Origin: Candidatus Kerfeldbacteria bacterium
GTDB taxonomy: Bacteria > Patescibacteriota > Patescibacteriia > SBBC01 > CAIJZX01
Direction of reading: 5' to 3'
DNA length: 64,000 bases
Assembly: GCA_963731735.1 (NCBI GenBank)
Contig: CAVSWO010000002.1
Span: 628,257-692,256, forward strand
This document shows positions 1-64,000 of this stretch, piece by piece; within the stretch, counting starts at the first letter, position 1; each line of letters begins with the position of its first letter. The notes beneath the pieces were generated by a model, which saw nothing but the letters and a program-made list of their open reading frames with translations, was not told the origin of the DNA and did not search any database. The translations under genes and the position numbers were made by a program.

Positions 1-594
1 GGCCTTGTTTTCGCCGCTCCAATTTTTCGGGAACATCCCGAGACCGAGTTGTTGACTCCAGCGCCAGCGATACCACAGGTATGCCAACACTCGCAACAAC
101 AGCAAGCCGATCAGCGCCTTGGGGATCCAGGCATGATGATAGCGTGGCAGCAAGATCAGCATGAAGGCCCAACCGGAAGCCGTATCAATGGCTGGATCTA
201 AATATTTACCCAGCCAGGTGGTTCGTTCCGGATACCGACGGGCCATGGCACCGTCGAACATATCCATCAAGATACCCGGGATAAAAAATGCCAGTGCCAT
301 CCCAAGTCGTGACTGCTGAGCCATCCAAGCTGCACAGCCAAGCAAACATCCGCCCAGCAGCGTCACCCGGTTCGGGGTTAGCCGCAGCGCCACCAATCCA
401 TCAACCACTGGGTCAAGCCAGGAGTTCTTGACTGGCCGCATCCGGTTAGCCTGACGATTCAGTCGTTGTAGACCTGAGTCAAAGCTGGATTGAATTCGGC
501 CGCGAGAATTATAGGTTGAGACCGTAGCGGTAATAATGGCAGTCAGCACAATCACGACCGCCACAAGTAATCCATGACCAAGCGTAATGTGCAT
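1..594 (-). CDS. CDP-alcohol phosphatidyltransferase (PgsA-like), 3' end runs off the window
   Basis: Minus-strand translation MHITLGHGLLVAVVIVL...DMFDGAMARRYPERTTWLGKYLDPAIDTASGWA contains the D-G-x2-A-R...G-x3-D-x3-D motif. A GGAGGG RBS lies 5 nt before the ATG at 594. The ORF is open to position 1. Confidence 0.7.
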   Translation of the reverse strand, partial: MHITLGHGLLVAVVIVLTAIITATVSTYNSRGRIQSSFDSGLQRLNRQANRMRPVKNSWLDPVVDGLVALRLTPNRVTLLGGCLLGCAAWMAQQSRLGMALAFFIPGILMDMFDGAMARRYPERTTWLGKYLDPAIDTASGWAFMLILLPRYHHAWIPKALIGLLLLRVLAYLWYRWRWSQQLGLGMFPKNWSGENKA

Positions 595-732
595 GCCGCC
601 CTCCGCGGTTTCAAGTGAAAGGTACCAGTAACCCTTCTCTACCGTTTTACGGGCAGTTTGTCAACCTGACCCGGCCACGGGCTTGACAAAGCCAGCGGTA
701 CGGTTCAAGGTACAGGGGCGAGATGTTGGTCG

Positions 733-1200
733 TTGTTTCACAACCGCGTCGACCAGACAAAAGGGGGGAGTCACTTGCATCAGTATGCAGATCTGACACG
801 GACGGCACGGACCATTGCCAAAATTTTTGGTAAGGACGTGACCCAAGCAGAAGTACTCAAACTGCTGACGATCGTTCGTCAGGAAGTGGCCGAGAACCAT
901 CCGAACCGCTGGCCATCAGCCGAAACCGGCAACGGCCTGCAGATTGGACAAACGGTCAAGTACCGATTGCCTATTCGGGCGACCGAACAGGGTTGGTCGG
1001 GTGGCCAGACAGACGAGGCGCGCATTCTGTTCGCCATCGTCGATCTGCCGGAACCGGACGCCGAGTATCAGGGCGATCGGCCGGTCTTGCAGGAAGTCAT
1101 GCTACGCACGACTGACGGCGGACACCTCAGAAAGAAAATCAACAACATAACCCCACAACCCATGGATCAGGAGCCGCATCATGGAGAACCGACAGCATAG
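733..1200 (+). CDS. hypothetical protein (the true start may be the TTG near 775, after a GGGGGGAG RBS)
   Basis: ORF from the supplied track with protein-like composition. No recognisable motif. Confidence 0.4.
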   Translation: MFHNRVDQTKGGSHLHQYADLTRTARTIAKIFGKDVTQAEVLKLLTIVRQEVAENHPNRWPSAETGNGLQIGQTVKYRLPIRATEQGWSGGQTDEARILFAIVDLPEPDAEYQGDRPVLQEVMLRTTDGGHLRKKINNITPQPMDQEPHHGEPTA

Positions 1201-1314
1201 GGATTTTGCTCCCAACATCTCGCCCTGAGCGCCGAAGTGGATTTCACACCTCGGCGCTTACTCTTTTTCACGTTGCGACGAGGGGCACTTTCTGGTACAA
1301 TCACAGCCAAAATC

Positions 1315-1692
1315 ATGACATCAAACGCCGCCGGTCGAACCCTGGGATATATCCTCCGTGAATTGGTGGGTGAGTTACTGTATTGGCCGGTCTGGTGGTA
1401 TACCACGGGCTTGCGGCTGGCCTGGCGGCGGATGCAGTCGCAAGTAATCCGCATGTACGATCGGTTAGGAACCCGGTATCTGTTCTCAAATATGGGTCGG
1501 CCGATGTATGGCGATTACACGCGCAGTGGCCGCGTCATCAGCTTCTTCTTTCGGTTGCTGCTGGTGGGATGGTCGTTGTTGGTTTTGAGTGTCTGGGGGC
1601 TATTTGCGGCTCTGCTCTTTCTCCTCTGGATCGTGATTGTGCCGGGCGTACTGGCGATGTTGGTGCTACAGCTTTTACCAGTCTCCTCATGA
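1315..1692 (+). CDS. small hydrophobic membrane protein (alternative start 1237)
   Basis: The sequence ...FFFRLLLVGWSLLVLSVWGLFAALLFLLWIVIVPGVLAMLVLQLL contains two or three TM helices. Its TGA stop overlaps the ATG of the downstream Clp-like gene in an ATGA arrangement. Confidence 0.5.
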   Translation: MTSNAAGRTLGYILRELVGELLYWPVWWYTTGLRLAWRRMQSQVIRMYDRLGTRYLFSNMGRPMYGDYTRSGRVISFFFRLLLVGWSLLVLSVWGLFAALLFLLWIVIVPGVLAMLVLQLLPVSS

Positions 1693-4403
1693 ATCCACCA
1701 ACCGGCATCGCACTCTGCGCTACGTGCGGCGGACACGGGTATCTCCGATCGCAACGCGAACGGAATCAGCCATGTCCGACCTGCGGAACCCACGGGACGG
1801 CGGTCTGGTGGGCCGGCAAGTGGTGGTCATGGCAGCAACCGCTGACCGCCGGCAGTATTGCCGCCCGACACACAGAACATGTGCTCAAAATCATCGTGTC
1901 GGCTTTTGCGATGGCCCTCCTACTGGGCGGACTGCTCTGGGGCGGGCCGGTATTCTATCGCGCGGCGCTTGACCAACAACTCATTTCGACACTGGTCACG
2001 CACGACGTGCGACTGGCCGCTTGGTGGCTTGGGATCGCGGCCGGTTTGTATGTAACGTACCGACTCGAGCGCGACGCCTTGCTGATGCCGCTGATCCCGG
2101 CCGCTACCGGCGCCACCCAGCCGGCCGGGACACCCTGGGGAGGAACCACGAAACCGGAAGATTTAGCCAGTCTCTTTCCTGAGGAGAGTCACCGGGTGCT
2201 CGAACACGCTTGGCGGTTGGCGCAGGCACGGAAACAGGCACAGGTGCTGCCCTCCCACCTGGTTGAAATTCTTTCAACCCGACCGGATGTCGCCAGCATG
2301 ATTGTTCGGATGGGGCTGCAACCTGAAGTGGTACGTGAAAAATTACGCGCGTCGGAGCCGCCGGCCGCTCCGGGCAGCGCCCAACCGAGTTTAAGTATGG
2401 CCGCCCAACTGATGATTGCCGAAGCGTTTTTGATTGCGGCTCAAGCGCATCACGACCGGATCCGACCGACTACCTTGATGGCCGCCGTGGGATCATTGGA
2501 TGACCCGGCCCGCGATGTCATGTTTGATCTCGGACTCGATCAAATCAAACTCGAGCATGTGTTGGCCTGGTTGATGATTCAAGAAGATCTCCGTACAAAA
2601 GTTCGTCGTTACCAGCGCCAGGCAGCGCTCAAACCGAAAGGTGCCATTGATCGAGGATTTACGGCCGCCGCGACGCCCGTCTTAAGTCACTTTAGCCATG
2701 ACCTGACCATTCGTGCCCGGAACGGCAATCTTCCGTATGTGATCGGGCGTGATGAAGAATTGAAACGAATATTTCGGGTCCTTGAAAGCGGTCACCAAAG
2801 CGTGATGTTACTGGGGCAACCCGGCGTCGGAAAAACCAACGTTTTGTACGCCTTGGCCGAGCGGATGGTAACCGAGGATGTGCCCGAACCACTGCAAGAT
2901 AAACGTTTGGTCAGTCTCTCGGCCGCCGCGCTGGTCTCGGGGGCCGGCAAGGTAGGAGATTTGGAAGAACGGGTGACCACGATTACCCATGAACTGGCGC
3001 GAGCTGGAAACATCGTGCTGGCGATTGAGGATTTCGATCAACTGGTCGGCGTGTCTTCCAGCGGTGGTGGTTTAGACGCGGCTCATATTTTTGCCCATGA
3101 GATTCAGCAAGGCGGTTTGCTGGTGATCGCGACTGCGTCACCGGCGGCCTATCGACGCGTGATTGAGCCGAGTGGAACCGGCAGCGCCTTTCAGTCGATC
3201 GAGATCCCAGAAATGAGTGTGGAGCATGCGATCGTGGCGGTTGAATCTCGGATTGGAGGTTTAGAGGCCCAGCACGCGGTCTTCTTTACGTATGACGCAA
3301 TTGACCACGCGGTCCGGCTCGCCCAACGCTACTTACATGACTCGCCATTACCGGGCAAAGCCCTGGAGATCCTCGGGGAGGCGGCCACCGTCACCCACCG
3401 TGCGCGCGGGAAAAACGCTTTAGTATTGAAAGATGACGTGGACAGTATTGTGAGCGAAGAGTCCAAGGTCAATGTTCGCAGCGTGACCCAGGACGAACAG
3501 ACAAAACTCCTGCATCTGGAAGATGCATTGCATCAGCGGGTGATTGGCCAAGATGAAGCGGTCAATGCGGTGGCGAACGCGCTCCGTCGCGCCCGGGCGG
3601 AAATTCGCGACGCCAAGCGCCCGATTGCCAGCTTCTTGTTCCTCGGTCCGACCGGGGTTGGAAAAACCGAACTGGCTAAAACGGTGGCGGCCGTGTACTT
3701 CGGATCGGAAGACGCGATGGTTCGGATCGATATGTCGGAGTATCAGGAAGTTTCAAGCATTGACCGGTTGATTGGCAATCCGCAGACGGCCGGCGGCGGT
3801 CAATTGACGGATGCCATCCGGGTCAAACCTTTTTCAATCGTCTTGCTCGATGAATTAGAAAAGGCGCATCCGGATATTCTGAACCTGTTCCTGCAGGTGA
3901 TGGACGATGGACGGCTGACAGACGCCGCCGGCCGGACGGTTGATTTTACCAACGCCATTATTATTGCCACTTCAAACGCCGGGACACAGCATATGCAAAA
4001 TCGTTTCCGTGAAGGCATTCAGCTGGAGACGATCAAGAATGAACTCATCAATCAAGAGCTCCAGCGTTACTACCGGCCGGAATTCTTGAACCGCTTTGAC
4101 GCGATCGTGGTCTTTAAACCGCTGAGTCCGATTCAAGTCGTGAAGATCGTTGATCTGATGATGCGCCAGGTAACCAAGTCGCTGGCTGAAAAAGGCATTA
4201 CCTTCAAAGTCGCCCCAGAAGCGATTGCCGAATTAGCCCAACAAGGCTTCGATCCGACGTTTGGCGCCCGACCGCTGCGCCGGTTGGTACAAGAAAAAGT
4301 CGATAACGCGCTGGCGACGTTCTTGTTGCAGGGAAAGCTCGGACGCCGTGATGTGGCGACGCTTGAACCCGGCGGCCAGATCCGAGTTACCAAGGCGCAA
4401 TAA
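1689..4403 (+). CDS. ClpC/ClpB-family double-AAA+ chaperone with N-terminal DnaJ-type CxxCxGxG zinc fingers and predicted TM helices
   Basis: Walker A motifs are LLGQPGVGKTN (NBD1) and FLFLGPTGVGKTELAK (NBD2). Two Clp_N repeats are present (VLEHAWRLAQARKQAQV; AQLMIAEAFLIAAQAH). The N-terminus CATCGGHGYL...CPTCGTHG is followed by hydrophobic segments HVLKIIVSAFAMALLLGGLLWG and LAAWWLGIAAGLYVTY. The track ORF starts at 1383, but that stretch overlaps the upstream gene in another frame, so the start is placed at ATG 1689. Confidence 0.8.
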   Translation: MNPPTGIALCATCGGHGYLRSQRERNQPCPTCGTHGTAVWWAGKWWSWQQPLTAGSIAARHTEHVLKIIVSAFAMALLLGGLLWGGPVFYRAALDQQLISTLVTHDVRLAAWWLGIAAGLYVTYRLERDALLMPLIPAATGATQPAGTPWGGTTKPEDLASLFPEESHRVLEHAWRLAQARKQAQVLPSHLVEILSTRPDVASMIVRMGLQPEVVREKLRASEPPAAPGSAQPSLSMAAQLMIAEAFLIAAQAHHDRIRPTTLMAAVGSLDDPARDVMFDLGLDQIKLEHVLAWLMIQEDLRTKVRRYQRQAALKPKGAIDRGFTAAATPVLSHFSHDLTIRARNGNLPYVIGRDEELKRIFRVLESGHQSVMLLGQPGVGKTNVLYALAERMVTEDVPEPLQDKRLVSLSAAALVSGAGKVGDLEERVTTITHELARAGNIVLAIEDFDQLVGVSSSGGGLDAAHIFAHEIQQGGLLVIATASPAAYRRVIEPSGTGSAFQSIEIPEMSVEHAIVAVESRIGGLEAQHAVFFTYDAIDHAVRLAQRYLHDSPLPGKALEILGEAATVTHRARGKNALVLKDDVDSIVSEESKVNVRSVTQDEQTKLLHLEDALHQRVIGQDEAVNAVANALRRARAEIRDAKRPIASFLFLGPTGVGKTELAKTVAAVYFGSEDAMVRIDMSEYQEVSSIDRLIGNPQTAGGGQLTDAIRVKPFSIVLLDELEKAHPDILNLFLQVMDDGRLTDAAGRTVDFTNAIIIATSNAGTQHMQNRFREGIQLETIKNELINQELQRYYRPEFLNRFDAIVVFKPLSPIQVVKIVDLMMRQVTKSLAEKGITFKVAPEAIAELAQQGFDPTFGARPLRRLVQEKVDNALATFLLQGKLGRRDVATLEPGGQIRVTKAQ

Positions 4404-4407
4404 ATCG

Positions 4408-4833
4408 ATGCCGGTCCGGATACCCTCAAGTCCGCTGTTTTCCGTACTCCGAAAGCTTGATCTGCCGGCAAAGAATTATGTGGTCTTTGGCAGCGGCCCG
4501 CTCTGGGTGCGGGGATTACGCGAATCGCACGATTTGGATATCCTGGCCCGTGGTTCCGCCTGGGAGCGGGCCAAACAGGTCGGTCAACTTGGAACAGTCG
4601 TCGGGAGTGACCGCCCGGTGGTGCGAATTCCCGGGATGGCGATTGAAATTTTTGATACCTGGTACCCGGGCGCCTGGGACGAACAGGGGATCATTGACCG
4701 GGCGGAAATGATAGATGGGTTGCCGTTTGCCAGCTTGGCGGATGTCCAAGCCTGGAAAAAGCGGATGGGCCGCCCGAAAGATTTAGCTGACCTCCGTCTG
4801 CTAGCTGAATATGTAACACAGCCCAGCCAATAA
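4408..4833 (+). CDS. minimal nucleotidyltransferase-fold protein
   Basis: The sequence VVFGSGPLWVRGLRESHDLDIL matches the GS-x(9-13)-D-h-D NTase signature. The start is placed at ATG 4408, immediately after the Clp stop. The track ORF 4261..4833 has an implausible N-terminus. Confidence 0.5.
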   Translation: MPVRIPSSPLFSVLRKLDLPAKNYVVFGSGPLWVRGLRESHDLDILARGSAWERAKQVGQLGTVVGSDRPVVRIPGMAIEIFDTWYPGAWDEQGIIDRAEMIDGLPFASLADVQAWKKRMGRPKDLADLRLLAEYVTQPSQ

Positions 4834-4879
4834 CTAGCCGTCGGAGAATTTATTCTGTGCTCAGTCCATTCACGCCAGA

Positions 4880-4907
4880 TTGATTTTCCCTGAGTTTTTG
4901 CTACACT
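4880..4907 (+). promoter_or_regulatory. sigma70-like promoter upstream of glyQS (TTGATT-16-TACACT)
   Basis: Hexamers read directly from the sequence. Spacing is 16 nt. Confidence 0.4.
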
Positions 4908-4916
4908 CCAAAGGCT

Positions 4917-6278
4917 ATGGCCAAGCTCGAAACGACCAAGATGGACCAGATTGTGAACCTGGCGAAACGCCGAGGTTTTGTTTTTCCGAGCGCGGAGATT
5001 TATGGCGGCCTGGGCGGTTTTTGGGACTGGGGTCCGCTCGGGGTCCTACTCAAGAACAATATCAAACAGGAATTTTGGAAAACATTTGTCCAGCAACGCG
5101 ATGATGTGGTTGGGCTGGATGGTTCAATTATTACCAACCCGAACGTTTGGCAGGCCAGCGGTCATGTCGCCGGATTTGCCGACGAATTAGTCGAGTGCAA
5201 AAAATGCCACCATCGGTTTAAGGCAGACGATGTTGAAGCCAAGTGCCCGGATTGCGGCGGCGATTTTACTCCAGCCCGAAAATTCAACACTATGTTTCGG
5301 ACCTTTGTCGGTCCAGCCGAGGAGAGCGCGAGTACCGCGTATTTGCGTCCCGAAACCGCCCAAAATATTTTTGCGAATTTTGAACTGGTTCGGGAGTCGC
5401 TGCGTAAAAAATTACCGTTTGGAATCGCGCAAATTGGTAAAGCTTTTCGGAATGAAATCACCCCCGGCAACTTCATTTTCCGCTCGCGGGAGTTTGAACA
5501 AATGGAGATTGAGTACTTTGTAAAACCCGGCGATGATGATCAAGTCTTTGATCAATGGGTGCGGGCTTGCCATCAGTGGTTCTTAGACCTCGGGCTTTCG
5601 AAGGACAACCTGCGTTTAGCTCAACAGCCGGTGGCGGAATTAGCGCACTATGCTAAAGCTACCACCGATATCGAATTTGCCTTCCCAATCGAAAAAGGCT
5701 GGGCCGAGCTGATGGGCGTGGCTAATCGCACTGATTATGATTTACGGCAACATGGCCAGCATGCTCGGGCTGATGAAAACGCCTTCGCAACCGCCATCGA
5801 TTCTGAAGGCCGGACAAAAAAAGTCCCGTATGTGATTGAGCCGTCGATGGGCGTTGACCGAGCCGCGCTCGCCTTCATACTTGATGCCTACACAGTCATT
5901 AAAGGGGGACGCTCGACCACAACCGAAAGTATCAAAGAAGCGGAAGTTGTTTTGAAACTCCATCCAAAACTCGCGCCGTACAAAGCGGCGATTTTACCCT
6001 TGTCAAAAAAACCAGCCCTGCAAAAAATTGGGCAAGAAATAGCCAAGACGCTTCGACAGCAATGGTTTATCGATTACGACGAAACTGGGTCGATCGGCAA
6101 ACGCTATCGCCGTCAGGATGAAATCGGGACGCCGCTGTGCATCACGGTCGACTTTGATACGATTGAAGGCACCAAGCGCCCAAAACAAACCGTGACCGTC
6201 CGCAATCGCGATACCATGGCCCAAGCGGCGGTGGCGATTGAAGACTTGCCTGCGTATGTGGCGAAAACTCTGGCCTAG
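4917..6278 (+). CDS. glyQS: glycyl-tRNA synthetase, alpha2 (class II) type
   Basis: The sequence FRNEITPGNFIFRSREFEQMEIEYF is class II motif 2. Length is 453 aa, and the HCKKCHHRF...CPDCGG insertion is typical of GlyRS. Confidence 0.9.
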   Translation: MAKLETTKMDQIVNLAKRRGFVFPSAEIYGGLGGFWDWGPLGVLLKNNIKQEFWKTFVQQRDDVVGLDGSIITNPNVWQASGHVAGFADELVECKKCHHRFKADDVEAKCPDCGGDFTPARKFNTMFRTFVGPAEESASTAYLRPETAQNIFANFELVRESLRKKLPFGIAQIGKAFRNEITPGNFIFRSREFEQMEIEYFVKPGDDDQVFDQWVRACHQWFLDLGLSKDNLRLAQQPVAELAHYAKATTDIEFAFPIEKGWAELMGVANRTDYDLRQHGQHARADENAFATAIDSEGRTKKVPYVIEPSMGVDRAALAFILDAYTVIKGGRSTTTESIKEAEVVLKLHPKLAPYKAAILPLSKKPALQKIGQEIAKTLRQQWFIDYDETGSIGKRYRRQDEIGTPLCITVDFDTIEGTKRPKQTVTVRNRDTMAQAAVAIEDLPAYVAKTLA

Positions 6279-7959
6279 TTTACTGGTGCTGGGTTTGGTG
6301 GTTTTCGCCCGCCCGGTGTTTGCGCAAGCCTGGTCGATACCTGAGTTTCAGGCAGACATCACGATTAACCAAGACGCATCGATTGACGTGGTCGAAGTGA
6401 TTCGAGTTGACTTTGGCACGGCTAAACACGGCATCTACCGAACCATACCTTTTCGCTACACCGTCGGTGACAATTCGACGGTCAGTGTGCCATTGACGAT
6501 TCGCAGCGTGCGGATGGACGGCCGATCAATCAAATATACAGAGCGGCAGAGTGGAAACGATGTGACGTTGAAAATTGGTGATCCCAACACCACCATCACC
6601 GGCGCGCATGTCTATACGATTGATTATACGGCGCAAGCCGCCATCAATTTCTTCAGTGACCACGACGAGCTCTATTGGAACGTGACCGGTAGCGATTGGG
6701 AGGTGCCGATCCAAAGTGTTAGCGCCAGTGTGCATTGGCCGTCCCAGGTATCGGCTGACCAGCAGCGGGTCGGTTGCTATACCGGCGCCATCGGTTCCCG
6801 GGCGCGTGACTGCCTGGCCCAAGCTGAAACTGGTCAAGCGACGTTTTCGGCGCAAGATTTTCTGACGGTTGTTGTCGGTGCGCCGCCGGGGACGGTGACC
6901 AAACCAGCCAATTACGATACCCTTCGGACGTCGGCCGGTCAATCCGAATTTACCCGACGGTTTCTTTCGATGCCAATCATGAGCTTGAACCTCTTGATTC
7001 TCCTGGGATCGATGGTTGGCATAGTGGTTGCCTGGCGTCGCTACGGTCGCGATCCACGCAGTCGTGGAACGGTGATCGCACAATACGAACCTCCGGCCGG
7101 GCTGCGACCAGGTGAAGTCGGTGTGGTATTTAATGAACGGGCAAACCAGCGCGATCTGTCGGCCACAATCATTGATTTGGCCGTTCGCGGCTATCTTGAA
7201 ATTACGGAAATTGAAAAGAAGCACGCGCTCGGTCTTGGCCACTCAACCGACTACAAACTCAATCTGAAAAAATCCATTAATGATAGCGCTTTGCAACCCT
7301 ATGAACAGCAAATGCTCAAGGGCCTGTTTGGAACAGCCAAGCAGCAGGTCTTATCCGATCGCAAAGGCAAGATGCATACCGAGGTGAAACAAGCCCAAAC
7401 AGGTTTGTATCAACGGGTGGTTAGGCTGGGACTCTTTGACCACAACCCGCAACGCACGCGCTGGACTTTCGCGGGGGTGGGCATTGCCTTACTGTTTTCG
7501 GGTTTTTGGATTGTTCCATCAGGCATTGTGGCGGTACCAGTCATGGGACTGGTTTTCCTGATCGCCGCGCCGTTTATGCCGAAGCGCACGAAAGCCGGGG
7601 TTGACGCATATTGGCAGGCCCGTGGTTTTAAACTGTTTTTAGAAAAGGCGGAGAAGTATCGCCTCAAGTGGCAAGAAAAAGAACACATCTTCGAGCAATA
7701 CTTACCCTACGCCATGGTTTTTGGAGTGGCCGATAAATGGAGCAAAGCCTTCAAGGATCTGCAGCAGGCGCCGCCGGACTGGTATCATGGGGCAGCCGGC
7801 GGTCAATTCAACACCCTTTTGCTGTGGTCAGCCTTGAGTAATTTTACTTCGGTTTCGGCCGCCAGCTTCGCGCCGCCGGCCGCCAGCGGCAGTTCCGGTT
7901 TTGGCGGCGGTGGATTCTCGGGCGGGGGATTCGGTGGGGGCGGCGGCGGATCTTGGTAA
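6238..7959 (+). CDS. DUF2207-like membrane protein with a glycine-rich C-terminus
   Basis: It has an N-terminal signal, a large extracytoplasmic domain, TM helices and the C-terminal sequence SGSSGFGGGGFSGGGFGGGGGGSW. An alternative start lies at 6256. Confidence 0.65.
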   Translation: MKTCLRMWRKLWPSLLVLGLVVFARPVFAQAWSIPEFQADITINQDASIDVVEVIRVDFGTAKHGIYRTIPFRYTVGDNSTVSVPLTIRSVRMDGRSIKYTERQSGNDVTLKIGDPNTTITGAHVYTIDYTAQAAINFFSDHDELYWNVTGSDWEVPIQSVSASVHWPSQVSADQQRVGCYTGAIGSRARDCLAQAETGQATFSAQDFLTVVVGAPPGTVTKPANYDTLRTSAGQSEFTRRFLSMPIMSLNLLILLGSMVGIVVAWRRYGRDPRSRGTVIAQYEPPAGLRPGEVGVVFNERANQRDLSATIIDLAVRGYLEITEIEKKHALGLGHSTDYKLNLKKSINDSALQPYEQQMLKGLFGTAKQQVLSDRKGKMHTEVKQAQTGLYQRVVRLGLFDHNPQRTRWTFAGVGIALLFSGFWIVPSGIVAVPVMGLVFLIAAPFMPKRTKAGVDAYWQARGFKLFLEKAEKYRLKWQEKEHIFEQYLPYAMVFGVADKWSKAFKDLQQAPPDWYHGAAGGQFNTLLLWSALSNFTSVSAASFAPPAASGSSGFGGGGFSGGGFGGGGGGSW

Positions 7960-8056
7960 GCCGTTAGGTTCGGACAGACATATTCCAAAGTGCCCGCTCC
8001 ATTCCTCTCCAGCCGGATTTTGTGCTATAGTAGAAGCGAATAAAAAACCAACAACT

Positions 8057-8734
8057 ATGCCCGAACTGCTCGATCCCGAAACATCGTTGCCGGAAAAAAA
8101 GCGAAAATTTACGCCGGCCCAGATTATCATGCTGCTCTTGTATCCGGTGATCTTTATCGTTGGCTTAAGTACCGGCCTGGTGATCGGATTGAAGCAGGGG
8201 AAACAGGTTCCAAATGTGAATACCGCCAATACGCAAGCGCCCGTGACGATCGTCCCGAACGCTAACACCAATGTCAATACCAGTCCGACCACCAACGCGA
8301 ATGTCAATGTCAGCAGCGTGATTACGAACACCAATAACGCGCTCAGCGGGGGCGGATATTTAGAACTGGATGCCGCGACCCAGGCCAGCCTCAACCAGGC
8401 GGCTGAAAAAGATAAAAATACTTTGGTTGATCAGTCGGCCTCGCTGCCGGATATCGTGCGTCAACAGGATTTGATCACTATCAAATATAATTTGCAGGCC
8501 TATTACGAGGTTAACCAGTCCTATCCGTCAACCAAGGACAAACAAATTCGCCTCGATCGCGGCGCCTCCGACGTCCTGTACCAGGCGCTCAAGACGTTTT
8601 ACGGCGGTAGTTATAATGAACCGATTGACCCTGAACATCCAACCTATTATTACGGTTATACTTCGGATGGAAAAAGCTTTGAATTGTCCGCCTATCTGAC
8701 GAGCAAATCGAAACCGTTTGTCTTAACCAACTAG
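8057..8734 (+). CDS. membrane-anchored protein with a pilin-like C-terminal domain
   Basis: The sequence MPELLDPE...FTPAQIIMLLLYPVIFIVGL is a TM segment, followed by an N/T-rich linker. The C-terminal ...YYYGYTSDGKSFELSAYL resembles type IV pilin or pseudopilin globular domains. The track ORF 7901..8734 was trimmed to the first convincing ATG. Confidence 0.45.
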   Translation: MPELLDPETSLPEKKRKFTPAQIIMLLLYPVIFIVGLSTGLVIGLKQGKQVPNVNTANTQAPVTIVPNANTNVNTSPTTNANVNVSSVITNTNNALSGGGYLELDAATQASLNQAAEKDKNTLVDQSASLPDIVRQQDLITIKYNLQAYYEVNQSYPSTKDKQIRLDRGASDVLYQALKTFYGGSYNEPIDPEHPTYYYGYTSDGKSFELSAYLTSKSKPFVLTN

Positions 8735-8735
8735 G

Positions 8736-10004
8736 ATGAAACTCGAAACCCTTCCCAACGGCCTGCGCTGCGTGACCGTCCCGCTCCATGATACGAAAGC
8801 TGTGACGGTGTTTGTATTTGCCAAGGTCGGTTCCCGCTACGAGACCCGATCAACTAACGGTATCTCACACTTTATTGAACACCTGATGTTCAAGGGCACG
8901 AAGAAACGCCCGACCACCATGGCAATCTCACGCTTGCTCGATGGAGTGGGCGCCAACTATAATGCGTTCACCTCAAAAGACTGGACCGGATATTATGTCA
9001 AAATCAATCACCAACACGCAACCTTGGCGCTGGATATCGTCAGCGATATGTTGCAGCACTCGCTCTTTAAACCGGCCGAGATCGAGCGCGAACGCGGGGT
9101 CATCATTGAGGAGATCAACATGTACGAAGATAATCCGTTGATGTCGATTGAGGACATGTTTGAATCAGCCGTGTATGGTGATCATCATCCGCTTGGGTGG
9201 AACATCGCGGGTCCACGGTCGGTCATCCGAAAAGTATCCCGTCCGACAATTTTGCGCTATCGCGATCAATACTATCACGCTAAAAATATGTTGGCGGTGG
9301 TGGTTGGGAAAATCCCGGACGGATTCGGTAAAGACATTCACCGAATGTTCGGGACCGTTCGATCGCGTTCGAAAACTCCCCATGCCAAACCGTACAAACC
9401 GCATGCCCGCCGCCATCCGATTCATCTGCGCTGGAAAGAGTTGGAACAGGTGCAGTTGGCGGTTGGCACCAAAGCCTTTAAGTATACGGACCGGCGGATG
9501 CCGGCACTCAGTCTGCTGGCGGCCTTGCTGGGCGGTAATATGAGCTCACGCCTGTTTATTCAAGTTCGGGAACGTCGCGGTCTGGCGTATTCAGTTCACG
9601 CGGCAGTTAATCCGTATGAGGATGTCGGAAGTTTTATGGTCCAAGCCGGGCTGGAGAAAAAACGCGTCCTGGATGCCCTGCGGGTGATTCTGGCTGAACT
9701 TCATAAAGTCAAATCCCAATCGATCGGTCCGGCCGAACTCAAGCGCACCAAAGAATTTATACGCGGCAAAATGGTGCTTGACCTGGAAGATTCCGATTCG
9801 ATCGCGTCGTGGTATGGGCGGCAAGCCATGTTTTTTGGAAAAATCCAATCACCCGAGCAAGCCTTGGCCAAAATTGATGCGGTCACGGCCGGTGATATCC
9901 GTCAGGTGGCCAACCAACTCTTTCGACCGGCGGCGATGCGTCTGGCCGTGATTGGTCCGTTCAAAGACTCGGCACCGTTCGCGTCAGTCCTGCGAACGGT
10001 CTAG
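8736..10004 (+). CDS. M16 family zinc peptidase
   Basis: The sequence ISHFIEHLMFKGT carries the inverted zincin motif HxxEH. Length is 422 aa. Confidence 0.85.
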   Translation: MKLETLPNGLRCVTVPLHDTKAVTVFVFAKVGSRYETRSTNGISHFIEHLMFKGTKKRPTTMAISRLLDGVGANYNAFTSKDWTGYYVKINHQHATLALDIVSDMLQHSLFKPAEIERERGVIIEEINMYEDNPLMSIEDMFESAVYGDHHPLGWNIAGPRSVIRKVSRPTILRYRDQYYHAKNMLAVVVGKIPDGFGKDIHRMFGTVRSRSKTPHAKPYKPHARRHPIHLRWKELEQVQLAVGTKAFKYTDRRMPALSLLAALLGGNMSSRLFIQVRERRGLAYSVHAAVNPYEDVGSFMVQAGLEKKRVLDALRVILAELHKVKSQSIGPAELKRTKEFIRGKMVLDLEDSDSIASWYGRQAMFFGKIQSPEQALAKIDAVTAGDIRQVANQLFRPAAMRLAVIGPFKDSAPFASVLRTV

Positions 10005-10053
10005 TCTCGGCGTCAAGATTGCTTTTTTTTCACGTTTTACGTAGGCTATAGCT

Positions 10054-11100
10054 ATGGCTAAAGCACAATCCTTTGACCTCTCCACCCTCTCGATCCTCAA
10101 GATCATTCTGATCCTATTGGCGGTTGGTTTCTTGTTCCTGATTCGGGATGTGTTGCTGTTGGTGTTTGTGGCCTTAGTGCTGGCGGCGGCGATCGATCCG
10201 TCCATTACAGCCCTTGAACGGCGCGGTATTCCGCGTGGGGCCGGGATTGCAATTATCTATTTGGGGATTTTGGCGATTATCAGTCTGATCGTGGTGCTAT
10301 TTGTGCCGCTGATTGTTGATCAATTGACGCAGTTTACCAAAGCGTTTCCGAACCTGTATGAAAAGGGTTTATCGGTCTTCCAGCAATTCCAGGATAATTC
10401 AACCTTTGACAGTTTCCGTTCGGCGCTGGAAAACCTGGCCCAGGGACTGTCGAACTTAACGCAAGGGATATTCTCGCAGGTATTTGGATTCTTTGGGGGC
10501 TTGTTCTCGTTCATCGGCGTACTGGTCCTGACGTTCTACATGACCATGGAAGAAAAGGGCATGAAGCGGATCGCCGTCGATTTGTCGCCGGCGCGCCATC
10601 GCCCGTATTTAACGCAGTTATTTAACCGGATTGAAAATCGACTGGGTTCTTGGCTGCGTGGCCAGCTGACGCTGGGTTTGATTATTGCCACCATGACCTA
10701 TCTCGGTTTGACGCTGCTGGGGGTCAAATACGCGCTGGTCCTAGCTTTGATTGCCGGAGTAACAGAACTGATTCCAATCGTTGGTCCATTTATCGGTGCC
10801 ATCCCGGCCGTGATCGTGGCGCTATCGATGAATCCATTTTTGGCCCTGTGGGTTTTAATCCTGTACATTGTCATTCAGCAGCTGGAAAATAATTTGATCG
10901 TACCGAAAGTCATGTCGCACGCGACCGGCATCAATCCGGTGATTGTGATCATCGGTATCTTGGTGGGTGCTAAAGTAGCCAACTTAGCCGGCGTAATCTT
11001 GGCCGTCCCGACTATCATCATCATTACGACATTCTTGGAAGATTTTTTGGAGGAGCGGAAGAGTGAAGATCTTCGCTTAGAAGAAGTCGTCAAGAAATAA
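10054..11100 (+). CDS. AI-2E family transporter (PerM/YhhT-like)
   Basis: Multi-TM protein with the ...TELIPIVGPFIGAIPAVIVAL... signature of AI-2E transporters. Confidence 0.8.
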   Translation: MAKAQSFDLSTLSILKIILILLAVGFLFLIRDVLLLVFVALVLAAAIDPSITALERRGIPRGAGIAIIYLGILAIISLIVVLFVPLIVDQLTQFTKAFPNLYEKGLSVFQQFQDNSTFDSFRSALENLAQGLSNLTQGIFSQVFGFFGGLFSFIGVLVLTFYMTMEEKGMKRIAVDLSPARHRPYLTQLFNRIENRLGSWLRGQLTLGLIIATMTYLGLTLLGVKYALVLALIAGVTELIPIVGPFIGAIPAVIVALSMNPFLALWVLILYIVIQQLENNLIVPKVMSHATGINPVIVIIGILVGAKVANLAGVILAVPTIIIITTFLEDFLEERKSEDLRLEEVVKK

Positions 11101-11107
11101 GCCGTCC

Positions 11108-11782
11108 ATGAGTCGGCTGTATGTAGTCGGAACGCCGATTGGCAATCTGGCTGACTTGTCGCCACGAGCTCAGCAGGTGTTGTCATCGGTGGCGGTGATT
11201 GCCTGTGAAGACACGCGCGTCACAAAAAAATTGCTGGCCCATTACCAGATCGCCACTCGGCTAACGAGTTTGCATCAGCACTCGGATCGACGCGCGCTCG
11301 ACGCAACCTTGGATATCGTGGCGCAGGGGAGCGATGTGGCCTATGTGACTGATGCCGGGATGCCGGGCATCGCCGATCCCGGCGGACAACTGATCGCAGC
11401 CGCCTATCAACGCGGTTTGACTGTCGAAAGCGTGCCGGGGCCGACGGCGCTGACCACCGCCCTGAGCTTGAGTGGGTTCCCGACCGACCGCTTTTTGTTT
11501 CTCGGATTTTTACCGCACAAAAAAGGTCGACAAACGCTTTTACAGCGGATTGCCGAGACCGCGGAGACCGTGGTAGTCTACGAATCGCCGCACCGGCTAC
11601 GGAAAGCTCTGGACGAACTGATCGGGGTGGTACCTGATCGGGAACTGGCCGTCTGTCGCGAATTAACCAAGCTCCACGAGAGCGTGATCCGGGGCAAGCC
11701 CAGCACCGTTCGCGACTGGTACCAAGCACATCCCGACCAAGTCCGCGGCGAAATTGTGCTCGTGATCGGACCCATTCTATGA
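11108..11782 (+). CDS. rsmI: 16S rRNA (cytidine1402-2'-O)-methyltransferase RsmI
   Basis: The sequence LYVVGTPIGNLADLSPRA...ACEDTR is the tetrapyrrole-methylase-like RsmI N-terminus. Confidence 0.85.
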   Translation: MSRLYVVGTPIGNLADLSPRAQQVLSSVAVIACEDTRVTKKLLAHYQIATRLTSLHQHSDRRALDATLDIVAQGSDVAYVTDAGMPGIADPGGQLIAAAYQRGLTVESVPGPTALTTALSLSGFPTDRFLFLGFLPHKKGRQTLLQRIAETAETVVVYESPHRLRKALDELIGVVPDRELAVCRELTKLHESVIRGKPSTVRDWYQAHPDQVRGEIVLVIGPIL

Positions 11783-13224
11783 ATCGAACATCGCTGACCA
11801 CCACGCTCCCCTACGTGAATGCCGACCCACACATTGGCTTCGCCTTGGAAATTATTCAAGCCGACGTGATTGCCCGCTGGCGACGCCAACGTGGTGACCA
11901 GGTCTTTTTTAATACCGGAACGGATGAGCACGGCATAAAAATTTTCCGCCGGGCCTTGGATGCCGGACTCGAACCCCAGGCCTATGTGGACAAGGTGGCC
12001 GCCAAATTCGACCAACTCAAACCGGCGCTCAACCTTACCTACAATGCATTTACGCGGACGACCGACCCCAAGCACGTGGCGGCCGCCCGGGCTTTTTGGC
12101 AACGTTGCGATGCGGCCGGAGATATATATAAGCAACAGTATCAGGTCAAATATTGCTCGGGCTGTGAGCTTGAAAAAACCGAATCGGAACTCGATCACGG
12201 CCACTGTATCTTACATCCTCAGCTAGAGATCGAAATACTTGATGAAGAAAATTATTTCTTCCGGTTTTCCAAATATCAGTCGCAACTCTTGGCCCTGTAT
12301 GACCAGCAGGCTGACTTTATTGTGCCGGAGCACCGCCTGAAAGAAATTCGAACCTTTGTTGCCGGCGGCCTCCAGGACTTCAGCATTTCTCGGCTAAAAG
12401 AAAAAATGCCATGGGGCGTACCGGTACCGGGCGATGAGCAACACGTGATGTATGTCTGGTTCGATGCGTTGGTTAATTATATTTCGTGTCTGGGCTGGCC
12501 GGAGGAAAAGTATAGCGACTGGTGGCCGTCGATCCAATTTGCCGGCAAGGACAACCTGCGCCAGCAGGCCGCCATGTGGCAGGCGATGCTGCTGTCGGCC
12601 GGAATCCAGCCGTCCAAACAGATTGTGATTCACGGATTCCTGACCAACGGTGGCCAGAAGATGTCCAAGTCGTTGGGAAATGTGGTTGATCCGTTTGCGC
12701 TGGTCAAACAGTTTGGGACCGACCCGGTTCGATACTTCCTGACGCGTTACATTACGCCGTTCGAAGACAGCGATTACAGTTCGACGCGTTTGCAGGAAGC
12801 CTATACCTCGGACTTAGCCAACGGACTCGGAAACTTGGTTTCACGCGTGAGCAATTTGCTCGAACAGCATTGTGCCGGGGCGTATACGCGGTCGCCAAAT
12901 TTCAGTTCGGAGACCTTGCAGGCCTACGATCTGGCCCTGGCCGGCTATCGTTTTGATGAAGCGCTCAAAATCGTGTGGGAGCAAGTGGCGGAAGCCAACC
13001 ATCGGATTGATGCAACGAAACCGTGGGATATGGCCAAACAGGGACAAACCGACGCAGTCCGGGCCTTGCTGAATGAACTGGTCAATCGAATTTTAGATCT
13101 GAATGAATTGCTGGTGCCATTCCTTCCGGGTACGGCCGAAAAAATTGCAACCGCACTGACCGCGCCAGTCCGCAAGGCGCAGCCGTTGTTTCCCCGACTT
13201 GAGACTCCAGCCAAAAAGGAGTAA
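11779..13224 (+). CDS. metG: methionyl-tRNA synthetase (short form)
   Basis: A HIGH-like motif (NADPHIGFAL) and a KMSKS motif are present. Length is 481 aa. The start overlaps the rsmI stop. Confidence 0.9.
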   Translation: MNRTSLTTTLPYVNADPHIGFALEIIQADVIARWRRQRGDQVFFNTGTDEHGIKIFRRALDAGLEPQAYVDKVAAKFDQLKPALNLTYNAFTRTTDPKHVAAARAFWQRCDAAGDIYKQQYQVKYCSGCELEKTESELDHGHCILHPQLEIEILDEENYFFRFSKYQSQLLALYDQQADFIVPEHRLKEIRTFVAGGLQDFSISRLKEKMPWGVPVPGDEQHVMYVWFDALVNYISCLGWPEEKYSDWWPSIQFAGKDNLRQQAAMWQAMLLSAGIQPSKQIVIHGFLTNGGQKMSKSLGNVVDPFALVKQFGTDPVRYFLTRYITPFEDSDYSSTRLQEAYTSDLANGLGNLVSRVSNLLEQHCAGAYTRSPNFSSETLQAYDLALAGYRFDEALKIVWEQVAEANHRIDATKPWDMAKQGQTDAVRALLNELVNRILDLNELLVPFLPGTAEKIATALTAPVRKAQPLFPRLETPAKKE

Positions 13225-13233
13225 GCTCATGCC

Positions 13234-13764
13234 ATGGTATGGCTTGATTGGGTTCTGATTATCGCTTTACTCAGCTACGCTTGGGGCGGTTCACTAACCG
13301 GACTGATTCAATCCATCGGCGGATTGGTCGGGTTGCTGTTGGCGGTGGTGCTGACGCCGCGACTGGCCGGACCGGTGGGGGATTTTTTATCGGTGCTTTT
13401 TGGCGGCAATCATGTGCTGGGCGAAATATTCGCCTTTATTTTGTTGTTCCTCTTGATCACGCGTTTGGTAGCCCTAATCTTTGTGTTCGGAAATCGGGCC
13501 TTTAATTTAGTCGCAATTTTGCCGGGCATGAAATCGCTCAATCGCTTGGGTGGGGCGTTGTTCGGGTTACTTGAAGGTTCGCTTTTTCTCGGCATCCTAC
13601 TCCAATATATCACGCGTCTGCCGTTGAGCTCCGGATTAACCTCCGTCATCCAGGATTCGGTCCTGGCACCGACCTTGATGGGGATTGCTGTTTGGTTAGT
13701 TGCGCTGTTTCCGAAAGCCTTACGTGAAACAACCCGCGTTATCGATAAGGTTGTCCCAAATTGA
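13234..13764 (+). CDS. CvpA family membrane protein
   Basis: Four TM helices, with an AAAAAGGAG RBS 12 nt upstream. Confidence 0.65.
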   Translation: MVWLDWVLIIALLSYAWGGSLTGLIQSIGGLVGLLLAVVLTPRLAGPVGDFLSVLFGGNHVLGEIFAFILLFLLITRLVALIFVFGNRAFNLVAILPGMKSLNRLGGALFGLLEGSLFLGILLQYITRLPLSSGLTSVIQDSVLAPTLMGIAVWLVALFPKALRETTRVIDKVVPN

Positions 13765-14597
13765 AGACGGTCGTATCAACAGCCACGCCGGACCAGCCGA
13801 GTGTCCGATTGATTGATTCCCACTGCCACCCGCAGCTGGCGCAATACGCCGAAGATCGATCGGCCGTCATCCGGCGCAGTTTGGAACAGGGGATTGGCAT
13901 GATCATCGTCGGAACTACGCTCAACGACAGTCTTGAAGCGGTGCGTCTGGCCGAAGCCTATCCGAACCAGCCGGTTTGGGCGGCGGTTGGCGTCCATCCG
14001 ACCGATGGTGATTTAGGCGAAGTTCACCCGGCCCAGCTAGCCGCACTCCTGGACAACTCGAAGACGGTTGCGATCGGTGAAACCGGACTGGATTACTTCC
14101 GGCTGCCACCCGATGATGTGGACACCCGCCAGCTGCAAGCCGATGTCTTCGAGCAACAGTTATTGCTGGCGGCCGAAAAGAATCTGCCGCTGATAATTCA
14201 CACCCGCGATCGGGAGGGAGTGTTCGACGCCTATCAGGACACGCTCACCATCTTGCGTCGGTTAAAGTTTAGCCGGTTTGTGATGCATTGCTATTCAGGC
14301 GACTGGGCGCATGCCGAGCAATTTCTCGATCTCGGCGGCCGGCTTTCCTTCACGGGCATTCTGACATTTCCCAAATCAGAGATGATGCAAGCGGTGGCCC
14401 GGCGGGCGCCACTTGAGAAAATACTGATCGAAACCGACGCGCCGTTCCTGGCCCCGGCTCCGCACCGAGGCAAGCGGAATGAACCGGCCTGGGTCCAACT
14501 GGTGGCGGATAAGCTGGCTGAACTTCGTGATCTCGATGCTGTTCAGGTGGCGACCGCCACGACCGCCACGACCCAGGAATTTTTTGGGCTGTCCTAG
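13761..14597 (+). CDS. tatD: TatD family metal-dependent DNase
   Basis: The sequences IDSHCHP, IGETGLD and HCYSGD are TatD signatures. Confidence 0.85.
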   Translation: MKTVVSTATPDQPSVRLIDSHCHPQLAQYAEDRSAVIRRSLEQGIGMIIVGTTLNDSLEAVRLAEAYPNQPVWAAVGVHPTDGDLGEVHPAQLAALLDNSKTVAIGETGLDYFRLPPDDVDTRQLQADVFEQQLLLAAEKNLPLIIHTRDREGVFDAYQDTLTILRRLKFSRFVMHCYSGDWAHAEQFLDLGGRLSFTGILTFPKSEMMQAVARRAPLEKILIETDAPFLAPAPHRGKRNEPAWVQLVADKLAELRDLDAVQVATATTATTQEFFGLS

Positions 14598-14633
14598 CTT
14601 GCCAGCTGAGCCAAAACCCGCTACCGTAGGGCC

Positions 14634-15710
14634 ATGGATTCCGCACTCTTAACTGCACTCTTCGTTGGTGGTGCCTTTGCCGTAATTGGAATTGTGGCGG
14701 CGGTCCTCATGTTCCAGCGCCTGTCTCGAACTTCCCAATTACTTAAACAGATGAATGACCAGGCGGCGAATAATCCGGCCGCTATGTTGCTGAAAGAGGA
14801 CCTCAAGGCGCTGAACGAACGACTCGACCGGCAATCGGAAAACATGCAGCGTTCCATCCAATCGCAATTTGGCGAAAGCGCCAAGATTATTCGCGATGTC
14901 ACGGAACGCCTGACCAAGTTGGATGAAACGAACCGACAAGTCGTGAGTTTTGCCGATCAACTCAAGCGATTGCAGGACACCTTAAATAATCCGAAACAGC
15001 GTGGCGTGCTCGGGGAGTATTACCTTGAAACCGTTCTCAAAAACGTCTTACCGCCGAAAAATTTTAAACTTCAGTATAAATTCAAGGATGGCGAAATTGT
15101 GGACGCCGCGATATTCTTACAAGACAAAATTATTCCGGTCGATGCGAAGTTTAGTCTGGAAAACTACAATCGCCTAGCCGAACTTTCACCCGGCCCGGAG
15201 CACGAGAAGATTGAGCGACTGTTTAAATCGGATTTGAAAAATCGGATTGATGAGACAGCAAAATATATTCGGCCCGGTGAAAATACCATGGATTTCGCTT
15301 TCATGTTTATTCCGGCCGAAGCGATTTATTATGACTTACTGGTCAATCAAGTCGGGCAGAGTGGTGTCTCGTCGCGCGACCTGATTGATTACGCGTTCAA
15401 AGAAAAACATGTGATTATCGTCTCGCCAACCTCATTCTTTGCCTATCTCCAGACGGTCTTACAAGGCTTACGAGCCATGCAGATTGAGGAAAGCGCCAAA
15501 GAAATCCGGAAGAATATCGAAGTCTTGGCCAAGCACCTCCAGTCGTACGACGGCTACATGCAAAAACTCGGCAGTTCGCTCGGCACAACCGTCAATCAAT
15601 ACAACCTGTCCTATAAGGAATTCAAGAAGATTGATAAGGACGTGGTCAAAATTGCCGAAATTGAAAGTACGGTCGAACCGGTGATGCTAGAAAAACCGAA
15701 CGTAGAATAA
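14634..15710 (+). CDS. rmuC: DNA recombination protein RmuC
   Basis: An N-terminal TM segment is followed by a coiled coil. The C-terminal RmuC nuclease-like region reads IPVDAKFSLENY...FIPAEAIYYDLL. Confidence 0.85.
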   Translation: MDSALLTALFVGGAFAVIGIVAAVLMFQRLSRTSQLLKQMNDQAANNPAAMLLKEDLKALNERLDRQSENMQRSIQSQFGESAKIIRDVTERLTKLDETNRQVVSFADQLKRLQDTLNNPKQRGVLGEYYLETVLKNVLPPKNFKLQYKFKDGEIVDAAIFLQDKIIPVDAKFSLENYNRLAELSPGPEHEKIERLFKSDLKNRIDETAKYIRPGENTMDFAFMFIPAEAIYYDLLVNQVGQSGVSSRDLIDYAFKEKHVIIVSPTSFFAYLQTVLQGLRAMQIEESAKEIRKNIEVLAKHLQSYDGYMQKLGSSLGTTVNQYNLSYKEFKKIDKDVVKIAEIESTVEPVMLEKPNVE

Positions 15711-15711
15711 A

Positions 15712-15745
15712 AAAACGTCCACCCTTAGGCGGACGTTTTGCGACG
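15712..15745. terminator. bidirectional intrinsic terminator shared by rmuC and the convergent gene
   Basis: The hairpin AACGTCC-acccttaggc-GGACGTT has an A-run upstream and TTTTG downstream. Confidence 0.55.
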
Positions 15746-16210
15746 AGCGGGATGAAAACTACTCCCGTGTAGCTGAACTTCGGAACGCAGCTGGTGTAAG
15801 GCGTGCAGCGCGTCTCGCAGCACGATGCTATCGGTCAACTTGTCTGAAACAACAACCACGCGCAGGATCGGGTAGCGTCTTCCTTGAAGACGATAGTGCT
15901 CGTGTTGGGCCTCGAATTTGCGTTGAAAGATCTGACTGCTTTTGACTTGGAGAAACAGAGCGCCCACATCGCTGGTGACGATCAGGTCGATGCCTTGCTG
16001 ATCCTGTGAACGGTTGGCGAACTCAACTTTGTACATCCAGGGCGGACAATGTTCGCCGGTTTCGATGCAGGCGGTCAGGAGTGCGTGCAGGCGCTCTTCG
16101 TTGGCTCGACCCCAAAGCGTTTGATGTCCGTTCACCAGCGACTCAACCGACTGGTTGCCATTTCGTCTCCGACGTTTGCTTTTTCGTACACCATGTCTCA
16201 TTTTGCCCAC
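15725..16210 (-). CDS. hypothetical protein with a possible PD-(D/E)xK nuclease-like core and a basic N-terminus (GTG start)
   Basis: A GGAGGTGA RBS precedes the GTG. The sequence GIDLIVTSDVGALFLQVKSS fits the h-h-D...(E/Q)-h-K pattern. Confidence 0.4.
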   Translation of the reverse strand: MGKMRHGVRKSKRRRRNGNQSVESLVNGHQTLWGRANEERLHALLTACIETGEHCPPWMYKVEFANRSQDQQGIDLIVTSDVGALFLQVKSSQIFQRKFEAQHEHYRLQGRRYPILRVVVVSDKLTDSIVLRDALHALHQLRSEVQLHGSSFHPARRKTSA

Positions 16211-16291
16211 AATCTCACCTCCTTGTGCGGGCTCATGGCACCAAAAAGAACAGCAGTGAATATGCCTACCCTACACGAAATGGCCGAAAAG

Positions 16292-17402
16292 TCAAGCCCG
16301 AGTCGAATAGCTCAGGCTCATGACGGAGAATCCAAGGAGAGACAAATACCCAATACTATTTGTGTTGAAATACCGAGAGAAAAACAGTAGGACAAATGTT
16401 ATGCCCAGCGTAGCGATCAGCGCGTTAGCCAGGCTATTGTGTCTAGCTTGCCATCGCCACAGCCACCACATTGTCGGCACCCCAACCACCAGCTGCCAAA
16501 TCCAAAATGGATAGGTATCAAAAATCGAATGAATAAAATTCATCCGGTACAGGAGTTTTGCGAACCCGACGCCCCAGATCGGCCAACTGGTTGGCAGGCC
16601 GCCGGTCGCGAATCGCCAGGTATCGTCAACAAAGGCGGCTGGATTCCAAAGCACAAATGGCAATAGGAGCACCAGCGCGGTTCCAGACAACCACACCACA
16701 CTCTGTATCCGCTGGCGGGCCGGGATGCGCGGCCAGGCATAAAGTCCAAAGAAGGGGAGGGCGAACCAGGCAGTTTGTTTGGTGGCTACGGCCACGCCGA
16801 GCAGCATCGCCGCCAGGATCCAACGTTGTTTCCGAAGCGCCGCCGCGGCCGCTAGTAGCCACATACATACCAGAATGTCGTTGTGCCCCTGCAGCAAGAA
16901 AGGGAGCCACAGCGGATTGAATATCCAGGCCGCGGCGGCCACCAATTTCCAACGGAGGCGCCGACAGAAACTCAGTAGTATGGCCAACGATACCAGCATG
17001 GCAATCGCATGAGTTACCCGTTGGTCATACCAGCCGATGACCAGCTGACTGAGCCAACTGACTGGTAAAGATGTTAGGATGGTGCCGGGTAAATAGACAA
17101 AATGCGTGCGGGCCGGATACGACCGAGTTTGGCCGGTCCGGGGATCGTGAAAATCCGAGAATTGCAATTCGGAATATACTCGCGTGTAGGGATTTTGACC
17201 CTGCCACAAACCGTCGATTGCCAGCTCGGTTTGGAAGGCGCCGTCTTGGATATGCAAAATTGGCGAGCCCCTGGTGCCGCTCAGCGATGGTTGGCCACAG
17301 GATACCAGTCAGGATCAGGCCAGATGCCACCAACACGAAAATATTGCTGCGGGTGGGCGATAGGTGTTTGATTGCCGTTTGGCCTGCCATACCGTGCATC
17401 AT
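16292..17402 (-). pseudogene. DUF2029/GT87-like polytopic membrane glycosyltransferase-like protein, apparently frameshifted near 17260-17300
   Basis: The main ORF 16292..17257 begins at the conserved AIDGLWQGQNPY region. The expected N-terminal TM helix (IFVLVASGLILTGILWPTIAERHQG) lies in another frame, in the overlapping ORF 17025..17402. Confidence 0.5.
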
Positions 17403-17452
17403 ACGTGACTTCTGAAAAAACCGCTAACCTTAGCGAAATTGATTTTTCAGCC

Positions 17453-17481
17453 TTGCCATAATGCCAAAAAAGTTGTAGTCT
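17453..17481 (+). promoter_or_regulatory. sigma70-like promoter of the atp operon (TTGCCA-17-TAGTCT)
   Basis: Hexamers read directly from the sequence. Confidence 0.4.
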
Positions 17482-17529
17482 GTGGTCGCCATTTTTGGTG
17501 TAAAACCGCCAACTTGGTACACTGTACCT

Positions 17530-17784
17530 ATGAGTCCCGAAAATCCACGTCCGTACTGGCAAGCCATGCGTTTGGCGCTCGACTTGGGCTGGATGATCGT
17601 GATTCCGCTGGTGCTGCTGGCGCTGGCCGGCCGCCTGGCGGATCAGTACTTCGACACCTCACCCTGGTTGCTGCTGGTCGGCATGACGCTGGCCATGGCC
17701 CTGACCACCATCTTGCTGGTTCGAAAATTCACTCAACTGATGAACGACCTTAACCATCCATCCGGAAACAAACCGCAGTCATGA
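17530..17784 (+). CDS. ATP synthase protein I / AtpZ-like small membrane protein
   Basis: The sequence MSPENPRPYWQAMRLALDLGWMIVIPLVLLALAGRLAD is typical of AtpZ/AtpI. It lies immediately upstream of atpB. Confidence 0.6.
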   Translation: MSPENPRPYWQAMRLALDLGWMIVIPLVLLALAGRLADQYFDTSPWLLLVGMTLAMALTTILLVRKFTQLMNDLNHPSGNKPQS

Positions 17785-18527
17785 GTCACATTACCATCTC
17801 GCTTGCACCCGAAGTCGTCGGTCACCTGTTTGGACTGCCAATTACCAATAGCATGTTGGGCGCGTTGCTGGGCGCGCTAGCCTTGGCCTTGGTGGCCTGG
17901 GCAGTTTCAAGAAATGTCCGGATGATTCCCGGCCGTTTGCAAAACGCGACCGAAATGGTGTTCGAATATTTTCTAGGGATCATGGACGGCGTGACCGGTG
18001 ATCGCCAACAGACCCGGCGCTTTTTTCCATGGGTGATGACGATTTTCCTGTTTATCTTGTTTATGAACTGGATCGGTCTGACGCCGATTTTCGGCAGCAT
18101 CGGTCTGAACGAAGTCGAAGGCGGACACCAGGTATTCATTCCGTTTTTACGCGGCGGCTCGGCTGATTTGAACATGACCGTCGCCATCGCGATGGTGTCA
18201 GTGATTGCAGCCCAATTCTTTGGCGTGATGGCGATTGGCGCTAAAAAACATTTACGCAAGTACTTCAATCCAAATCCGACCATGACCTTTGTCGGGATTA
18301 TTGAGTTGATCGGGGAATTTACGAAAATCATTTCTTTCTCTTTCCGGCTGTTCGGCAATATCTTCGCCGGCGAAGTTTTGCTGTTAGTGATTACGACCTT
18401 GGTCCCGCTGATCGCGCCCCTGCCATTCTACTTCCTGGAGTTATTTGTCGGCGTGGTTCAGGCCCTGGTCTTCGCTTTGCTGTCCCTGGTCTTCTTCAAA
18501 ATTGCGGAAACGGCTGAAGCACATTAA
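17781..18527 (+). CDS. atpB: F0F1 ATP synthase subunit a
   Basis: A conserved Arg lies within FRLFGNIFAGEVLL. Length is 248 aa. Confidence 0.9.
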   Translation: MSHITISLAPEVVGHLFGLPITNSMLGALLGALALALVAWAVSRNVRMIPGRLQNATEMVFEYFLGIMDGVTGDRQQTRRFFPWVMTIFLFILFMNWIGLTPIFGSIGLNEVEGGHQVFIPFLRGGSADLNMTVAIAMVSVIAAQFFGVMAIGAKKHLRKYFNPNPTMTFVGIIELIGEFTKIISFSFRLFGNIFAGEVLLLVITTLVPLIAPLPFYFLELFVGVVQALVFALLSLVFFKIAETAEAH

Positions 18528-18547
18528 TCGTATTTATTGGTAACTAA

Positions 18548-18799
<252 letters not shown>

Positions 18800-18805
18800 T
18801 TCCCC

Positions 18806-19315
18806 ATGGCGGAGCTCTTCAGTAAACTCGGAATTGACTGGCGGTTGTTGTTAGCGAATACGCTAACCTTCTTCCTGGTGCTTTGGATTCTCCGCCGCTT
18901 TGCGTACCAGCCGATTTTGTCAGCCCTCGACAAGCGGCAACACACGATTTCGTCGAGCCTCGATCATGCCAAACAGGCCAAGCAAGAAGTCGAGAAGCTC
19001 CAACAGCAAAAAGAGGAGATGTTGCAGGACACCCGCCAGCAAACTCAGGAAATGTTGCATCAAGCCGAGCAGCAGGCGGAAGCGGTCCGCCAGGAGAAAT
19101 TGGCCCAGGCCGGCGCCGAGGCCAAGACGCTGGTTGATCGCACGCGCCAGCAGCTGCAACGCGAACAAACCGAGATGCTGACCAAAGCCAAGGGTCAGCT
19201 GGCAGATTTAGTGGTTGAGGCGACCGCCAAAGTGCTGGACGAAAGTTTAGACGCTAAGGCTGAGCGCGACCTGCAGGCCAAAGCCGTCAAAGCCCTAAAA
19301 CACGATTCCGCATGA
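18806..19315 (+). CDS. atpF: F0F1 ATP synthase subunit b
   Basis: An N-terminal TM segment is followed by a long charged coiled coil. Confidence 0.85.
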   Translation: MAELFSKLGIDWRLLLANTLTFFLVLWILRRFAYQPILSALDKRQHTISSSLDHAKQAKQEVEKLQQQKEEMLQDTRQQTQEMLHQAEQQAEAVRQEKLAQAGAEAKTLVDRTRQQLQREQTEMLTKAKGQLADLVVEATAKVLDESLDAKAERDLQAKAVKALKHDSA

Positions 19316-19794
19316 CCACCGACCAAGAATTCCAGTCGTATATCGGTGATCTACTGAGTCATCAGGATGTCCAGCGCCTGCATCAAACCAAGGCGCACTG
19401 GCATCGCGATCGTTTTGAACACTGTTACGCCGTGGGATTGGTATCGTTCCGACTCGCCAAATTGGTCCACGGCAACCGGACGGTTGCCGCGCGGGGCGGT
19501 TTTCTCCACGATTGGTACCATGGCCATCAACCGGAACGCGTCCGTTTCAAAAATCCCGACGGCCATCATTTTCGCCAATCACACGCGGCCGCGGCCACCT
19601 ACGGTGAATCACCGGAAGTCCTGCATGCGATTCGAACGCATATGTGGCCGTGGGGCCGAACGGTACCGCGTACTCGCGAGGCCTGGGTTGTCTGGGCGGC
19701 CGATAACCTGGTTTGGTTGCAAGACATTTGGCATGGCCTCGGCTATTCGATTCGCACCGGTTGGCATAATTTTCTCTACGGACCACAACTATGA
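19312..19794 (+). CDS. HD-domain phosphohydrolase-like protein, inserted in the atp operon
   Basis: The sequence RFEHCYAVGLVSFRLAKLVHG...GGFLHDWYHG carries the H...HD metal-binding signature. Its start overlaps atpF and its end overlaps atpH. Confidence 0.6.
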   Translation: MTTDQEFQSYIGDLLSHQDVQRLHQTKAHWHRDRFEHCYAVGLVSFRLAKLVHGNRTVAARGGFLHDWYHGHQPERVRFKNPDGHHFRQSHAAAATYGESPEVLHAIRTHMWPWGRTVPRTREAWVVWAADNLVWLQDIWHGLGYSIRTGWHNFLYGPQL

Positions 19795-20183
19795 AACGGT
19801 TAACTGCCCAGCAATACGCGCACGTCCTGTCGCGAGCCTACACGGCCGCCAATTCGGCTGAACGGGCGGGGGTGATTGAACGCTTCGTGGCGCTGCTGTC
19901 GGCGCGACGCGCCTGGAAACTCGTCCCCCGGATCTTGCAGCACATCGAAGCCATCGAAGACGCCCAGGCGGGCCTGACCAAGGTGGCGGTTTGGCAAGCC
20001 AAGGATGCCCCGACGGCCGAACTGGCCGAAGCACTGACCCAAGTGCTTGGACCTGTCCGGCTGGAAACCCGAACCGATCCAAAACTGATCGGCGGGCTCA
20101 AATTCCGAATCCATGACCAGCTGATTGACGGAACGCTGGCTCATCAGCTTCAACGCTTACATACTCAACTGATCAACGCATAA
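19791..20183 (+). CDS. atpH: F0F1 ATP synthase subunit delta (short, 130 aa)
   Basis: The C-terminal ...[22 protein letters not shown] is OSCP-like, and the position in the operon fits. Confidence 0.7.
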
Positions 20184-20188
20184 TCACT

Positions 20189-21680
20189 ATGGCCGATCAT
20201 CTCGTAGACCTGCTCACCAAGGAACTCAATCATTTTCAAACCAAAGCCGCGCGCGAACTGGTCGGGACCGTGCTAGAAGTCGGCGACGGCATTGTCCGCG
20301 CCGCGGGACTGTCCGACGTGCAGTCCCAGGAAATGGTGACCTTTGAATCCGGCGTCCAGGGCGTCGTCCTTAACTTGGAAGAAGACACTGTCGGGATTAT
20401 CGTGCTGGGTTCAGATATCGGCATTGAACAGAACCAAACCGTCAAAGCCACCGGGAAAATTTTACAGGTGCCGGTCGGCGACGCGGTGGTTGGCCGGGTG
20501 GTCAATCCGCTGGGGTTACCGCTTGACGGCCAGGGCGCGGTCAGCACCAAACAGTTCTATCCGGTTGAAAAAATCGCGCCTGGCGTGATTACCCGTGAAT
20601 CGGTTACCCAGCCGCTCCAGACCGGGATCAAGGCGATTGACGCGATGATTCCGATCGGCCGCGGGCAGCGTGAATTGATTATTGGCGATCGCCAAACCGG
20701 GAAAACCGCTATCGCGGTTGATACCATCATCAACCAAAAAGGCAAAGGCGTCCTATGTATTTATGTCGCGATCGGACAGAAAGAATCAAAAGTGGCCCGG
20801 ATCGTTTCAAAGTTAGAAGAAACGGGGGCGATGGAATACACGACGGTCGTCCTAGCTGGCGCCTCGGATCCGGCCGCCCTGTCCTACATCGCGCCATACG
20901 CCGGTTGCGCGATGGGGGAATATTTCATGGATCAGGGGAAAGACGTGCTGGTTGTCTACGATGACCTCTCGAAACACGCCTGGTCATATCGACAAGTCTC
21001 GCTGTTGCTGCGCCGCCCGCCGGGCCGGGAAGCCTACCCGGGCGATATTTTCTATGTTCACTCACGCCTGCTTGAACGGTCCGCCAAATTGAATAAGGAT
21101 TTTGGCGGCGGCTCGTTAACAGCGTTGCCGATTATTGAAACGCAAGCCGGTGATGTCTCGGCCTATATTCCGACCAACGTTATTTCGATTACGGACGGGC
21201 AGATTTATTTGGAATCGGACTTGTTCTACCAAGGCATCCGCCCGGCCTTGAACGTCGGCCTTATCGGTCTCCCGGGTTGGTTCCGCCGCCCAAACCAAGG
21301 CCATGAAAAAAGTGGCCGGAAAAATCCGGATCGCCTTAGCGCAGTATCGTGAACTGGCGGCCTTTGCCCAGTTCGGTTCAGAACTTGATCCAACCACGCA
21401 GAAACAACTCGATCGCGGCCGCCGGATGACCGAAATATTAAAACAAGGTCAGTATGATCCAATGAGCGTGCCGCAGCAGGTGGCTGTGTTGTACGCCGCG
21501 GCGAACGGGTATCTGGATGACGTGGACCCGGAGCAGATCGGTGCTTGGGAACACGATTTTCATCAATTCCTGGAGCATCAAGCCAGCGACTGGATTCAGG
21601 GCGTGGCTGATGGCGAGCTGACCGAGAAACTTGAAAAACAACTGCAGCAGTTGATTAAAGAGTTTCAGAAAGGACGCTAA
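20189..21680 (+). CDS. atpA: F0F1 ATP synthase subunit alpha, split by an apparent +1 frameshift near 21255-21262
   Basis: ORF 20189..21352 carries the Walker A motif GDRQTGKT and continues as ...RPALNVG. Shifting one base at the 'ggcc' site reads [24 protein letters not shown]..., which continues in-frame into ORF 21303..21680, the conserved alpha C-terminus. Confidence 0.85.
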
Positions 21681-21776
21681 TGCTTGTGTCAGAACATTCC
21701 GGCCATGCCAGACTGTCACCATCTCGGTCGCGGTCTCACCCTATCATCAATCATTCAATGGTAAATTTCTAACCAG

Positions 21777-24603
<2,827 letters not shown>

Positions 24604-24616
24604 CGACGGGCCGAGA

Positions 24617-24645
24617 TTGACAAATTCGTCCGGATGCGCTATGCT
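24617..24645 (+). promoter_or_regulatory. sigma70-like promoter (TTGACA-17-TATGCT) for the 24713 gene
   Basis: Near-consensus hexamers with 17-nt spacing. Confidence 0.5.
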
Positions 24646-24712
24646 GGCAATTCGGTTTTTTCGGTTTGCTCTTTATTTCTTTACCCCCAACCCAGAAGGG
24701 AACAGGACCACG

Positions 24713-25351
24713 ATGGGACTGAATCTGGAGCAGCACGAGGAAAGCCTGCTTTTCATTCGCGGTGCAGTCGAGCGGCAGATCTTCCGTCCGGTCGACGTCT
24801 ATCACGACGACCAGGACAATCATGACCCGGCCATCATCGTCGCCTGTGGTGACAAGGATCAGGCGCATGATCGTTTGCATCACTGCTGGGATCGCGTGAC
24901 GCGCCAGGCGCAACTGGTGATGGTCCATGGTGGCGGCCTGCTGCTGGACGGACTGAGCCCGGCCAATCGGGAGTTCAACTCCGTCGGATTCGTGCTGAAT
25001 GAAATTCACCGCGGGATCCTGGCCAAGGAACAGCACACCGGTGTGCGCGTCAAGCGGATCATTCCGTACTTCGACTTTCCGTGTGGTGTGGCCGGCATGT
25101 ACGCCATCACCGCGGCCGGCAGCTGCCGATCGGCCATCAGTGTCAAGCCGTTTCTGAAGCAGAACTTCCCGGGACGGGAAGTGGCCCTCAAGTTCTACCT
25201 CGACCGACCGGCCAAGGTGCTCGGAACCGATCATCCGCTGGTGATCAAGAACCCGAACGCCAAGGCCCTGACCTTCAACTTCTCGGCCAAAGCCATGACC
25301 GAATATCTGCGGGAGTTTGAAACCTCACAATCGCGCGTCGCCGTCGGCTAA
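24713..25351 (+). CDS. hypothetical protein with strongly GC3-biased codons
   Basis: The plus frame is preferred over the antisense ORF 24572..25234 because third codon positions are nearly all G/C (ctg, gag, cag, gac, atc, ttc). A promoter lies upstream. No motif recognised. Confidence 0.5.
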   Translation: MGLNLEQHEESLLFIRGAVERQIFRPVDVYHDDQDNHDPAIIVACGDKDQAHDRLHHCWDRVTRQAQLVMVHGGGLLLDGLSPANREFNSVGFVLNEIHRGILAKEQHTGVRVKRIIPYFDFPCGVAGMYAITAAGSCRSAISVKPFLKQNFPGREVALKFYLDRPAKVLGTDHPLVIKNPNAKALTFNFSAKAMTEYLREFETSQSRVAVG

Positions 25352-25408
25352 CTTGCCGATGTCATCCGTGGACTGATACACTGTATCAGTCCACTTTTTT
25401 ATATTTCT

Positions 25409-25825
25409 ATGTCCCACACCGCCAAAGCCCTGGTTCTCCACTGCATGGATTTCCGCTTTATCCATCAGATCGTGCATTATCTGAAAGCCGAAGGCCTGAT
25501 TGACCAGTATGACGACGTATCCCTAGCCGGAGCGGCCAAATGCCTGGCTGATCCGATGCAAGCCCACGACACCGAAGTCGTACTGCGGCAAATCGAATTG
25601 TCGCAAAAGTTGCACCAGATTACGTCGGTCTATTTGATCAACCACCGCGATTGCGGCGCCTACGGGAAAATTTTCGATACGCCCGAAGCGGAAACCGAGC
25701 GCCATACCCAGGATTTACAGCGGGCCAAAACAATGGTTCAGGAAAAATTTCCGGAGCTGGAAGTCAAGACCATCTTGGCGACGCTGCAGGAATCGGGCCA
25801 AGTCCAATTTACACCCGTCGCCTAA
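25409..25825 (+). CDS. small beta-carbonic-anhydrase-like protein
   Basis: The CxDxR (HCMDFRF) and HxxCG (NHRDCGAYG) zinc-ligand motifs of beta-CAs are present. The protein is unusually short at 138 aa. Confidence 0.5.
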   Translation: MSHTAKALVLHCMDFRFIHQIVHYLKAEGLIDQYDDVSLAGAAKCLADPMQAHDTEVVLRQIELSQKLHQITSVYLINHRDCGAYGKIFDTPEAETERHTQDLQRAKTMVQEKFPELEVKTILATLQESGQVQFTPVA

Positions 25826-25834
25826 ACACTTTTT

Positions 25835-25866
25835 GACGGTCGGCCGTCCGTCGCGACGGCTTTTGG
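25835..25866 (+). terminator. intrinsic terminator after the beta-CA-like gene
   Basis: The hairpin GCCGTC-cgtcgc-GACGGC is followed by TTTTGG. Confidence 0.5.
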
Positions 25867-25867
25867 C

Positions 25868-25912
25868 TTGACAGAATGCCGCGTCAGGGGTATGACACAG
25901 TCAATCCTGACG
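25868..25912 (+). promoter_or_regulatory. sigma70-like promoter (TTGACA-17-TATGAC) with a flanking 7-bp inverted repeat CGTCAGG/CCTGACG
   Basis: The hexamers and an inverted repeat bracketing the -10 were read from the sequence. A GGAGG RBS lies 7 nt before the ATG at 25952. Confidence 0.5.
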
Positions 25913-25951
25913 TATTACTGACCTTCCAATCCAACTTCCCGGAGGTGGCTG

Positions 25952-27028
25952 ATGTTGACGGACGTCCGCGAACTTCGCGATGGGCAGCCCTGTGCCATTC
26001 TGGGCATCGGGCATACCGTTCTCGACGAACAGTTACGGTACGATAACCCGCGATTCATTTTGAATCCGGAGAATTCGCCGACGGCGCTGTCGCCCATCGG
26101 GCGCAATCGGTTATTTCACGAACTCGAACGCAAAACCGGGCGGATGAAAGATGCCGACTTGGCTGCCCTGGCCGACAAGAAATTCATCGCCGCCACGGGC
26201 ATTCGTTCACGAATGATGTGGCCAGGTTCGCCGGCTGAATTGGGCGCCCTGGCGGCCAAGCAAGCCCTGGCTGACGCGCAGGTATCGGTCGACCAGATCG
26301 ATGCGATTCTCGTCGGTACCAATACCGGTAACGGTTATCCGAGCACGGCTGATGTGGTCAAGGAGTTGCTGGGCGCCAAGTCGGCCGCTCGCTGTCGTGA
26401 TCTGCAGGAAGCCTGTCCGGTCGGCGCGATTGTGGTGCTTGAGGGCTGGGAAAAGATTCGGAGTGGCCGTTACGGCCAGGTGCTGGTCATGGCCGCCGAA
26501 AAAGCGACCAGCCTGGCTTCGCCTGATGACTACAAAAGCGCCAACCTGTTTGGTGACGCCGCTTTTGCCTATGTCCTCGGTCCGGCCGAACATGACGACT
26601 TCGTCTTTTTTGAGGATGGATCGGATCCTTCGAATAAGCAGTCGACCTACATCACCAAAAAGCCTGACGGTTTCCATCAGGACGGGGGCGCGGTACATCG
26701 GTATGTCGGGCGCGTGGTGCCGGAACTGCTCGAACAGACGTTCAAGCGTCTGCGGCTTGATCCGGCTTCGGTCGATCATTTCTTTCCCCACCAACCGTCG
26801 ACCAAGACGCTCGATTTCCTGATCGGCAATATCCGCCGCCGGTGGCCTGGGTTCAATCCGGTCATCCATCGGAACGTGGAGGAGATGGGCAACACCTCGG
26901 GAGCCTGTACCGGCTGGATGGTCTCACGGGCCAAAGCGTCCGGTCAGCTCAAGTCCGGACAATTCTGCCTGGTCGCCAGTTTCGGGGCCGGTATGAGTTG
27001 GGCCTTCTATGGCTTCATTGTTCGTTAA
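25952..27028 (+). CDS. 3-oxoacyl-ACP synthase III (FabH)-like / type III condensing enzyme
   Basis: A Cys-His-Asn triad is present: active-site Cys in DLQEACPVGA, His in FFPHQPSTK, and Asn in GNTSGAC. Confidence 0.8.
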   Translation: MLTDVRELRDGQPCAILGIGHTVLDEQLRYDNPRFILNPENSPTALSPIGRNRLFHELERKTGRMKDADLAALADKKFIAATGIRSRMMWPGSPAELGALAAKQALADAQVSVDQIDAILVGTNTGNGYPSTADVVKELLGAKSAARCRDLQEACPVGAIVVLEGWEKIRSGRYGQVLVMAAEKATSLASPDDYKSANLFGDAAFAYVLGPAEHDDFVFFEDGSDPSNKQSTYITKKPDGFHQDGGAVHRYVGRVVPELLEQTFKRLRLDPASVDHFFPHQPSTKTLDFLIGNIRRRWPGFNPVIHRNVEEMGNTSGACTGWMVSRAKASGQLKSGQFCLVASFGAGMSWAFYGFIVR

Positions 27029-27086
27029 GTATCGTCCCTGCACCAAGGTGTGCGGGGACTTTTTTTGGCTGTGATACAATACCCTC

Positions 27087-30008
27087 ATGCCAGGGGAGAT
27101 TCCGGATAAAGTAAATCGCGAGCAGCAGGCCGCCATTCGCCATGGCCGGGGGCCGCTCTTGATCGTGGCCGGCGCTGGAACCGGGAAAACCACGGTCGTG
27201 ACCGAACGGATTGCGCACCTGATCATGAACGAACAGGTTCCGTCGGACAATATCCTGGCCCTGACCTTTACCGATAAAGCGGCCGGTGAAATGCAGGACC
27301 GAGTTGAGCGGATTTTACCGTTCGGGTATGTCGACCTGTGGGTCATGACCTTTCACAGCTTGGGCCAGCGGCTGCTGAAAGAGCACGCGCTTGATATCGG
27401 GCTGTCCAATGATTTTAAACTCTTATCCCAAACCGACCAGTGGCTGCTGATTCGGGAACATTTGGAAGAATTCGATTTGGAGTACTATCGGCCGCTCGGC
27501 AATCCGACGAAATTTATTTCCGCCCTGGTCCGGCACTTTTCACGCTTGAAAGACGAAGATATTTCACCGGAGGAATATTTAAAGTATGCGAAAACTTTGT
27601 CCAAGGGCAAAACGAAGAAAGCAGCCGAAGACCAGGCCGAAGCCGATCGGATAATGGAAGTCGCGAAGGCCTACCAAAAGTATAATCAGTTGTTACTCGA
27701 CAACAACGCCCTGGATTTTGGCGATCTCATTCTGTATACCTTGCGGCTGCTGCGGGAACGGCCGGCCATCCTGAAAAAGTATCAGCAGCAATTCCAGTAT
27801 ATCCTGGTCGACGAATTTCAGGACACGAACTGGGCGCAGTTTGCATTGATTAAACGACTGGCGGCGCCGCGCAACAATCTGACGGTGGTCGGTGACGATG
27901 ACCAATCAATCTACAAATTCCGCGGCGCTTCGGTTTCAAACATTATAGAATTCAAGAAAGATTTTCCGGAGGCCGAAGTGGTGGTATTAACCAAGAACTA
28001 TCGGACCCAGCAGAAGATCTTGGACCTGGCCTATGCGTTTATCCAGCAGAATAACCCCGATCGCCTGGAAGCCAAGCAGGATTTGTTTGGCGGTCTGTCG
28101 GTCGTCAAGAAACTGACGGCCCAGCGCCCCGGTTCGGGGGAAACCGGCTGGTTGCATCTGGACACCCAGGAAGCCGAGGCTCGGGCGGTGGCCGATAAAA
28201 TCGAAGCTCTGCGGCAAAACGATCCGAAGTTAGGCTGGGACGCCTTCGCGGTTCTGGTTCGCGCCAATGATCATGCCCAATTGTATCTGCAGGAGTTCGA
28301 GCGGCGCGGCCTACCGCATGTATTCCTGGCCGCCCGCGGCTTATTTACGAAACCGTTGGTGCTCGATCTCTTGGCGTATCTGCGTCTGCTCGATAACTAT
28401 CACGAAAGTTCGGCCCTGGCCCGCGTGCTGGCCATGCCAATCTGGGCGATTGATCACGGCGACGTGGTGGAACTATCCTACCAAGCCAAAAAGAAAACCC
28501 GATCGCTGTTTGAGCAGCTCCAGCATGATGATGTTTCGGTATCCGATTCGACGCGCCAAGGCATCCAACGACTGAAGCAACTGGTAGCCGAACACACTAA
28601 AGACGCCAATAGCAAAAAGGCCGGTGAAGTGGTGCTGCAGTTCCTGAATGATTCCGGCTATCTCAAAGCCATGACCAAGGAGGAAACAGCCGAGTCGCAG
28701 CAGCAGACCGCACTGTTGCGGCAATTTTTCAAAGTGATTGAAACCTTTCAGCAGGGCGAAACCCACGCCTCGGTCAAAGGACTGTTGCGATACATTGACC
28801 ATGTGATGGAATCCGGCGACGCCGGCGGCTTGGAACATGATGTCGAGGCCGGCCCTGAGACCATCAAAATCATGACCGTTCACTCGGCCAAGGGCCTGGA
28901 GTTTCCCTACGTTTTTATCGGCAACATGGTCGAGGATCGCTTTCCCGGTCGCGACCGCCACGACCCGATTCCGGTCCCGGACGCCCTGGTCCGCGAAGTG
29001 TTGCCGTCCGGCGACGCCCATCTGCAGGAAGAACGTCGTTTAATGTACGTGGCGATCACCCGGGCCCGGAACGGCGTCTGGTTAACCGCGGCCGAAGACT
29101 ATGGCGGCCAGCGCCGGAAAAAGCCCTCCAAGTTCGTCTATGAACTGGGGTTATTGCAGCCACCGGTCAAGGCCGAAAAGAAGCCGCCGCTGCCGGCTCG
29201 TGAATTCAAACCCACCCCGGTCCAAAAAAAAGAAGCGGCCGCCTACCTGGCCAAGGAAAATCAGTTTAGTTTTACGAAACTCTCAACCTACAACGATTGC
29301 CCCTGGAAATACCGCTACGCCTTCGTGCTACAAGTCCCGAAGCGGGGGAGTCACGCGCTGTCGTACGGATCGTCGGTCCACAAAACCCTGCAGAATTTCT
29401 TCGCCCTTTGGAAGACACGGGAGCCGGCCGGCAAGTCCGTCAGTTTGGACGAGCTGCTGACCTTTTACGATCGCTGCTTCATCGACGAATGGTACTCGAG
29501 CAAGGCCCAGAAAAAAGAATATTACGACAAAGGCAAAGCCGCCTTAACGACCTGGTACAGCCGCGTCAGCAAACAGCCGCCGGAGGTCTTGCGACTGGAG
29601 CAGGTCTTTAATCTGAAGGTCGATGAATTCGTGATCAACGGCGCGATCGATCGGATCGACAAAATCGGCGGCTCGGACGAAAATCCGGAGGTCAAAATTG
29701 TCGATTATAAAACCGGCAAAGTTAAAGAGAAATTCGCCAAGGACGATAAGTACCAGCTCTTGATTTACGCCCTGGCCGTGCAGGATCCGAATATTCTGCC
29801 GGGCGAGGTCAAGCAACTGGAATACTACTTTATCGACGAAAACGTTTCAAAAACCTACCAGCCGACCGAACAGGACCGGACGGATACCCTGGATTGGATT
29901 CGCCAGACGGTCGGTAAAATCCAATCGGGTGATTTTCATCCGACACCCAGTAAATTTATCTGCGACTACTGCGACTTTAAAGAGATCTGCGAATTCCGAG
30001 CAGTGTAA
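27087..30008 (+). CDS. UvrD/PcrA-type SF1 helicase fused to a C-terminal PD-(D/E)xK nuclease with a Cas4/AddB-like 4-Cys Fe-S cluster
   Basis: Helicase motifs are I (AGAGTGKTT), II (LVDEFQDT), III (VVGDDDQSIY) and VI (TVHSAKGLEFPYVFI). The nuclease region reads IDRIDK...VKIVDYKTGK. The Cys pattern is CPWKY...CDYCDFKEIC. Confidence 0.85.
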   Translation: MPGEIPDKVNREQQAAIRHGRGPLLIVAGAGTGKTTVVTERIAHLIMNEQVPSDNILALTFTDKAAGEMQDRVERILPFGYVDLWVMTFHSLGQRLLKEHALDIGLSNDFKLLSQTDQWLLIREHLEEFDLEYYRPLGNPTKFISALVRHFSRLKDEDISPEEYLKYAKTLSKGKTKKAAEDQAEADRIMEVAKAYQKYNQLLLDNNALDFGDLILYTLRLLRERPAILKKYQQQFQYILVDEFQDTNWAQFALIKRLAAPRNNLTVVGDDDQSIYKFRGASVSNIIEFKKDFPEAEVVVLTKNYRTQQKILDLAYAFIQQNNPDRLEAKQDLFGGLSVVKKLTAQRPGSGETGWLHLDTQEAEARAVADKIEALRQNDPKLGWDAFAVLVRANDHAQLYLQEFERRGLPHVFLAARGLFTKPLVLDLLAYLRLLDNYHESSALARVLAMPIWAIDHGDVVELSYQAKKKTRSLFEQLQHDDVSVSDSTRQGIQRLKQLVAEHTKDANSKKAGEVVLQFLNDSGYLKAMTKEETAESQQQTALLRQFFKVIETFQQGETHASVKGLLRYIDHVMESGDAGGLEHDVEAGPETIKIMTVHSAKGLEFPYVFIGNMVEDRFPGRDRHDPIPVPDALVREVLPSGDAHLQEERRLMYVAITRARNGVWLTAAEDYGGQRRKKPSKFVYELGLLQPPVKAEKKPPLPAREFKPTPVQKKEAAAYLAKENQFSFTKLSTYNDCPWKYRYAFVLQVPKRGSHALSYGSSVHKTLQNFFALWKTREPAGKSVSLDELLTFYDRCFIDEWYSSKAQKKEYYDKGKAALTTWYSRVSKQPPEVLRLEQVFNLKVDEFVINGAIDRIDKIGGSDENPEVKIVDYKTGKVKEKFAKDDKYQLLIYALAVQDPNILPGEVKQLEYYFIDENVSKTYQPTEQDRTDTLDWIRQTVGKIQSGDFHPTPSKFICDYCDFKEICEFRAV

Positions 30009-30056
30009 ATGAAACGCAAGAAACCGCGGCGGTTACGCGCTGTTATAGGATGTAAA

Positions 30057-30710
30057 TTATTTTCGCCTCTTCGTCGAACGCTTTGTGTACTTTGCGGGTG
30101 ATACAGTACATACAAAGCTCATCCAATTATTGCCGCCTTCCGATTTCTGGAACTGCTTGATAACTCGGAAACCATGTTCCCGCAGAATGTTCCTAAATTC
30201 ATTTTTGGAATAAAAGGCAAAAAATCTCGTTACACCGCCGTATTTTTCTTGCGTGATTACTTGTTCATCAACATTACTTTTTTCTTTCATCGAAACCACA
30301 AACATGCCTTGCGGTGTTAACAGACGGCGAATAGAACGAAGGACCTTCGGCAGCCGCCTTTTTGGAATATGGAGCAAGGTAGCAATAGACCACACTGCAT
30401 CAAACTGGTGAGCCGGAAAGCGGAGATCATAAAAGCTCATTTTCTTGAATGTGCCCTTTGGATTGAGTTTTTGTGCTAACGCTAAGAGTCCTTTTGAAGC
30501 GTCGGTACCGATGTAGTCAAAACCGGCCTGAAGTAGATCATGTGCGTCTCGACCGCCCCCACACCCGATTTCGAGGACGCGGTTGCCGTGAATTTGGCGA
30601 TGAAGTTCATCCAGTTCATCTTTCCAAAAATGAAACATCCGATTCGTTGTAGCATACTTCGGCGCAATTTTGTCGTAGGCTTCGATTGTTTGTTTTGTGC
30701 GTAAGTCCAT
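30057..30710 (-). CDS. class I SAM-dependent methyltransferase (Methyltransf_11-like)
   Basis: Motif I reads VLEIGCGGGRDAHDL. It is the first gene of the AT-rich island and is convergent with the helicase gene. Confidence 0.75.
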   Translation of the reverse strand: MDLRTKQTIEAYDKIAPKYATTNRMFHFWKDELDELHRQIHGNRVLEIGCGGGRDAHDLLQAGFDYIGTDASKGLLALAQKLNPKGTFKKMSFYDLRFPAHQFDAVWSIATLLHIPKRRLPKVLRSIRRLLTPQGMFVVSMKEKSNVDEQVITQEKYGGVTRFFAFYSKNEFRNILREHGFRVIKQFQKSEGGNNWMSFVCTVSPAKYTKRSTKRRK

Positions 30711-30921
30711 GAGCGAAAATAATTTATTTCCGATAACGTTTGCGCGTACACGATTTTACGTAGTATATCGGGTACGCGCTGTTGTACGGAGTCGGGGTTC
30801 CGAACATTGACAAGTGTCAGGTTCTATGTAAAAGTCTAACACACTTTGTACATTCCCTGGTAGCTTAGATTCAACAGGGCGTTGTTTCTAGGTAGCCATC
30901 GACTCATTAGGAGACATAGCC

Positions 30922-31251
30922 ATGAGTAGTGGTAGTGTCGCCCGACAGGAGCGCGAGTTTCTGGCGTGTGTGATCCGTCATCTCCCAGAGCTTTTTCCAA
31001 ATGAACGGCAGGCGTGGATTGAAAACCAGGATCTTCTGTCCGAAAGGTTGGAGCTAGCCCTGGACATGGTAAGCCCCAGGATCAAACTCCTTGAACGTCT
31101 AAATGAAGGAGTGACGCGCGTCACAAAAAAAGGTCATGCCGCCAAGATAAGACTCTTTCTGTTCAATCTTGGCTCTGAAGACCAAGTGACTGTCGATAAG
31201 CTTGCACGAGCAATCGTTCAAGCTGTTGACCCAGCATCACTCAAAGAGTAG
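30922..31251 (+). CDS. hypothetical 109-aa protein
   Basis: The gene has a TTGACA-16-TAAAAG promoter-like element, an AGGAGA RBS 7 nt before the ATG, and a strong terminator. The product is not recognised. Confidence 0.55.
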   Translation: MSSGSVARQEREFLACVIRHLPELFPNERQAWIENQDLLSERLELALDMVSPRIKLLERLNEGVTRVTKKGHAAKIRLFLFNLGSEDQVTVDKLARAIVQAVDPASLKE

Positions 31252-31265
31252 TGGCACAGATAAGT

Positions 31266-31309
31266 AACGGACTTCGAGATTACATCAACGAGTCCGTTTA
31301 ATTTTTTTA
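31266..31309 (+). terminator. intrinsic terminator
   Basis: The hairpin AACGGACT-(16 nt)-AGTCCGTT is followed by TAATTTTTTT. Confidence 0.7.
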
Positions 31310-31394
31310 CTAGGAACCCCGATTTCGTACAACGTTTGCGTCTCATACGACCGTCTGCCGTAGCAATAGCGAAGGCAGATGTCGTATAGACGCT

Positions 31395-31418
31395 GTTAGG
31401 AGATGTAACAATAGGGTC
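31395..31418. repeat. left copy of the 24-bp inverted repeat GTTAGGAGATGTAACAATAGGGTC
   Basis: Matches the reverse complement of 32072..32095 at 22 of 24 positions. It abuts the stop codon of the kinase gene. Confidence 0.8.
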
Positions 31419-32055
31419 ACTTGGTTAGTAGTTTAATCGCTTTCTTCAGCTGTCCGCTAAAATCGTTGTCCATGTTGAGAACCTTGAATTTGTACTTCCG
31501 CGCTTCTTTATTAAAAAACTGTCCATAGTAACTGACCATTTGTGCGATTTTGTACAAAGTCTTTTTGTTTAAAGTCTTGCGAAGTATCCAATCGTTTGGA
31601 GTTGAGCTTTTCTTTGTATCATGCACAAACTTTTCAATATCAGACTTCACAAGAAAAAGAACGCGGAAATGTTTACCGCCATATTTTTTAATAAGTCGAG
31701 CTGCAAGTTGTGGCGTTATGTGGTAGCCCTCTAGAATGTAGTCATTCCCATCTTTGATTTCAGATATGGCAAACATATCTAAAGCATCATAACTTGCTAC
31801 AGCTTGCTTCATGTAATTTTTGGCAACCCGATGTGGAGTGTTGCGTGAATATGTTTCATCATTTGTTTTACCTTTTTTGGAACTGTGAGGATACAATCTC
31901 GCAAGCGCTTGCTTGGAGACATACTTCGAAACATATTCACGAACTACAACTTGCAGCGTGTCAGAAGCAACCCACTGGATTCCGAGCCCTTTGGACAGTT
32001 TTTTGGCGAGTGTGGTCTTACCACATTTTGGCGGACCACCGATTAAATAAATCAT
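31417..32055 (-). CDS. P-loop NTPase/kinase-fold protein, possibly a nucleoside/nucleotide kinase
   Basis: The Walker A motif is IYLIGGPPKCGKTTLAKKL. Length is 212 aa. The gene is AT-rich. Confidence 0.65.
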   Translation of the reverse strand: MIYLIGGPPKCGKTTLAKKLSKGLGIQWVASDTLQVVVREYVSKYVSKQALARLYPHSSKKGKTNDETYSRNTPHRVAKNYMKQAVASYDALDMFAISEIKDGNDYILEGYHITPQLAARLIKKYGGKHFRVLFLVKSDIEKFVHDTKKSSTPNDWILRKTLNKKTLYKIAQMVSYYGQFFNKEARKYKFKVLNMDNDFSGQLKKAIKLLTK

Positions 32056-32071
32056 AGTTGTGATTCAGCAA

Positions 32072-32095
32072 GACCCTATTGTTATTTCTCCTAAC
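32072..32095. repeat. right copy of the 24-bp inverted repeat (GACCCTATTGTTATTTCTCCTAAC)
   Basis: Lies 17 nt upstream of the kinase start codon. It is the reverse complement of the 31395..31418 repeat. Confidence 0.8.
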
Positions 32096-32265
32096 GTCAG
32101 GGATATACGAAGTTTTGCGACGAAGGAGTAAAATTTGGGTGAGGGGCGAGCCGAGCCCCGAACCGTATGTCCCTTGTTAAGTGACCCGAACGGAATGAAA
32201 TGGAGTGAGAGCGCAGCGGGGCTTGAGTTGAGGATTTGTCCTTCATTATAAAAAAGGGCAAAAAA

Positions 32266-33084
32266 TTATTTTTCAGCAACCCAAAATAATCTGTGACTAC
32301 TTAATTTTATACCTTCCTTGTTAAGTTTTTTATCAACCTCTTCAAGATGTGCCTTGTCTTTCATTTTATCAAAATCTGGAATTATTGGGGCTCTTTCAAG
32401 AATTTCTATAACATCGTTAATTGACGAATACACCTGATGAAATTTAAAGTATTTTGATTCAACGAGTTTCATTCCAGATTGTGCCAATAATTTTTTTACT
32501 AATTCAAGTTTTGTTTTCTGATTAGGATAATTTTGCCCTCTTCTAAAAATTTTTTTGAGTTCGATTTTATCCTTCTCGCCAATAGTTTCTTCAATCATCA
32601 GCCCTCCTTTTTTTAAAACGCGAAAACTTTCTCTAATAAAATCAATGTTGGCAGAAAGGGGTCCTCTTGAGCTGAAAATAATATCAAAATGGTCATCTTC
32701 AAAAGGCAAATTTTTTCCATCTGCAACCTTGAAAATAACATTTTTAGCTTCAACAGATTTTTTAAGTTTATCTGCGGATTTTATGTAATCCTCAAAAGGA
32801 TCAATGCCAACAATTTCTTTAAAAAATGGGGAAAGTTTGAGTGTTAGTTCGCCAGACCCACATCCCAAATCCAATATTTTAAAATTTTTGTTGGCGAATT
32901 TTTTAAGAAACTCAAAAAAATTTGGTTTTTCTCCAGCGATTAATTTACCTTGTCCATGAAGCTCGTATTTTTTAAATTTCGTTGAACTTTTCTTATAAAA
33001 AATATCGTGATGATCTTTCATGTTTGTCTTGTTATTAAATAATTTTTTGCCCCTATATATTTTTGGACAAATCCTCAATTTCAC
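32266..33084 (-). CDS. class I SAM-dependent methyltransferase, very AT-rich
   Basis: Motif I is ILDLGCGSGELTL, and the post-I acidic residue and FEDDHFDIIFS are present. The start may be the internal MKDHH at ~33021. Confidence 0.7.
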   Translation of the reverse strand: MKLRICPKIYRGKKLFNNKTNMKDHHDIFYKKSSTKFKKYELHGQGKLIAGEKPNFFEFLKKFANKNFKILDLGCGSGELTLKLSPFFKEIVGIDPFEDYIKSADKLKKSVEAKNVIFKVADGKNLPFEDDHFDIIFSSRGPLSANIDFIRESFRVLKKGGLMIEETIGEKDKIELKKIFRRGQNYPNQKTKLELVKKLLAQSGMKLVESKYFKFHQVYSSINDVIEILERAPIIPDFDKMKDKAHLEEVDKKLNKEGIKLSSHRLFWVAEK

Positions 33085-33280
33085 TTAACGATTGCGCGTA
33101 GGCGAAGTTCGTCGGTGATACAATCGTACCATCACCGGCGAACTTAGGCGAGCGGTTTCTAGGGGATGGCCTTCGGGCGGCCACAGAAACCCGAGCCGCC
33201 TACGCGCTGTTGTACGATGATTTGCCGACCGCCGCATATGTAAAAGAAAAGCGTGGTTGTCTCCATGTTACCCGACATTC

Positions 33281-33335
33281 TTGACACGAACTAATCCTTA
33301 TGCTATCCTGCTTTGTCAATTCATGGTGAATTGAC
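33281..33335 (+). promoter_or_regulatory. sigma70-like promoter (TTGACA-17-TATCCT) followed by a perfect 9-bp palindrome GTCAATTCA-TGG-TGAATTGAC, a putative operator
   Basis: Read directly from the sequence. The palindrome lies at the predicted transcription start. A GGAGG RBS lies 7 nt before ATG 33358. Confidence 0.55.
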
Positions 33336-33357
33336 TGCTCCTTTCGGAGGTAGAGCG

Positions 33358-33660
33358 ATGCCAGACATTCGCGTGTCCATTCCTCATCGGCTCGGCAAGC
33401 CCGAAGCGCTCAAGCGAGTTCGCACGCTCCTGACGAACGTCAAGCGTGACCATGGTGACCAGGTCAGCAACCTCGAGGAGCGCTGGCATGACAACGGTGC
33501 CAGGTTCAGCTTCAGTACCATGGGCTTCGATGTCTCGGGGCAGCTGACCGTGAGTGACCGAGAAGTCACTGTCACGGGCAAGCTCCCCTGGCTGGCGGGC
33601 ATGTTCAAGGGTCAGATCGAGGACACGATCCGCGATCAGGCCAGCGAGCTTCTCGTCTAG
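33358..33660 (+). CDS. small protein resembling the 'putative polyhydroxyalkanoic acid system protein' family (PHA_gran_rgn-like)
   Basis: The sequence MPDIRVSIPHRLGKPEALKRV...GQLTVSDREVTVTGKLPWLAGMFKGQIEDTIRD fits the ~95-aa family pattern. The track start of 33313 was replaced by the RBS-supported ATG at 33358. Confidence 0.5.
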   Translation: MPDIRVSIPHRLGKPEALKRVRTLLTNVKRDHGDQVSNLEERWHDNGARFSFSTMGFDVSGQLTVSDREVTVTGKLPWLAGMFKGQIEDTIRDQASELLV

Positions 33661-33691
33661 GGCGCTCCAAGGAATCATCTCCGATAACATG

Positions 33692-33730
33692 GGTCCGGGA
33701 GTAGCGATACTCTCGGACCTAGCTTTTCTT
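33692..33730 (+). terminator. intrinsic terminator
   Basis: A 12-bp stem GGTCCGGGAGTA-GCGA-TACTCTCGGACC is followed by TAGCTTTTCTT. Confidence 0.65.
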
Positions 33731-33899
33731 ACAACATAGGGAGGCAAATTTTCGTACAACGTTTCGGCGTAGACGATAGTGGCGACAGCGCGGAGGCGGT
33801 ACACTTTTCTTGACCGCCGGAGCGACGAGCCATTTCGCGTATACACCAGTGCTTTATATGACGTTTCAGTCTGTCTAATCATACTACCAGCCGGTGTCT

Positions 33900-34343
33900 T
33901 CAGTAAAACTTTCCTATACCAATGTTCTCTAGGGCAAGTTTTGTCTTGAGGCAACACATTGACTGGAAGGTTGCCGATGGAAAAACCAGGTGAGAGCATT
34001 CCATTGATCTCCAGGTTCCATATTTGTTCATTTCTACTGTCCATTTATCTGCAGTGAGGTACAATATCAAAGTCATTCTCGATCTGTAGAAAGTCTGTGC
34101 ATGATGTGAACAAGCTTTAACATCCTCAGGTGCAAGTATTATCCCAGCTTCTTCATGAGATTCGCGAATAATAGTCTCTTTTGCTCCGTTGTTTTCGCGA
34201 CCTTCCAGATGACCAGCAACCACACTGTAATTTCCATCTTGATAGCCTGTATTTAATATCTTCGGAGAAGTAAAACTTGCCCATCTTTTTTCAAGGACAA
34301 GATAAGCTGCTACGAAGGCTCTGAACTTTTCTTTGCTGTACAT
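33900..34343 (-). CDS. NUDIX hydrolase, possibly frameshifted near 34050
   Basis: The Nudix box GHLEGRENNGAKETIIRESHEEAGI is present. The overlapping ORF 33316..34044 in another frame reads NEQIWNLEINGMLSPGF, which resembles the usual Nudix C-terminal region. A perfect TATAAT -10 and an ATACGAAC-agag-GTTCGTAT palindrome lie upstream. Confidence 0.65.
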   Translation of the reverse strand: MYSKEKFRAFVAAYLVLEKRWASFTSPKILNTGYQDGNYSVVAGHLEGRENNGAKETIIRESHEEAGIILAPEDVKACSHHAQTFYRSRMTLILYLTADKWTVEMNKYGTWRSMECSHLVFPSATFQSMCCLKTKLALENIGIGKFY

Positions 34344-34465
34344 AAGTTTATTCTCTAACAGACAGAAGACGAAATGCCATATAACTCGTTATTATACGAA
34401 CTCTGTTCGTATCATAGCCCCTCGAGCCGGGTTTGGCCAGAAAAATACTGAATATATTATGCCAT

Positions 34466-34497
34466 AAAGAAAAACCCCACGGACGAAACGCGCGGGG
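34466..34497 (-). terminator. intrinsic terminator downstream of tRNA-Arg
   Basis: On the minus strand, the hairpin CCCCGCGCG-tttcgtcc-GTGGGG is followed by TTTTTCTTT. Confidence 0.55.
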
Positions 34498-34506
34498 TTG
34501 GATGTG

Positions 34507-34578
34507 AACATTGAGTGAGATTTGAACTCACGACCTTCTCCTCCGTAGGGAGACGCTCTATGACTGAGCTATCAATGC
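34507..34578 (-). tRNA. tRNA-Arg (anticodon ACG) with an atypical D-loop lacking GG
   Basis: Manual fold: acceptor stem GCATTGA/TCAATGT (G1-T72 wobble), D-stem GCTC/GAGC with loop AGTCATA, anticodon stem TCTCC/GGAGA with loop CTACGGA, T-arm GTGAG-TTCAAAT-CTCAC. Length 72 nt, with no encoded CCA. Confidence 0.65.
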
Positions 34579-34582
34579 TCTT

Positions 34583-34865
34583 ATTTGATTAGTTCAATGA
34601 ACAGATGAGGTGACGAGCGCTGCAAAGGCAGCAATGGGATGGTTCGTTCGCAACCGCTCCCACCTCTACCAGAAAGGAGGCTCGTCACCAAAAAAGAATG
34701 GAGGGACACGCGGTGGCGTCTCGTGCCGCTGGAAGGATTCCAGGCAGCTTGCGGCCCCTCCAAGGAGCCGGCATGGGGGAATTGCCCGACAAGGCATCCC
34801 GCACAAGCATCATGCTTGCCTCGGTGTTTTTTGCGAGGACACCAGAGCCCATGCCGGAAATGACC
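34583..34865 (-). ncRNA. structured non-coding region of unknown identity
   Basis: No credible ORF. Several long-range complementary segments are present: CCGGCATGGG...CCCATGCCGG, GGTGACGAGC...GCTCGTCACC, CAAGCATGATGCTTG and CTGGAATCCTTCCAG. Confidence 0.3.
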
Positions 34866-34943
34866 GGAAGAAAAGCGAGCAGAGAGCCGAAGCCGGTGTC
34901 TCCAGCAACACCCGTGCCCGGGAACATTGCACGCTCTGCTCGC
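34866..34943 (-). terminator. long terminator-like hairpin following the tRNA-like gene
   Basis: On the minus strand, GCGAGCAGAG...(49 nt with an internal GCTTCGGC tetraloop)...CTCTGCTCGC is followed by TTTTCTTCC. Confidence 0.4.
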
Positions 34944-34948
34944 CAATG

Positions 34949-35060
34949 CGACGGAGGCGGGAATCGAACCCGGATCTCGAGAACTTTCCGTTTCGATCTG
35001 ACCATCTCGAGATCGTGCTGGCTTGGGAAAGCCAGCCTGTACCACACAGCCTCCTCCGTC
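34949..35060 (-). ncRNA. 112-nt noncanonical tRNA-like gene with an 8-bp acceptor stem, 4-bp T-stem and very long extra arm (tRNA-Sec / allo-tRNA-like architecture)
   Basis: Minus strand: GACGGAGG...(A)GGCTGT-GTGGT-ACAGGC / GCTGGC-TTTCCCAA-GCCAGC / a 10-bp extra arm GATCTCGAGA...TCTCGAGATC / CGGG-TTCGATT-CCCG / CCTCCGTC-G. The anticodon loop has 8 nt, so the anticodon is ambiguous. CCC is the likeliest, with U33 and A37. Confidence 0.5.
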
Positions 35061-35111
35061 AATGCTGTTAAGAACCTGGCGCACCGTATCATGCGGGCCG
35101 AAATCAGTCAA

Positions 35112-35143
35112 GACAAAAAAAGACCCCTAGCGGACTAGGGGTC
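35112..35143 (-). terminator. intrinsic terminator of the 35135..35662 gene
   Basis: On the minus strand, GACCCCTAGTCCGCTAGGGGTC is followed by TTTTTTTGTCTT. Confidence 0.6.
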
Positions 35144-35662
35144 GGGATGCTCGAGAATCATACAGGATGCCACGAAGGCGTAACCCGGGTACAGGCTGAT
35201 CCAAGCCTGATCGGCGACTTCGCAAACGAGCCCGAGCCCGCGGTGATCCAGCATGTAGAGTGGCTGGATTGCGCACAGCTGCTTGGGCAGAGCCTGGACC
35301 GTCGGGGCGACCCGATTCCAGGTGAGGATGGTGAAAATGCGGTGCGGGGCTTGACCGCTGACGATCAGCAAGTCGTGCGCCCGGGTTCCGTCCAAAGCGT
35401 GGCGGAGCGAATTTGGGAACAGCTCCAGGGCGGCCAGGGACAGCTTGGCGAAGCAATGCGGTTCCAGCTGCAACGACCGCAGTCGCACGTCAAGCGCCTC
35501 CGACAAAGCATCGATCTGTGCCTGGCCAGCCGGATAAATGAAAGGCCAGGTAACGGATTGACCCAAGCGAACTCGAGCCATGAAGACATGATCGTCGATC
35601 TTGTCGATCAGCATCTTGGTCAGGGGCTCCGGCGGCCCCAGCGGATATTCTGTCGCATGCAC
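35135..35662 (-). CDS. hypothetical 175-aa protein
   Basis: The minus strand is preferred over the overlapping plus ORF 35147..35782 because it ends in an intrinsic terminator and has more protein-like composition. Confidence 0.45.
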   Translation of the reverse strand: MHATEYPLGPPEPLTKMLIDKIDDHVFMARVRLGQSVTWPFIYPAGQAQIDALSEALDVRLRSLQLEPHCFAKLSLAALELFPNSLRHALDGTRAHDLLIVSGQAPHRIFTILTWNRVAPTVQALPKQLCAIQPLYMLDHRGLGLVCEVADQAWISLYPGYAFVASCMILEHPDP

Positions 35663-35760
35663 TGGTGGCCTCCTGAGGTTGGAAGAGCGCGTCTGCCTTG
35701 GGTGTACGCTGTTCCCGACGCGTTGTCAAGCGGCGGTAAAATCAGTATACTCAAGGCCGT

Positions 35761-36189
35761 ATGTCGTTGGTGCGATTTCTGATTATCGTAACTGTTGGGA
35801 CGCTGTGCGCCTGGGGCGCTTGGGTGATGGTTATTTTGACGCTTGACCCGCAAACGGGCGGTGCGGTGGCGGTTGGCCTGTTCAGTTTAAGTTTGTGGCT
35901 GGCCCTGATCGGGACGATCACCTTGGCGGGATTTTTTCTGCGCTACTGGCTGGAAAAACAAGCCGTGCCGTTCCGGCAATTGGGCATCGCTTTCCGCCAA
36001 GCCGTGATTGTCGGCAGTTTAGCGGTCCTGGGGTTACTGCTCCAGGCCGGGCGGATCTTGCACTGGTGGACGATCGTCATGATCGTGGCCTTTGGATTGC
36101 TGGTGGAATTCTACGCCCTGGCCGGCGACGCGCGCCGTCCGAATACGGTTGACCATGAACCGCAGCAACCACAACCAACCGCCGACTAA
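35761..36189 (+). CDS. small polytopic membrane protein
   Basis: Four hydrophobic helices (IIVTVGTLCAWGAWVMVILTL etc.). No motif recognised. Confidence 0.5.
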   Translation: MSLVRFLIIVTVGTLCAWGAWVMVILTLDPQTGGAVAVGLFSLSLWLALIGTITLAGFFLRYWLEKQAVPFRQLGIAFRQAVIVGSLAVLGLLLQAGRILHWWTIVMIVAFGLLVEFYALAGDARRPNTVDHEPQQPQPTAD

Positions 36190-36898
36190 TCCCATGGACC
36201 ACGGCCACCTGCATCCGCTTACCCAGTACGCCCGTCGAGTGCTCGACGTCTGGCGCAGTCTTGGCTATGACTTGCATACCGGACCCGAGCTGGAAACCGC
36301 TTGGTTCACCTTTGACGGGTTGAATGTCCCGCCGGATCACCCGGCTCGGGATATCCAGGACACCTTCTTTATTAAAGACCATGACGATCTGGTCTTGCGG
36401 ACGCACGCTTCGACGGTCCAATTACGCTGGCCGAAGTCTCATCGGGCCAAACCGCCGTATCGGGTGGTGGAAATCGGCAAAGTTTACCGCCATGAAGCAA
36501 CCGACGCCACCCACGAGTCGATGTTCTTCCAGTGCGACGGGGTGCTAATTGACCGCCAGGTAACGATGGCGCAGCTGGTCACGACGCTCCGGGCCTTCAT
36601 TAAAAAACTTTATCCGGACAAAAAATCGCGTATCCGACCGAGCTTCTTTCCGTTCGTCGAACCGGGGATTGAACTTGATGTCTGGTGGGAACAGCCGGGC
36701 AAGGACGGAAAATGGTTGGAGATTCTCGGCGCCGGGTTGGTGCATCCGCGCGTGATTGAAAACATGGGCTTCGATCCGAAGGACTGGCAGGGGTTTGCGT
36801 TCGGCTGGGGACTCGATCGTTTGGCGATGCTCGAATTCGGTATCCAAGATATCCGCCTGTTCTATAACGGCAATCTTGAATTTTTGAAACAGTTCTAA
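36158..36898 (+). CDS. pheS: phenylalanyl-tRNA synthetase alpha subunit, catalytic core only (start uncertain: 36158 or 36194)
   Basis: Aligns from GHLHPLTQYARRV...FTFDGLNVPPDHPARD onward with the E. coli PheS core. Class II motifs FRPSFFPFVEPG and GAGLVHP are present. It lacks the N-terminal helical region. Confidence 0.8.
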   Translation, partial: NRSNHNQPPTNPMDHGHLHPLTQYARRVLDVWRSLGYDLHTGPELETAWFTFDGLNVPPDHPARDIQDTFFIKDHDDLVLRTHASTVQLRWPKSHRAKPPYRVVEIGKVYRHEATDATHESMFFQCDGVLIDRQVTMAQLVTTLRAFIKKLYPDKKSRIRPSFFPFVEPGIELDVWWEQPGKDGKWLEILGAGLVHPRVIENMGFDPKDWQGFAFGWGLDRLAMLEFGIQDIRLFYNGNLEFLKQF

Positions 36899-36899
36899 C

Positions 36900-39173
36900 A
36901 TGGAAGTACCGATTCGCTGGCTCAAAGAATATATCCGGCCGCTGCCGAGCTTGACGAAACTCTCGGAGATCTTATTGATGCACGGCCTTGAAGTCGAGGC
37001 GGTGATTGATCGGAGCCGGGATTTTCAGCAAGTGGTGGTGGGCGAAGTAACCGGTGTCAAACCCCATCCGAACGCCGATCAACTTCGTTTGACCGAGGTG
37101 GTGGTGGCCGCCGGTCGCCCGGCAATTGAAATTGTCTGCGGCGCTCCAAACGTCGCGGTCGGACAAAAAGTGCCGGTGGCGCTCCTGGGTGCGGTGTTAC
37201 CCAACGGTCTAACTATCGCGAATCGCCGCATTCGCGGAATTGCTTCGAACGGCATGCTTTGCGCCGAGGATGAACTGGGACTCGGGAAACACCATGCCGG
37301 TATCTTGGTGCTGGATCCGGGTCTGCCGCCGGGCACACCCCTGGCCAAAGCCCTCGGACTTGACCAGCCGATCTTGGATATCGCGATCCCGGCCAACCGC
37401 AGCGACTTAATGAGCGTCCGCGGCCTGGCTTGGGAAATTGGCGCCATGCTCGGGAAGCCACCAAAATTTCCGAAGGTAAAATTTTCGGAATCCACGACCG
37501 CCATGACAGTCAAAGTCAACGTTACCGACGCCAAGCTGTGCCCGCTCTATACCGCCCGATCCATCCGCGGCCTGACGGTCGGTCCGTCACCGCTCTGGCT
37601 GCAATCGTGGCTATGGGCGGCCGGGATGCGGCCGATTAATGTGGTGGTGGATGTCACCAATTACGTGATGTTGAATTACGGCCAACCGCTGCATGCCTTT
37701 GATGCGGCCAAGGTCAGGCAGCAGACGATTACGGTGCGTCCGGCCGCGCCGGGAGAAACACTCGTGACCCTGGATGGTCAAGCGCGTCAGCTGGATCCGT
37801 CGATGCTGGTGATCGCCGATACCGGGGGACCAATCGCGCTGGCTGGGGTCAAAGGCGGTCTCGAGAGTGGCGTGACTGACCAGACGACGGAAATTATTTT
37901 GGAATCAGCCATTTTTGATCCGGTTTCGATTCGTAAAACTTCTCGCCATCTCGGCCTAGTCTCGGAAGCATCGAAACGCTACGAAAAAGGACTGTGGCCG
38001 GCCTTGGCGCTTGAGGCCAGTCGGGTGGCGGCCGCGCTGATCGCCGAACTGGGTGGCGGCGCGATTGACCGGGGGAGTCTGGAGGTTGGCGTTACCACGC
38101 GCGCGCCGCAGGTCGTTGCAATCGATCCGAAGTATATCGCCGAGCGATTGGGCATGTCGGTTTCGACCGCCAAGGCCAAAACAATCTTAACCAAGCTCGG
38201 CTTCACGATCAGTGGCCGACCGACGTGGCAGGTGACGGTTCCGGCCTGGCGGCTTGATGTATGCTTGCCCGAAGATATTGTGGATGAAGTTGGACGGATG
38301 CTGGGGTACGAAAGCATTCCAACCGCGCGATCGTCGGGTTCACCAACGGTCACCGAGATTCCGCCGGCCATTCGATTTGCCGAAGAGGTCAAGAATAGTT
38401 TAGTTGCGCTGGGTGGCACCGAGATTATTTCGCACGCTTTCTATAGCGCCGAAGCGGCGGCCGCCCAAACCGGCCGGCATTATCAGATTGCCAACCCGCT
38501 GGATAAGACACAGGGCATGTTGCGACGGAGTTTACTCCCGCAGATGCGGATGGTGTTGCAACGGGCGGCGGACGCCGGACAGGATGTCACAATTTTTGAA
38601 CTTGGACGAATCTTTGATCCGGAACTGCCGGGCGCAATTGACCGCAAGCAACCGTGGAAAATCGCGCTCGGCGCGACTCATAAAGGATCAGCCTCGGTGC
38701 TGACGCCGCTGGTGTCAAAACTCCAAGCCGTGCTCAAAGCCGATATTCCGGTTGCGATGAAGCAGGCGCCGGAGCGGGTACGCGGACGCCAGCTCGAATA
38801 CCTCGAGCTCGACTTGACTGCGCTCCAAACCACTTCAAGCGCGACCTTCGGTCCCTGGGACCCTGAACGGTACGCGCGTCCAGCCGGCGCCTATCGTGAG
38901 CCGTCAAAGTATCCCGCCATTACCCGCGATATTTCCTTCTGGTGGCCGGGTGACAAATCGTCGCTCCAGGCGCTGATTGATGACTTCCAGTCGAACCACA
39001 GCTTACTGTGGGAGACGGTCAGCAAAGACGAATTCATCAAGGATGACCGCACCAGCTATCTCATCTCATTTGTTTTCCAGTCCGCCGATCGAACCCTGAC
39101 CAAGGCCGAAGTTGATCAACTCGAAACTCAAATGAAAACCGCCTTAACCAAGCAGGGGGCGAGTATTCGATAA
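36900..39173 (+). CDS. pheT: phenylalanyl-tRNA synthetase beta subunit
   Basis: The tRNA-binding fold reads VVGEVTGVKPHPNADQLRLTEV. B3/4 and B5 regions and the C-terminal ferredoxin-fold anticodon-binding domain are present. Length is 757 aa. Confidence 0.85.
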   Translation: MEVPIRWLKEYIRPLPSLTKLSEILLMHGLEVEAVIDRSRDFQQVVVGEVTGVKPHPNADQLRLTEVVVAAGRPAIEIVCGAPNVAVGQKVPVALLGAVLPNGLTIANRRIRGIASNGMLCAEDELGLGKHHAGILVLDPGLPPGTPLAKALGLDQPILDIAIPANRSDLMSVRGLAWEIGAMLGKPPKFPKVKFSESTTAMTVKVNVTDAKLCPLYTARSIRGLTVGPSPLWLQSWLWAAGMRPINVVVDVTNYVMLNYGQPLHAFDAAKVRQQTITVRPAAPGETLVTLDGQARQLDPSMLVIADTGGPIALAGVKGGLESGVTDQTTEIILESAIFDPVSIRKTSRHLGLVSEASKRYEKGLWPALALEASRVAAALIAELGGGAIDRGSLEVGVTTRAPQVVAIDPKYIAERLGMSVSTAKAKTILTKLGFTISGRPTWQVTVPAWRLDVCLPEDIVDEVGRMLGYESIPTARSSGSPTVTEIPPAIRFAEEVKNSLVALGGTEIISHAFYSAEAAAAQTGRHYQIANPLDKTQGMLRRSLLPQMRMVLQRAADAGQDVTIFELGRIFDPELPGAIDRKQPWKIALGATHKGSASVLTPLVSKLQAVLKADIPVAMKQAPERVRGRQLEYLELDLTALQTTSSATFGPWDPERYARPAGAYREPSKYPAITRDISFWWPGDKSSLQALIDDFQSNHSLLWETVSKDEFIKDDRTSYLISFVFQSADRTLTKAEVDQLETQMKTALTKQGASIR

Positions 39174-39177
39174 CGCT

Positions 39178-39900
39178 ATGTCGACACATATTGAAATGGG
39201 GATTAATCCCGAAGACGAAGCAGCCGCGGCTTATTATCACCAGGAGTTGCATGACGAAAATCCCGAGGGGCGCGATACGGCGGTTGATGCCTGGTATCAT
39301 CGAAAAGATAAGTTGGCGGAGTATGATTTAGCGGAACTCCGGGCGGTCGATCAAGAATTGTCTGAGATGCCGGAAGTTCGAGAATATGGACATCAGCGAG
39401 TTCGCATAGAAAAAATTGAAAATATGTGTGAAGCGGCGCAAGACTATGTGCCTGAAGAAATGCTCAAAAAGTTCGCTCCGATGGAAACACTGTACGCAGA
39501 TTTGGTCAGTCAACTGCGCACCCAGATTGATCGCTATACCGAAACGCTTCGAAAATTTCACACCTCTGAAGTTTCACGATTTCACATGGATACCGATCGG
39601 TATCAGTCCGTAATGAAATCGGTCGACCGACAACGTCGCTCAGCGCATGAAGTCTTGCTTGATGATTTTCATGCACTTTCCCGATTTCTTACTCAACGAA
39701 TACCAAAAACCGGCGGGTCGGGATTTAATCAGTCCGGTTGGGAAGCCTATCTCAAACAAACGTGGTTTACGATTGATCAATTGAAGGATCGCGACTACCT
39801 GGCCGAGTGGTCAGTCAAGACCGATATCGTTGAAAAAGCCCGCACCTTGCAAGCGGCAATTTCCGCTAGGCTGGAAAAGAAAAGCGCGGAAACGGATTAA
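39178..39900 (+). CDS. hypothetical acidic protein (240 aa)
   Basis: ORF with coherent codon usage. No motif recognised. Confidence 0.45.
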   Translation: MSTHIEMGINPEDEAAAAYYHQELHDENPEGRDTAVDAWYHRKDKLAEYDLAELRAVDQELSEMPEVREYGHQRVRIEKIENMCEAAQDYVPEEMLKKFAPMETLYADLVSQLRTQIDRYTETLRKFHTSEVSRFHMDTDRYQSVMKSVDRQRRSAHEVLLDDFHALSRFLTQRIPKTGGSGFNQSGWEAYLKQTWFTIDQLKDRDYLAEWSVKTDIVEKARTLQAAISARLEKKSAETD

Positions 39901-40266
39901 CCGTTCCCGCGCGAGAGTACTGATCGGAGGATGCGACCGTAGAGCCGAAGTGCAACCACCAGCAGTTCCAATCGATTCATGGGCGCCGGACGGATAGCCG
40001 ATGGTAATTGCGGCAGCAGATGGAGCAAGTGATCCATGGATTGGCTAGCCACGGCTTGATCGACGGCCAGCTCGAAGTTGGTGGAGCGTTGACTCGGAAT
40101 AGCATCAGCCAGCAGGCAGGCGAGCGCCTCGACCTGACGGACTGTTGGATTGCGACGATGCGCCAGCCATTCGACCGTCGAAACGATTCGACCATCGACT
40201 GACCGGAAGAGTTCACCGGGTGGCAGATCGAATGGCGCGCCGCCGGGGTGCGAGTCATGGTGCATG
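39897..40266 (-). CDS. hypothetical protein (123 aa)
   Basis: An AGGAGG RBS lies 6 nt before the ATG at 40266. The track ORF was trimmed from 40334. It is convergent with, and overlaps, the preceding gene. Confidence 0.45.
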
Positions 40267-40410
40267 ACGCGCCTCCTTTCAGTAATGTGGGAATGAACGA
40301 GTGGGGCTGAAAAACAGCCCTCGGAACCTAGCAAAAACCGACCCGTTTGTCAACCCGTATAGTGTTTGCGTTGGTCCGAGTTTTTTGCTATCCTTAGCGT
40401 AAAGCAGTAA

Positions 40411-43463
<3,053 letters not shown>

Positions 43464-43537
43464 ACGTCCAAGCTTTCACCCTGATTATTACCCGAGCCTC
43501 CTCGAGGCGTCGGTAGGCTTGTACGTTTTGCAGCCAC

Positions 43538-43563
43538 CGTCCCTCGGGGACGGTCGTTTTTTG
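43538..43563 (+). terminator. terminator-like hairpin with no upstream ORF
   Basis: The hairpin CCGTCCC-tcgg-GGGACGG is followed by TCGTTTTTTG on the plus strand. Confidence 0.4.
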
Positions 43564-43590
43564 TTCATTTCCAAACTTCAGGAGGTTGAC

Positions 43591-43743
43591 ATGCGCGGTT
43601 CGTCATTTGTCTCTCGACCGGTACCCAGCCTGCCCGCCACGCAGCCCGTTCAGCCGTTTACCAATGCCGATGAAACCGGGGATTTTCCCCAGCCGGACCG
43701 GCCGGACCAGGACGCGGCAACGGATACCAAGGACAGGTCGTAA
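43591..43743 (+). CDS. putative small proline-rich/acidic protein (50 aa)
   Basis: An AGGAGG RBS lies 6 nt before the ATG. The region is very GC-rich. No motif recognised. Confidence 0.35.
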   Translation: MRGSSFVSRPVPSLPATQPVQPFTNADETGDFPQPDRPDQDAATDTKDRS

Positions 43744-43789
43744 GCTCGTCCGACCGGGTTCCCACGGTCTCTCCATGGAGGATACGACC

Positions 43790-43981
43790 ATGGCCACCAC
43801 CCACCAAGCACCCGAAATCGTGCAATGGCACCATCACGTGGTTCCGGACCAGCGGTTCTGCAATCAGGACACTCCGGACCGAGAGGATCCAATCTATGGG
43901 TATACCTGTCTCGACTGCGGCGCCTTCGCGCCCACCAAGGGAGAACTCCTCCGTGACCATCCCCACTGTGGCCGGTCCTGA
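43790..43981 (+). CDS. putative small zinc-ribbon protein (63 aa)
   Basis: A GGAGGA RBS lies 7 nt before the ATG. The Cys/His pattern is FCNQD...CLDCG...HPHCG. Confidence 0.4.
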   Translation: MATTHQAPEIVQWHHHVVPDQRFCNQDTPDREDPIYGYTCLDCGAFAPTKGELLRDHPHCGRS

Positions 43982-44163
43982 ACCCCAGGTCGTCAACGGC
44001 CACGTGCTCGAGACGACGCTCATCCGCGGTGATGGACTCGGCCGCCAGGTGCAGGCTCTGCGTTGTCGGGGTTGTGGCCAACTGGCTACCAACCCGAAGA
44101 TCTTCGATCAGCCCCGGGCGCCATGCAATCCGCCGGCGCGCGACCTCCCGAGCCTCTAGACCC

Positions 44164-44192
44164 AGCCACCCCTCTCCCGGGTGGCTTTTTTC
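44164..44192 (+). terminator. intrinsic terminator
   Basis: The hairpin AGCCACCC-ctctccc-GGGTGGCT is followed by TTTTTTCAT. Confidence 0.65.
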
Positions 44193-44207
44193 ATCCCCAG
44201 TCACGTA

Positions 44208-44236
44208 TTGACAGCGCCATACGCCGGGTGTAGAGT
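44208..44236 (+). promoter_or_regulatory. sigma70-like promoter (TTGACA-17-TAGAGT) for secE-nusG-rplK
   Basis: Hexamers read directly from the sequence. Confidence 0.5.
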
Positions 44237-44290
44237 AGGTGAGTCGCCCCTCCCAGGGGCACGTTCGGGTACGATATTCTCACTTTTTCC

Positions 44291-44479
44291 ATGGCTTTTC
44301 GCCTTACGACGTACTTCAAAGAGGCACGGGAAGAACTCCGCAAGGTCGTTTGGCCAACGCGGCTGGAAACCCGAAACAACACCCTGATGGTGATTGGGAT
44401 TAGTATTTTCGTGATGACCTTTTTGGGACTGATCGATTTGGGCCTGAACTACCTGCTCGAACAATTCTTCATTCGCTAG
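44291..44479 (+). CDS. secE: preprotein translocase subunit SecE
   Basis: A 62-aa single-TM protein immediately upstream of nusG. The sequence KVVWPTRLET is the SecE motif. Confidence 0.8.
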   Translation: MAFRLTTYFKEAREELRKVVWPTRLETRNNTLMVIGISIFVMTFLGLIDLGLNYLLEQFFIR

Positions 44480-44486
44480 CCGACCT

Positions 44487-45032
44487 ATGCCGAAGCAAAC
44501 ACTTCAACAGGGCAAACGATGGTATGTCCTGCACACCTACTCCGGATACGAAGAAAACGTGGCCCGGAACCTCCGTCAACGTATTGAATCGATGGACATG
44601 GAGGACAAAATTTATAATGTGCTGATTCCGACGGAAAATCGGATTAAGATTAAGAATGGCAAACGCAAAATCGTCACCGAGAAAATTTTCCCTGGGTATG
44701 TGTTGGTCGAGATGGTGGTCACGGATGATTCCTGGTACGTAGTCCGCAACACGCCGAACGTGACCGGGTTCGTTGGCTCCGGAACCACGCCAACGCCGAT
44801 TGCTGAAACTGAAGTCAAGGCGTTGATGGAACGAATGGGCGTGGCCGAACCGAAATACAAGATCGATGTCGAAGCGGGTTCGGCAGTCCGGATTACCGAC
44901 GGCCCATTCAAAGAATTCGAAGGCAAAGTTTCCGAAGTCGACGAAGGCCGCGGCAAAGTCAAAGTCTTGGTCTCGATGTTCGGACGCGAAACACCGGTGG
45001 AACTCGACTTTTTGCAGATTAAGAAGGTCTAA
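44487..45032 (+). CDS. nusG: transcription termination/antitermination factor NusG
   Basis: The NGN domain reads [11 protein letters not shown]. The KOW domain reads [29 protein letters not shown]. Confidence 0.9.
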
Positions 45033-45043
45033 GGAATATTGCT

Positions 45044-45466
45044 ATGGCTAAGAAAATCAAGACAGTTATCAAACTCCAGATCCCGGGCGGCAAGGCCACC
45101 CCGGCTCCGCCGGTTGGAACGGCTTTAGGGCCGCACGGGCTGAACATCGCTGAATTTGTGAAGAAGTTCAACGATCAAACCGCCGACCGGAATGGCGAAA
45201 TTACGCCGGTCGAAATGACGATTTTCGAAGACCGGACGTATTCGTTCGTTTTGAAAACCGCGCCGGCGTCCGAGCTGCTCAAAAAAGCCGCCAACATTCA
45301 AAAAGGCAGCGGCGATCCGCTCCGGACCAAAATCGGCAAAGTCACCAAAGCCCAGATTAAAGAAATTGCCGAGAAGAAAATGCCGGACCTGAATGCCAAA
45401 GACTTGGATGGCGCGATGCGGATTATTGAAGGGACGGCTCGACAAATGGGCCTAACGGTAGAATAA
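45044..45466 (+). CDS. rplK: 50S ribosomal protein L11
   Basis: The sequence [26 protein letters not shown] is highly conserved in L11. Confidence 0.9.
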
Positions 45467-45473
45467 TACCTGT

Positions 45474-46424
45474 ATGGGCGCAATTTTAGGAATTCTCGGT
45501 GCCTTCTCGGGCGTCGGATTAGTCGTCTTACTGATCGTGGCAGTTCTGCAACAGACCAAGCAGGGCGGTAGCTTCAAGCAGGCCTTCTATACGTTCATGT
45601 CGTTTATCATGCTGGCTACCCTGGTCGGATCGAGTTTAGCGATCCTGTCAGCCACCGCCAAGCAATTTGTCTTTACGGATGCCAGCAGCAAGGTCGCCCG
45701 CCTAAGTCCGCCACCGGCGCTTTATTTGCCGAACGCGCCGGCCGACAAAAATTCAGGCGTGCCGCAAACCTATACCTGTCCGGATAGCTGCCAATTTAGC
45801 GCCGAGGACAAAGCCCAAATCACGACCTGGGAAACTGCCTATCAGGACTGGCGGTCCACCGGTCTGGATTCAGGCGCTCAATTTCGGAGCGATCTGGTGA
45901 CGCCGTTAGCCTTCTTGATCGTTTCGTTACCGCTGTATCTGCTGTTTCTCCGGGTGATGGAGCGCGGTGCCAAGCAAGAGCTAGACCAATTGAAAAAACC
46001 CACCTCCTTACGATCGCTGTATATGTACTTGGTCGCGATCAGCGGTTTGTTGCTGGCCATTTTTAGCTCGGGCTGGCTGTTGAATACCGGATTACGAAGT
46101 TGGTTAAAAGCTGATACCAGCACGACCAACGTCCAAACCGCCAAATTACCGACGCCCGAAACGACGGCGGTCGCCAGCTTGATCAGCTGCGCCGACCAAT
46201 GCGGATTTACCGCCAACCAAGTCCAGTTGGCCACGCAATGGGAATCCGATTACCAGACCTGGCAGTCGGATCAAATGGCGCCAGGTTCCCAGGCCCAAGA
46301 CGATTTCGCCAATCAACTGCCGGCTTTGCTGATCGGCTTTCCGCTGTTCTGGTTCCACTTCGCGCGGATCCGCAAAGAATCTTCTGATCACGAAAACCAA
46401 ACACCGAGTCCTGCAACTTCATAA
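45474..46424 (+). CDS. polytopic membrane protein with an internal two-fold repeat, inserted between rplK and rplA
   Basis: Two similar modules are present: QTYTCPDSCQFSAEDKAQITTWETAYQDWRS...LYLLFLRVM, and SLISCADQCGFTANQVQLATQWESDYQTWQS...LFWFHFARI. Confidence 0.55.
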   Translation: MGAILGILGAFSGVGLVVLLIVAVLQQTKQGGSFKQAFYTFMSFIMLATLVGSSLAILSATAKQFVFTDASSKVARLSPPPALYLPNAPADKNSGVPQTYTCPDSCQFSAEDKAQITTWETAYQDWRSTGLDSGAQFRSDLVTPLAFLIVSLPLYLLFLRVMERGAKQELDQLKKPTSLRSLYMYLVAISGLLLAIFSSGWLLNTGLRSWLKADTSTTNVQTAKLPTPETTAVASLISCADQCGFTANQVQLATQWESDYQTWQSDQMAPGSQAQDDFANQLPALLIGFPLFWFHFARIRKESSDHENQTPSPATS

Positions 46425-46483
46425 ATTTACCTGGTGGGACCCTGGATGCAGGCCGGGGGTTTGAACCACGAAAGGAACACTCT

Positions 46484-47170
46484 ATGCGAAGCAAACGCTA
46501 CCGCGCCGCGCTCGAGAAAATCGATCCGGCCAAACAGTACACCCTGGATGATGCCATCCAGGCCGTGCAATCGACGGCTACCACCAAAGTCCCGGGCAGC
46601 CTTGAAGTCCATATCCGATTAGGGATTGACGCCAGCAAGGCCGACCAAGTTGTCCGCGGGACGCTCACCCCGCCGCACGCCACCGGCAAGCAAGTCCGGA
46701 TCGCGGTTTTTGCCAAAGGTTCGGCCGCTGAAGCAGCCAAGCAAGCCGGCGCCGATATCGTGGGTGAAGCCGACTTAATCGCCGAGATTAAGAAGACCGA
46801 GAAAACCAATTTTGATTTGGCGATTGCCACGCCCGAGATGATGAAAACACTGGCCCCAATCGCCAAAATTCTCGGCACCCGCGGCCTGATGCCGAATCCC
46901 AAGAATGAAACCGTCACGCCGGACCCAGCCAAGGCGGTTGAAGCCTGGCGCAAAGGCAAACTCGCTTTTCGAAGCGATGCCAGCGGCAATCTTCACGCGG
47001 CGGTTGGAAAAGTCACCCTGCCAGCGGCTGATCTGAAAGCCAACCTGCAAGCCTTCCTGGAAGCCGTGAAAAAAGCCAAGCCGGCTGAAGTCAAAGGCAC
47101 CTATATCCAAGCCGTCACGCTTGCCAGTTCGATGGGCCCGGGAATCAAAGTCGATCAGACTTCCCTCTAA
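46484..47170 (+). CDS. rplA: 50S ribosomal protein L1
   Basis: The sequence VHIRLGIDASKADQVVRGT...GLMPNPK is the L1 signature. Confidence 0.9.
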   Translation: MRSKRYRAALEKIDPAKQYTLDDAIQAVQSTATTKVPGSLEVHIRLGIDASKADQVVRGTLTPPHATGKQVRIAVFAKGSAAEAAKQAGADIVGEADLIAEIKKTEKTNFDLAIATPEMMKTLAPIAKILGTRGLMPNPKNETVTPDPAKAVEAWRKGKLAFRSDASGNLHAAVGKVTLPAADLKANLQAFLEAVKKAKPAEVKGTYIQAVTLASSMGPGIKVDQTSL

Positions 47171-47186
47171 CCGTCTGCACGTGACC

Positions 47187-47225
47187 GCCCCGCCGCTGGC
47201 CAGCGACGGGGCGGCTTTGACTTTT
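47187..47225 (+). terminator. intrinsic terminator after rplA
   Basis: The hairpin GCCCCGCCGCTGG/CCAGCGACGGGGC has one mismatch and is followed by TTTGACTTTT. Confidence 0.55.
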
Positions 47226-47253
47226 ACTGCTTGGCCAGGTACCGTATGAACAC

Positions 47254-47868
47254 ATGGCGCGCGGGAAGTACATCATTATTTCGGGAGGCGAAGGCAGCGG
47301 AAAATCGACGATCGTCAACCGTGTAGGTGAACGGTTTGCCAGTGTGTTAACCACCCGCGAACCGGGTGCGACGGCGTTTGGTCAGGCCGTGCGCGATCTT
47401 GTCTTGCGAGCTGACATGCGGTTAACGCCCTGGACCGAGTATTATTTGTTTATGTCCGATCGGGCGAATCATCTGGAAACGCTGGTCCGACCGGGCTTAG
47501 AATCTGGCCGGCATATAATTTCGGATCGGGGATTTCCCGAAACCTTTGCCTATCAACTCTATACCCGTCTGCATATTGAAGACCCAAGTGCATACATCCA
47601 AGAACTCCAGGCGCGGGGCTGGCCCTGGCCGGATCTTTGGATTTTGCTCGATGTGGACCCGGCCATCGGGCTCCAACGTCGTCGCTTGACCGGCCAAGAG
47701 AATGTCATCGACCAACGGGACCTCGATTATCATCAGCGGGTACGCGAAGGATTCCACCGATTTGCCAAGCACACCACCTTCCCGGTCAACGTGGTTGACG
47801 CCAGTCGGCCGTTGGATACGGTCTTGGAAGACGTGGCCGCCCGAATTCAAAACACCCTGCAGCCATGA
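47254..47868 (+). CDS. tmk: thymidylate kinase
   Basis: The P-loop reads [13 protein letters not shown], and the DRY-like motif region is present. Genomic context is tmk-thyA-folA. Confidence 0.8.
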
Positions 47869-48788
47869 AGCAGTATCTCAATCAGCTCCGCGAAATTTTA
47901 GACCATGGTGAACGGCGGGCTGACCGAACCGGCTTCGGGACGATTTCAATTTTTGGTATGCAGACGCGGTATGATTTGCGCCAGGGATTCCCGTTAGTAA
48001 CCACCAAAAAAGTCAGTTTTAAAAACGTGATGGTTGAGCTGCTGTGGTTTTTGCGCGGTGATACGAACATTCAGTATTTAGTCCAACACGATGTCAAAAT
48101 CTGGAATGAATGGGCCTATCAGGGATACCTGGAGGATCAGCAGTTGACCGAAAAATTGCCGCGTTATTCGGATGCCTGGAAGGCGCATATGAAAGAATTT
48201 GTGGAACGCGTCAAAACCGATAACGCCTTTGCCAAAAAATACGGGGAGCTCGGCCCAATTTACGGGAAACAGTGGCGCCGATGGTTAGCGGCCAACGGGC
48301 AAGAAATCGACCAAATTGCCGGGGTGATTGCTTTGATCAAACGCGACCCGACTTCCCGTCGGATTATTGTCAGCGGCTGGAACGTGGGCGAAATTCAGGA
48401 GCTCATCAAGAGTCATCATCGCGCGCCCCCATCCTGCCACACGATATTTCAGTTTTATGTTTCGGGCGAGTGGTTAGATCTCCAGCTCTACCAGCGCAGC
48501 GCCGATATGGCCCTGGGCGTACCGTATAATCTGGCCAGCTACGCGGCTTTGCTCTCGATTATCGCCCAAGCGTGCGGATACAAGCCGCGGTACTTCATCC
48601 ATAGCTTTGGCGACGCCCACATCTACCTAAATCATGTCGACGGCATTCGAGAGCAATTAACACGAACTCCCAAGTCTTTGCCAACTCTCACGATCGCCCG
48701 GAAACCTATCGACGATCTCCGGTTCGAAGATTTTACGCTGGAGGGGTATGATCCATACCCAGCTATAAAATTTCAAATTGCTGTATGA
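47865..48788 (+). CDS. thyA: thymidylate synthase ThyA
   Basis: The active-site region reads [14 protein letters not shown]. The sequence [18 protein letters not shown] is present. Length is 307 aa. Confidence 0.9.
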
Positions 48789-49309
48789 AGAAGTTCACGG
48801 TGATTGCCGCGATTGACCAGCGCCGAGGACTTGGAAAGGACGGAAAAATTCCCTGGCGTCTCCCCGGCGAGATGGCGCATTTTCGCCAGCTGACCACCCA
48901 GGCCGCACCAGGAAAATACAACGCCGTGATTATGGGCAACGCGACCTGGTTTTCCTTGCCGCCGAAGTTTAAGCCGTTACCTGATCGCCTCAATATTGTA
49001 CTCAGCCGAAACCCAATCGAAGTGCCGGCGGGTGTGCGGGTGACGCATAGTCTGGACGAAGCCCGACAGGTGGCGGAAGCCGATCCCCAGGTTGAACGCG
49101 TATTTATCATCGGCGGCGGTTCGGTTTATGCGCAAACGATTAATCATCCGGACTGCCAGGAAATTCTTTTAACCGAAATTGATGCAGACTTCGATTGTGA
49201 CACGTTTTTTCCCCCCATCCCGGGGCAATACACGGTATCGGATCAGTCGAACCCGGTCTTGGAGAGTGGCGTAACCTACCGTTTTCTAACCTACGTACGG
49301 TCAACGTGA
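48785..49309 (+). CDS. folA: dihydrofolate reductase
   Basis: The sequences [27 protein letters not shown] and [12 protein letters not shown] are present. The start overlaps thyA. Confidence 0.8.
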
Positions 49310-49350
49310 GACTTTTTTTCTGCTGGAATTTCTGCTAGGATAGGCTAGCT

Positions 49351-50841
49351 ATGAAGGAACTGGAAGCGATTATCGGACTCGAGGTCCACGTCCAACTCAA
49401 GACCAAATCCAAGATGTTTTGTCGCTGCGACAATCGGGATGACCAGCCGCCGAATTCGGCTATTTGCCCGATTTGCTCCGGCCAGCCCGGGGCGCTCCCG
49501 TTACCGAATCAGCAGGCGATCGATTGGGCAATGATGGCGTCGTTAGCGTTGGGCTGCCAAATTAACCAGGAGTCAAAATTCGACCGCAAAAATTATTTTT
49601 ATCCGGACTTGCCGAAGGGTTACCAAATTAGCCAATTCGATCAGCCGTTTGGATTCGCCGGCCAAGTCCAGGTGCCGGTCGCGGGCCAAGCAAAAAAATT
49701 TCGGATTCACCGTCTGCATCTTGAGGAGGATGCGGGCAAGTTACTGCACCAGGGTGAAACCACGCTGGTGGATTTGAACCGGGCCGGAACACCGCTGATG
49801 GAAATTGTCAGCGAACCGGATTTTCGAAATGCGCAAGAAGCAAAATCGTACGTGCAGGAATTGCGATTGGTGATGCGCTACCTCGGAGTCTCCGAGGCGG
49901 ATATGGAAAAAGGGCATTTGCGGTGTGACGCCAATGTATCGCTGCGGCCGATTGGCGAGCAGCAGCTGTATCCGAAAACCGAAGTCAAAAACCTCAACTC
50001 ATTTAAGGCGATTGAGCGGGCTTTGGACTATGAAATCAAACGCCAACGCGGGTTGTGGGAAGACGGTACGCCGCCGGAAAAATCCGCCACGCGCGGTTGG
50101 GACGAAGATCAGGGAAAAACCCTGCCGCAGCGAACAAAAGAAGAAGCCTCTGATTATCGGTATTTCCCGGAACCAGATATCCCGCCGATCGTTACGACCA
50201 ATGCCCAACTGGAAGCGCTCCGGTCGGCCATGCCTGAATTGCCTGCCGCCCGGCGTGACCGATACCAGACGATGTACGCGCTCAAACCCGAGGACGCCAC
50301 CGCGCTGGTGGCCAACAAGCAACTCGCCGATTACTTCGAAGCGGTGGTCAGCGAATTTCGAGCCTACGCCGAGGCCGAGCTCACGATTTCTCCTGAACAA
50401 GCCAGTGCCCACTGGGAAACCGAAAAGGGTAAACATACCAAACTGATTGCCAATTGGCTGATCAATCGGATTTCCGGCGAACAACTGGCGGAGCACGGGC
50501 TAACGGTCAGCGCCAAAGATCTAGCCCGGCTGCTCTGGATGTTGCACGCGGGACTGATAAATACTTCGGCCGCCGCCCAGGTCTATGAACACATGCTGGC
50601 GACCAAAAAAGGTCCGCACGAGCTTGTCAAAGAACTTGGCTTGGAGCAGGTGAGTGATACCGGTCAACTCGAGAACATCGTGGCCGAAATTCTCGCCCAG
50701 CACCAATCGGTGGTGGATGAAGTGAAGTCCGGCAAACCAGCCGCCGCCCAATTCCTGGTCGGACAGGTGATGCAGGCCACCAAGGGCAAAGCCAATCCGA
50801 AAGTCGTTCAGGATCTGCTCCACAAACAATTAGGCATCTAG
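49351..50841 (+). CDS. gatB: Asp/Glu-tRNA(Asn/Gln) amidotransferase subunit B
   Basis: The sequences IGLEVHVQLKTKSKMFC and CDANVSL are present, with a C-terminal YqeY-like domain. Length is 496 aa. Confidence 0.9.
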   Translation: MKELEAIIGLEVHVQLKTKSKMFCRCDNRDDQPPNSAICPICSGQPGALPLPNQQAIDWAMMASLALGCQINQESKFDRKNYFYPDLPKGYQISQFDQPFGFAGQVQVPVAGQAKKFRIHRLHLEEDAGKLLHQGETTLVDLNRAGTPLMEIVSEPDFRNAQEAKSYVQELRLVMRYLGVSEADMEKGHLRCDANVSLRPIGEQQLYPKTEVKNLNSFKAIERALDYEIKRQRGLWEDGTPPEKSATRGWDEDQGKTLPQRTKEEASDYRYFPEPDIPPIVTTNAQLEALRSAMPELPAARRDRYQTMYALKPEDATALVANKQLADYFEAVVSEFRAYAEAELTISPEQASAHWETEKGKHTKLIANWLINRISGEQLAEHGLTVSAKDLARLLWMLHAGLINTSAAAQVYEHMLATKKGPHELVKELGLEQVSDTGQLENIVAEILAQHQSVVDEVKSGKPAAAQFLVGQVMQATKGKANPKVVQDLLHKQLGI

Positions 50842-51759
50842 GAATTTTTTAACGTATTGCGTGGCGTCCGCGGGGGTTCGCAACCAGATAATATCTGGTT
50901 CTTTACGCCACCAAGTCTCCTGTCGACGGACAAAGGCGTGAATGTCACCCTTGAGACGTGCAATCATTTCCGCGCGTTCAAGCTGGCCACGGAGGAATTT
51001 TGCGATCCAACGGTATTCCAAACCGAAAGCATCCAGACGTTTCCATGAAACCCCCTGGGCATGCAAGCGTCTGACTTCTCGAATCATGCCCTGGCGAATA
51101 CGTGCATCAACACGTTGATCAATTTTTCGATATAGCTTGGTCCGCGGGACACGCAGGCCGAGTTTGATGGTGCGCATGTCCTCAGTTTTTTTGACCACCC
51201 CCGCACCCCTCCTTGTATAAGGAGGGGACTGACTGAGGGCAATTTCAATTGCCCGGATAAGGCGCCGGCGGTTGGCGCGGTCGATAATTTTGGCTCGGGT
51301 GGGGTCGAGTTTGGTTAAGAGGTTGATGAGTTGATTGGTTGATTTGGCATCCAACCGCCGACGCAGATCCAGGTCTGGCTTCACCGCCGAGAAGCTGATC
51401 GGTTCGGTCAGGGCCTTGATGTAGAAGGGTGAGCCACCAACAACAAAGACCGGCGTTGAGGCCGGAATGCGCTTGAGGAGGCGTTGGACGTCTCTGACAT
51501 AGCGTGAAACGGAATACTGACCCTGTGGGGAGGCGACGCTGAGGAGATAGTGGGGGACACCGCGCATTTCCCGCTTGGTAATCTTGGCGGTCCCGATATC
51601 AAGCCCGCGGTAGACTTGGCGTGAATCGGCTGAGATGACGATGCCTTTGAATTTCCTGGCGAGTCGGACGCCGAGGGCAGATTTCCCCGAGGCAGTCGGG
51701 CCAAGGATGACGATCAGCTTGCGCATGGTGACTACTATACCATGCTTGACGGAAATCAT
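50830..51759 (-). CDS. miaA: tRNA dimethylallyltransferase MiaA
   Basis: The P-loop reads ILGPTASGKSALG, and SADSRQVYRGLDIGTAK is present. Confidence 0.85.
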   Translation of the reverse strand: MISVKHGIVVTMRKLIVILGPTASGKSALGVRLARKFKGIVISADSRQVYRGLDIGTAKITKREMRGVPHYLLSVASPQGQYSVSRYVRDVQRLLKRIPASTPVFVVGGSPFYIKALTEPISFSAVKPDLDLRRRLDAKSTNQLINLLTKLDPTRAKIIDRANRRRLIRAIEIALSQSPPYTRRGAGVVKKTEDMRTIKLGLRVPRTKLYRKIDQRVDARIRQGMIREVRRLHAQGVSWKRLDAFGLEYRWIAKFLRGQLERAEMIARLKGDIHAFVRRQETWWRKEPDIIWLRTPADATQYVKKFLDA

Positions 51760-51819
51760 GGTTTATTGTAAGACAACCCACACACGATTGATCCTTCCAC
51801 CTGAACCAGGAGGTTCACA

Positions 51820-52572
51820 ATGAAAACTTCAGCCGCGTCCAAGGATGGTCGGTGGACGATCATTTTTGACGGGGACGGAACGCTCTGGCAATGTGATTAT
51901 TATCCACCCGCCAGCGCCAATTGTATCGCTCGGATACGTGAAGCCTGGCCCGACTGTCCAATCTCGGATGCGGAAATCGACCGCCACGAACATCGCGTTC
52001 AGCGCGCTTTGCTCAAGCGTTACGGATTTTATCTGACCATCTTTGAAGCCGGCTGGGTGGAAACCTACATCCAGCTCTGCCATACTTTTCAGCGGCCGGT
52101 TGAGCAACGCATGATTGCGGATATTCGACGGCTGGCCGGCGCCATACACTTGGCTGACTACCCGGTATTTGCCGGCGTCATCCCGACCCTAGATGACCTG
52201 TTGGCGGCCGGCTACGAATTGCATCTCCTGACGCTGGGCGATAAAACCTTCCAATGGTCAAAAATCCGTCGGAACGGGCTGGCGGAACATTTTAGTCAGG
52301 TGCATGTCGTCCAACAAGGCAAAGAACGCAGCATGCGAATGCTGGCGTGTAACGGTCGGCCGACAATCATGGTCGGGGACTCGTACTGGAGCGACATCGT
52401 ACCGGCCAAGGTGAATAGTCTGACTCCGGTTTGGATTCATACCACGGAATCCTGGCACCTGGGCGACGGGGAACTTGACCTGGGCGGAGTTCATGTCATC
52501 CGGTCGGTGCCGGACGTCCCGAAGCTCCTGGATCACCTCAACAGCAATCCTTTCCGACCCGCGGCTGACTAA
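51820..52572 (+). CDS. HAD-superfamily hydrolase
   Basis: Motif I is IIFDGDGTLW. The C-terminal MVGDSYWSDI is motif IV. Confidence 0.65.
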   Translation: MKTSAASKDGRWTIIFDGDGTLWQCDYYPPASANCIARIREAWPDCPISDAEIDRHEHRVQRALLKRYGFYLTIFEAGWVETYIQLCHTFQRPVEQRMIADIRRLAGAIHLADYPVFAGVIPTLDDLLAAGYELHLLTLGDKTFQWSKIRRNGLAEHFSQVHVVQQGKERSMRMLACNGRPTIMVGDSYWSDIVPAKVNSLTPVWIHTTESWHLGDGELDLGGVHVIRSVPDVPKLLDHLNSNPFRPAAD

Positions 52573-52587
52573 GCTGCGGGTTTTTTC

Positions 52588-54336
52588 TTACAACGTCAGT
52601 TTACGCGCTTGGACAATTTTTTGTGAACTTGCCAAAAACGCCTTGAGCGTTGTTTGGCGCATAACTTTTTTGCCGCGGACCCGGACGGCAATCTGCTTGA
52701 GGGATTTTTCTTTATCACCAATGACGATGGTGTAGGGCACTTTCTGCTTTTCAGCCTTGCGAATTTTATAACCGACGGTTTCATCGGCCTGATCCAGATG
52801 GACGCGCATCCCAGCCTCGGCCAGTTGACGGAATAATTTTTTGCCGGTCGGGTTATGTTTTTTCGCCACGGTCGCGATTTGGACTTGGACCGGCGATAAC
52901 CAGAGCGGGAAGGCCCCACCGAAGTGTTCAATCAGAATAGCCAAGTAGCGCTCAATCGAACCCATAATTGCGGCGTGAATCATCACAATTCGTTCAGGTT
53001 CACCCTGTTCATTGATGCAGGATAAGGAAAATCGCTCCGGCATATTCATATCAAGTTGAATGGTGGCCAGCTGCCATTCCCGGCCGAGGGAATCAATCGA
53101 GATGAAGTCGATTTTCGGTCCATAGAAGGCCGCCTCGCCAATCGCTTCCGTAACCTTGGCCTGTTCGGCTTTGGCTACCTGGCGGAGCAAGGTTTCTGCG
53201 GTTTTCCAGCTAGCTGCTTGGCCCAGATATTTTTCCGGTTGCTTGGGATCGTGGAGTGACAGACGAACCTGCAATTCGAATCCGGCCGCTCGATAAAATG
53301 TTTTCACGATTTTCCAGATCGCCCGCATTTCCGATTCGACCTGGGACAACCGACAGAAGACGTGGGCGTCATCCTGGGTGATGGCGCGAACCCGGGCCAG
53401 GCCGGCGAGTTCGCCGGTCTGTTCGTCGCGGTAGACTTTGGTCGTACTAGCGTACCGTTGCGGCAATTCACGATAGGAATGCTGTTTGCGCGCGTAAATT
53501 TGCGTATGGTGCGGACAGTTCATCGGCTTAATCGCGAATAGGTGCCCCTCACGCGTTTTGACCTTAAACAATTCATCGCTAAATTTCTGCCAATGGCCGC
53601 TGCGTTCATACAGATCTTTCTTGGTCAGGTGGGGGATGTCGACGCGCTGATACCCGGCGGCCTGACGAAGTTCCCAGACATAGGTATCAAGCGTATCGCG
53701 GAGGAGCGTTCCCTTGGGTGTCCAGAGTGGCAAACCGCCCCCGACTAATTCGCTAAAGGTAAACAGATCGAGTTCCGGGCCAAGAATTTTATGATCGCGT
53801 TTTTTCGCTTCGGCTTGCTGCCGCGTGTAGACTTCTAGTTCCGCCTTGGTCGCGAAAGCTAAACCATAAATGCGCTGCAGCATCGGTTTTGTGCTGTCCC
53901 CGCGCCAATAGGCGCCCGCGATATGTGTCAACCGAAAGGCGTCGGGATTGATGTCACCGGTATTAGCCACATGGCCGCCACGGCAAAGATCGATAAAATC
54001 ACCCACTTGATAAAATGTCGGCGTTTGACCTTGGGACTTTATTTCTTCCAGCAATTCTTGCTTGTACGGTTGGCGTTCGATGTATTCGGCCACCCCAGGT
54101 GTTTCAACGCCGACCGCCCGCATTGGCAACCGCTGCTTGATTAAATGACGCATGCGCTTCTCGAGTTGTTTCAGCTGATCAGGGTGAACTGATTGGTCCA
54201 GGTCGATATCATAATAAAAACCATTCGCAATCGTCGGGCCGATGGCAAATTTGGCTTTTGGATACTGGTCCTGAACGGCGTGGGCCAATAGATGTGCTAA
54301 GGTGTGCCGAATCTGATCGAGTTGTTGGGTTGACAT
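52588..54336 (-). CDS. thrS: threonyl-tRNA synthetase lacking the N-terminal TGS domain
   Basis: From MSTQQLDQIRHTLAHLLAHAV... the sequence aligns with the N2 domain onward. The class II core and anticodon-binding domain are present. The 89-codon upstream extension in the track ORF looks non-coding. Confidence 0.85.
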   Translation of the reverse strand: MSTQQLDQIRHTLAHLLAHAVQDQYPKAKFAIGPTIANGFYYDIDLDQSVHPDQLKQLEKRMRHLIKQRLPMRAVGVETPGVAEYIERQPYKQELLEEIKSQGQTPTFYQVGDFIDLCRGGHVANTGDINPDAFRLTHIAGAYWRGDSTKPMLQRIYGLAFATKAELEVYTRQQAEAKKRDHKILGPELDLFTFSELVGGGLPLWTPKGTLLRDTLDTYVWELRQAAGYQRVDIPHLTKKDLYERSGHWQKFSDELFKVKTREGHLFAIKPMNCPHHTQIYARKQHSYRELPQRYASTTKVYRDEQTGELAGLARVRAITQDDAHVFCRLSQVESEMRAIWKIVKTFYRAAGFELQVRLSLHDPKQPEKYLGQAASWKTAETLLRQVAKAEQAKVTEAIGEAAFYGPKIDFISIDSLGREWQLATIQLDMNMPERFSLSCINEQGEPERIVMIHAAIMGSIERYLAILIEHFGGAFPLWLSPVQVQIATVAKKHNPTGKKLFRQLAEAGMRVHLDQADETVGYKIRKAEKQKVPYTIVIGDKEKSLKQIAVRVRGKKVMRQTTLKAFLASSQKIVQARKLTL

Positions 54337-54412
54337 AAGCGTCGAACTATGATAGTAACAAATTGTTCTTTCAGGAGTGCCGAGATCAGCGTCGTTCTCC
54401 AGAGGAGGGAGC

Positions 54413-54724
54413 ATGACCCGCATGCGTGAGCTCCACGATTGGCCGGCGGCCGTGGTGGTTGAGAATCTGGCCGAACCGTCACTCAAATTACCGCCGCATT
54501 GCTCACCCGCGATGGTTCCCGGTACGACCTTCGTGAAGTACCGATCGGGCCGGACGGCTGAGCGTCTGCTGCAACATCTGTTCGAGGAAATCGAGCTGGC
54601 CATGGTGGCCAGTCCAGCGTCCCGTCCCGATTGGGACAGCCTGGAAGTCTTTCAACTCGATCATCGTATCCGAGGTCGATGGGACGGGGCGGTGCGCCTC
54701 AAGATTCATCCGCGGTTGGAGTAA
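54413..54724 (+). CDS. hypothetical 103-aa protein, divergent from thrS
   Basis: A GAGGAGGGAGC RBS lies directly before the ATG at 54413. No motif recognised. Confidence 0.4.
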   Translation: MTRMRELHDWPAAVVVENLAEPSLKLPPHCSPAMVPGTTFVKYRSGRTAERLLQHLFEEIELAMVASPASRPDWDSLEVFQLDHRIRGRWDGAVRLKIHPRLE

Positions 54725-54963
54725 TCCGACCGCTTTTTTTTCGCAAAGAACCAACCATCACTGTCTGATGTTTGGGACCCACGAGTTTGTTCGGGGCGGT
54801 TCCACCCAACTTTTCGGGCCGCGATTGCGGCGCGAACGCTCACTTGGTTGTTTGGCGCTTAGTCTCCGGTTGGAGAATCGGACTGATTCCGGCTTGGTAA
54901 GCCGAACAATCGCGCTGCAGTGATTGTACCGTTTTTCACCAGGACGTCAACCTGATAGCCCGG

Positions 54964-56106
54964 TCAAGATGAAGAATTACTATTTTGCTTGCCGGGAGCG
55001 GGATCTTGGGGCGTCTCGAGACGGACCGTAATCCGATCGGCTTGCGCCGAGGTGGCGGTCCGCCACCAGGGTGCGATCTTGACGAGCACCCGATCAACTT
55101 GTTGAGAACCTAACAATCGCTTAGTGATATCCTCTTGCGACAGACTAGTAAAACGGCTGGGTTGGAGGATCGGATTTTTTGGACTCAAGCTGGCGGTGGC
55201 GGTCCCGGTGACGCTGATGGTCAGACTGTCGAGCGCCGGTTGTTCGACGAAGGTGAGTTTGATTGGGTCAACCGAAACGATGATCTGGCCGTCGGCCAGC
55301 GCATCAGTCAGCCGTTGCCTGATCAAGGCGTCTAGCGCGGATTGGTCGAAGGTCGCCGTAATGACTTTGGCCTCGACGGTGATGGTGTACTGATCGCTGG
55401 GCGTATCGGGATCGGGATCAGCACTGACCGAAACTGGTTGAACCGTTCGAAAAGTTCCGGCTGAACTGGCGCCGACCCGGTCGAGAATTTTCTGTTGGGC
55501 CTGGTTGCTGGCTTGATTTAACCCTTGACTCCCAAGGACGCCAGCCGCCGTGGTGGTGCCGCCGGTAAAGACCTGATCAGTTGTTCCGTAGACGAGCGCT
55601 TGATTGGCCGGACGCAGCGCCACGATGGTCAACCGGCCGGGTTCAATTTCACCTTCCGGTCCAAGCGGATCAGCCACCGCTTCGATTTGGATAGTGCCGT
55701 GGGCAGGCACATCGACACGGTCGACCGTCCGGACAATTACGCCGCCGGTGGACTGCAGCCGGGTATTGGTCGCCAGCGGTTGGCTGGCACTCGAGTCATT
55801 ATGAATCGTCACTTGGCCGCGAGCATGGGCGGGAACTGCTTCACCCTGGTCGTTCGGTTGGGCAGAGACCGTGGCAGATTCCTGACTAACCGTGACGTCT
55901 CCGGCCAATCCATTCGGACCTTCGCCGTCCGGACTGATGGTCAGTGTCAGATCGGTCTTGACCGGCGTGGTTTTTGGGAAAACCGTGATGGTTGTTCGTG
56001 ACCACCCGGTGTACCCTAACCCCCCCAGCACCAGCACTACCAACGCAATAAACACCAGGCTGATCGTTCGGTAGCGTTGCTGCAAATGTGCTTGGGCCAA
56101 AGACAT
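54964..56106 (-). CDS. signal-anchored secreted Thr/Ala/Gln-rich protein of unknown function, downstream of dnaE
   Basis: The ATG at 56106 lies 1 nt after the dnaE TAG. The N-terminus MSLAQAHLQQRYRTISLVFIALVVLVLGG is a single TM segment. Confidence 0.5.
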   Translation of the reverse strand: MSLAQAHLQQRYRTISLVFIALVVLVLGGLGYTGWSRTTITVFPKTTPVKTDLTLTISPDGEGPNGLAGDVTVSQESATVSAQPNDQGEAVPAHARGQVTIHNDSSASQPLATNTRLQSTGGVIVRTVDRVDVPAHGTIQIEAVADPLGPEGEIEPGRLTIVALRPANQALVYGTTDQVFTGGTTTAAGVLGSQGLNQASNQAQQKILDRVGASSAGTFRTVQPVSVSADPDPDTPSDQYTITVEAKVITATFDQSALDALIRQRLTDALADGQIIVSVDPIKLTFVEQPALDSLTISVTGTATASLSPKNPILQPSRFTSLSQEDITKRLLGSQQVDRVLVKIAPWWRTATSAQADRITVRLETPQDPAPGKQNSNSSS

Positions 56107-56107
56107 A

Positions 56108-59100
56108 CTAATCGAGGATACAGTTTCCCAACAATTCTTCCAAGCGTTGACGCAGTTCCGGCGTGTCGGTGACCCGAAATTCGGTTGGGATGACTTTTTG
56201 CTGCGCGCCCTTGCGAACATGGAGTTCAACCGTTTGGTCGCCCGGCCAGCCGCTTAAGGCTGTTTTGATATCCTGAAAAAGTTCAGTACTGGCGCGCTCA
56301 AGATCGACCGCGATTTTTAAAACGGGCGGGAGCTCCCGCGGTTGAAAAATCTGACCGGAGTCAGCCAGGATTTTCCACTCGCCATCCTTATTCGAAAGCT
56401 GACCTTCAATGATTACGATCCGATCTTCAATCCAGAGGCCGTCGGTCATTTGAAAAATTTTCGGAAAGACCACGATTTCAATCGTTCCGGTTGCATCCTC
56501 CAGGCGAACAAACGCCATCCGCTGATTGTTTCGGGTCATGATCTGCTTGACGCTTGAAATCAGACCACCGACTCGGAGTTTCTTACGGTTTGGCTGGTCT
56601 TTGAGCTGCGCGATTGGAACGGCCTCTCGTTCAAGCTGTTGACGATGAGCCTGGAGCGGGTGATCGGTGATGTACAAGCCGAGCAGTTGTTTTTCCCACT
56701 GCCCGCGCTGGCTGGAGGCGGCTGGTTCGACCTCCGGCAGGCGTAATTTTGGCGCGTGGGCGGTCGGTAAAGTGCCGAACAAATTGATCTGACGCTGGTT
56801 AGCCTCCTCATCCGCTCGCCGGGCGAACAACAATAAATCGTTGACGTTGTTAATAATGGCTTGTCGTTCGGCGAAGGCATCCAGCGCGCCGACCTTGGCT
56901 AAACTCTCAAGCGATTTTTTATTCAAATCCTTGTGCTGCACCCGTTGCAGGAAATCTTCGAGTGATTGGAAGGGTCCGTTGGCCTTTCGCTCAGCAATCA
57001 AAGCCGCCACTAAATTTTCACCCACGTTTTTTATGGCGCTTAAGCCGAATCGGATGGTGGTTGGATGGCCGTCCGGATTCGGTACCACCGCAAACGACGC
57101 AAAACTTTCATTCACGTCCGGGGGCAGCACGGTCAGTCCCATCCGCCGAGCTTCTTCAATTTCCAAGGCCACCCGATCCGTATTGTGCTGATCGGAACTG
57201 AGCAGGGCGGCCATGAACTCGGCCGGGTAGTTCGCTTTAAAATAGGCCGTTTGGTAAGCGATCACCGCATAGCAGGCGGCGTGCGACCGGTTAAAACCGT
57301 AGCCGGCGAACGGTTCAATGAAATCGAAGATTTTTTCAGCCACTTGTTGATCGGTACCGCTCGCCACCGCGCGGGTAATAAACTTTTCTCGCTGTTCTCG
57401 CAGCAACTTGGCAATCTTTTTCCCCACCGCTTTCCGCAAAATGTCAGCCTCACCCAGCGAAAAACCGGCGATATCACGGGCAATCTGCAGGACTTGTTCT
57501 TGGTAGACGGCGACCCCGTAGGTTTTGGCTAAAATCGGTTCCAGGCGCGGATCCAGATAGGTTGGCTTGTGGCGCCCGTGCTTGCCGGCGATGAATTGCG
57601 GAATCAGCTCCATCGGTCCCGGGCGGTAGAGCGCCACCATCGCGATAATGTCTTCCAGGGCGGTCGGCTTCAGTTCACGGAGATACCGGCGCATGCCACC
57701 GGATTCAAGCTGGAAGACGCCGGTGGTTTCACCCCGTTTGAGCAGTTGAAAAGTGGCTCGGTTATTGAAGGGCAAGGTTTGCAAGTCAATTTTTTGCCCC
57801 CGAGTTTTTTCAATAATTGCGATGCAGGTTTCTAAAATGGTCAGGTTCGACAATCCCAAGAAGTCCATTTTGAGCAGACCCAGGTCTTCAATCGGGTGGA
57901 GCGAGTATTGACTGACGATGGCTTGGTCATCGGGTGAAGCATATTGGAGCGGGACGTGATGCTGTAACGGTTCTTTGGTGATTACCACGCCACAGGCGTG
58001 CCGTGAGGCGTGCCGTGCCACGCCTTCGAGCTTTTTGGCGCTTTCAATCAGCCGCCGGCCGTCTTCATCATTTTCAAAAATTTCTTTGAGTTCCGGTACG
58101 CTGGCCAAGGCTTGGTCGAGGGTGGTGAACATCGGGATCAGTTTGGCCACCCGATCGCAATAGGCATAAGGGAGGCCCAGGACCCGCCCGACATCACGAA
58201 TTGCGGCGCGAGCGGCCATGGTCCCGAAGGTAATTATTTGAGCGACGTGGTCTTTCCCATATTTTGATTCAACGTAGCGGAGGACTTCGTCTCGACGGGT
58301 ATCGGCAAAGTCAATATCAATATCCGGCATCGACAGACGTTCCGGATTGAGAAAGCGCTCAAACAGCAGATCATAGGCAATCGGGTCGACGTTGGTAATG
58401 TTCAAAAGGTAGGACACAATCGATCCGGCCGCCGAACCGCGTCCGGGTCCAACCACAATGCCATTATCTTTGGCCCAATTGACGAAATCCTGGACGATTA
58501 AAAAGTACGAGGCAAAACCGGTTTTTTCTATCACCCCGAGTTCGTAATCCAAACGGGTTTGAATCGTTTCGGTCATTTGGCCATAGCGTTCCGGCACGCC
58601 GGCCTCGGCCAATTGGCGCAGATAGGCCTCGGGTGAGAGCCCGCTCGGGACGTCAAAATGCGGCAGCTGGATTTGGCCGAGCGGGATTTCAACCGAGCAG
58701 CGCTCCGCGATGGTCACCGTATTCTGCAAGGCTTCCGGCGTATCACCAAAAATTTCGGCCATTTCTTCCGAGGTTTTTAACGAGACATCTTCATTCCGCA
58801 TGCTCAGGCGATCTTGATCGTCCAATTTCTTCTTCATGTGAATACACAGCAGAATATCCTGTGCCTCGGCATCTTCCGGATCGAGGTAATGCACATCGCC
58901 GGTGGCCACCAGGGGCGCGCCGGTGGTTTTGGTCAATTGTTTGAGCGCTTGATTGACTTCGGCTTGTTGGGGCAGGGACGGATGGTGCTGGAGTTCCAGG
59001 AAGAAATTATCCTTCCCTAAAATTTCTTGATAGGTGCGGATAACTGCTTCGGCCGCGCCGATGTCTTGATTAATTATAGCGCTGGCAACCTCGCCCTTGA

Positions 59101-59560
59101 GGCAGGCGCTCAGGCCAATCAGTCCGGTCGAATGTTGCCGGAGGGTTTCGTGATCAATGCGTGGGCGATAGTAATATCCGTCCAGGTGGGCGATTGACAC
59201 TAACTGCAGTAAATTCAGATACCCCTGATACGTTTCGGCCAACAGGATCAGATGATTATTGCGTTCGTCGAGTTTGGCACGCTTTTGATGCAAGCCGTTT
59301 GGCGCCACATAAATTTCTACCCCGATGATGGGTTTGATGCCGGCAGCTTTGGCTTTCTGGAAAAACTCAACCGCGCCGTACAGGACGCCGTGATCAGTCA
59401 GGGCGACGGCCGAAAATCCTTTTTGGGCGACAGCCGCAATCAGCGCGTCGATCTTTGGCAGACCGTCGAGCAGGGAATAGTGACTGTGCGTGTGGAGGTG
59501 GACGAAAGGTTGTGACATAGCGAGGACCCGCCCTTCGCGTTGCGAAGGGTGCAACACCAC
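56108..59560 (-). CDS. dnaE: DNA polymerase III alpha subunit
   Basis: The PHP domain reads FVHLHTHSHYSLLDG. The palm/fingers domains and an OB fold are present. Length is 1150 aa. Confidence 0.9.
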   Translation of the reverse strand: MVLHPSQREGRVLAMSQPFVHLHTHSHYSLLDGLPKIDALIAAVAQKGFSAVALTDHGVLYGAVEFFQKAKAAGIKPIIGVEIYVAPNGLHQKRAKLDERNNHLILLAETYQGYLNLLQLVSIAHLDGYYYRPRIDHETLRQHSTGLIGLSACLKGEVASAIINQDIGAAEAVIRTYQEILGKDNFFLELQHHPSLPQQAEVNQALKQLTKTTGAPLVATGDVHYLDPEDAEAQDILLCIHMKKKLDDQDRLSMRNEDVSLKTSEEMAEIFGDTPEALQNTVTIAERCSVEIPLGQIQLPHFDVPSGLSPEAYLRQLAEAGVPERYGQMTETIQTRLDYELGVIEKTGFASYFLIVQDFVNWAKDNGIVVGPGRGSAAGSIVSYLLNITNVDPIAYDLLFERFLNPERLSMPDIDIDFADTRRDEVLRYVESKYGKDHVAQIITFGTMAARAAIRDVGRVLGLPYAYCDRVAKLIPMFTTLDQALASVPELKEIFENDEDGRRLIESAKKLEGVARHASRHACGVVITKEPLQHHVPLQYASPDDQAIVSQYSLHPIEDLGLLKMDFLGLSNLTILETCIAIIEKTRGQKIDLQTLPFNNRATFQLLKRGETTGVFQLESGGMRRYLRELKPTALEDIIAMVALYRPGPMELIPQFIAGKHGRHKPTYLDPRLEPILAKTYGVAVYQEQVLQIARDIAGFSLGEADILRKAVGKKIAKLLREQREKFITRAVASGTDQQVAEKIFDFIEPFAGYGFNRSHAACYAVIAYQTAYFKANYPAEFMAALLSSDQHNTDRVALEIEEARRMGLTVLPPDVNESFASFAVVPNPDGHPTTIRFGLSAIKNVGENLVAALIAERKANGPFQSLEDFLQRVQHKDLNKKSLESLAKVGALDAFAERQAIINNVNDLLLFARRADEEANQRQINLFGTLPTAHAPKLRLPEVEPAASSQRGQWEKQLLGLYITDHPLQAHRQQLEREAVPIAQLKDQPNRKKLRVGGLISSVKQIMTRNNQRMAFVRLEDATGTIEIVVFPKIFQMTDGLWIEDRIVIIEGQLSNKDGEWKILADSGQIFQPRELPPVLKIAVDLERASTELFQDIKTALSGWPGDQTVELHVRKGAQQKVIPTEFRVTDTPELRQRLEELLGNCILD

Positions 59561-59574
59561 CGATCAAGCGGGAG

Positions 59575-59883
59575 CTAAAACTCGTCCGCCGAACTCGATG
59601 CGCGTGTGCTGGACCGACGTTTGGCTCGCCGGTCGGCAAAAAAGCCAAGGAGCTGTTTCAGGCCGGCTGCCAAAGCCGCCAATTCGAGATGGGTTGAAGT
59701 AATTTTTTCCTTGATGGTTTGCAAAATATCATCAATCGTGGCCAAGCGATCCCGAAAATCTTCGACGGTGCTGGAAACCGTCCGGATGATTTTGATCAGG
59801 TAGTAAGTGAACCACGCGAAAAACCCGGCTATCAGCGCGGCGCAGATGGCCAGGGTGTAGAACAGGATGTCCTGGGAATTCAT
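59575..59883 (-). CDS. small membrane protein (DUF948-like: N-terminal TM plus coiled coil), upstream of dnaE
   Basis: The sequence ILFYTLAICAALIAGFFAWFTYYLI is a TM segment, followed by a charged helical region. Confidence 0.45.
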   Translation of the reverse strand: MNSQDILFYTLAICAALIAGFFAWFTYYLIKIIRTVSSTVEDFRDRLATIDDILQTIKEKITSTHLELAALAAGLKQLLGFFADRRAKRRSSTRASSSADEF

Positions 59884-59955
59884 GCCTAGAGTATAGCACG
59901 CTCCGGCCGCGGACTAAAGTCCGCGGCCGGGACCGGCAACCACCGGCGACCTGGA

Positions 59956-60828
59956 TTGACCGACCCCCCTATTTTTGGTACGCTCAAGCCCGTTATGCAG
60001 CCTCGTGGCGACTTCCAATTAGCCTTCGGATACTGGATGGTCAGCCATCGCGAGCAACTCCGGAAATGGTGGGTGCTGGCACTTTTGGGATTCATTGGAT
60101 TTAGCTTGATTTGGACGATTGGCTTTTTTGCGCTGTTTTTTAGCCGACAGTCGGCTGATGCGCAGTTGGTGGCCGGCCGGGCCAGTGATCTGAGCGCGCT
60201 GCAAGTTCCATCCAGCGCCTTACCGCAAGCCTTGGAGACTTCGGATGTGACGGTCATTCAACGTTCGAGCACCAGTGTCGACTTGGTCGACTTTCTCACC
60301 AATCCCAACACCGCGTGGGGAGCGGCCGAGGTGACCTACCACTTTACGGTGAATGGACAAGATCAACCGTCGAACACCACCTTTGTCAATATTGCCACCC
60401 AGGATCGGCCGCTGATTGCGTCGAACGTCCCGCTCGAGAAGAGTCAAGGTGCTACCGCCAGCTTGACGATTGATGAAGTCAATTGGCAGCGGGTGGCCGC
60501 CGCGGCCCTGCCGAAACCCGCCTTCGCGGTGGAGTCGATCCAGCTCTCATCGACGAACGTGACGCTGAGTGGGCAAACATTTCTGACCATTAATGTCCAA
60601 GCCAAAGTTACCAATCGATCAGTCTATAATTTTTTACGCGTGACGGTACCGATTGTCCTGAAGCAGTCTGGGAAAATTGTGGCGGTTGATGAACTGCCGC
60701 TCGACCGCTGGCCAACCCTGAGCCAGAAAACGATTAATCACACCTGGGCCTATCCGGTCGGCGCGGCTACCGAAGCGGTGATTCTGCCCCAGGCCAGTCA
60801 GTTCGACGCGACCAACCTGTACCAGTAG
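59956..60828 (+). CDS. membrane-anchored hypothetical protein (290 aa)
   Basis: An N-terminal TM segment (WVLALLGFIGFSLIWTIGFFALFF) is followed by a Thr/Ser/Val-rich domain. An alternative start lies at ~59995. Confidence 0.45.
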   Translation: MTDPPIFGTLKPVMQPRGDFQLAFGYWMVSHREQLRKWWVLALLGFIGFSLIWTIGFFALFFSRQSADAQLVAGRASDLSALQVPSSALPQALETSDVTVIQRSSTSVDLVDFLTNPNTAWGAAEVTYHFTVNGQDQPSNTTFVNIATQDRPLIASNVPLEKSQGATASLTIDEVNWQRVAAAALPKPAFAVESIQLSSTNVTLSGQTFLTINVQAKVTNRSVYNFLRVTVPIVLKQSGKIVAVDELPLDRWPTLSQKTINHTWAYPVGAATEAVILPQASQFDATNLYQ

Positions 60829-61941
60829 ATGCCAACGCTTGGATTTCGACAGCTTTCTCGGGGCCTCGATTTAGGCCTGCTGACCGTCACGGTCTTGCTG
60901 GTGCTGTTTGGGTTGGCGGCGCTGTATAGCTTTTCGATTAACATCGCCCAGCCGGACTATACAATTTTGATTCGCCAGGCAATCTTTGCGCTGACCGGAT
61001 TTATCCTAGCCTGGATCTTTTTACGTATCGATTATCGGTTCCTGGGTGGGATGCATTGGTTGCTGTATGGTCTGGGGTTGTTGATGTTGCTGGCGGTCTT
61101 GGTGTTTGGCACGACCGTTCGGGGTACGACCGGTTGGTTCGAGGTGGCCGGATTTCAACTGCAACCCGTTGAATTGGTAAAAATAATTTTGACCATCACC
61201 TTGGCAAAATATTTTGCTGACCATGCCCATCGTGATACGCCACTGCGGTTAGTCTTGACCAGCGGATTGATCGCGGCCGGCGCGGTCGGGCTGGTGCTGC
61301 TGCAGCCGGATTTTGGATCGGCCATGATCCTGCTCGGCATTTGGGTAGCCTTACTCTTTGTTTTACCTATTCCGCGCCGGATATTTATCTGGTTAGGACT
61401 GGGACTAGTGGTCGTCAGCGCCGTCAGCTGGGTGGCACTGCTGCAGCCTTATCAGAAGGAACGCATCCTGAATGTACTGTCGCCGAGTCGTGATCCGCTG
61501 GGTACCGGCTATAACGTCCGGCAAGCCATCACGGCGGTCGGGGCGGGGCAAATTTTTGGTCGGGGTTTAGGCTTGGGTACGCAGTCGCAGCTGAATTTTC
61601 TCCCGGAACGGCACACCGACTTTATCTTTGCATCAATTGCCGAGGAATTGGGCCTGGTCGGGAGCTTGGCGATTGTGCTGCTCTTGAGTTTGTTTTTTTG
61701 GCGACTTTGGCACCTAGTTCGGCATCTGCGGGATGATTATAGTTTGTTGCTGGTGCTGGGATTAGGAATCATGTTTTTTATCCAAGCCGGCATCAATATC
61801 CTGATGAATATCGGACTCTTTCCGGTGACCGGACTCCCGCTGCCGTTCATTTCGTATGGGGGGAGTTCGCTGTTGGCCAGTTTAATCGCGGTTGGGATTA
61901 TTGAAAGTATTATCATTCGTCAGGGGAGCCGAGTTCGCTAG
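60829..61941 (+). CDS. SEDS family cell-wall polymerase (RodA/FtsW)
   Basis: A 10-TM protein with GFQLQPVELVKI and FIFASIAEELG motifs. Confidence 0.8.
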   Translation: MPTLGFRQLSRGLDLGLLTVTVLLVLFGLAALYSFSINIAQPDYTILIRQAIFALTGFILAWIFLRIDYRFLGGMHWLLYGLGLLMLLAVLVFGTTVRGTTGWFEVAGFQLQPVELVKIILTITLAKYFADHAHRDTPLRLVLTSGLIAAGAVGLVLLQPDFGSAMILLGIWVALLFVLPIPRRIFIWLGLGLVVVSAVSWVALLQPYQKERILNVLSPSRDPLGTGYNVRQAITAVGAGQIFGRGLGLGTQSQLNFLPERHTDFIFASIAEELGLVGSLAIVLLLSLFFWRLWHLVRHLRDDYSLLLVLGLGIMFFIQAGINILMNIGLFPVTGLPLPFISYGGSSLLASLIAVGIIESIIIRQGSRVR

Positions 61942-61979
61942 AATGAACCCTGTCCCGTTCGAACACCGACAGTTCGGGG

Positions 61980-62007
61980 TTGACATTCGCTTCGCCCATG
62001 GTATAGT
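61980..62007 (+). promoter_or_regulatory. sigma70-like promoter (TTGACA-16-TATAGT)
   Basis: Hexamers read directly from the sequence. Confidence 0.5.
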
Positions 62008-62036
62008 AGCGGCAGCGAACCATAATTATTTCTCAC

Positions 62037-62384
62037 ATGTTCGCTGATGCGCAACATGGCGGCTCGGGAAACATGCAGATTTTAACTGCCTGCCCGCTCT
62101 GCCAAGCCAATTACAACCCGCTCAAAACCCAAATCATGGCCGAGCGGGAAGACGCGCACCTCCTCTACTTGGAATGCCGCCGATGCGGCAGTTCGGTGGT
62201 GGCGGTCGTGACTACTGGAACAAGCGGTCTCCAATCGGTCGGAGCCGTGACGGATTTGTCGAGCCAAGAATTGGTTCGATTCCAGGATCGGCGGCCGGTG
62301 CAACTTGATGATGTACTTGATTTGTCGAGTTGGCTGGATGACCATGAACATCAGGTGCGAACCCTGGTCGCGCTACCCACATAA
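62037..62384 (+). CDS. small zinc-ribbon protein (start possibly ATG 62073)
   Basis: The Cys pattern is CPLCQ...CRRCG. No other motif recognised. Confidence 0.4.
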   Translation: MFADAQHGGSGNMQILTACPLCQANYNPLKTQIMAEREDAHLLYLECRRCGSSVVAVVTTGTSGLQSVGAVTDLSSQELVRFQDRRPVQLDDVLDLSSWLDDHEHQVRTLVALPT

Positions 62385-62415
62385 TTATTGATTTCTCGAC
62401 GAAAGGAAGAACTGC

Positions 62416-63132
62416 ATGGAAGCTCTCGTATTGCCGGCCCGGACCCGTACCGCGCTTGGTAAACAAGCAAAAAGTGTTTTACACAAACACGCCATCCCGG
62501 CCGTCCTGTATGGCCATGGCGTTACCAACCGTAATCTCGAAATTGACGGTCTGGTGTTTGGAAAAATTTTTCGACAAGCCGGAAGTTCAAGTTTGGTGGA
62601 CCTGACTATTGATGACGGTCAAGCCATTAAGGTCCTGATCCACGACGTCCAACGTCACCCAACCAGTGACGATTTTACGCACGTTGATTTGTACCAGGTC
62701 AAGATGACCGAAAAGATCGAGACCGACATTGCCCTGAATTTTATTGGTGAATCGCCGGCTGTGAAAGAGCAGGGAGGTATCTTAGTCCGTCCGATGGATG
62801 AAATTCGCGTCAGTTGTTTACCGGGTGACCTGGTTCATGCGATTGATGTTGATATTAGTCAGCTCAAAACGTTTGAAGATCACATTCGGATTCAGGATTT
62901 GCCGATTCCGTCGGGCCTGACCGTGCTGGATGATGTGGAGGCGATTGTGGCCAGCGTGACGCCGCCGCGTTCGGAAGCGGAAATTGAGGCGCTGGATAGC
63001 GCCGTAGCCGAAGATGTGTCAACCGTCGAAAAGGTTGAAGAAAAGAAAGACGCCGAGTCGGACGAAGATGCGGAGGCTGAGACCGGCGACAAAAAACCCG
63101 AAGCCAAGAAAGAAGCAAAGAAAGACGAGTAA
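62416..63132 (+). CDS. rplY: 50S ribosomal protein L25 / general stress protein Ctc, with a Lys/Glu-rich C-terminal tail
   Basis: The L25 N-terminal beta-barrel reads LPARTRTALGKQAKSVLHKHAIPAVLYGHG. Confidence 0.8.
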   Translation: MEALVLPARTRTALGKQAKSVLHKHAIPAVLYGHGVTNRNLEIDGLVFGKIFRQAGSSSLVDLTIDDGQAIKVLIHDVQRHPTSDDFTHVDLYQVKMTEKIETDIALNFIGESPAVKEQGGILVRPMDEIRVSCLPGDLVHAIDVDISQLKTFEDHIRIQDLPIPSGLTVLDDVEAIVASVTPPRSEAEIEALDSAVAEDVSTVEKVEEKKDAESDEDAEAETGDKKPEAKKEAKKDE

Positions 63133-63197
63133 TGCAAAGCCCCGGCGGCCTACGGCCGCCGGGGCACCACCATTTCGCATGTTGTTTGATCACTAAT

Positions 63198-64000
63198 CGT
63201 TCACCCCATGCCCAAGAAAAACAAAAAGAAAAAAGGGATGCCGGAGGCCGAGGCCGCCGACCGCCCAAAGGATTCGACTACCAGTCCAGTCGAGCCGGTG
63301 AAAGCTGACGACACGGCTTCGACGGATACGCAACCGAAGGACGCGACTCCGACGACCACACCCAGTACTGGCGGACCGACGGTCGTCAAGAAAGAAGTCA
63401 AACGCGGATTGAAGCCGACCCACCTCTGGATTATTATCCTGGTGGCTGGATTGTTATTGATCGGGGGCGCGACTTGGGCCGGGATGCAAATTTTTGGGCC
63501 ACAGAGTCCGAGCGTGGTCCATCCGGCAACCAACACCAAGACCACCGCCTTTTATCGGAAACTCGATGGCATGCCGGTCGAGGAAGATAAAGTCAATCCG
63601 AATCTGTACGCGGTTATGATCGAAAACCTGACCGATTCGCGACCGCCCTCCGGACTCGATAAAGCGCCGGTCGTGTATGAAGCGTTGGCGGAAGGCGGAA
63701 TTACCCGCTTTATGGCCATCTTCCCGATCACCGTCAAGGTCGACGAAATCGGACCGGTCCGTTCGTCGCGTCGGTATTATATTGATTGGGCCGAAGAATA
63801 CAACAAACCGCTTTACATTCATGCCGGCGGAGCGCCGAACGCGCTCAGCTATCTCAAGAGCAGCGCCAACGTGATTGATTTTAACCAGTTTTATCACGCC
63901 GGAAACTTCTGGCGCGATAAGACCAGATTCGCCCCGCATAACCTGTATACGTCCTCCGATAAGTTATTCCTGGGTTTGAAACAAGTGGCACCGGATAACG
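63198..64000 (+). CDS. DUF3048-like (YerB-type) exported protein, 3' end runs off the window
   Basis: A basic/Pro/Thr-rich N-terminus and a TM segment are followed by YAVMIENLTDSRPPSGL...VYEALAEGGITRFMAIF...GPVRSSRRYYI, which matches the DUF3048 pattern. No stop is reached before the window end. Confidence 0.5.

What the first reader, a model, noticed from the sequence alone, without database searches (positions are those of the whole stretch)
34583..34948. ~370-nt structured non-coding region between the tRNA-like gene and tRNA-Arg
No protein-like ORF is present. On the minus strand there are many long-range complementary pairs: CCGGCATGGG/CCCATGCCGG about 90 nt apart, GGTGACGAGC/GCTCGTCACC enclosing about 60 nt, the perfect palindrome CAAGCATGATGCTTG, the hairpin CTGGAATCCTTCCAG, and GGAGGGG...CCCTCC followed by a T-run. 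Together with the tRNA-like gene, this makes a ~530-nt RNA-gene-only interval on the minus strand. I tested it by eye against tmRNA and RNase P RNA and found no tag reading frame ending in ALAA-stop. The RNase P CR-I and CR-V-like strings are not in the right order. It may be an undescribed structured RNA, or the decayed ends of integrated elements stacked at the tRNA.
Basis: seen in the sequence. Interest (0 to 1): 0.6.

Follow-up and report, generated by a model that had tools for sequence, protein, structure and literature searches.

The report
Structured orphan spacer in tRNA array
The 370 bases between an odd tRNA-like gene and tRNA-Arg in this Kerfeldbacteria (CPR) genome do fold into four tight stem-closed modules, but they match no known RNA family, have no counterpart in any related genome, and contain at least one recognisable tRNA-gene remnant, so they look like a lineage-specific patchwork inside a fast-changing tRNA gene array rather than a conserved new RNA.

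Summary
Window 34579-34949 (minus strand) folds far better than shuffles (z -3.7). With the adjacent tRNA-like gene it holds four perfect 10-bp inverted repeats within about 410 nt, where about 0.06 are expected. The fold is modular, not one long-range fold: four independently closed modules, A to D, of 64-90 nt, separated by 5-30 nt linkers.

Rfam (gathering and E<=10) and ARAGORN find nothing. tmRNA, RNase P RNA and tRNA membership are rejected.

The organism is a Candidatus Kerfeldbacteria relative. In 14 syntenic loci from relatives, this spot is either empty or holds a different set of tRNAs and aberrant tRNA-like genes. None has a sequence or structure homolog of the 370 nt. No close relative is public, so covariation cannot be tested.

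The first 28 nt are a gutted copy of the neighbouring tRNA-Arg (0 of 1000 shuffles match it). Module C may carry a fragment like the 3' end of a tRNA-like family found in relatives, but that match is weak and was tested post hoc.

Best reading: a lineage-specific stretch of a tRNA/tRNA-like gene array, at least partly derived from tRNA genes and co-transcribed from one upstream promoter. An orphan functional RNA is not excluded, because the closing stems are flawless. Interest is modest.

The parts
35083..35111 (-). The only sigma-70-like promoter on this strand for the interval: TTGACT, 17 nt, TACGGT
   Evidence: My own relaxed scan. The same TTGAC(A/T)-N17-TAnnnT form precedes the RNA arrays in relatives L002, L003, L006, L008, L010, L014, L015, L027 and L028 (read). 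No other promoter-like site lies on the minus strand between 35083 and 34506.
34950..35060 (-). Adjacent tRNA-like gene. It has an 8-bp acceptor stem, a 4-bp T stem with a canonical T loop, a 10-bp variable arm and no 7-nt anticodon loop. It bounds the finding on its 5' side.
   Evidence: Rfam tRNA-Sec scores 29.5 bits, below the gathering score of 47. ARAGORN does not call it. Fold z is -3.82. GCATTG lies directly on both sides, at 35065-35060 and 34949-34944.
34922..34949 (-). Gutted copy of tRNA-Arg: GCATTG (tRNA positions 1-6), AGAGCGT (20-26) and CAATGTTC (66-73), in the same order, within 28 nt
   Evidence: Chain of exact matches totalling 21 nt. None of 1000 dinucleotide-type shuffles reached it (maximum 18, mean 8.4).
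34874..34944 (-). Module A. A Y-shaped fold closed by a perfect 10-bp helix (34943-34934 with 34884-34875). It contains a cUUCGg tetraloop hairpin at 34894-34885 and is followed by UUUUCUU.
   Evidence: z -2.54. The minus strand folds better than the plus strand (-35.8 against -30.6 kcal/mol). The 5' arm of the helix is part of the tRNA-Arg remnant.
34768..34857 (-). Module B. A 90-nt four-way junction (cloverleaf shape) closed by the perfect 10-bp helix CCGGCATGGG/CCCATGCCGG, with three hairpins including CAAGCA-UGA-UGCUUG.
   Evidence: z -3.87; the centroid structure equals the MFE structure. Covariance model R2 finds no other copy in the window or in 12 related loci.
34699..34762 (-). Module C. 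A Y-shaped fold closed by UGGAGGGG/CCCUCCA and followed by UUCUUUUUU (34698-34690), so it looks like an intrinsic terminator. Positions 34740-34723 (GAATCCTTCCAGCGGCAC) resemble the 3' end of the relatives' family (i) tRNA-like genes.
   Evidence: z -2.62. nhmmer with the family (i) profile makes this the second-best hit in the 64-kb window at E 1.7, below significance on that scale. An 11-mer is shared with L002, L006 (twice) and L014.
34609..34689 (-). Module D. An 81-nt long irregular hairpin closed by the perfect 10-bp helix GGTGACGAGC/GCTCGTCACC. The helix resembles the acceptor stem of family (i) tRNA-like genes.
   Evidence: z -4.61. Model R1 finds no other copy. The family (i) model R3 aligns only the closing helix (8.7 bits, E 0.029 over 1 kb).
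34579..34608 (-). AT-rich 30-nt leader of tRNA-Arg. With the first 7 nt of the tRNA it forms TAAGAGCATTGA (34583-34572), which repeats TAACAGCATTGA at 35070-35059.
   Evidence: the repeat finder family D1, 11 of 12 identical. GC content falls below about 34600.
34506..34578 (-). tRNA-Arg(ACG). It bounds the finding on its 3' side, and an intrinsic terminator follows it (stem 34497-34475, T-run 34474-34466).
   Evidence: ARAGORN; Rfam tRNA 62.7 bits; terminator read.

Best explanation
The 370 nt are not one RNA gene. They are a lineage-specific stretch of a tRNA/tRNA-like gene array, made of four independently folding, stem-closed modules of 64-90 nt separated by 5-30 nt linkers. That spacing is the spacing of a tRNA array.

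Shown:
- The modules are real and local.
- They match no known family.
- They are absent from every available relative.
- The same chromosomal spot in relatives carries a different, fast-changing set of tRNAs and aberrant tRNA-like genes.
- The first 28 nt are a gutted duplicate of the neighbouring tRNA-Arg.

Suggested but weak:
- Module C carries a fragment like the 3' end of a relatives' tRNA-like gene.
- The closing helix of D resembles that family's acceptor stem.

Inferred:
- The stretch arose by duplication, insertion and deletion of tRNA(-like) units.
- Acceptor-like closing stems were kept, or were remade as perfect hairpins.
- The whole interval is transcribed from the single promoter at 35111 together with the tRNA-like gene and tRNA-Arg.
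- The modules are trimmed away as by-products when the flanking tRNAs are matured.
- The U-runs after A and C act at most as leaky terminators.

On this reading no conserved function of its own is expected.
For: Modularity and excess structure.

No known family.

Hypervariable array at the same spot. The syntenic interval lies between the AddA-like helicase and the HATPase_c_2-like gene. It is empty in L012 and L013. L008 holds a small ORF there. L002, L003, L006, L007, L010, L014, L015, L027 and L028 each hold a different mix of tRNAs and tRNA-like genes. L004 holds stem-closed modules.

No homolog of the 370 nt was found by any of these searches:
- BLAST and nhmmer against the related loci.
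- Covariance models of modules B and D.
- The phage database.
- Closing-helix patterns in IMG/VR.
- One 20-mer in JGI metagenomes.
- One ORF translation against 5.8 billion proteins.

tRNA-Arg remnant: 0 of 1000 shuffles reach the observed chain.

Family (i) fragment in C and acceptor-like helix of D. Both are weak.

Shared 8-mers with relatives' arrays in the sense orientation only: 39 against 24 +/- 6 expected, P 0.013; antisense 20.

Transcription unit: one promoter, and one clean terminator after tRNA-Arg.

Strand: the cUUCGg tetraloop and the U-runs that follow stems are minus-strand features.
Against: The three closing helices total 30 bp with no mismatch and no G-U pair. The tRNA-Arg remnant beside them is heavily degraded. 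Neutral decay should have damaged the stems too, so either they are young or they are selected, which would favour a functional RNA.

Modules B and D show no significant similarity to any tRNA or tRNA-like gene. The similarity of C to family (i) is only E 1.7 on the whole window and was tested after I had noticed it. The match of D is confined to its closing helix.

Transcription and processing are inferred from sequence alone. Relatives separate their tRNA genes by only about 10 nt, so a long spacer is not needed for processing.
Confidence: 0.5

Rival explanations
1. One or several orphan functional small RNAs. The modules, especially the cloverleaf-shaped B and the long hairpin D, would be released from the tRNA operon transcript and act on their own as a new, lineage-restricted class of tRNA-shaped or stem-closed RNAs.
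For: Flawless 10-bp closing helices next to a degraded tRNA remnant. Strong fold scores with the centroid equal to the MFE for B and D. A cUUCGg tetraloop. In relatives the same array holds stem-closed tRNA-like RNAs that are conserved across four loci, with some pairs kept through changes on both sides.
Against: No homolog in any relative or database searched. Both strands fold equally well. No promoter of its own. No close relative exists, so no covariation evidence is available.
Confidence: 0.25
2. Leftover ends of integrated mobile elements (att-site scars) stacked at tRNA genes.
For: A low-GC block of about 4.5 kb (30057-34600) carries methyltransferases, P-loop kinases, a NUDIX protein and tRNA-Arg itself. 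It is absent from relatives and abuts the region. Direct repeats are present: TAA(C/G)AGCATTGA at 35070-35059 and 34583-34572, and GCATTG on both sides of the tRNA-like gene. L006 carries a partial duplicate of a tRNA-like 3' end.
Against: The tRNA-Arg 3' end has no second copy of 12 nt or more anywhere in the window. None of the ten neighbouring ORFs I tested has an integrase or transposase domain. The remnant keeps both the 5' and the 3' end of the tRNA, which fits a deleted gene copy rather than an att duplicate. The 370 nt have host-like GC, unlike the island.
Confidence: 0.1
3. A regulatory cassette. Modules A and C would be intrinsic terminators or attenuators that set how much transcription from the 35111 promoter reaches tRNA-Arg.
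For: GC-rich closing stems are followed by UUUUCUU (A) and UUCUUUUUU (C) on the minus strand only. tRNA-Arg has no promoter of its own.
Against: The stems enclose 50-nt branched interiors. The terminator scan does not call them, yet it does call the simple hairpin at 35143-35122. This reading leaves B and D unexplained. Relatives use plain terminators and separate promoters inside their arrays.
Confidence: 0.08
4. A protein-coding gene. One of the four ORFs of 135-176 aa that run through the region would be real.
For: The frames are open on both strands. A gene caller annotated a 121-aa product here in the Logan contig.
Against: None of the four has a Pfam match at E<=1. The + strand ORF has no homolog in 5.8 billion proteins. 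All four read through the tRNA-like gene, whose T arm gives the typical antisense-tRNA peptide. No ribosome-binding site is evident.
Confidence: 0.02

Closest known systems
Stable by-product RNAs of tRNA operon transcripts, such as rtT RNA of the E. coli tyrT operon (Rfam RF00391; my own knowledge)
   Same: A structured, non-tRNA stretch lies inside a tRNA transcription unit. It would be co-transcribed and freed when the tRNAs are cut out. Its function is unclear.
   Different: There is no sequence or model match. rtT comes from a repeated unit downstream of the tRNA. Here four unrelated modules lie between a tRNA-like gene and a tRNA. Co-transcription has not been shown.
tRNA pseudogenes and tRNA-like units in bacterial and phage tRNA gene arrays (my own knowledge)
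   Same: Units are tandem, 64-111 nt long and separated by short linkers. Each is closed by an acceptor-like helix. One unit begins with a demonstrable remnant of the neighbouring tRNA.
   Different: Modules A-D lack T-loop and D-loop signatures and score nothing with the tRNA model, even at E<=10. Their closing helices are 10 bp and flawless, not 7 bp and decaying.
allo-tRNA and tRNA-Sec-type tRNAs with 8/4 acceptor/T stems (Mukai et al., PMC5389517). This comparison concerns the adjacent tRNA-like gene.
   Same: An 8-bp acceptor plus a 4-bp T stem, and a long variable arm. The paper notes that allo-tRNA genes occur in phage tRNA clusters, and that one is a pseudogene overlapping a transposon-related ORF.
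   Different: The window's tRNA-like gene has no 7-nt anticodon loop; it has an 8-bp stem with a 4-nt loop, or a 6-bp stem with an 8-nt loop. It scores below the tRNA-Sec threshold. The 370-nt region itself is not tRNA-shaped by any model.
Intervening sequences (stem-closed insertions) of bacterial and CPR rRNA genes (my own knowledge)
   Same: Lineage-specific structured blocks, closed by a strong helix, sit inside stable-RNA transcription units. In relatives, similar blocks sit inside T loops and variable arms of tRNA(-like) genes.
   Different: Here the modules lie between genes, not inside one. RNase III processing is untested. No shared sequence.

Membership tests
tmRNA (standard and permuted) | A tRNA-like domain formed by the 5' and 3' ends, a tag reading frame, and pseudoknots. 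Detectable by ARAGORN and by Rfam tmRNA models. | tested here: not met
   ARAGORN finds no tmRNA in the window. The only Rfam trace is an 11.1-bit, 15-nt match of tmRNA_permuted to the T arm of the adjacent tRNA-like gene. Nothing is found in the 371 nt alone.
Bacterial RNase P RNA | The conserved P4 helix (CR-I and CR-V) in the correct order, matching the Rfam RNase P models. | tested here: not met
   No RNase P hit at the gathering score or at E<=10 with lax filters on 1 kb and on 371 nt.
tRNA or tRNA pseudogene (RF00005) | A cloverleaf with T-loop and D-loop consensus. | tested here: not met
   Only tRNA-Arg and the tRNA-like gene score. None of A-D appears even at E<=10. B has cloverleaf topology only. 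The 28-nt remnant at 34949-34922 is related to tRNA-Arg by sequence but is not a cloverleaf.
Conserved structured ncRNA family (generic) | Homologs in related genomes, with pairings kept through compensatory changes. | tested here: not met
   No homolog in 14 syntenic loci or in the other collections searched. Covariation itself cannot be tested, because no close relative is public.
Intrinsic (Rho-independent) terminator, for modules A and C | A GC-rich hairpin immediately followed by a U-run on the transcribed strand. | tested here: inconclusive
   U-runs follow A and C. The hairpins are branched, 64-72 nt long, and the scan does not call them. No 3'-end data are available.
Integrative-element att scar at a tRNA | A direct repeat of the tRNA 3' end bracketing foreign DNA, with an integrase nearby or traces of one. 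| tested here: not met
   No second copy of 12 nt or more of the tRNA-Arg 3' end in the window. No integrase domain in the 10 neighbouring ORFs tested. Short direct repeats do exist, so a weaker version is not excluded.
MITE or REP-type dispersed repeat | Many copies in the genome, terminal inverted repeats, and target-site duplication. | tested here: not met
   No other copy in the 64-kb window by BLAST or by covariance models R1 and R2. No flanking duplications around A-D (read). The rest of the genome could not be searched.
Family (i) tRNA-like genes of relatives (tRNA-Ser-derived; model R3) | An acceptor stem of GGTGGCGATG type, a class II D arm (TGCCTGAGAGGACGA), and a T arm (GAAGGTTCGAATCCTTC). 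| tested here: not met
   R3 aligns only the closing helix of D (8.7 bits, E 0.029 over 1 kb). nhmmer aligns only 18 nt of C. These may be fragments of such a gene; neither module is a member.

The most novel reading that the evidence does not exclude
The modules, together with the aberrant tRNA-like genes at the same spot in relatives, could be members of an undescribed, fast-evolving class of tRNA-derived, stem-closed RNAs in Kerfeldbacteria. Some of those relatives' genes carry 70-115 nt structured inserts in the T loop or variable arm. On this reading the RNAs would be made from tRNA operons and kept by selection on their closing helices. They might be mobile: GCATTG flanks the tRNA-like unit directly on both sides.
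Probability: 0.2. Interest if true: 0.65.

Novelty: new variant of a known kind. Interest (0 to 1): 0.35.

Why it matters
If the ordinary reading holds, the region shows how tRNA gene arrays in small CPR genomes turn over. They leave strongly structured debris that looks like a new RNA gene and that gene callers mis-annotate as protein.

If the modules prove to be stable RNAs, they and the neighbouring aberrant tRNA-like genes would open a lineage-specific class of tRNA-derived RNAs in an uncultured phylum. Nothing is known about small RNAs in that phylum.

Tried and rejected
Rejected readings:
- tmRNA, RNase P RNA, tRNA, and every other Rfam family, including rtT, self-cleaving ribozymes and the large ornate RNAs. 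No hits at the gathering score or at E<=10.
- One large fold held by long-range pairs. The MFE and centroid structures are four local domains.
- Choosing the strand from folding energy. The two strands are nearly equal.
- Protein coding.
- An integron attC site. Reading the three closing-helix arms by eye, I saw no GTTRRRY core. This is inspection of the sequence, not a scan.

Searches for homologs that found nothing:
- PheS-anchored loci in GTDB genomes.
- Ten look-ups of contigs encoding close PheS relatives.
- BLAST and nhmmer against those loci.
- Single-sequence covariance models of D and B.
- The phage database by blastn.
- Closing-helix patterns in IMG/VR, which gave six chance hits with unrelated interiors.
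- A protein search with the neighbouring HATPase_c_2-like gene, meant to find closer relatives. It found only itself.

Other checks:
- Plain local alignment of tRNA-Arg or the tRNA-like gene to the region was not significant. The remnant only emerges when large deletions are allowed.
- Chains of shared words with the relatives' arrays were not significant for 7 of 8 loci.
- Literature searches found nothing on tRNA insertions or tRNA-like arrays in CPR.

Full report
OBSERVATION

On the minus strand, window 34949-34579 lies between a tRNA-like gene and tRNA-Arg(ACG).
- The tRNA-like gene is at 35060-34950. It scores 29.5 bits on the Rfam tRNA-Sec model, below the gathering score of 47, and ARAGORN does not call it.
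- tRNA-Arg(ACG) is at 34578-34506.

Counting the variable arm of the tRNA-like gene, four perfect 10-bp inverted repeats fall within about 410 nt. Shuffled copies of the window give 8.8 per 64 kb, which is about 0.06 for 410 nt.

The 371 nt fold at -157.5 kcal/mol against -136.0 for shuffles (z -3.68). The other strand folds almost as well (z -3.61).

An independent Logan assembly is identical over 35688-34411, so the arrangement is not an artefact of one assembler.

ANATOMY

The fold is not one long-range structure. It is four local, independently closed modules:
- A (34944-34874): Y-shaped, with a cUUCGg tetraloop, followed by UUUUCUU.
- B (34857-34768): a 90-nt four-way junction.
- C (34762-34699): Y-shaped, followed by UUCUUUUUU.
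- D (34689-34609): a long irregular hairpin.

Their fold z-scores are -2.5, -3.9, -2.6 and -4.6. Linkers are 5-30 nt.

Several features mark the minus strand as the RNA strand:
- The flanking genes are on it.
- The UUCG loop and the U-runs that follow stems are minus-strand features.
- A and C fold slightly better on it.
- The only promoter-like site is on it: TTGACT-17-TACGGT at 35111-35083. The same form precedes the arrays in relatives.
- A clean terminator follows tRNA-Arg.

Four ORFs of 135-176 aa cross the region. None has a Pfam match, and the one tested has no homolog in 5.8 billion proteins.

KNOWN FAMILIES

Rfam finds only tRNA-Arg at the gathering score in the whole window. At E<=10, on 1 kb and on the 371 nt alone, it adds only the tRNA-like gene and noise. 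ARAGORN finds no tmRNA. tmRNA, RNase P RNA, tRNA and the other curated families are rejected.

CONTEXT

PheS places the window in Candidatus Kerfeldbacteria. The best PheS relative is 84% identical.

Gene order is conserved: AddA-like helicase, then a variable interval, then a HATPase_c_2-like gene on the minus strand, a small membrane protein, PheS and PheT.

The variable interval differs from locus to locus:
- It is empty in L012 (58 nt) and L013 (36 nt).
- It holds a small protein gene in L008.
- In L002, L003, L006, L007, L010, L014, L015, L027 and L028 it holds a different mix of ordinary tRNAs (Thr, Ile, Lys, Ser, Arg-CCU) and aberrant tRNA-like genes.
- In L004 it holds stem-closed modules.

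One aberrant family, which I call family (i), recurs in L002, L006, L014 and L015, and more distantly in L003. Its features are:
- a 10-bp acceptor stem;
- a class II D arm;
- a canonical T arm;
- a very long variable arm;
- an anticodon loop whose length is not conserved.

Its covariance model also scores an ordinary tRNA-Ser, so the family looks tRNA-Ser-derived. Other units carry 70-115 nt structured inserts in the T loop or D loop, closed by 9-10 bp helices.

In the window, the interval additionally contains a low-GC block (30057 to about 34600). It carries methyltransferases, P-loop kinases, a NUDIX protein and tRNA-Arg itself. Relatives lack this block.

SEARCH FOR HOMOLOGS

Nothing resembling the 370 nt was found in any of these searches:
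- The 14 related loci, by BLAST or nhmmer.
- Structure-aware models of modules D and B.
- The phage database.
- IMG/VR, where only chance hits with unrelated interiors appeared.
- One 20-mer in JGI metagenomes, where only chance hits in coding sequence appeared.

The fast-evolving neighbouring protein has no homolog but itself. No close relative of this organism is therefore public, and covariation cannot be tested.

REMNANTS

The first 28 nt of the region (34949-34922) read GCATTG-GCGAGC-AGAGCGT-G-CAATGTTC. That is positions 1-6, 20-26 and 66-73 of the neighbouring tRNA-Arg, in the same order. No shuffle out of 1000 gives so long a chain. This is a gutted copy of tRNA-Arg. Its D-arm part forms the 5' arm of the perfect closing helix of module A.

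Further, weaker signals:
- GCATTG also lies directly 5' of the tRNA-like gene (35065-35060), so the tRNA-like unit is flanked by this hexamer on both sides.
- The 12-mer TAA(C/G)AGCATTGA precedes both the tRNA-like gene and tRNA-Arg.
- Module C contains GAATCCTTCCAGCGGCAC, which matches the T-arm and acceptor 3' end of family (i) at 16 of 18 positions. It is the second-best nhmmer hit in the window, but at E 1.7. The 11-mer is shared with four family (i) copies.
- The closing helix of D is the second-best match of the family (i) model in the 1-kb region, but only the helix aligns.
- Shared 8-mers with the relatives' arrays are enriched in the sense orientation only (39 against 24 +/- 6, P 0.013; antisense 20).

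Only the tRNA-Arg remnant is strong. The other signals were noticed first and tested afterwards, so they count as leads.

EXPLANATION

The best-supported reading is that this is a lineage-specific stretch of a tRNA/tRNA-like gene array. It would have been built by duplication, insertion and deletion of tRNA(-like) units. It would be transcribed from the one promoter with its neighbours and trimmed away during tRNA maturation.

The main difficulty is the quality of the stems. The three closing helices total 30 bp with no mismatch and no G-U pair, next to a badly degraded tRNA copy. Either the hairpins are young or they are under selection. Template switching during replication is known to create perfect inverted repeats in one step (my own knowledge). 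Selection would mean that at least B and D are functional orphan RNAs.

I put the by-product reading at 0.5, orphan functional RNA(s) at 0.25, att-type scars of mobile elements at 0.1, a terminator or attenuator cassette at 0.08, and protein coding at 0.02.

COMPARISON AND NOVELTY

In how it would work, the region is closest to two things (both from my own knowledge):
- stable by-products of tRNA operon transcripts, such as E. coli rtT RNA;
- pseudo-tRNA units in tRNA arrays.

It is a member of neither by sequence or model.

The adjacent tRNA-like gene resembles 8/4 allo-tRNAs (PMC5389517) but lacks a normal anticodon loop.

I rate the region a new variant of a known kind. It is a real, unusually well-structured, unconserved tRNA-array spacer. 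The more interesting object is the hypervariable array of aberrant tRNA-like genes across Kerfeldbacteria, which this finding led to.

Noticed in passing
window 34950-35060 (minus), flanks 35060-35065 and 34944-34949: The adjacent tRNA-like gene has an 8-bp acceptor stem, a 4-bp T stem with a canonical T loop, and a perfect 10-bp variable arm. It has no 7-nt anticodon loop (GCUGGCUU-UCCC-AAGCCAGC). The hexamer GCATTG flanks it directly on both sides, like a target-site duplication.
   Followed up: partly
L002 4715-4842, L006 5231-5361, L014 1495-1638, L015 5824-5961, L003 4477-4628 (all minus): A recurrent tRNA-Ser-derived tRNA-like family in Kerfeldbacteria. It has a 10-bp acceptor stem, a class II D arm, a canonical T arm and a 40-70 nt variable arm. 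The length of its anticodon loop is not conserved (7, 8 or 11 nt). ARAGORN calls none of these genes, and Rfam's tRNA model does not reach its threshold in the loci I scanned (L002, L003).
   Followed up: partly
L003 about 4165-4330 and 4341-4441; L015 about 5475-5618; L006 about 4975-5068; L015 about 5640-5735 (minus): tRNA genes with otherwise normal acceptor, D and anticodon arms (Thr-CGU, Gly-GCC, a GCA-anticodon unit) carry 30-115 nt structured inserts. The inserts sit in the T loop or D loop and are closed by 9-10 bp helices, some with UUCG loops. I know of no described bacterial equivalent.
   Followed up: no
L006 about 5085-5110 (minus): A partial duplicate of the 3' end of the family (i) gene (GGATCGAATCCTTCCATCGCCAC) lies about 140 nt downstream of the intact gene. 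This is what an att-type duplication or a truncated second copy would look like.
   Followed up: no
window 30057-34600: A low-GC block (26-50% GC over long stretches) that relatives lack lies between the helicase and the RNA interval. It carries two SAM methyltransferases, a P-loop kinase-like protein, a PHA-granule-type protein, a NUDIX protein and tRNA-Arg(ACG). L028 has an AAA_28 gene at the same spot.
   Followed up: partly
window 54773-54842 (minus), within the 520-nt gap 54604-55123: The leader upstream of threonyl-tRNA synthetase (52588-54603, minus) contains a T-box-like core (AAGTTGGGTGGAACCGCCCCG). Its match to Rfam T-box is very weak (14.8 bits, E 0.43). A promoter-like site lies at 54950. 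It may be a divergent T-box riboswitch.
   Followed up: partly
window 36092-36898 and relatives: PheS in this clade is a short form of 234-268 aa without the N-terminal PF02912 domain. Other Kerfeldbacteria have the usual form of 325-335 aa.
   Followed up: no
window 33094-33104 with 33197-33207, and 31844-31857 with 31928-31941: Two further perfect inverted repeats lie in the low-GC block. An 11-bp pair encloses 92 nt in an intergenic gap, and a 14-bp pair encloses 70 nt inside the P-loop kinase-like gene.
   Followed up: no

What the first reader, a model, noticed from the sequence alone, without database searches (positions are those of the whole stretch)
34949..35060. 112-nt noncanonical tRNA-like gene with an 8-bp acceptor stem, 4-bp T-stem and ~42-46-nt extra arm (tRNA-Sec / allo-tRNA-like)
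On the minus strand, GACGGAGG pairs perfectly with CCTCCGTC as an 8-bp acceptor stem, followed by a discriminator G. The T-arm is CGGG-TTCGATT-CCCG, 4 bp with a canonical T-loop. A 6-bp D-stem (GGCTGT/ACAGGC, one mismatch) has a short loop. A 6-bp anticodon stem GCTGGC/GCCAGC carries an 8-nt loop TTTCCCAA. The extra arm has a 10-bp stem made from two CTCGAG-centred palindromes. The 8/4 acceptor/T architecture with 6-bp D and anticodon stems and a long V-arm is the hallmark of bacterial tRNA-Sec, which is 8/5, and of the noncanonical 'allo-tRNAs' (8/4, 9/3) described from metagenomes. This one is longer than both, and its anticodon loop is 8 nt. The best canonical reading is U33-CCC-A37, a Gly GGG reader. 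A quadruplet reader is the alternative. The gene lies between a gene terminator and its own terminator-like hairpin, so it looks like an expressed stand-alone RNA gene. It could mediate recoding, or it could be a tRNA-like decoy or att site.
Basis: partly seen in the sequence, partly recalled or inferred. Interest (0 to 1): 0.8.

Follow-up and report, generated by a model that had tools for sequence, protein, structure and literature searches.

The report
Irregular 8/4 tRNA-like gene, giant extra arm
A candidate-phyla (Kerfeldbacteria) bacterium carries a real, stand-alone gene for an oversized tRNA-like RNA of the rare "allo-tRNA" shape, which looks derived from a serine tRNA, probably does not decode normally, and has no counterpart in related genomes.

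Summary
Window 34949-35060 (minus strand) folds into a clean cloverleaf: an 8-bp acceptor stem, discriminator G, a 4-bp T-stem with a canonical UUCGAUU loop, a GG-containing D-loop, a 6-bp anticodon stem with an 8-nt loop UUUCCCAA (which can zip into 8 bp plus a tetraloop), and a 44-nt extra arm with a perfect 10-bp stem. This exceeds chance: 1 hit against 0.01 per shuffle, and fold z = -3.9.

ARAGORN misses it, and Rfam tRNA-Sec scores 29.5 bits against a cut-off of 47. ARAGORN calls it a tRNA once the extra arm is trimmed. Its nearest sequence relative is an ordinary 7/5 tRNA-Ser at the same locus in the closest genome found.

It is not tRNA-Sec: the branch is 12 bp, not 13, and there is no UCA anticodon. 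It is not an att remnant. The host is a Kerfeldbacteria (CPR) genome.

No ortholog was found. In relatives the same promoter-driven slot holds other irregular tRNA-like genes with large insertions.

GGG and GGA codons are common, so efficient Ser-for-Gly or GGGA quadruplet decoding is unlikely.

Best reading: an expressed, tRNA-Ser-derived, allo-type tRNA mimic that works off normal decoding (0.42). The main rival is a young pseudogene (0.25). Function is inferred, not shown.

The parts
35083..35111 (-). Putative promoter: TTGACT (35111-35106), 17-nt spacer, TACGGT (35088-35083), 22 nt upstream of the RNA 5' end
   Evidence: Read directly. The -10 element is weak (3 of 6), so the consensus scan did not list it. 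The same TTGACx-17-TAnnnT layout lies 21-24 nt upstream of the first irregular tRNA-like gene in L070, L147, L151 and L152.
34949..35060 (-). The 112-nt tRNA-like RNA (8/4, class II, discriminator G; no encoded CCA)
35053..35060 (-). Acceptor stem 5' strand, GACGGAGG
   Evidence: Makes 8 of 8 Watson-Crick pairs with 34950-34957.
35037..35049 (-). D-arm: CUGU(G)/(U)ACAG with a loop containing G18 G19
   Evidence: Rfam aligns UGGU to the tRNA-Sec D-loop.
35017..35036 (-). Anticodon arm: 6-bp stem GCUGGC/GCCAGC and 8-nt loop UUUCCCAA (35030-35023). It can also close to 8 bp plus a UCCC tetraloop.
   Evidence: ARAGORN on trimmed variants reads the loop as (tccc) or (cc).
34973..35016 (-). Extra (variable) arm, 44 nt: a 2-nt linker, a perfect 10-bp stem and a 22-nt loop
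   Evidence: The stem motif is not a dispersed repeat in the window. There is no significant similarity to the V-arms of relatives.
34958..34972 (-). T-arm: CGGG-UUCGAUU-CCCG (4 bp, canonical loop)
34949..34957 (-). Acceptor stem 3' strand CCUCCGUC, plus discriminator G (34949)
34867..34944 (-). Terminator-like structure: a branched hairpin closed by an 11-bp stem (34944-34874), followed by UUUUCUU
   Evidence: The consensus scan did not call it because the loop exceeds 8 nt.
35122..35143 (-). Intrinsic terminator of the upstream gene orf175 (35135-35662). It separates that gene from the RNA unit.

Best explanation
This is a real, independently transcribed gene for an irregular class-II tRNA of the allo-tRNA (8/4) type, derived from the tRNA-Ser lineage.

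Shown:
- A perfect cloverleaf with a canonical T-loop and a GG D-loop.
- A 12-nt acceptor/T 3' strand, the same length as in a relative's tRNA-Ser, with position 8 as G (U in tRNA-Ser) and the position-49 equivalent as C (G in tRNA-Ser). These two differences move one pair from the T-stem to the acceptor stem.
- A promoter-like site upstream and a terminator-like hairpin downstream.
- Location in the same promoter-driven slot that holds other irregular tRNA-like genes in related Kerfeldbacteria.

Inferred:
- It is cut out by RNase P and 3' nucleases, receives CCA, and is probably charged with serine by SerRS. G73 and a long extra arm are the SerRS identity elements, and SerRS ignores the anticodon.
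- Its anticodon arm (an 8-nt loop that can zip into an 8-bp helix) makes it a poor or non-decoder. It therefore acts off the normal decoding cycle as a tRNA mimic: a decoy or binding partner for a tRNA-recognising protein, or a carrier of an aminoacyl group.

The exact partner is unknown.
For: Structure and statistics:
- z = -3.9.
- 1 hit against 0.01 per shuffle.
- All stems are fully paired: acceptor 8/8, T 4/4, anticodon 6-8, V-arm 10/10 Watson-Crick pairs, and the D-stem has 4 Watson-Crick pairs plus one G-U. This argues against decay.

tRNA nature:
- Rfam places it in the tRNA clan; the best model is tRNA-Sec at 29.5 bits, E = 0.0015 in a 1-kb search.
- ARAGORN calls it a tRNA as soon as the V-arm is cut to 24 nt or less, and calls it tRNA-Gly(UCC) if one loop C is also removed.

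Descent:
- The best global alignment is to the 7/5 tRNA-Ser(GCU) of L066, which lies at the same locus in one of the closest relatives found (z = 4.5, against 0.2-2.9 for 12 other tRNAs).

Expression signals:
-, matched by the promoter and terminator layout of arrays in relatives.

Against efficient decoding:
- GGG and GGA are used 170 and 162 times in 12,720 codons, with 54 in-frame GGG-A contexts.
- The MFE structure closes the loop to a tetraloop.

Precedent:
- Allo-tRNAs have the same architecture, are serylated regardless of anticodon, and several are inactive in translation and proposed to be regulatory (PMC5389517; PMC7609411).
- Engineered allo-tRNAs tolerate extended V-arms (PMC7590224).
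Against: - No ortholog was found, so there is no covariation evidence.
  - An anticodon-loop pattern scan of 185,579 species genomes gave only chance hits.
  - Two viral-contig scans found nothing.
  - blastn against all fetched relatives found nothing.
- The locus is hypervariable, and some irregular tRNA-likes in relatives look degenerate. The L151 copy has an acceptor mismatch, and the L151 and L152 copies fold no better than shuffles.
- The -10 element is weak.
- Expression, processing and charging are all untested.
- A2-U71 and C3-G70 differ from the relative's tRNA-Ser acceptor stem.
Confidence: 0.42

Rival explanations
1. Young or neutral pseudogene. A duplicated class-II tRNA (Ser-like) picked up an insertion in the extra arm and an extra base in the anticodon loop, in a fast-turnover tRNA locus. 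It has no function and has not yet decayed.
For: - It is unique to this genome.
- The addA-pheS interval changes content between every pair of relatives examined.
- Clearly degenerate tRNA-likes occur there in L151 and L152.
- The anticodon loop is non-standard.
- It sits next to horizontally acquired, low-GC cassettes.
Against: - Every stem is intact, including a 10-bp V-stem, and the T-loop is canonical.
- The 7/5 to 8/4 change needs two coordinated differences that preserve a 12-bp branch (alignment; direct reading).
- It has its own promoter-like and terminator-like signals.
- The host contig is about 0.82 Mb, so the genome looks streamlined and idle DNA is expected to be deleted (general knowledge).
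Confidence: 0.25
2. Active decoder. A Ser-charged (or otherwise charged) suppressor tRNA reads Gly codons GGG/GGA as a missense suppressor, or GGGA as a quadruplet (+1 frameshift), through the 8-nt loop UU-UCCC-AA.
For: - The loop has the U33-like and A37-like flanks of a quadruplet reader.
- ARAGORN reads (tccc) on a trimmed variant.
- Allo-tRNAs can be efficient missense or nonsense suppressors in E. coli (PMC5389517; PMC7609411).
- The window does contain two genes that need a +1 shift, atpA and atpG.
Against: - GGG and GGA are frequent in housekeeping genes, and GGG-A occurs in frame 54 times in 30 genes, so efficient reading would be toxic.
- The atpA and atpG shift sites are GGC CUU A / GGC CUU U. 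None of GGCC, CUUA or CUUU pairs with UCCC, CCC or UCC.
- pheS next door is not frameshifted.
- The loop can close into an 8-bp helix.
Confidence: 0.13
3. Integration-site remnant, or part of the neighbouring mobile DNA (a tRNA-like att site or cassette cargo).
For: It lies about 450 nt from a low-GC, integron-like cassette array that is absent from relatives. tRNA and tRNA-Sec genes are classic island targets (general knowledge).
Against: - It is a complete tRNA, not a 3' fragment.
- There is no second copy of its 3' 22 nt, or of the tRNA-Arg 3' end, anywhere in the window with up to 3 mismatches.
- Its GC content (0.59) matches the host, not the island.
- No integrase is found in the window.
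Confidence: 0.05
4. A genuine selenocysteine tRNA, or a Sec-derived recoding tRNA.
For: The best Rfam model is RF01852. It has an 8-bp acceptor stem, a long extra arm and G73.
Against: - It scores 29.5 bits, below the gathering score of 47.
- The branch is 12 bp (8/4), where bacterial tRNA-Sec is 8/5.
- There is no UCA anticodon.
- No Sec genes were found in the window.
Confidence: 0.02

Closest known systems
(8/4) allo-tRNA (Mukai et al. 2017, NAR 45:2776; PMC5389517)
   Same: - A 12-bp acceptor branch split 8/4.
- A long extra arm.
- A 6-bp anticodon stem.
- A compact, Sec-like D-arm.
- G73, which predicts SerRS charging independent of the anticodon.
- A non-Ser anticodon.
- Occurrence beside other irregular tRNAs and mobile DNA.
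   Different: - The extra arm is 44 nt, far longer than any class-II tRNA arm I know of (own knowledge, not a tool result).
- The anticodon loop is 8 nt, not 7.
- The host is a CPR/Patescibacteria genome, whereas allo-tRNAs were reported from Clostridia, Proteobacteria and Acidobacteria.
- No sequence-level comparison was possible because no allo-tRNA sequences are held.
Bacterial tRNA-Sec (Rfam RF01852)
   Same: An 8-bp acceptor stem, a UGGU-type D-loop, a 6-bp anticodon stem, a long extra arm and G73. It is the best-scoring Rfam model.
   Different: An 8/4 (12 bp) branch, not 8/5 (13 bp). No UCA anticodon. Below the gathering score. No Sec machinery seen.
Canonical class-II tRNA-Ser (for example L066 200-288, tRNA-Ser GCU of the closest relative)
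   Same: It is the closest sequence relative (z = 4.5). It has the same 12-nt T/acceptor 3' strand length, the same discriminator G, a similar D-region, and the same genomic slot.
   Different: tRNA-Ser is 7/5, has a 5-bp V-stem, a 7-nt loop and a Ser anticodon. Here position 8 is G and position 49 is C (giving 8/4), the V-stem is 10 bp with a 22-nt loop, and the loop is UUUCCCAA.
Polycistrons of irregular tRNAs in Acidobacteria (PMC5389517, section 16)
   Same: Promoter-driven sets of tRNA-like genes with odd arms (E-loops, 8/4 forms, G-1). Some are chargeable but not used in translation. They occur near accessory or mobile genes.
   Different: A different phylum. Here the insertions are much larger: a V-arm up to about 77 nt, a 45-nt T-loop insert, and an anticodon arm replaced by a long hairpin. 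No toxin-antitoxin genes were recognised nearby.
Frameshift-suppressor tRNAs with 8-nt anticodon loops (for example sufD tRNA-Gly CCCC; own knowledge)
   Same: An 8-nt loop with a run of C that could read GGGN.
   Different: The body and identity elements are not tRNA-Gly: G73 rather than U73, A2-U71 and C3-G70. It is a natural stand-alone gene rather than a mutant of a resident tRNA.

Membership tests
tRNA (Rfam clan CL00001 / ARAGORN definition) | Cloverleaf with acceptor, D, anticodon and T arms, and a T-loop UUCRANY with G18G19 in the D-loop | tested here: met
   The T-loop is UUCGAUU and the D-loop contains GG.
tRNA (Rfam clan CL00001 / ARAGORN definition) | Reaches the curated score or is called by a tRNA finder | tested here: not met
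   ARAGORN finds nothing. Nothing reaches gathering score. The best score is 29.5 bits to RF01852, against a gathering score of 47. It is called only after the V-arm is trimmed in silico to 24 nt or less.
tRNA (Rfam clan CL00001 / ARAGORN definition) | 7-nt anticodon loop with U33 and a purine at 37 | tested here: not met
   The loop is 8 nt, UUUCCCAA, or 6 or 4 nt if the flanking U-A pairs form.
Bacterial tRNA-Sec | 13-bp acceptor/T branch (8/5) | tested here: not met
   The branch is 8/4 = 12 bp. C88 and C104 cannot pair.
Bacterial tRNA-Sec | UCA anticodon (or a documented sense variant), with SelA/SelB/SelD in the genome | tested here: not met
   There is no UCA in the loop. No Sec-pathway domains were found in the window ORFs scanned. 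The rest of the genome is not available.
Bacterial tRNA-Sec | Rfam RF01852 gathering score | tested here: not met
   29.5 bits, below 47.
allo-tRNA (8/4 or 9/3) | 12-bp acceptor branch composed 8/4 or 9/3 | tested here: met
   8 WC pairs in the acceptor stem plus 4 WC pairs in the T-stem.
allo-tRNA (8/4 or 9/3) | Long extra arm and an anticodon stem longer than 5 bp | tested here: met
   A 44-nt arm with a 10-bp stem, and a 6-bp anticodon stem.
allo-tRNA (8/4 or 9/3) | tRNA-Sec-like D-arm (long stem, tetraloop) | tested here: inconclusive
The D-stem has 4 WC pairs plus one G-U with a 3-nt loop, or 4 bp with a 5-nt loop.
allo-tRNA (8/4 or 9/3) | Discriminator G73 or U73 (SerRS identity) | tested here: met
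   G at 34949. Actual charging is not testable here.
allo-tRNA (8/4 or 9/3) | Sequence or covariance-model similarity to published allo-tRNAs | not testable with these tools
   No allo-tRNA sequences or supplements are held, and Rfam has no allo-tRNA family.
Quadruplet / frameshift-suppressor tRNA | 8-nt loop, plus cognate target sites whose +1 reading restores a gene | tested here: not met
   An 8-nt loop is possible. However, the two +1 sites in the window are GGC CUU A and GGC CUU U, which are not complementary. GGG-A is in frame 54 times in intact genes.
tRNA-derived att site remnant | Partial 3' tRNA fragment or direct repeat flanking an island | tested here: not met
   The tRNA is complete, and there is no repeat of its 3' end with up to 3 mismatches in 64 kb.

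The most novel reading that the evidence does not exclude
This RNA may be one member of a clade-wide, fast-diversifying set of promoter-driven, expanded tRNA mimics in Kerfeldbacteria. Members carry extra arms of 44-77 nt, have anticodon arms replaced by long hairpins, or carry 45-nt T-loop inserts. They would work off the ribosome, for example as decoys for tRNA-targeting nucleases of phages or competitors, or as dedicated aminoacyl carriers. That would be a previously undescribed use of tRNA scaffolds in ultra-small bacteria.

A still bolder reading is not excluded but is less likely (about 0.04): natural quadruplet decoding by the 8-nt loop in a genome that carries two +1-shifted ATP-synthase genes.
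Probability: 0.25. Interest if true: 0.75.

Novelty: new variant of a known kind. Interest (0 to 1): 0.55.

Why it matters
If it is expressed and charged, this would extend allo-type (8/4) tRNAs to the Candidate Phyla Radiation. It would also show that a natural tRNA scaffold tolerates a 44-nt extra arm and an 8-nt anticodon loop.

Together with the other irregular tRNA-like genes at the same locus in relatives, it points to a pool of non-standard tRNAs in genomes otherwise known for extreme streamlining. Standard annotation tools miss most of them. Examples are:
- a 146-nt Sec-like RNA with a UCG anticodon;
- a conserved family whose anticodon arm is a long hairpin;
- a tRNA-Met-like gene with a T-loop insert.

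This bears on how tRNA sets and possible recoding are judged in CPR genomes. It also offers natural templates for engineering tRNAs with long extra arms.

The function of this particular gene remains unproven.

Tried and rejected
1. Frameshifted pheS next door. I suspected pheS was split because of a 142-aa ORF overlapping a 268-aa ORF. It is not. The upstream ORF is a membrane protein, and PheS is a naturally short form of about 234-247 aa.
2. Genome-collection scan. I used the anticodon-loop pattern CTTTCCCAAG N{28,58} GGTTCGAWTCC. All 59 hits were the 10-mer lying by chance in front of or near ordinary tRNA genes.
3. Viral-contig scans with the T/acceptor 21-mer and the anticodon-arm 21-mer found nothing. 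A plasmid blastn also found nothing.
4. Synteny route. Fifteen relatives' addA-pheS regions were fetched, and none holds an ortholog.
5. Group I intron or other intron in the extra arm. The insert is only 44 nt, whereas Patescibacteria tRNA introns are group I elements in the anticodon loop (PMC13011429).
6. Homology between the V-arms of this RNA and the L065 Sec-like RNA is not significant (148 of 2000 shuffles score as well).
7. The V-stem as a dispersed palindromic repeat: 4 matches against 1.7 expected, not significant.
8. att duplication: none found.
9. RNAalifold on the L062/L151/L152 family. The MAFFT alignment of the interior was too poor to use.
10. Function of the conserved neighbour orf175. 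Only weak HATPase-like hits were found.
11. The ORFs that overlap the RNA (up to 176 aa) look like GC-driven artefacts: they are Arg/Gly/Pro/Ser-rich, overlap each other in several frames and were not searched for homologs.
Full report
**1. What is there**

Read on the minus strand, window 35060-34949 is:

GACGGAGG AGG CUGUG UGG UACAG GCUGGC UUUCCCAA GCCAGC AC GAUCUCGAGA-(22 nt)-UCUCGAGAUC CGGG UUCGAUU CCCG CCUCCGUC G.

RNAfold gives this cloverleaf as both the MFE and the centroid structure: -53 kcal/mol, z = -3.9, and no shuffle out of 200 folds as well.

The acceptor stem has 8 Watson-Crick pairs and the T-stem has 4. The base 5' of the T-stem (C88) faces C104, which instead pairs with G8. 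The 8/4 split is therefore forced rather than chosen.

The T-loop is the canonical UUCGAUU, and the D-loop contains GG.

The extra arm is 44 nt with a perfect 10-bp stem.

The anticodon arm is a 6-bp stem with an 8-nt loop UUUCCCAA. Because the loop is flanked by UU and AA, it can also close to 7 bp plus 6 nt, or to 8 bp plus a UCCC tetraloop, which is the MFE.

The D-stem has 4 WC pairs plus a G-U.

I ran a purpose-built scan for a T-loop, at least 4 bp of T-stem, and a perfect 7/8-bp acceptor stem in tRNA geometry. It finds only this site in the window, against 0.01 hits per dinucleotide shuffle.

**2. What the standard tools say**

- ARAGORN finds only tRNA-Arg(ACG) at 34506-34578.
- Rfam at gathering thresholds finds the same and nothing else.
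- With relaxed thresholds the region matches tRNA-Sec (RF01852) end to end at 29.5 bits. The gathering score is 47, and E = 0.0015 for a 1-kb search.
- In silico, trimming the extra arm to 24 nt or less makes ARAGORN call a tRNA with an irregular (tccc) or (cc) loop. Removing one loop C as well gives tRNA-Gly(UCC).

The two features that hide the gene are therefore the arm length and the loop size. The body is tRNA-like.

**3. Host and context**

PheS and PheT lie 1.1 kb away. The PheS relatives that carry a source name are labelled Candidatus Kerfeldbacteria (Patescibacteria/CPR), and the source contig is about 0.82 Mb.

The scanned ORFs of the window are core chromosome: ClpB, MetRS, ThrS, the ATP synthase operon, AddA, GyrB, DnaE, GatB, MiaA and FtsW. 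There are no Sec genes, no SerRS and no integrase.

On the minus strand the order is as follows.

| Element | Coordinates | Evidence |
|---|---|---|
| orf175 | 35135-35662 | |
| its terminator | 35143-35122 | |
| TTGACT-17-TACGGT | 35111-35083 | |
| the RNA | 34949-35060 | |
| branched hairpin plus UUUUCUU | 34944-34867 | |
| non-coding, strongly structured spacer (about 290 nt) | 34579-34866 | |
| tRNA-Arg(ACG) | 34506-34578 | |
| low-GC island | about 30010-34400 | |

The ORFs that overlap the RNA are GC-driven artefacts.

**4. Relatives**

Fifteen syntenic regions from relatives (PheS 74-84% identical) all keep the order addA ... a ~165-183-aa ORF on the minus strand, a small membrane protein, then pheS and pheT.

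orf175 is a fast-evolving ortholog of that ~170-aa ORF.

None of the relatives has an ortholog of the RNA, of the spacer or of the island.

What they do have in the same slot is a changing set of tRNA genes. These usually sit behind a TTGACx-17-TAnnnT promoter placed 21-24 nt upstream and in front of a terminator. Many of them are irregular.

| Locus | Coordinates | What is there |
|---|---|---|
| L066 | 200-288 and next gene | Normal tRNA-Ser(GCU) and tRNA-Cys |
| L065 | 7312-7457 | 146-nt 8/5 tRNA-Sec-like RNA (44.4 bits), anticodon UCG, ~77-nt extra arm |
| L065, L070, L147, L151 | 6909-6992; 6122-6214; 6763-6848; 5637-5735 | Conserved family: anticodon arm is a ~10-bp hairpin, with a GGUUCG-containing loop in L065, L070 and L147. 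The L151 copy also has a D-loop insert and a 5-nt T-loop. |
| L070 | 6001-6113 | tRNA-Met-like gene with a 45-nt insert in the T-loop |
| L062, L151, L152 | 5234-5358; 5830-5955; 7715-7836 | Leu/Ser-like family with ~47-nt extra arms. The L151 and L152 copies fold poorly. |
| L147 | 6539-6666 | 128-nt 7/5 RNA with G73 and CCA |
| L147, L152 | 6676-6752; 7616-7689 | tRNAs with UGA and UCA anticodons on unsuitable bodies |
| L060/L061, L146, L149 | same slot | No tRNA |

The window RNA is therefore the local occupant of a hypervariable slot for irregular tRNAs.

**5. Descent**

I globally aligned the RNA against 13 tRNAs and tRNA-likes from the window and its relatives. The best match is the ordinary 7/5 tRNA-Ser(GCU) of L066, one of the closest relatives (84% PheS identity), with z = 4.5. 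The others range from 0.2 to 2.9.

Both have 12 nt between the T-loop and the discriminator G, and their D-regions are similar.

The window RNA has G at position 8 where tRNA-Ser has U, and C at the position-49 equivalent where tRNA-Ser has G. This moves one pair from the T-stem to the acceptor stem. That is the 8/4 allo-tRNA architecture described by Mukai et al. (PMC5389517; review PMC7609411).

According to those papers:
- such tRNAs are serylated through G73 and the long arm, regardless of anticodon;
- they carry many different anticodons;
- some act as suppressors in E. coli;
- others are inactive in translation and were proposed to be regulatory or linked to mobile or toxin-antitoxin genes.

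Engineered allo-tRNAs remain active with extended extra arms (PMC7590224).

**6. Does it decode?**

The loop can be read as U33-like / UCCC / A37-like, which would be a quadruplet reader of GGGA, or as UCC or CCC.

Three observations argue against efficient decoding.
- In 30 confident genes (12,720 codons), GGG occurs 170 times, GGA 162 times, and GGG-A is in frame 54 times. An efficient Ser-inserting or frameshifting reader would be harmful.
- The identity elements are not those of tRNA-Gly: G73, A2-U71 and C3-G70 (own knowledge of GlyRS identity).
- The loop can close into a helix.

I also looked for genes that would need such a tRNA.
- pheS is intact.
- atpA and atpG each need a +1 shift. 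Both sites are the hexamer GGCCTT: atpA is GUC GGC CUU AUC and atpG is AAC GGC CUU UGA C.
- None of GGCC, CUUA or CUUU is complementary to UCCC, CCC or UCC.

There is therefore no link between those sites and this RNA.

**7. Other readings**

- tRNA-Sec fails on branch length, on the anticodon and on score (section 2).
- An att remnant fails. The tRNA is complete, there is no repeat of its 3' end or of the tRNA-Arg 3' end, and its GC content matches the host.
- A short intron in the extra arm has no known mechanism in bacteria. The known Patescibacteria tRNA introns are group I elements in the anticodon loop.
- A pseudogene cannot be excluded. The gene is unique, and the slot also contains decayed copies in relatives. 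Against this, every stem here is intact, the 8/4 switch needs two coordinated changes, and transcription signals are in place.

**8. Verdict**

| Reading | Confidence |
|---|---|
| Expressed, tRNA-Ser-derived, 8/4 allo-type tRNA mimic, probably serylated, not a regular decoder | 0.42 |
| Young pseudogene | 0.25 |
| Low-efficiency missense or quadruplet suppressor | 0.13 |
| Mobile-element or att role | 0.05 |
| tRNA-Sec | 0.02 |

Shown:
- the structure and its non-randomness;
- the relationship to tRNA-Ser;
- the context, and the absence of orthologs in what was searched.

Inferred:
- expression, processing and charging;
- the off-ribosome role.

Limits:
- Only 64 kb of the genome is visible.
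- The single genome-collection scan used an anticodon-loop pattern.
- The metagenome scan was protein-guided, so homologs in other genomic contexts could have been missed.

Noticed in passing
window 21257 (atpA) and 22449 (atpG): Both ATP-synthase genes need a +1 frameshift, and both sites are the same hexamer GGCCTT.
- atpA reads GTC GGC CTT ATC. A +1 reading gives NVGLSVSRVG, exactly as in the eight relatives whose junction was inspected; all 120 listed relatives are full-length (about 496-542 aa).
- atpG reads AAC GGC CTT TGA C. CUU UGA C is the E. coli prfB shift site (own knowledge).

All other long genes in the window are intact, so random assembly error is unlikely. pheT has an in-frame GGC CTT GAA at 36984 that is read normally. 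Several of the closest AtpG relatives have F before [DE]Y.FEP, which would fit an extra C after GGC.

The cause could be a real mutation, programmed frameshifting or a motif-specific sequencing error. This is undecided.
   Followed up: partly
window ~30010-34400: A low-GC island (30-47%, against 55-60% for the host) that is absent from all relatives.

It is organised like an integron cassette array. Each ORF (two SAM methyltransferases, a P-loop ATPase, a NUDIX protein and unknowns) is bounded by ...RYYYAAC / GTTRRRY-type inverted repeats with imperfect palindromes between them. The attC-like sites are at 30731-30790, 31326-31405, 32088-32190, 33083-33215 and ~33745-33830, with a partial site at 30015-30050.

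No integrase was found in the window. Integron-like cassettes in a CPR genome may be worth a separate look.
   Followed up: partly
window 34579-34868 (minus strand): The ~290-nt non-coding spacer between the RNA's terminator and tRNA-Arg is strongly structured.
- A four-way junction is closed by a 10-bp stem (34856-34767; the segment has z = -2.7).
- A long branched hairpin is closed by GGUGACGAGC/GCUCGUCACC (~34689-34609; z = -4.5).

There is no Rfam match and no similarity in relatives.
   Followed up: partly
window 34506-34578 (minus strand): tRNA-Arg(ACG) is atypical. It has a G1-U72 pair, discriminator U, a D-loop AGUCAUA without GG, and 47% GC in a 58% GC host. It lies between the cassette island and the host DNA, so it may have arrived with foreign DNA.
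   Followed up: no
L065 7312-7457 (minus strand): A 146-nt tRNA-Sec-like RNA with the true bacterial 8/5 fold (RF01852 at 44.4 bits, just under the gathering score of 47). It has a 7-nt loop CUUCGAC (anticodon UCG, Arg) and a ~77-nt extra arm. ARAGORN misses it.
   Followed up: partly
L065 6909-6992, L070 6122-6214, L147 6763-6848, L151 5637-5735: A conserved family of tRNA-like genes with a normal acceptor stem, D-arm and T-arm (GGGCAUNUAGCUCAG...). The anticodon arm is replaced by a ~10-bp hairpin whose stem sequence differs between genomes and whose loop contains GGUUCG in the L065, L070 and L147 copies. The L151 copy also has a 33-nt D-loop insert and a 5-nt T-loop.
   Followed up: partly
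L070 6001-6113 (minus strand): A tRNA-Met-like gene (loop CUCAUGA) with a ~45-nt insertion inside the T-loop and a U1-U72 mismatch. Rfam tRNA scores 43.5 bits, and ARAGORN misses it.
   Followed up: no
L062 5234-5358, L151 5830-5955, L152 7715-7836: A family of Leu/Ser-like class-II tRNA-likes with ~47-nt extra arms. Each is the first gene behind the promoter, in the same position as the window RNA, but they are not similar to it in sequence. The anticodon loops differ (UUAAGGG, 11 nt, CCAAGGG). The L151 copy has an acceptor mismatch, and the L151 and L152 copies fold no better than shuffles.
   Followed up: partly
L147 6676-6752; L152 7616-7689: A class-I tRNA body with a UGA (Ser) anticodon, and a 74-nt irregular tRNA with a UCA (opal) anticodon that ARAGORN labels tRNA-SeC. 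They could be suppressor-type tRNAs in genomes that otherwise use the standard code.
   Followed up: no
window 36155-36898 and PheS hits P0001-P0016: This Kerfeldbacteria subclade has a short PheS (~234-247 aa, core domain only). More distant Kerfeldbacteria keep the N-terminal PF02912 domain (~325-335 aa).
   Followed up: no
window 35135-35662 and its orthologs in L060, L062, L065, L146, L147, L149, L151, L152: The gene next to the tRNA slot is a very fast-evolving ~165-183-aa protein. Members are 12-23% identical to the window copy, with one invariant Pro. There are only weak HATPase-like signals. Its constant position beside the irregular tRNA slot is unexplained.
   Followed up: partly
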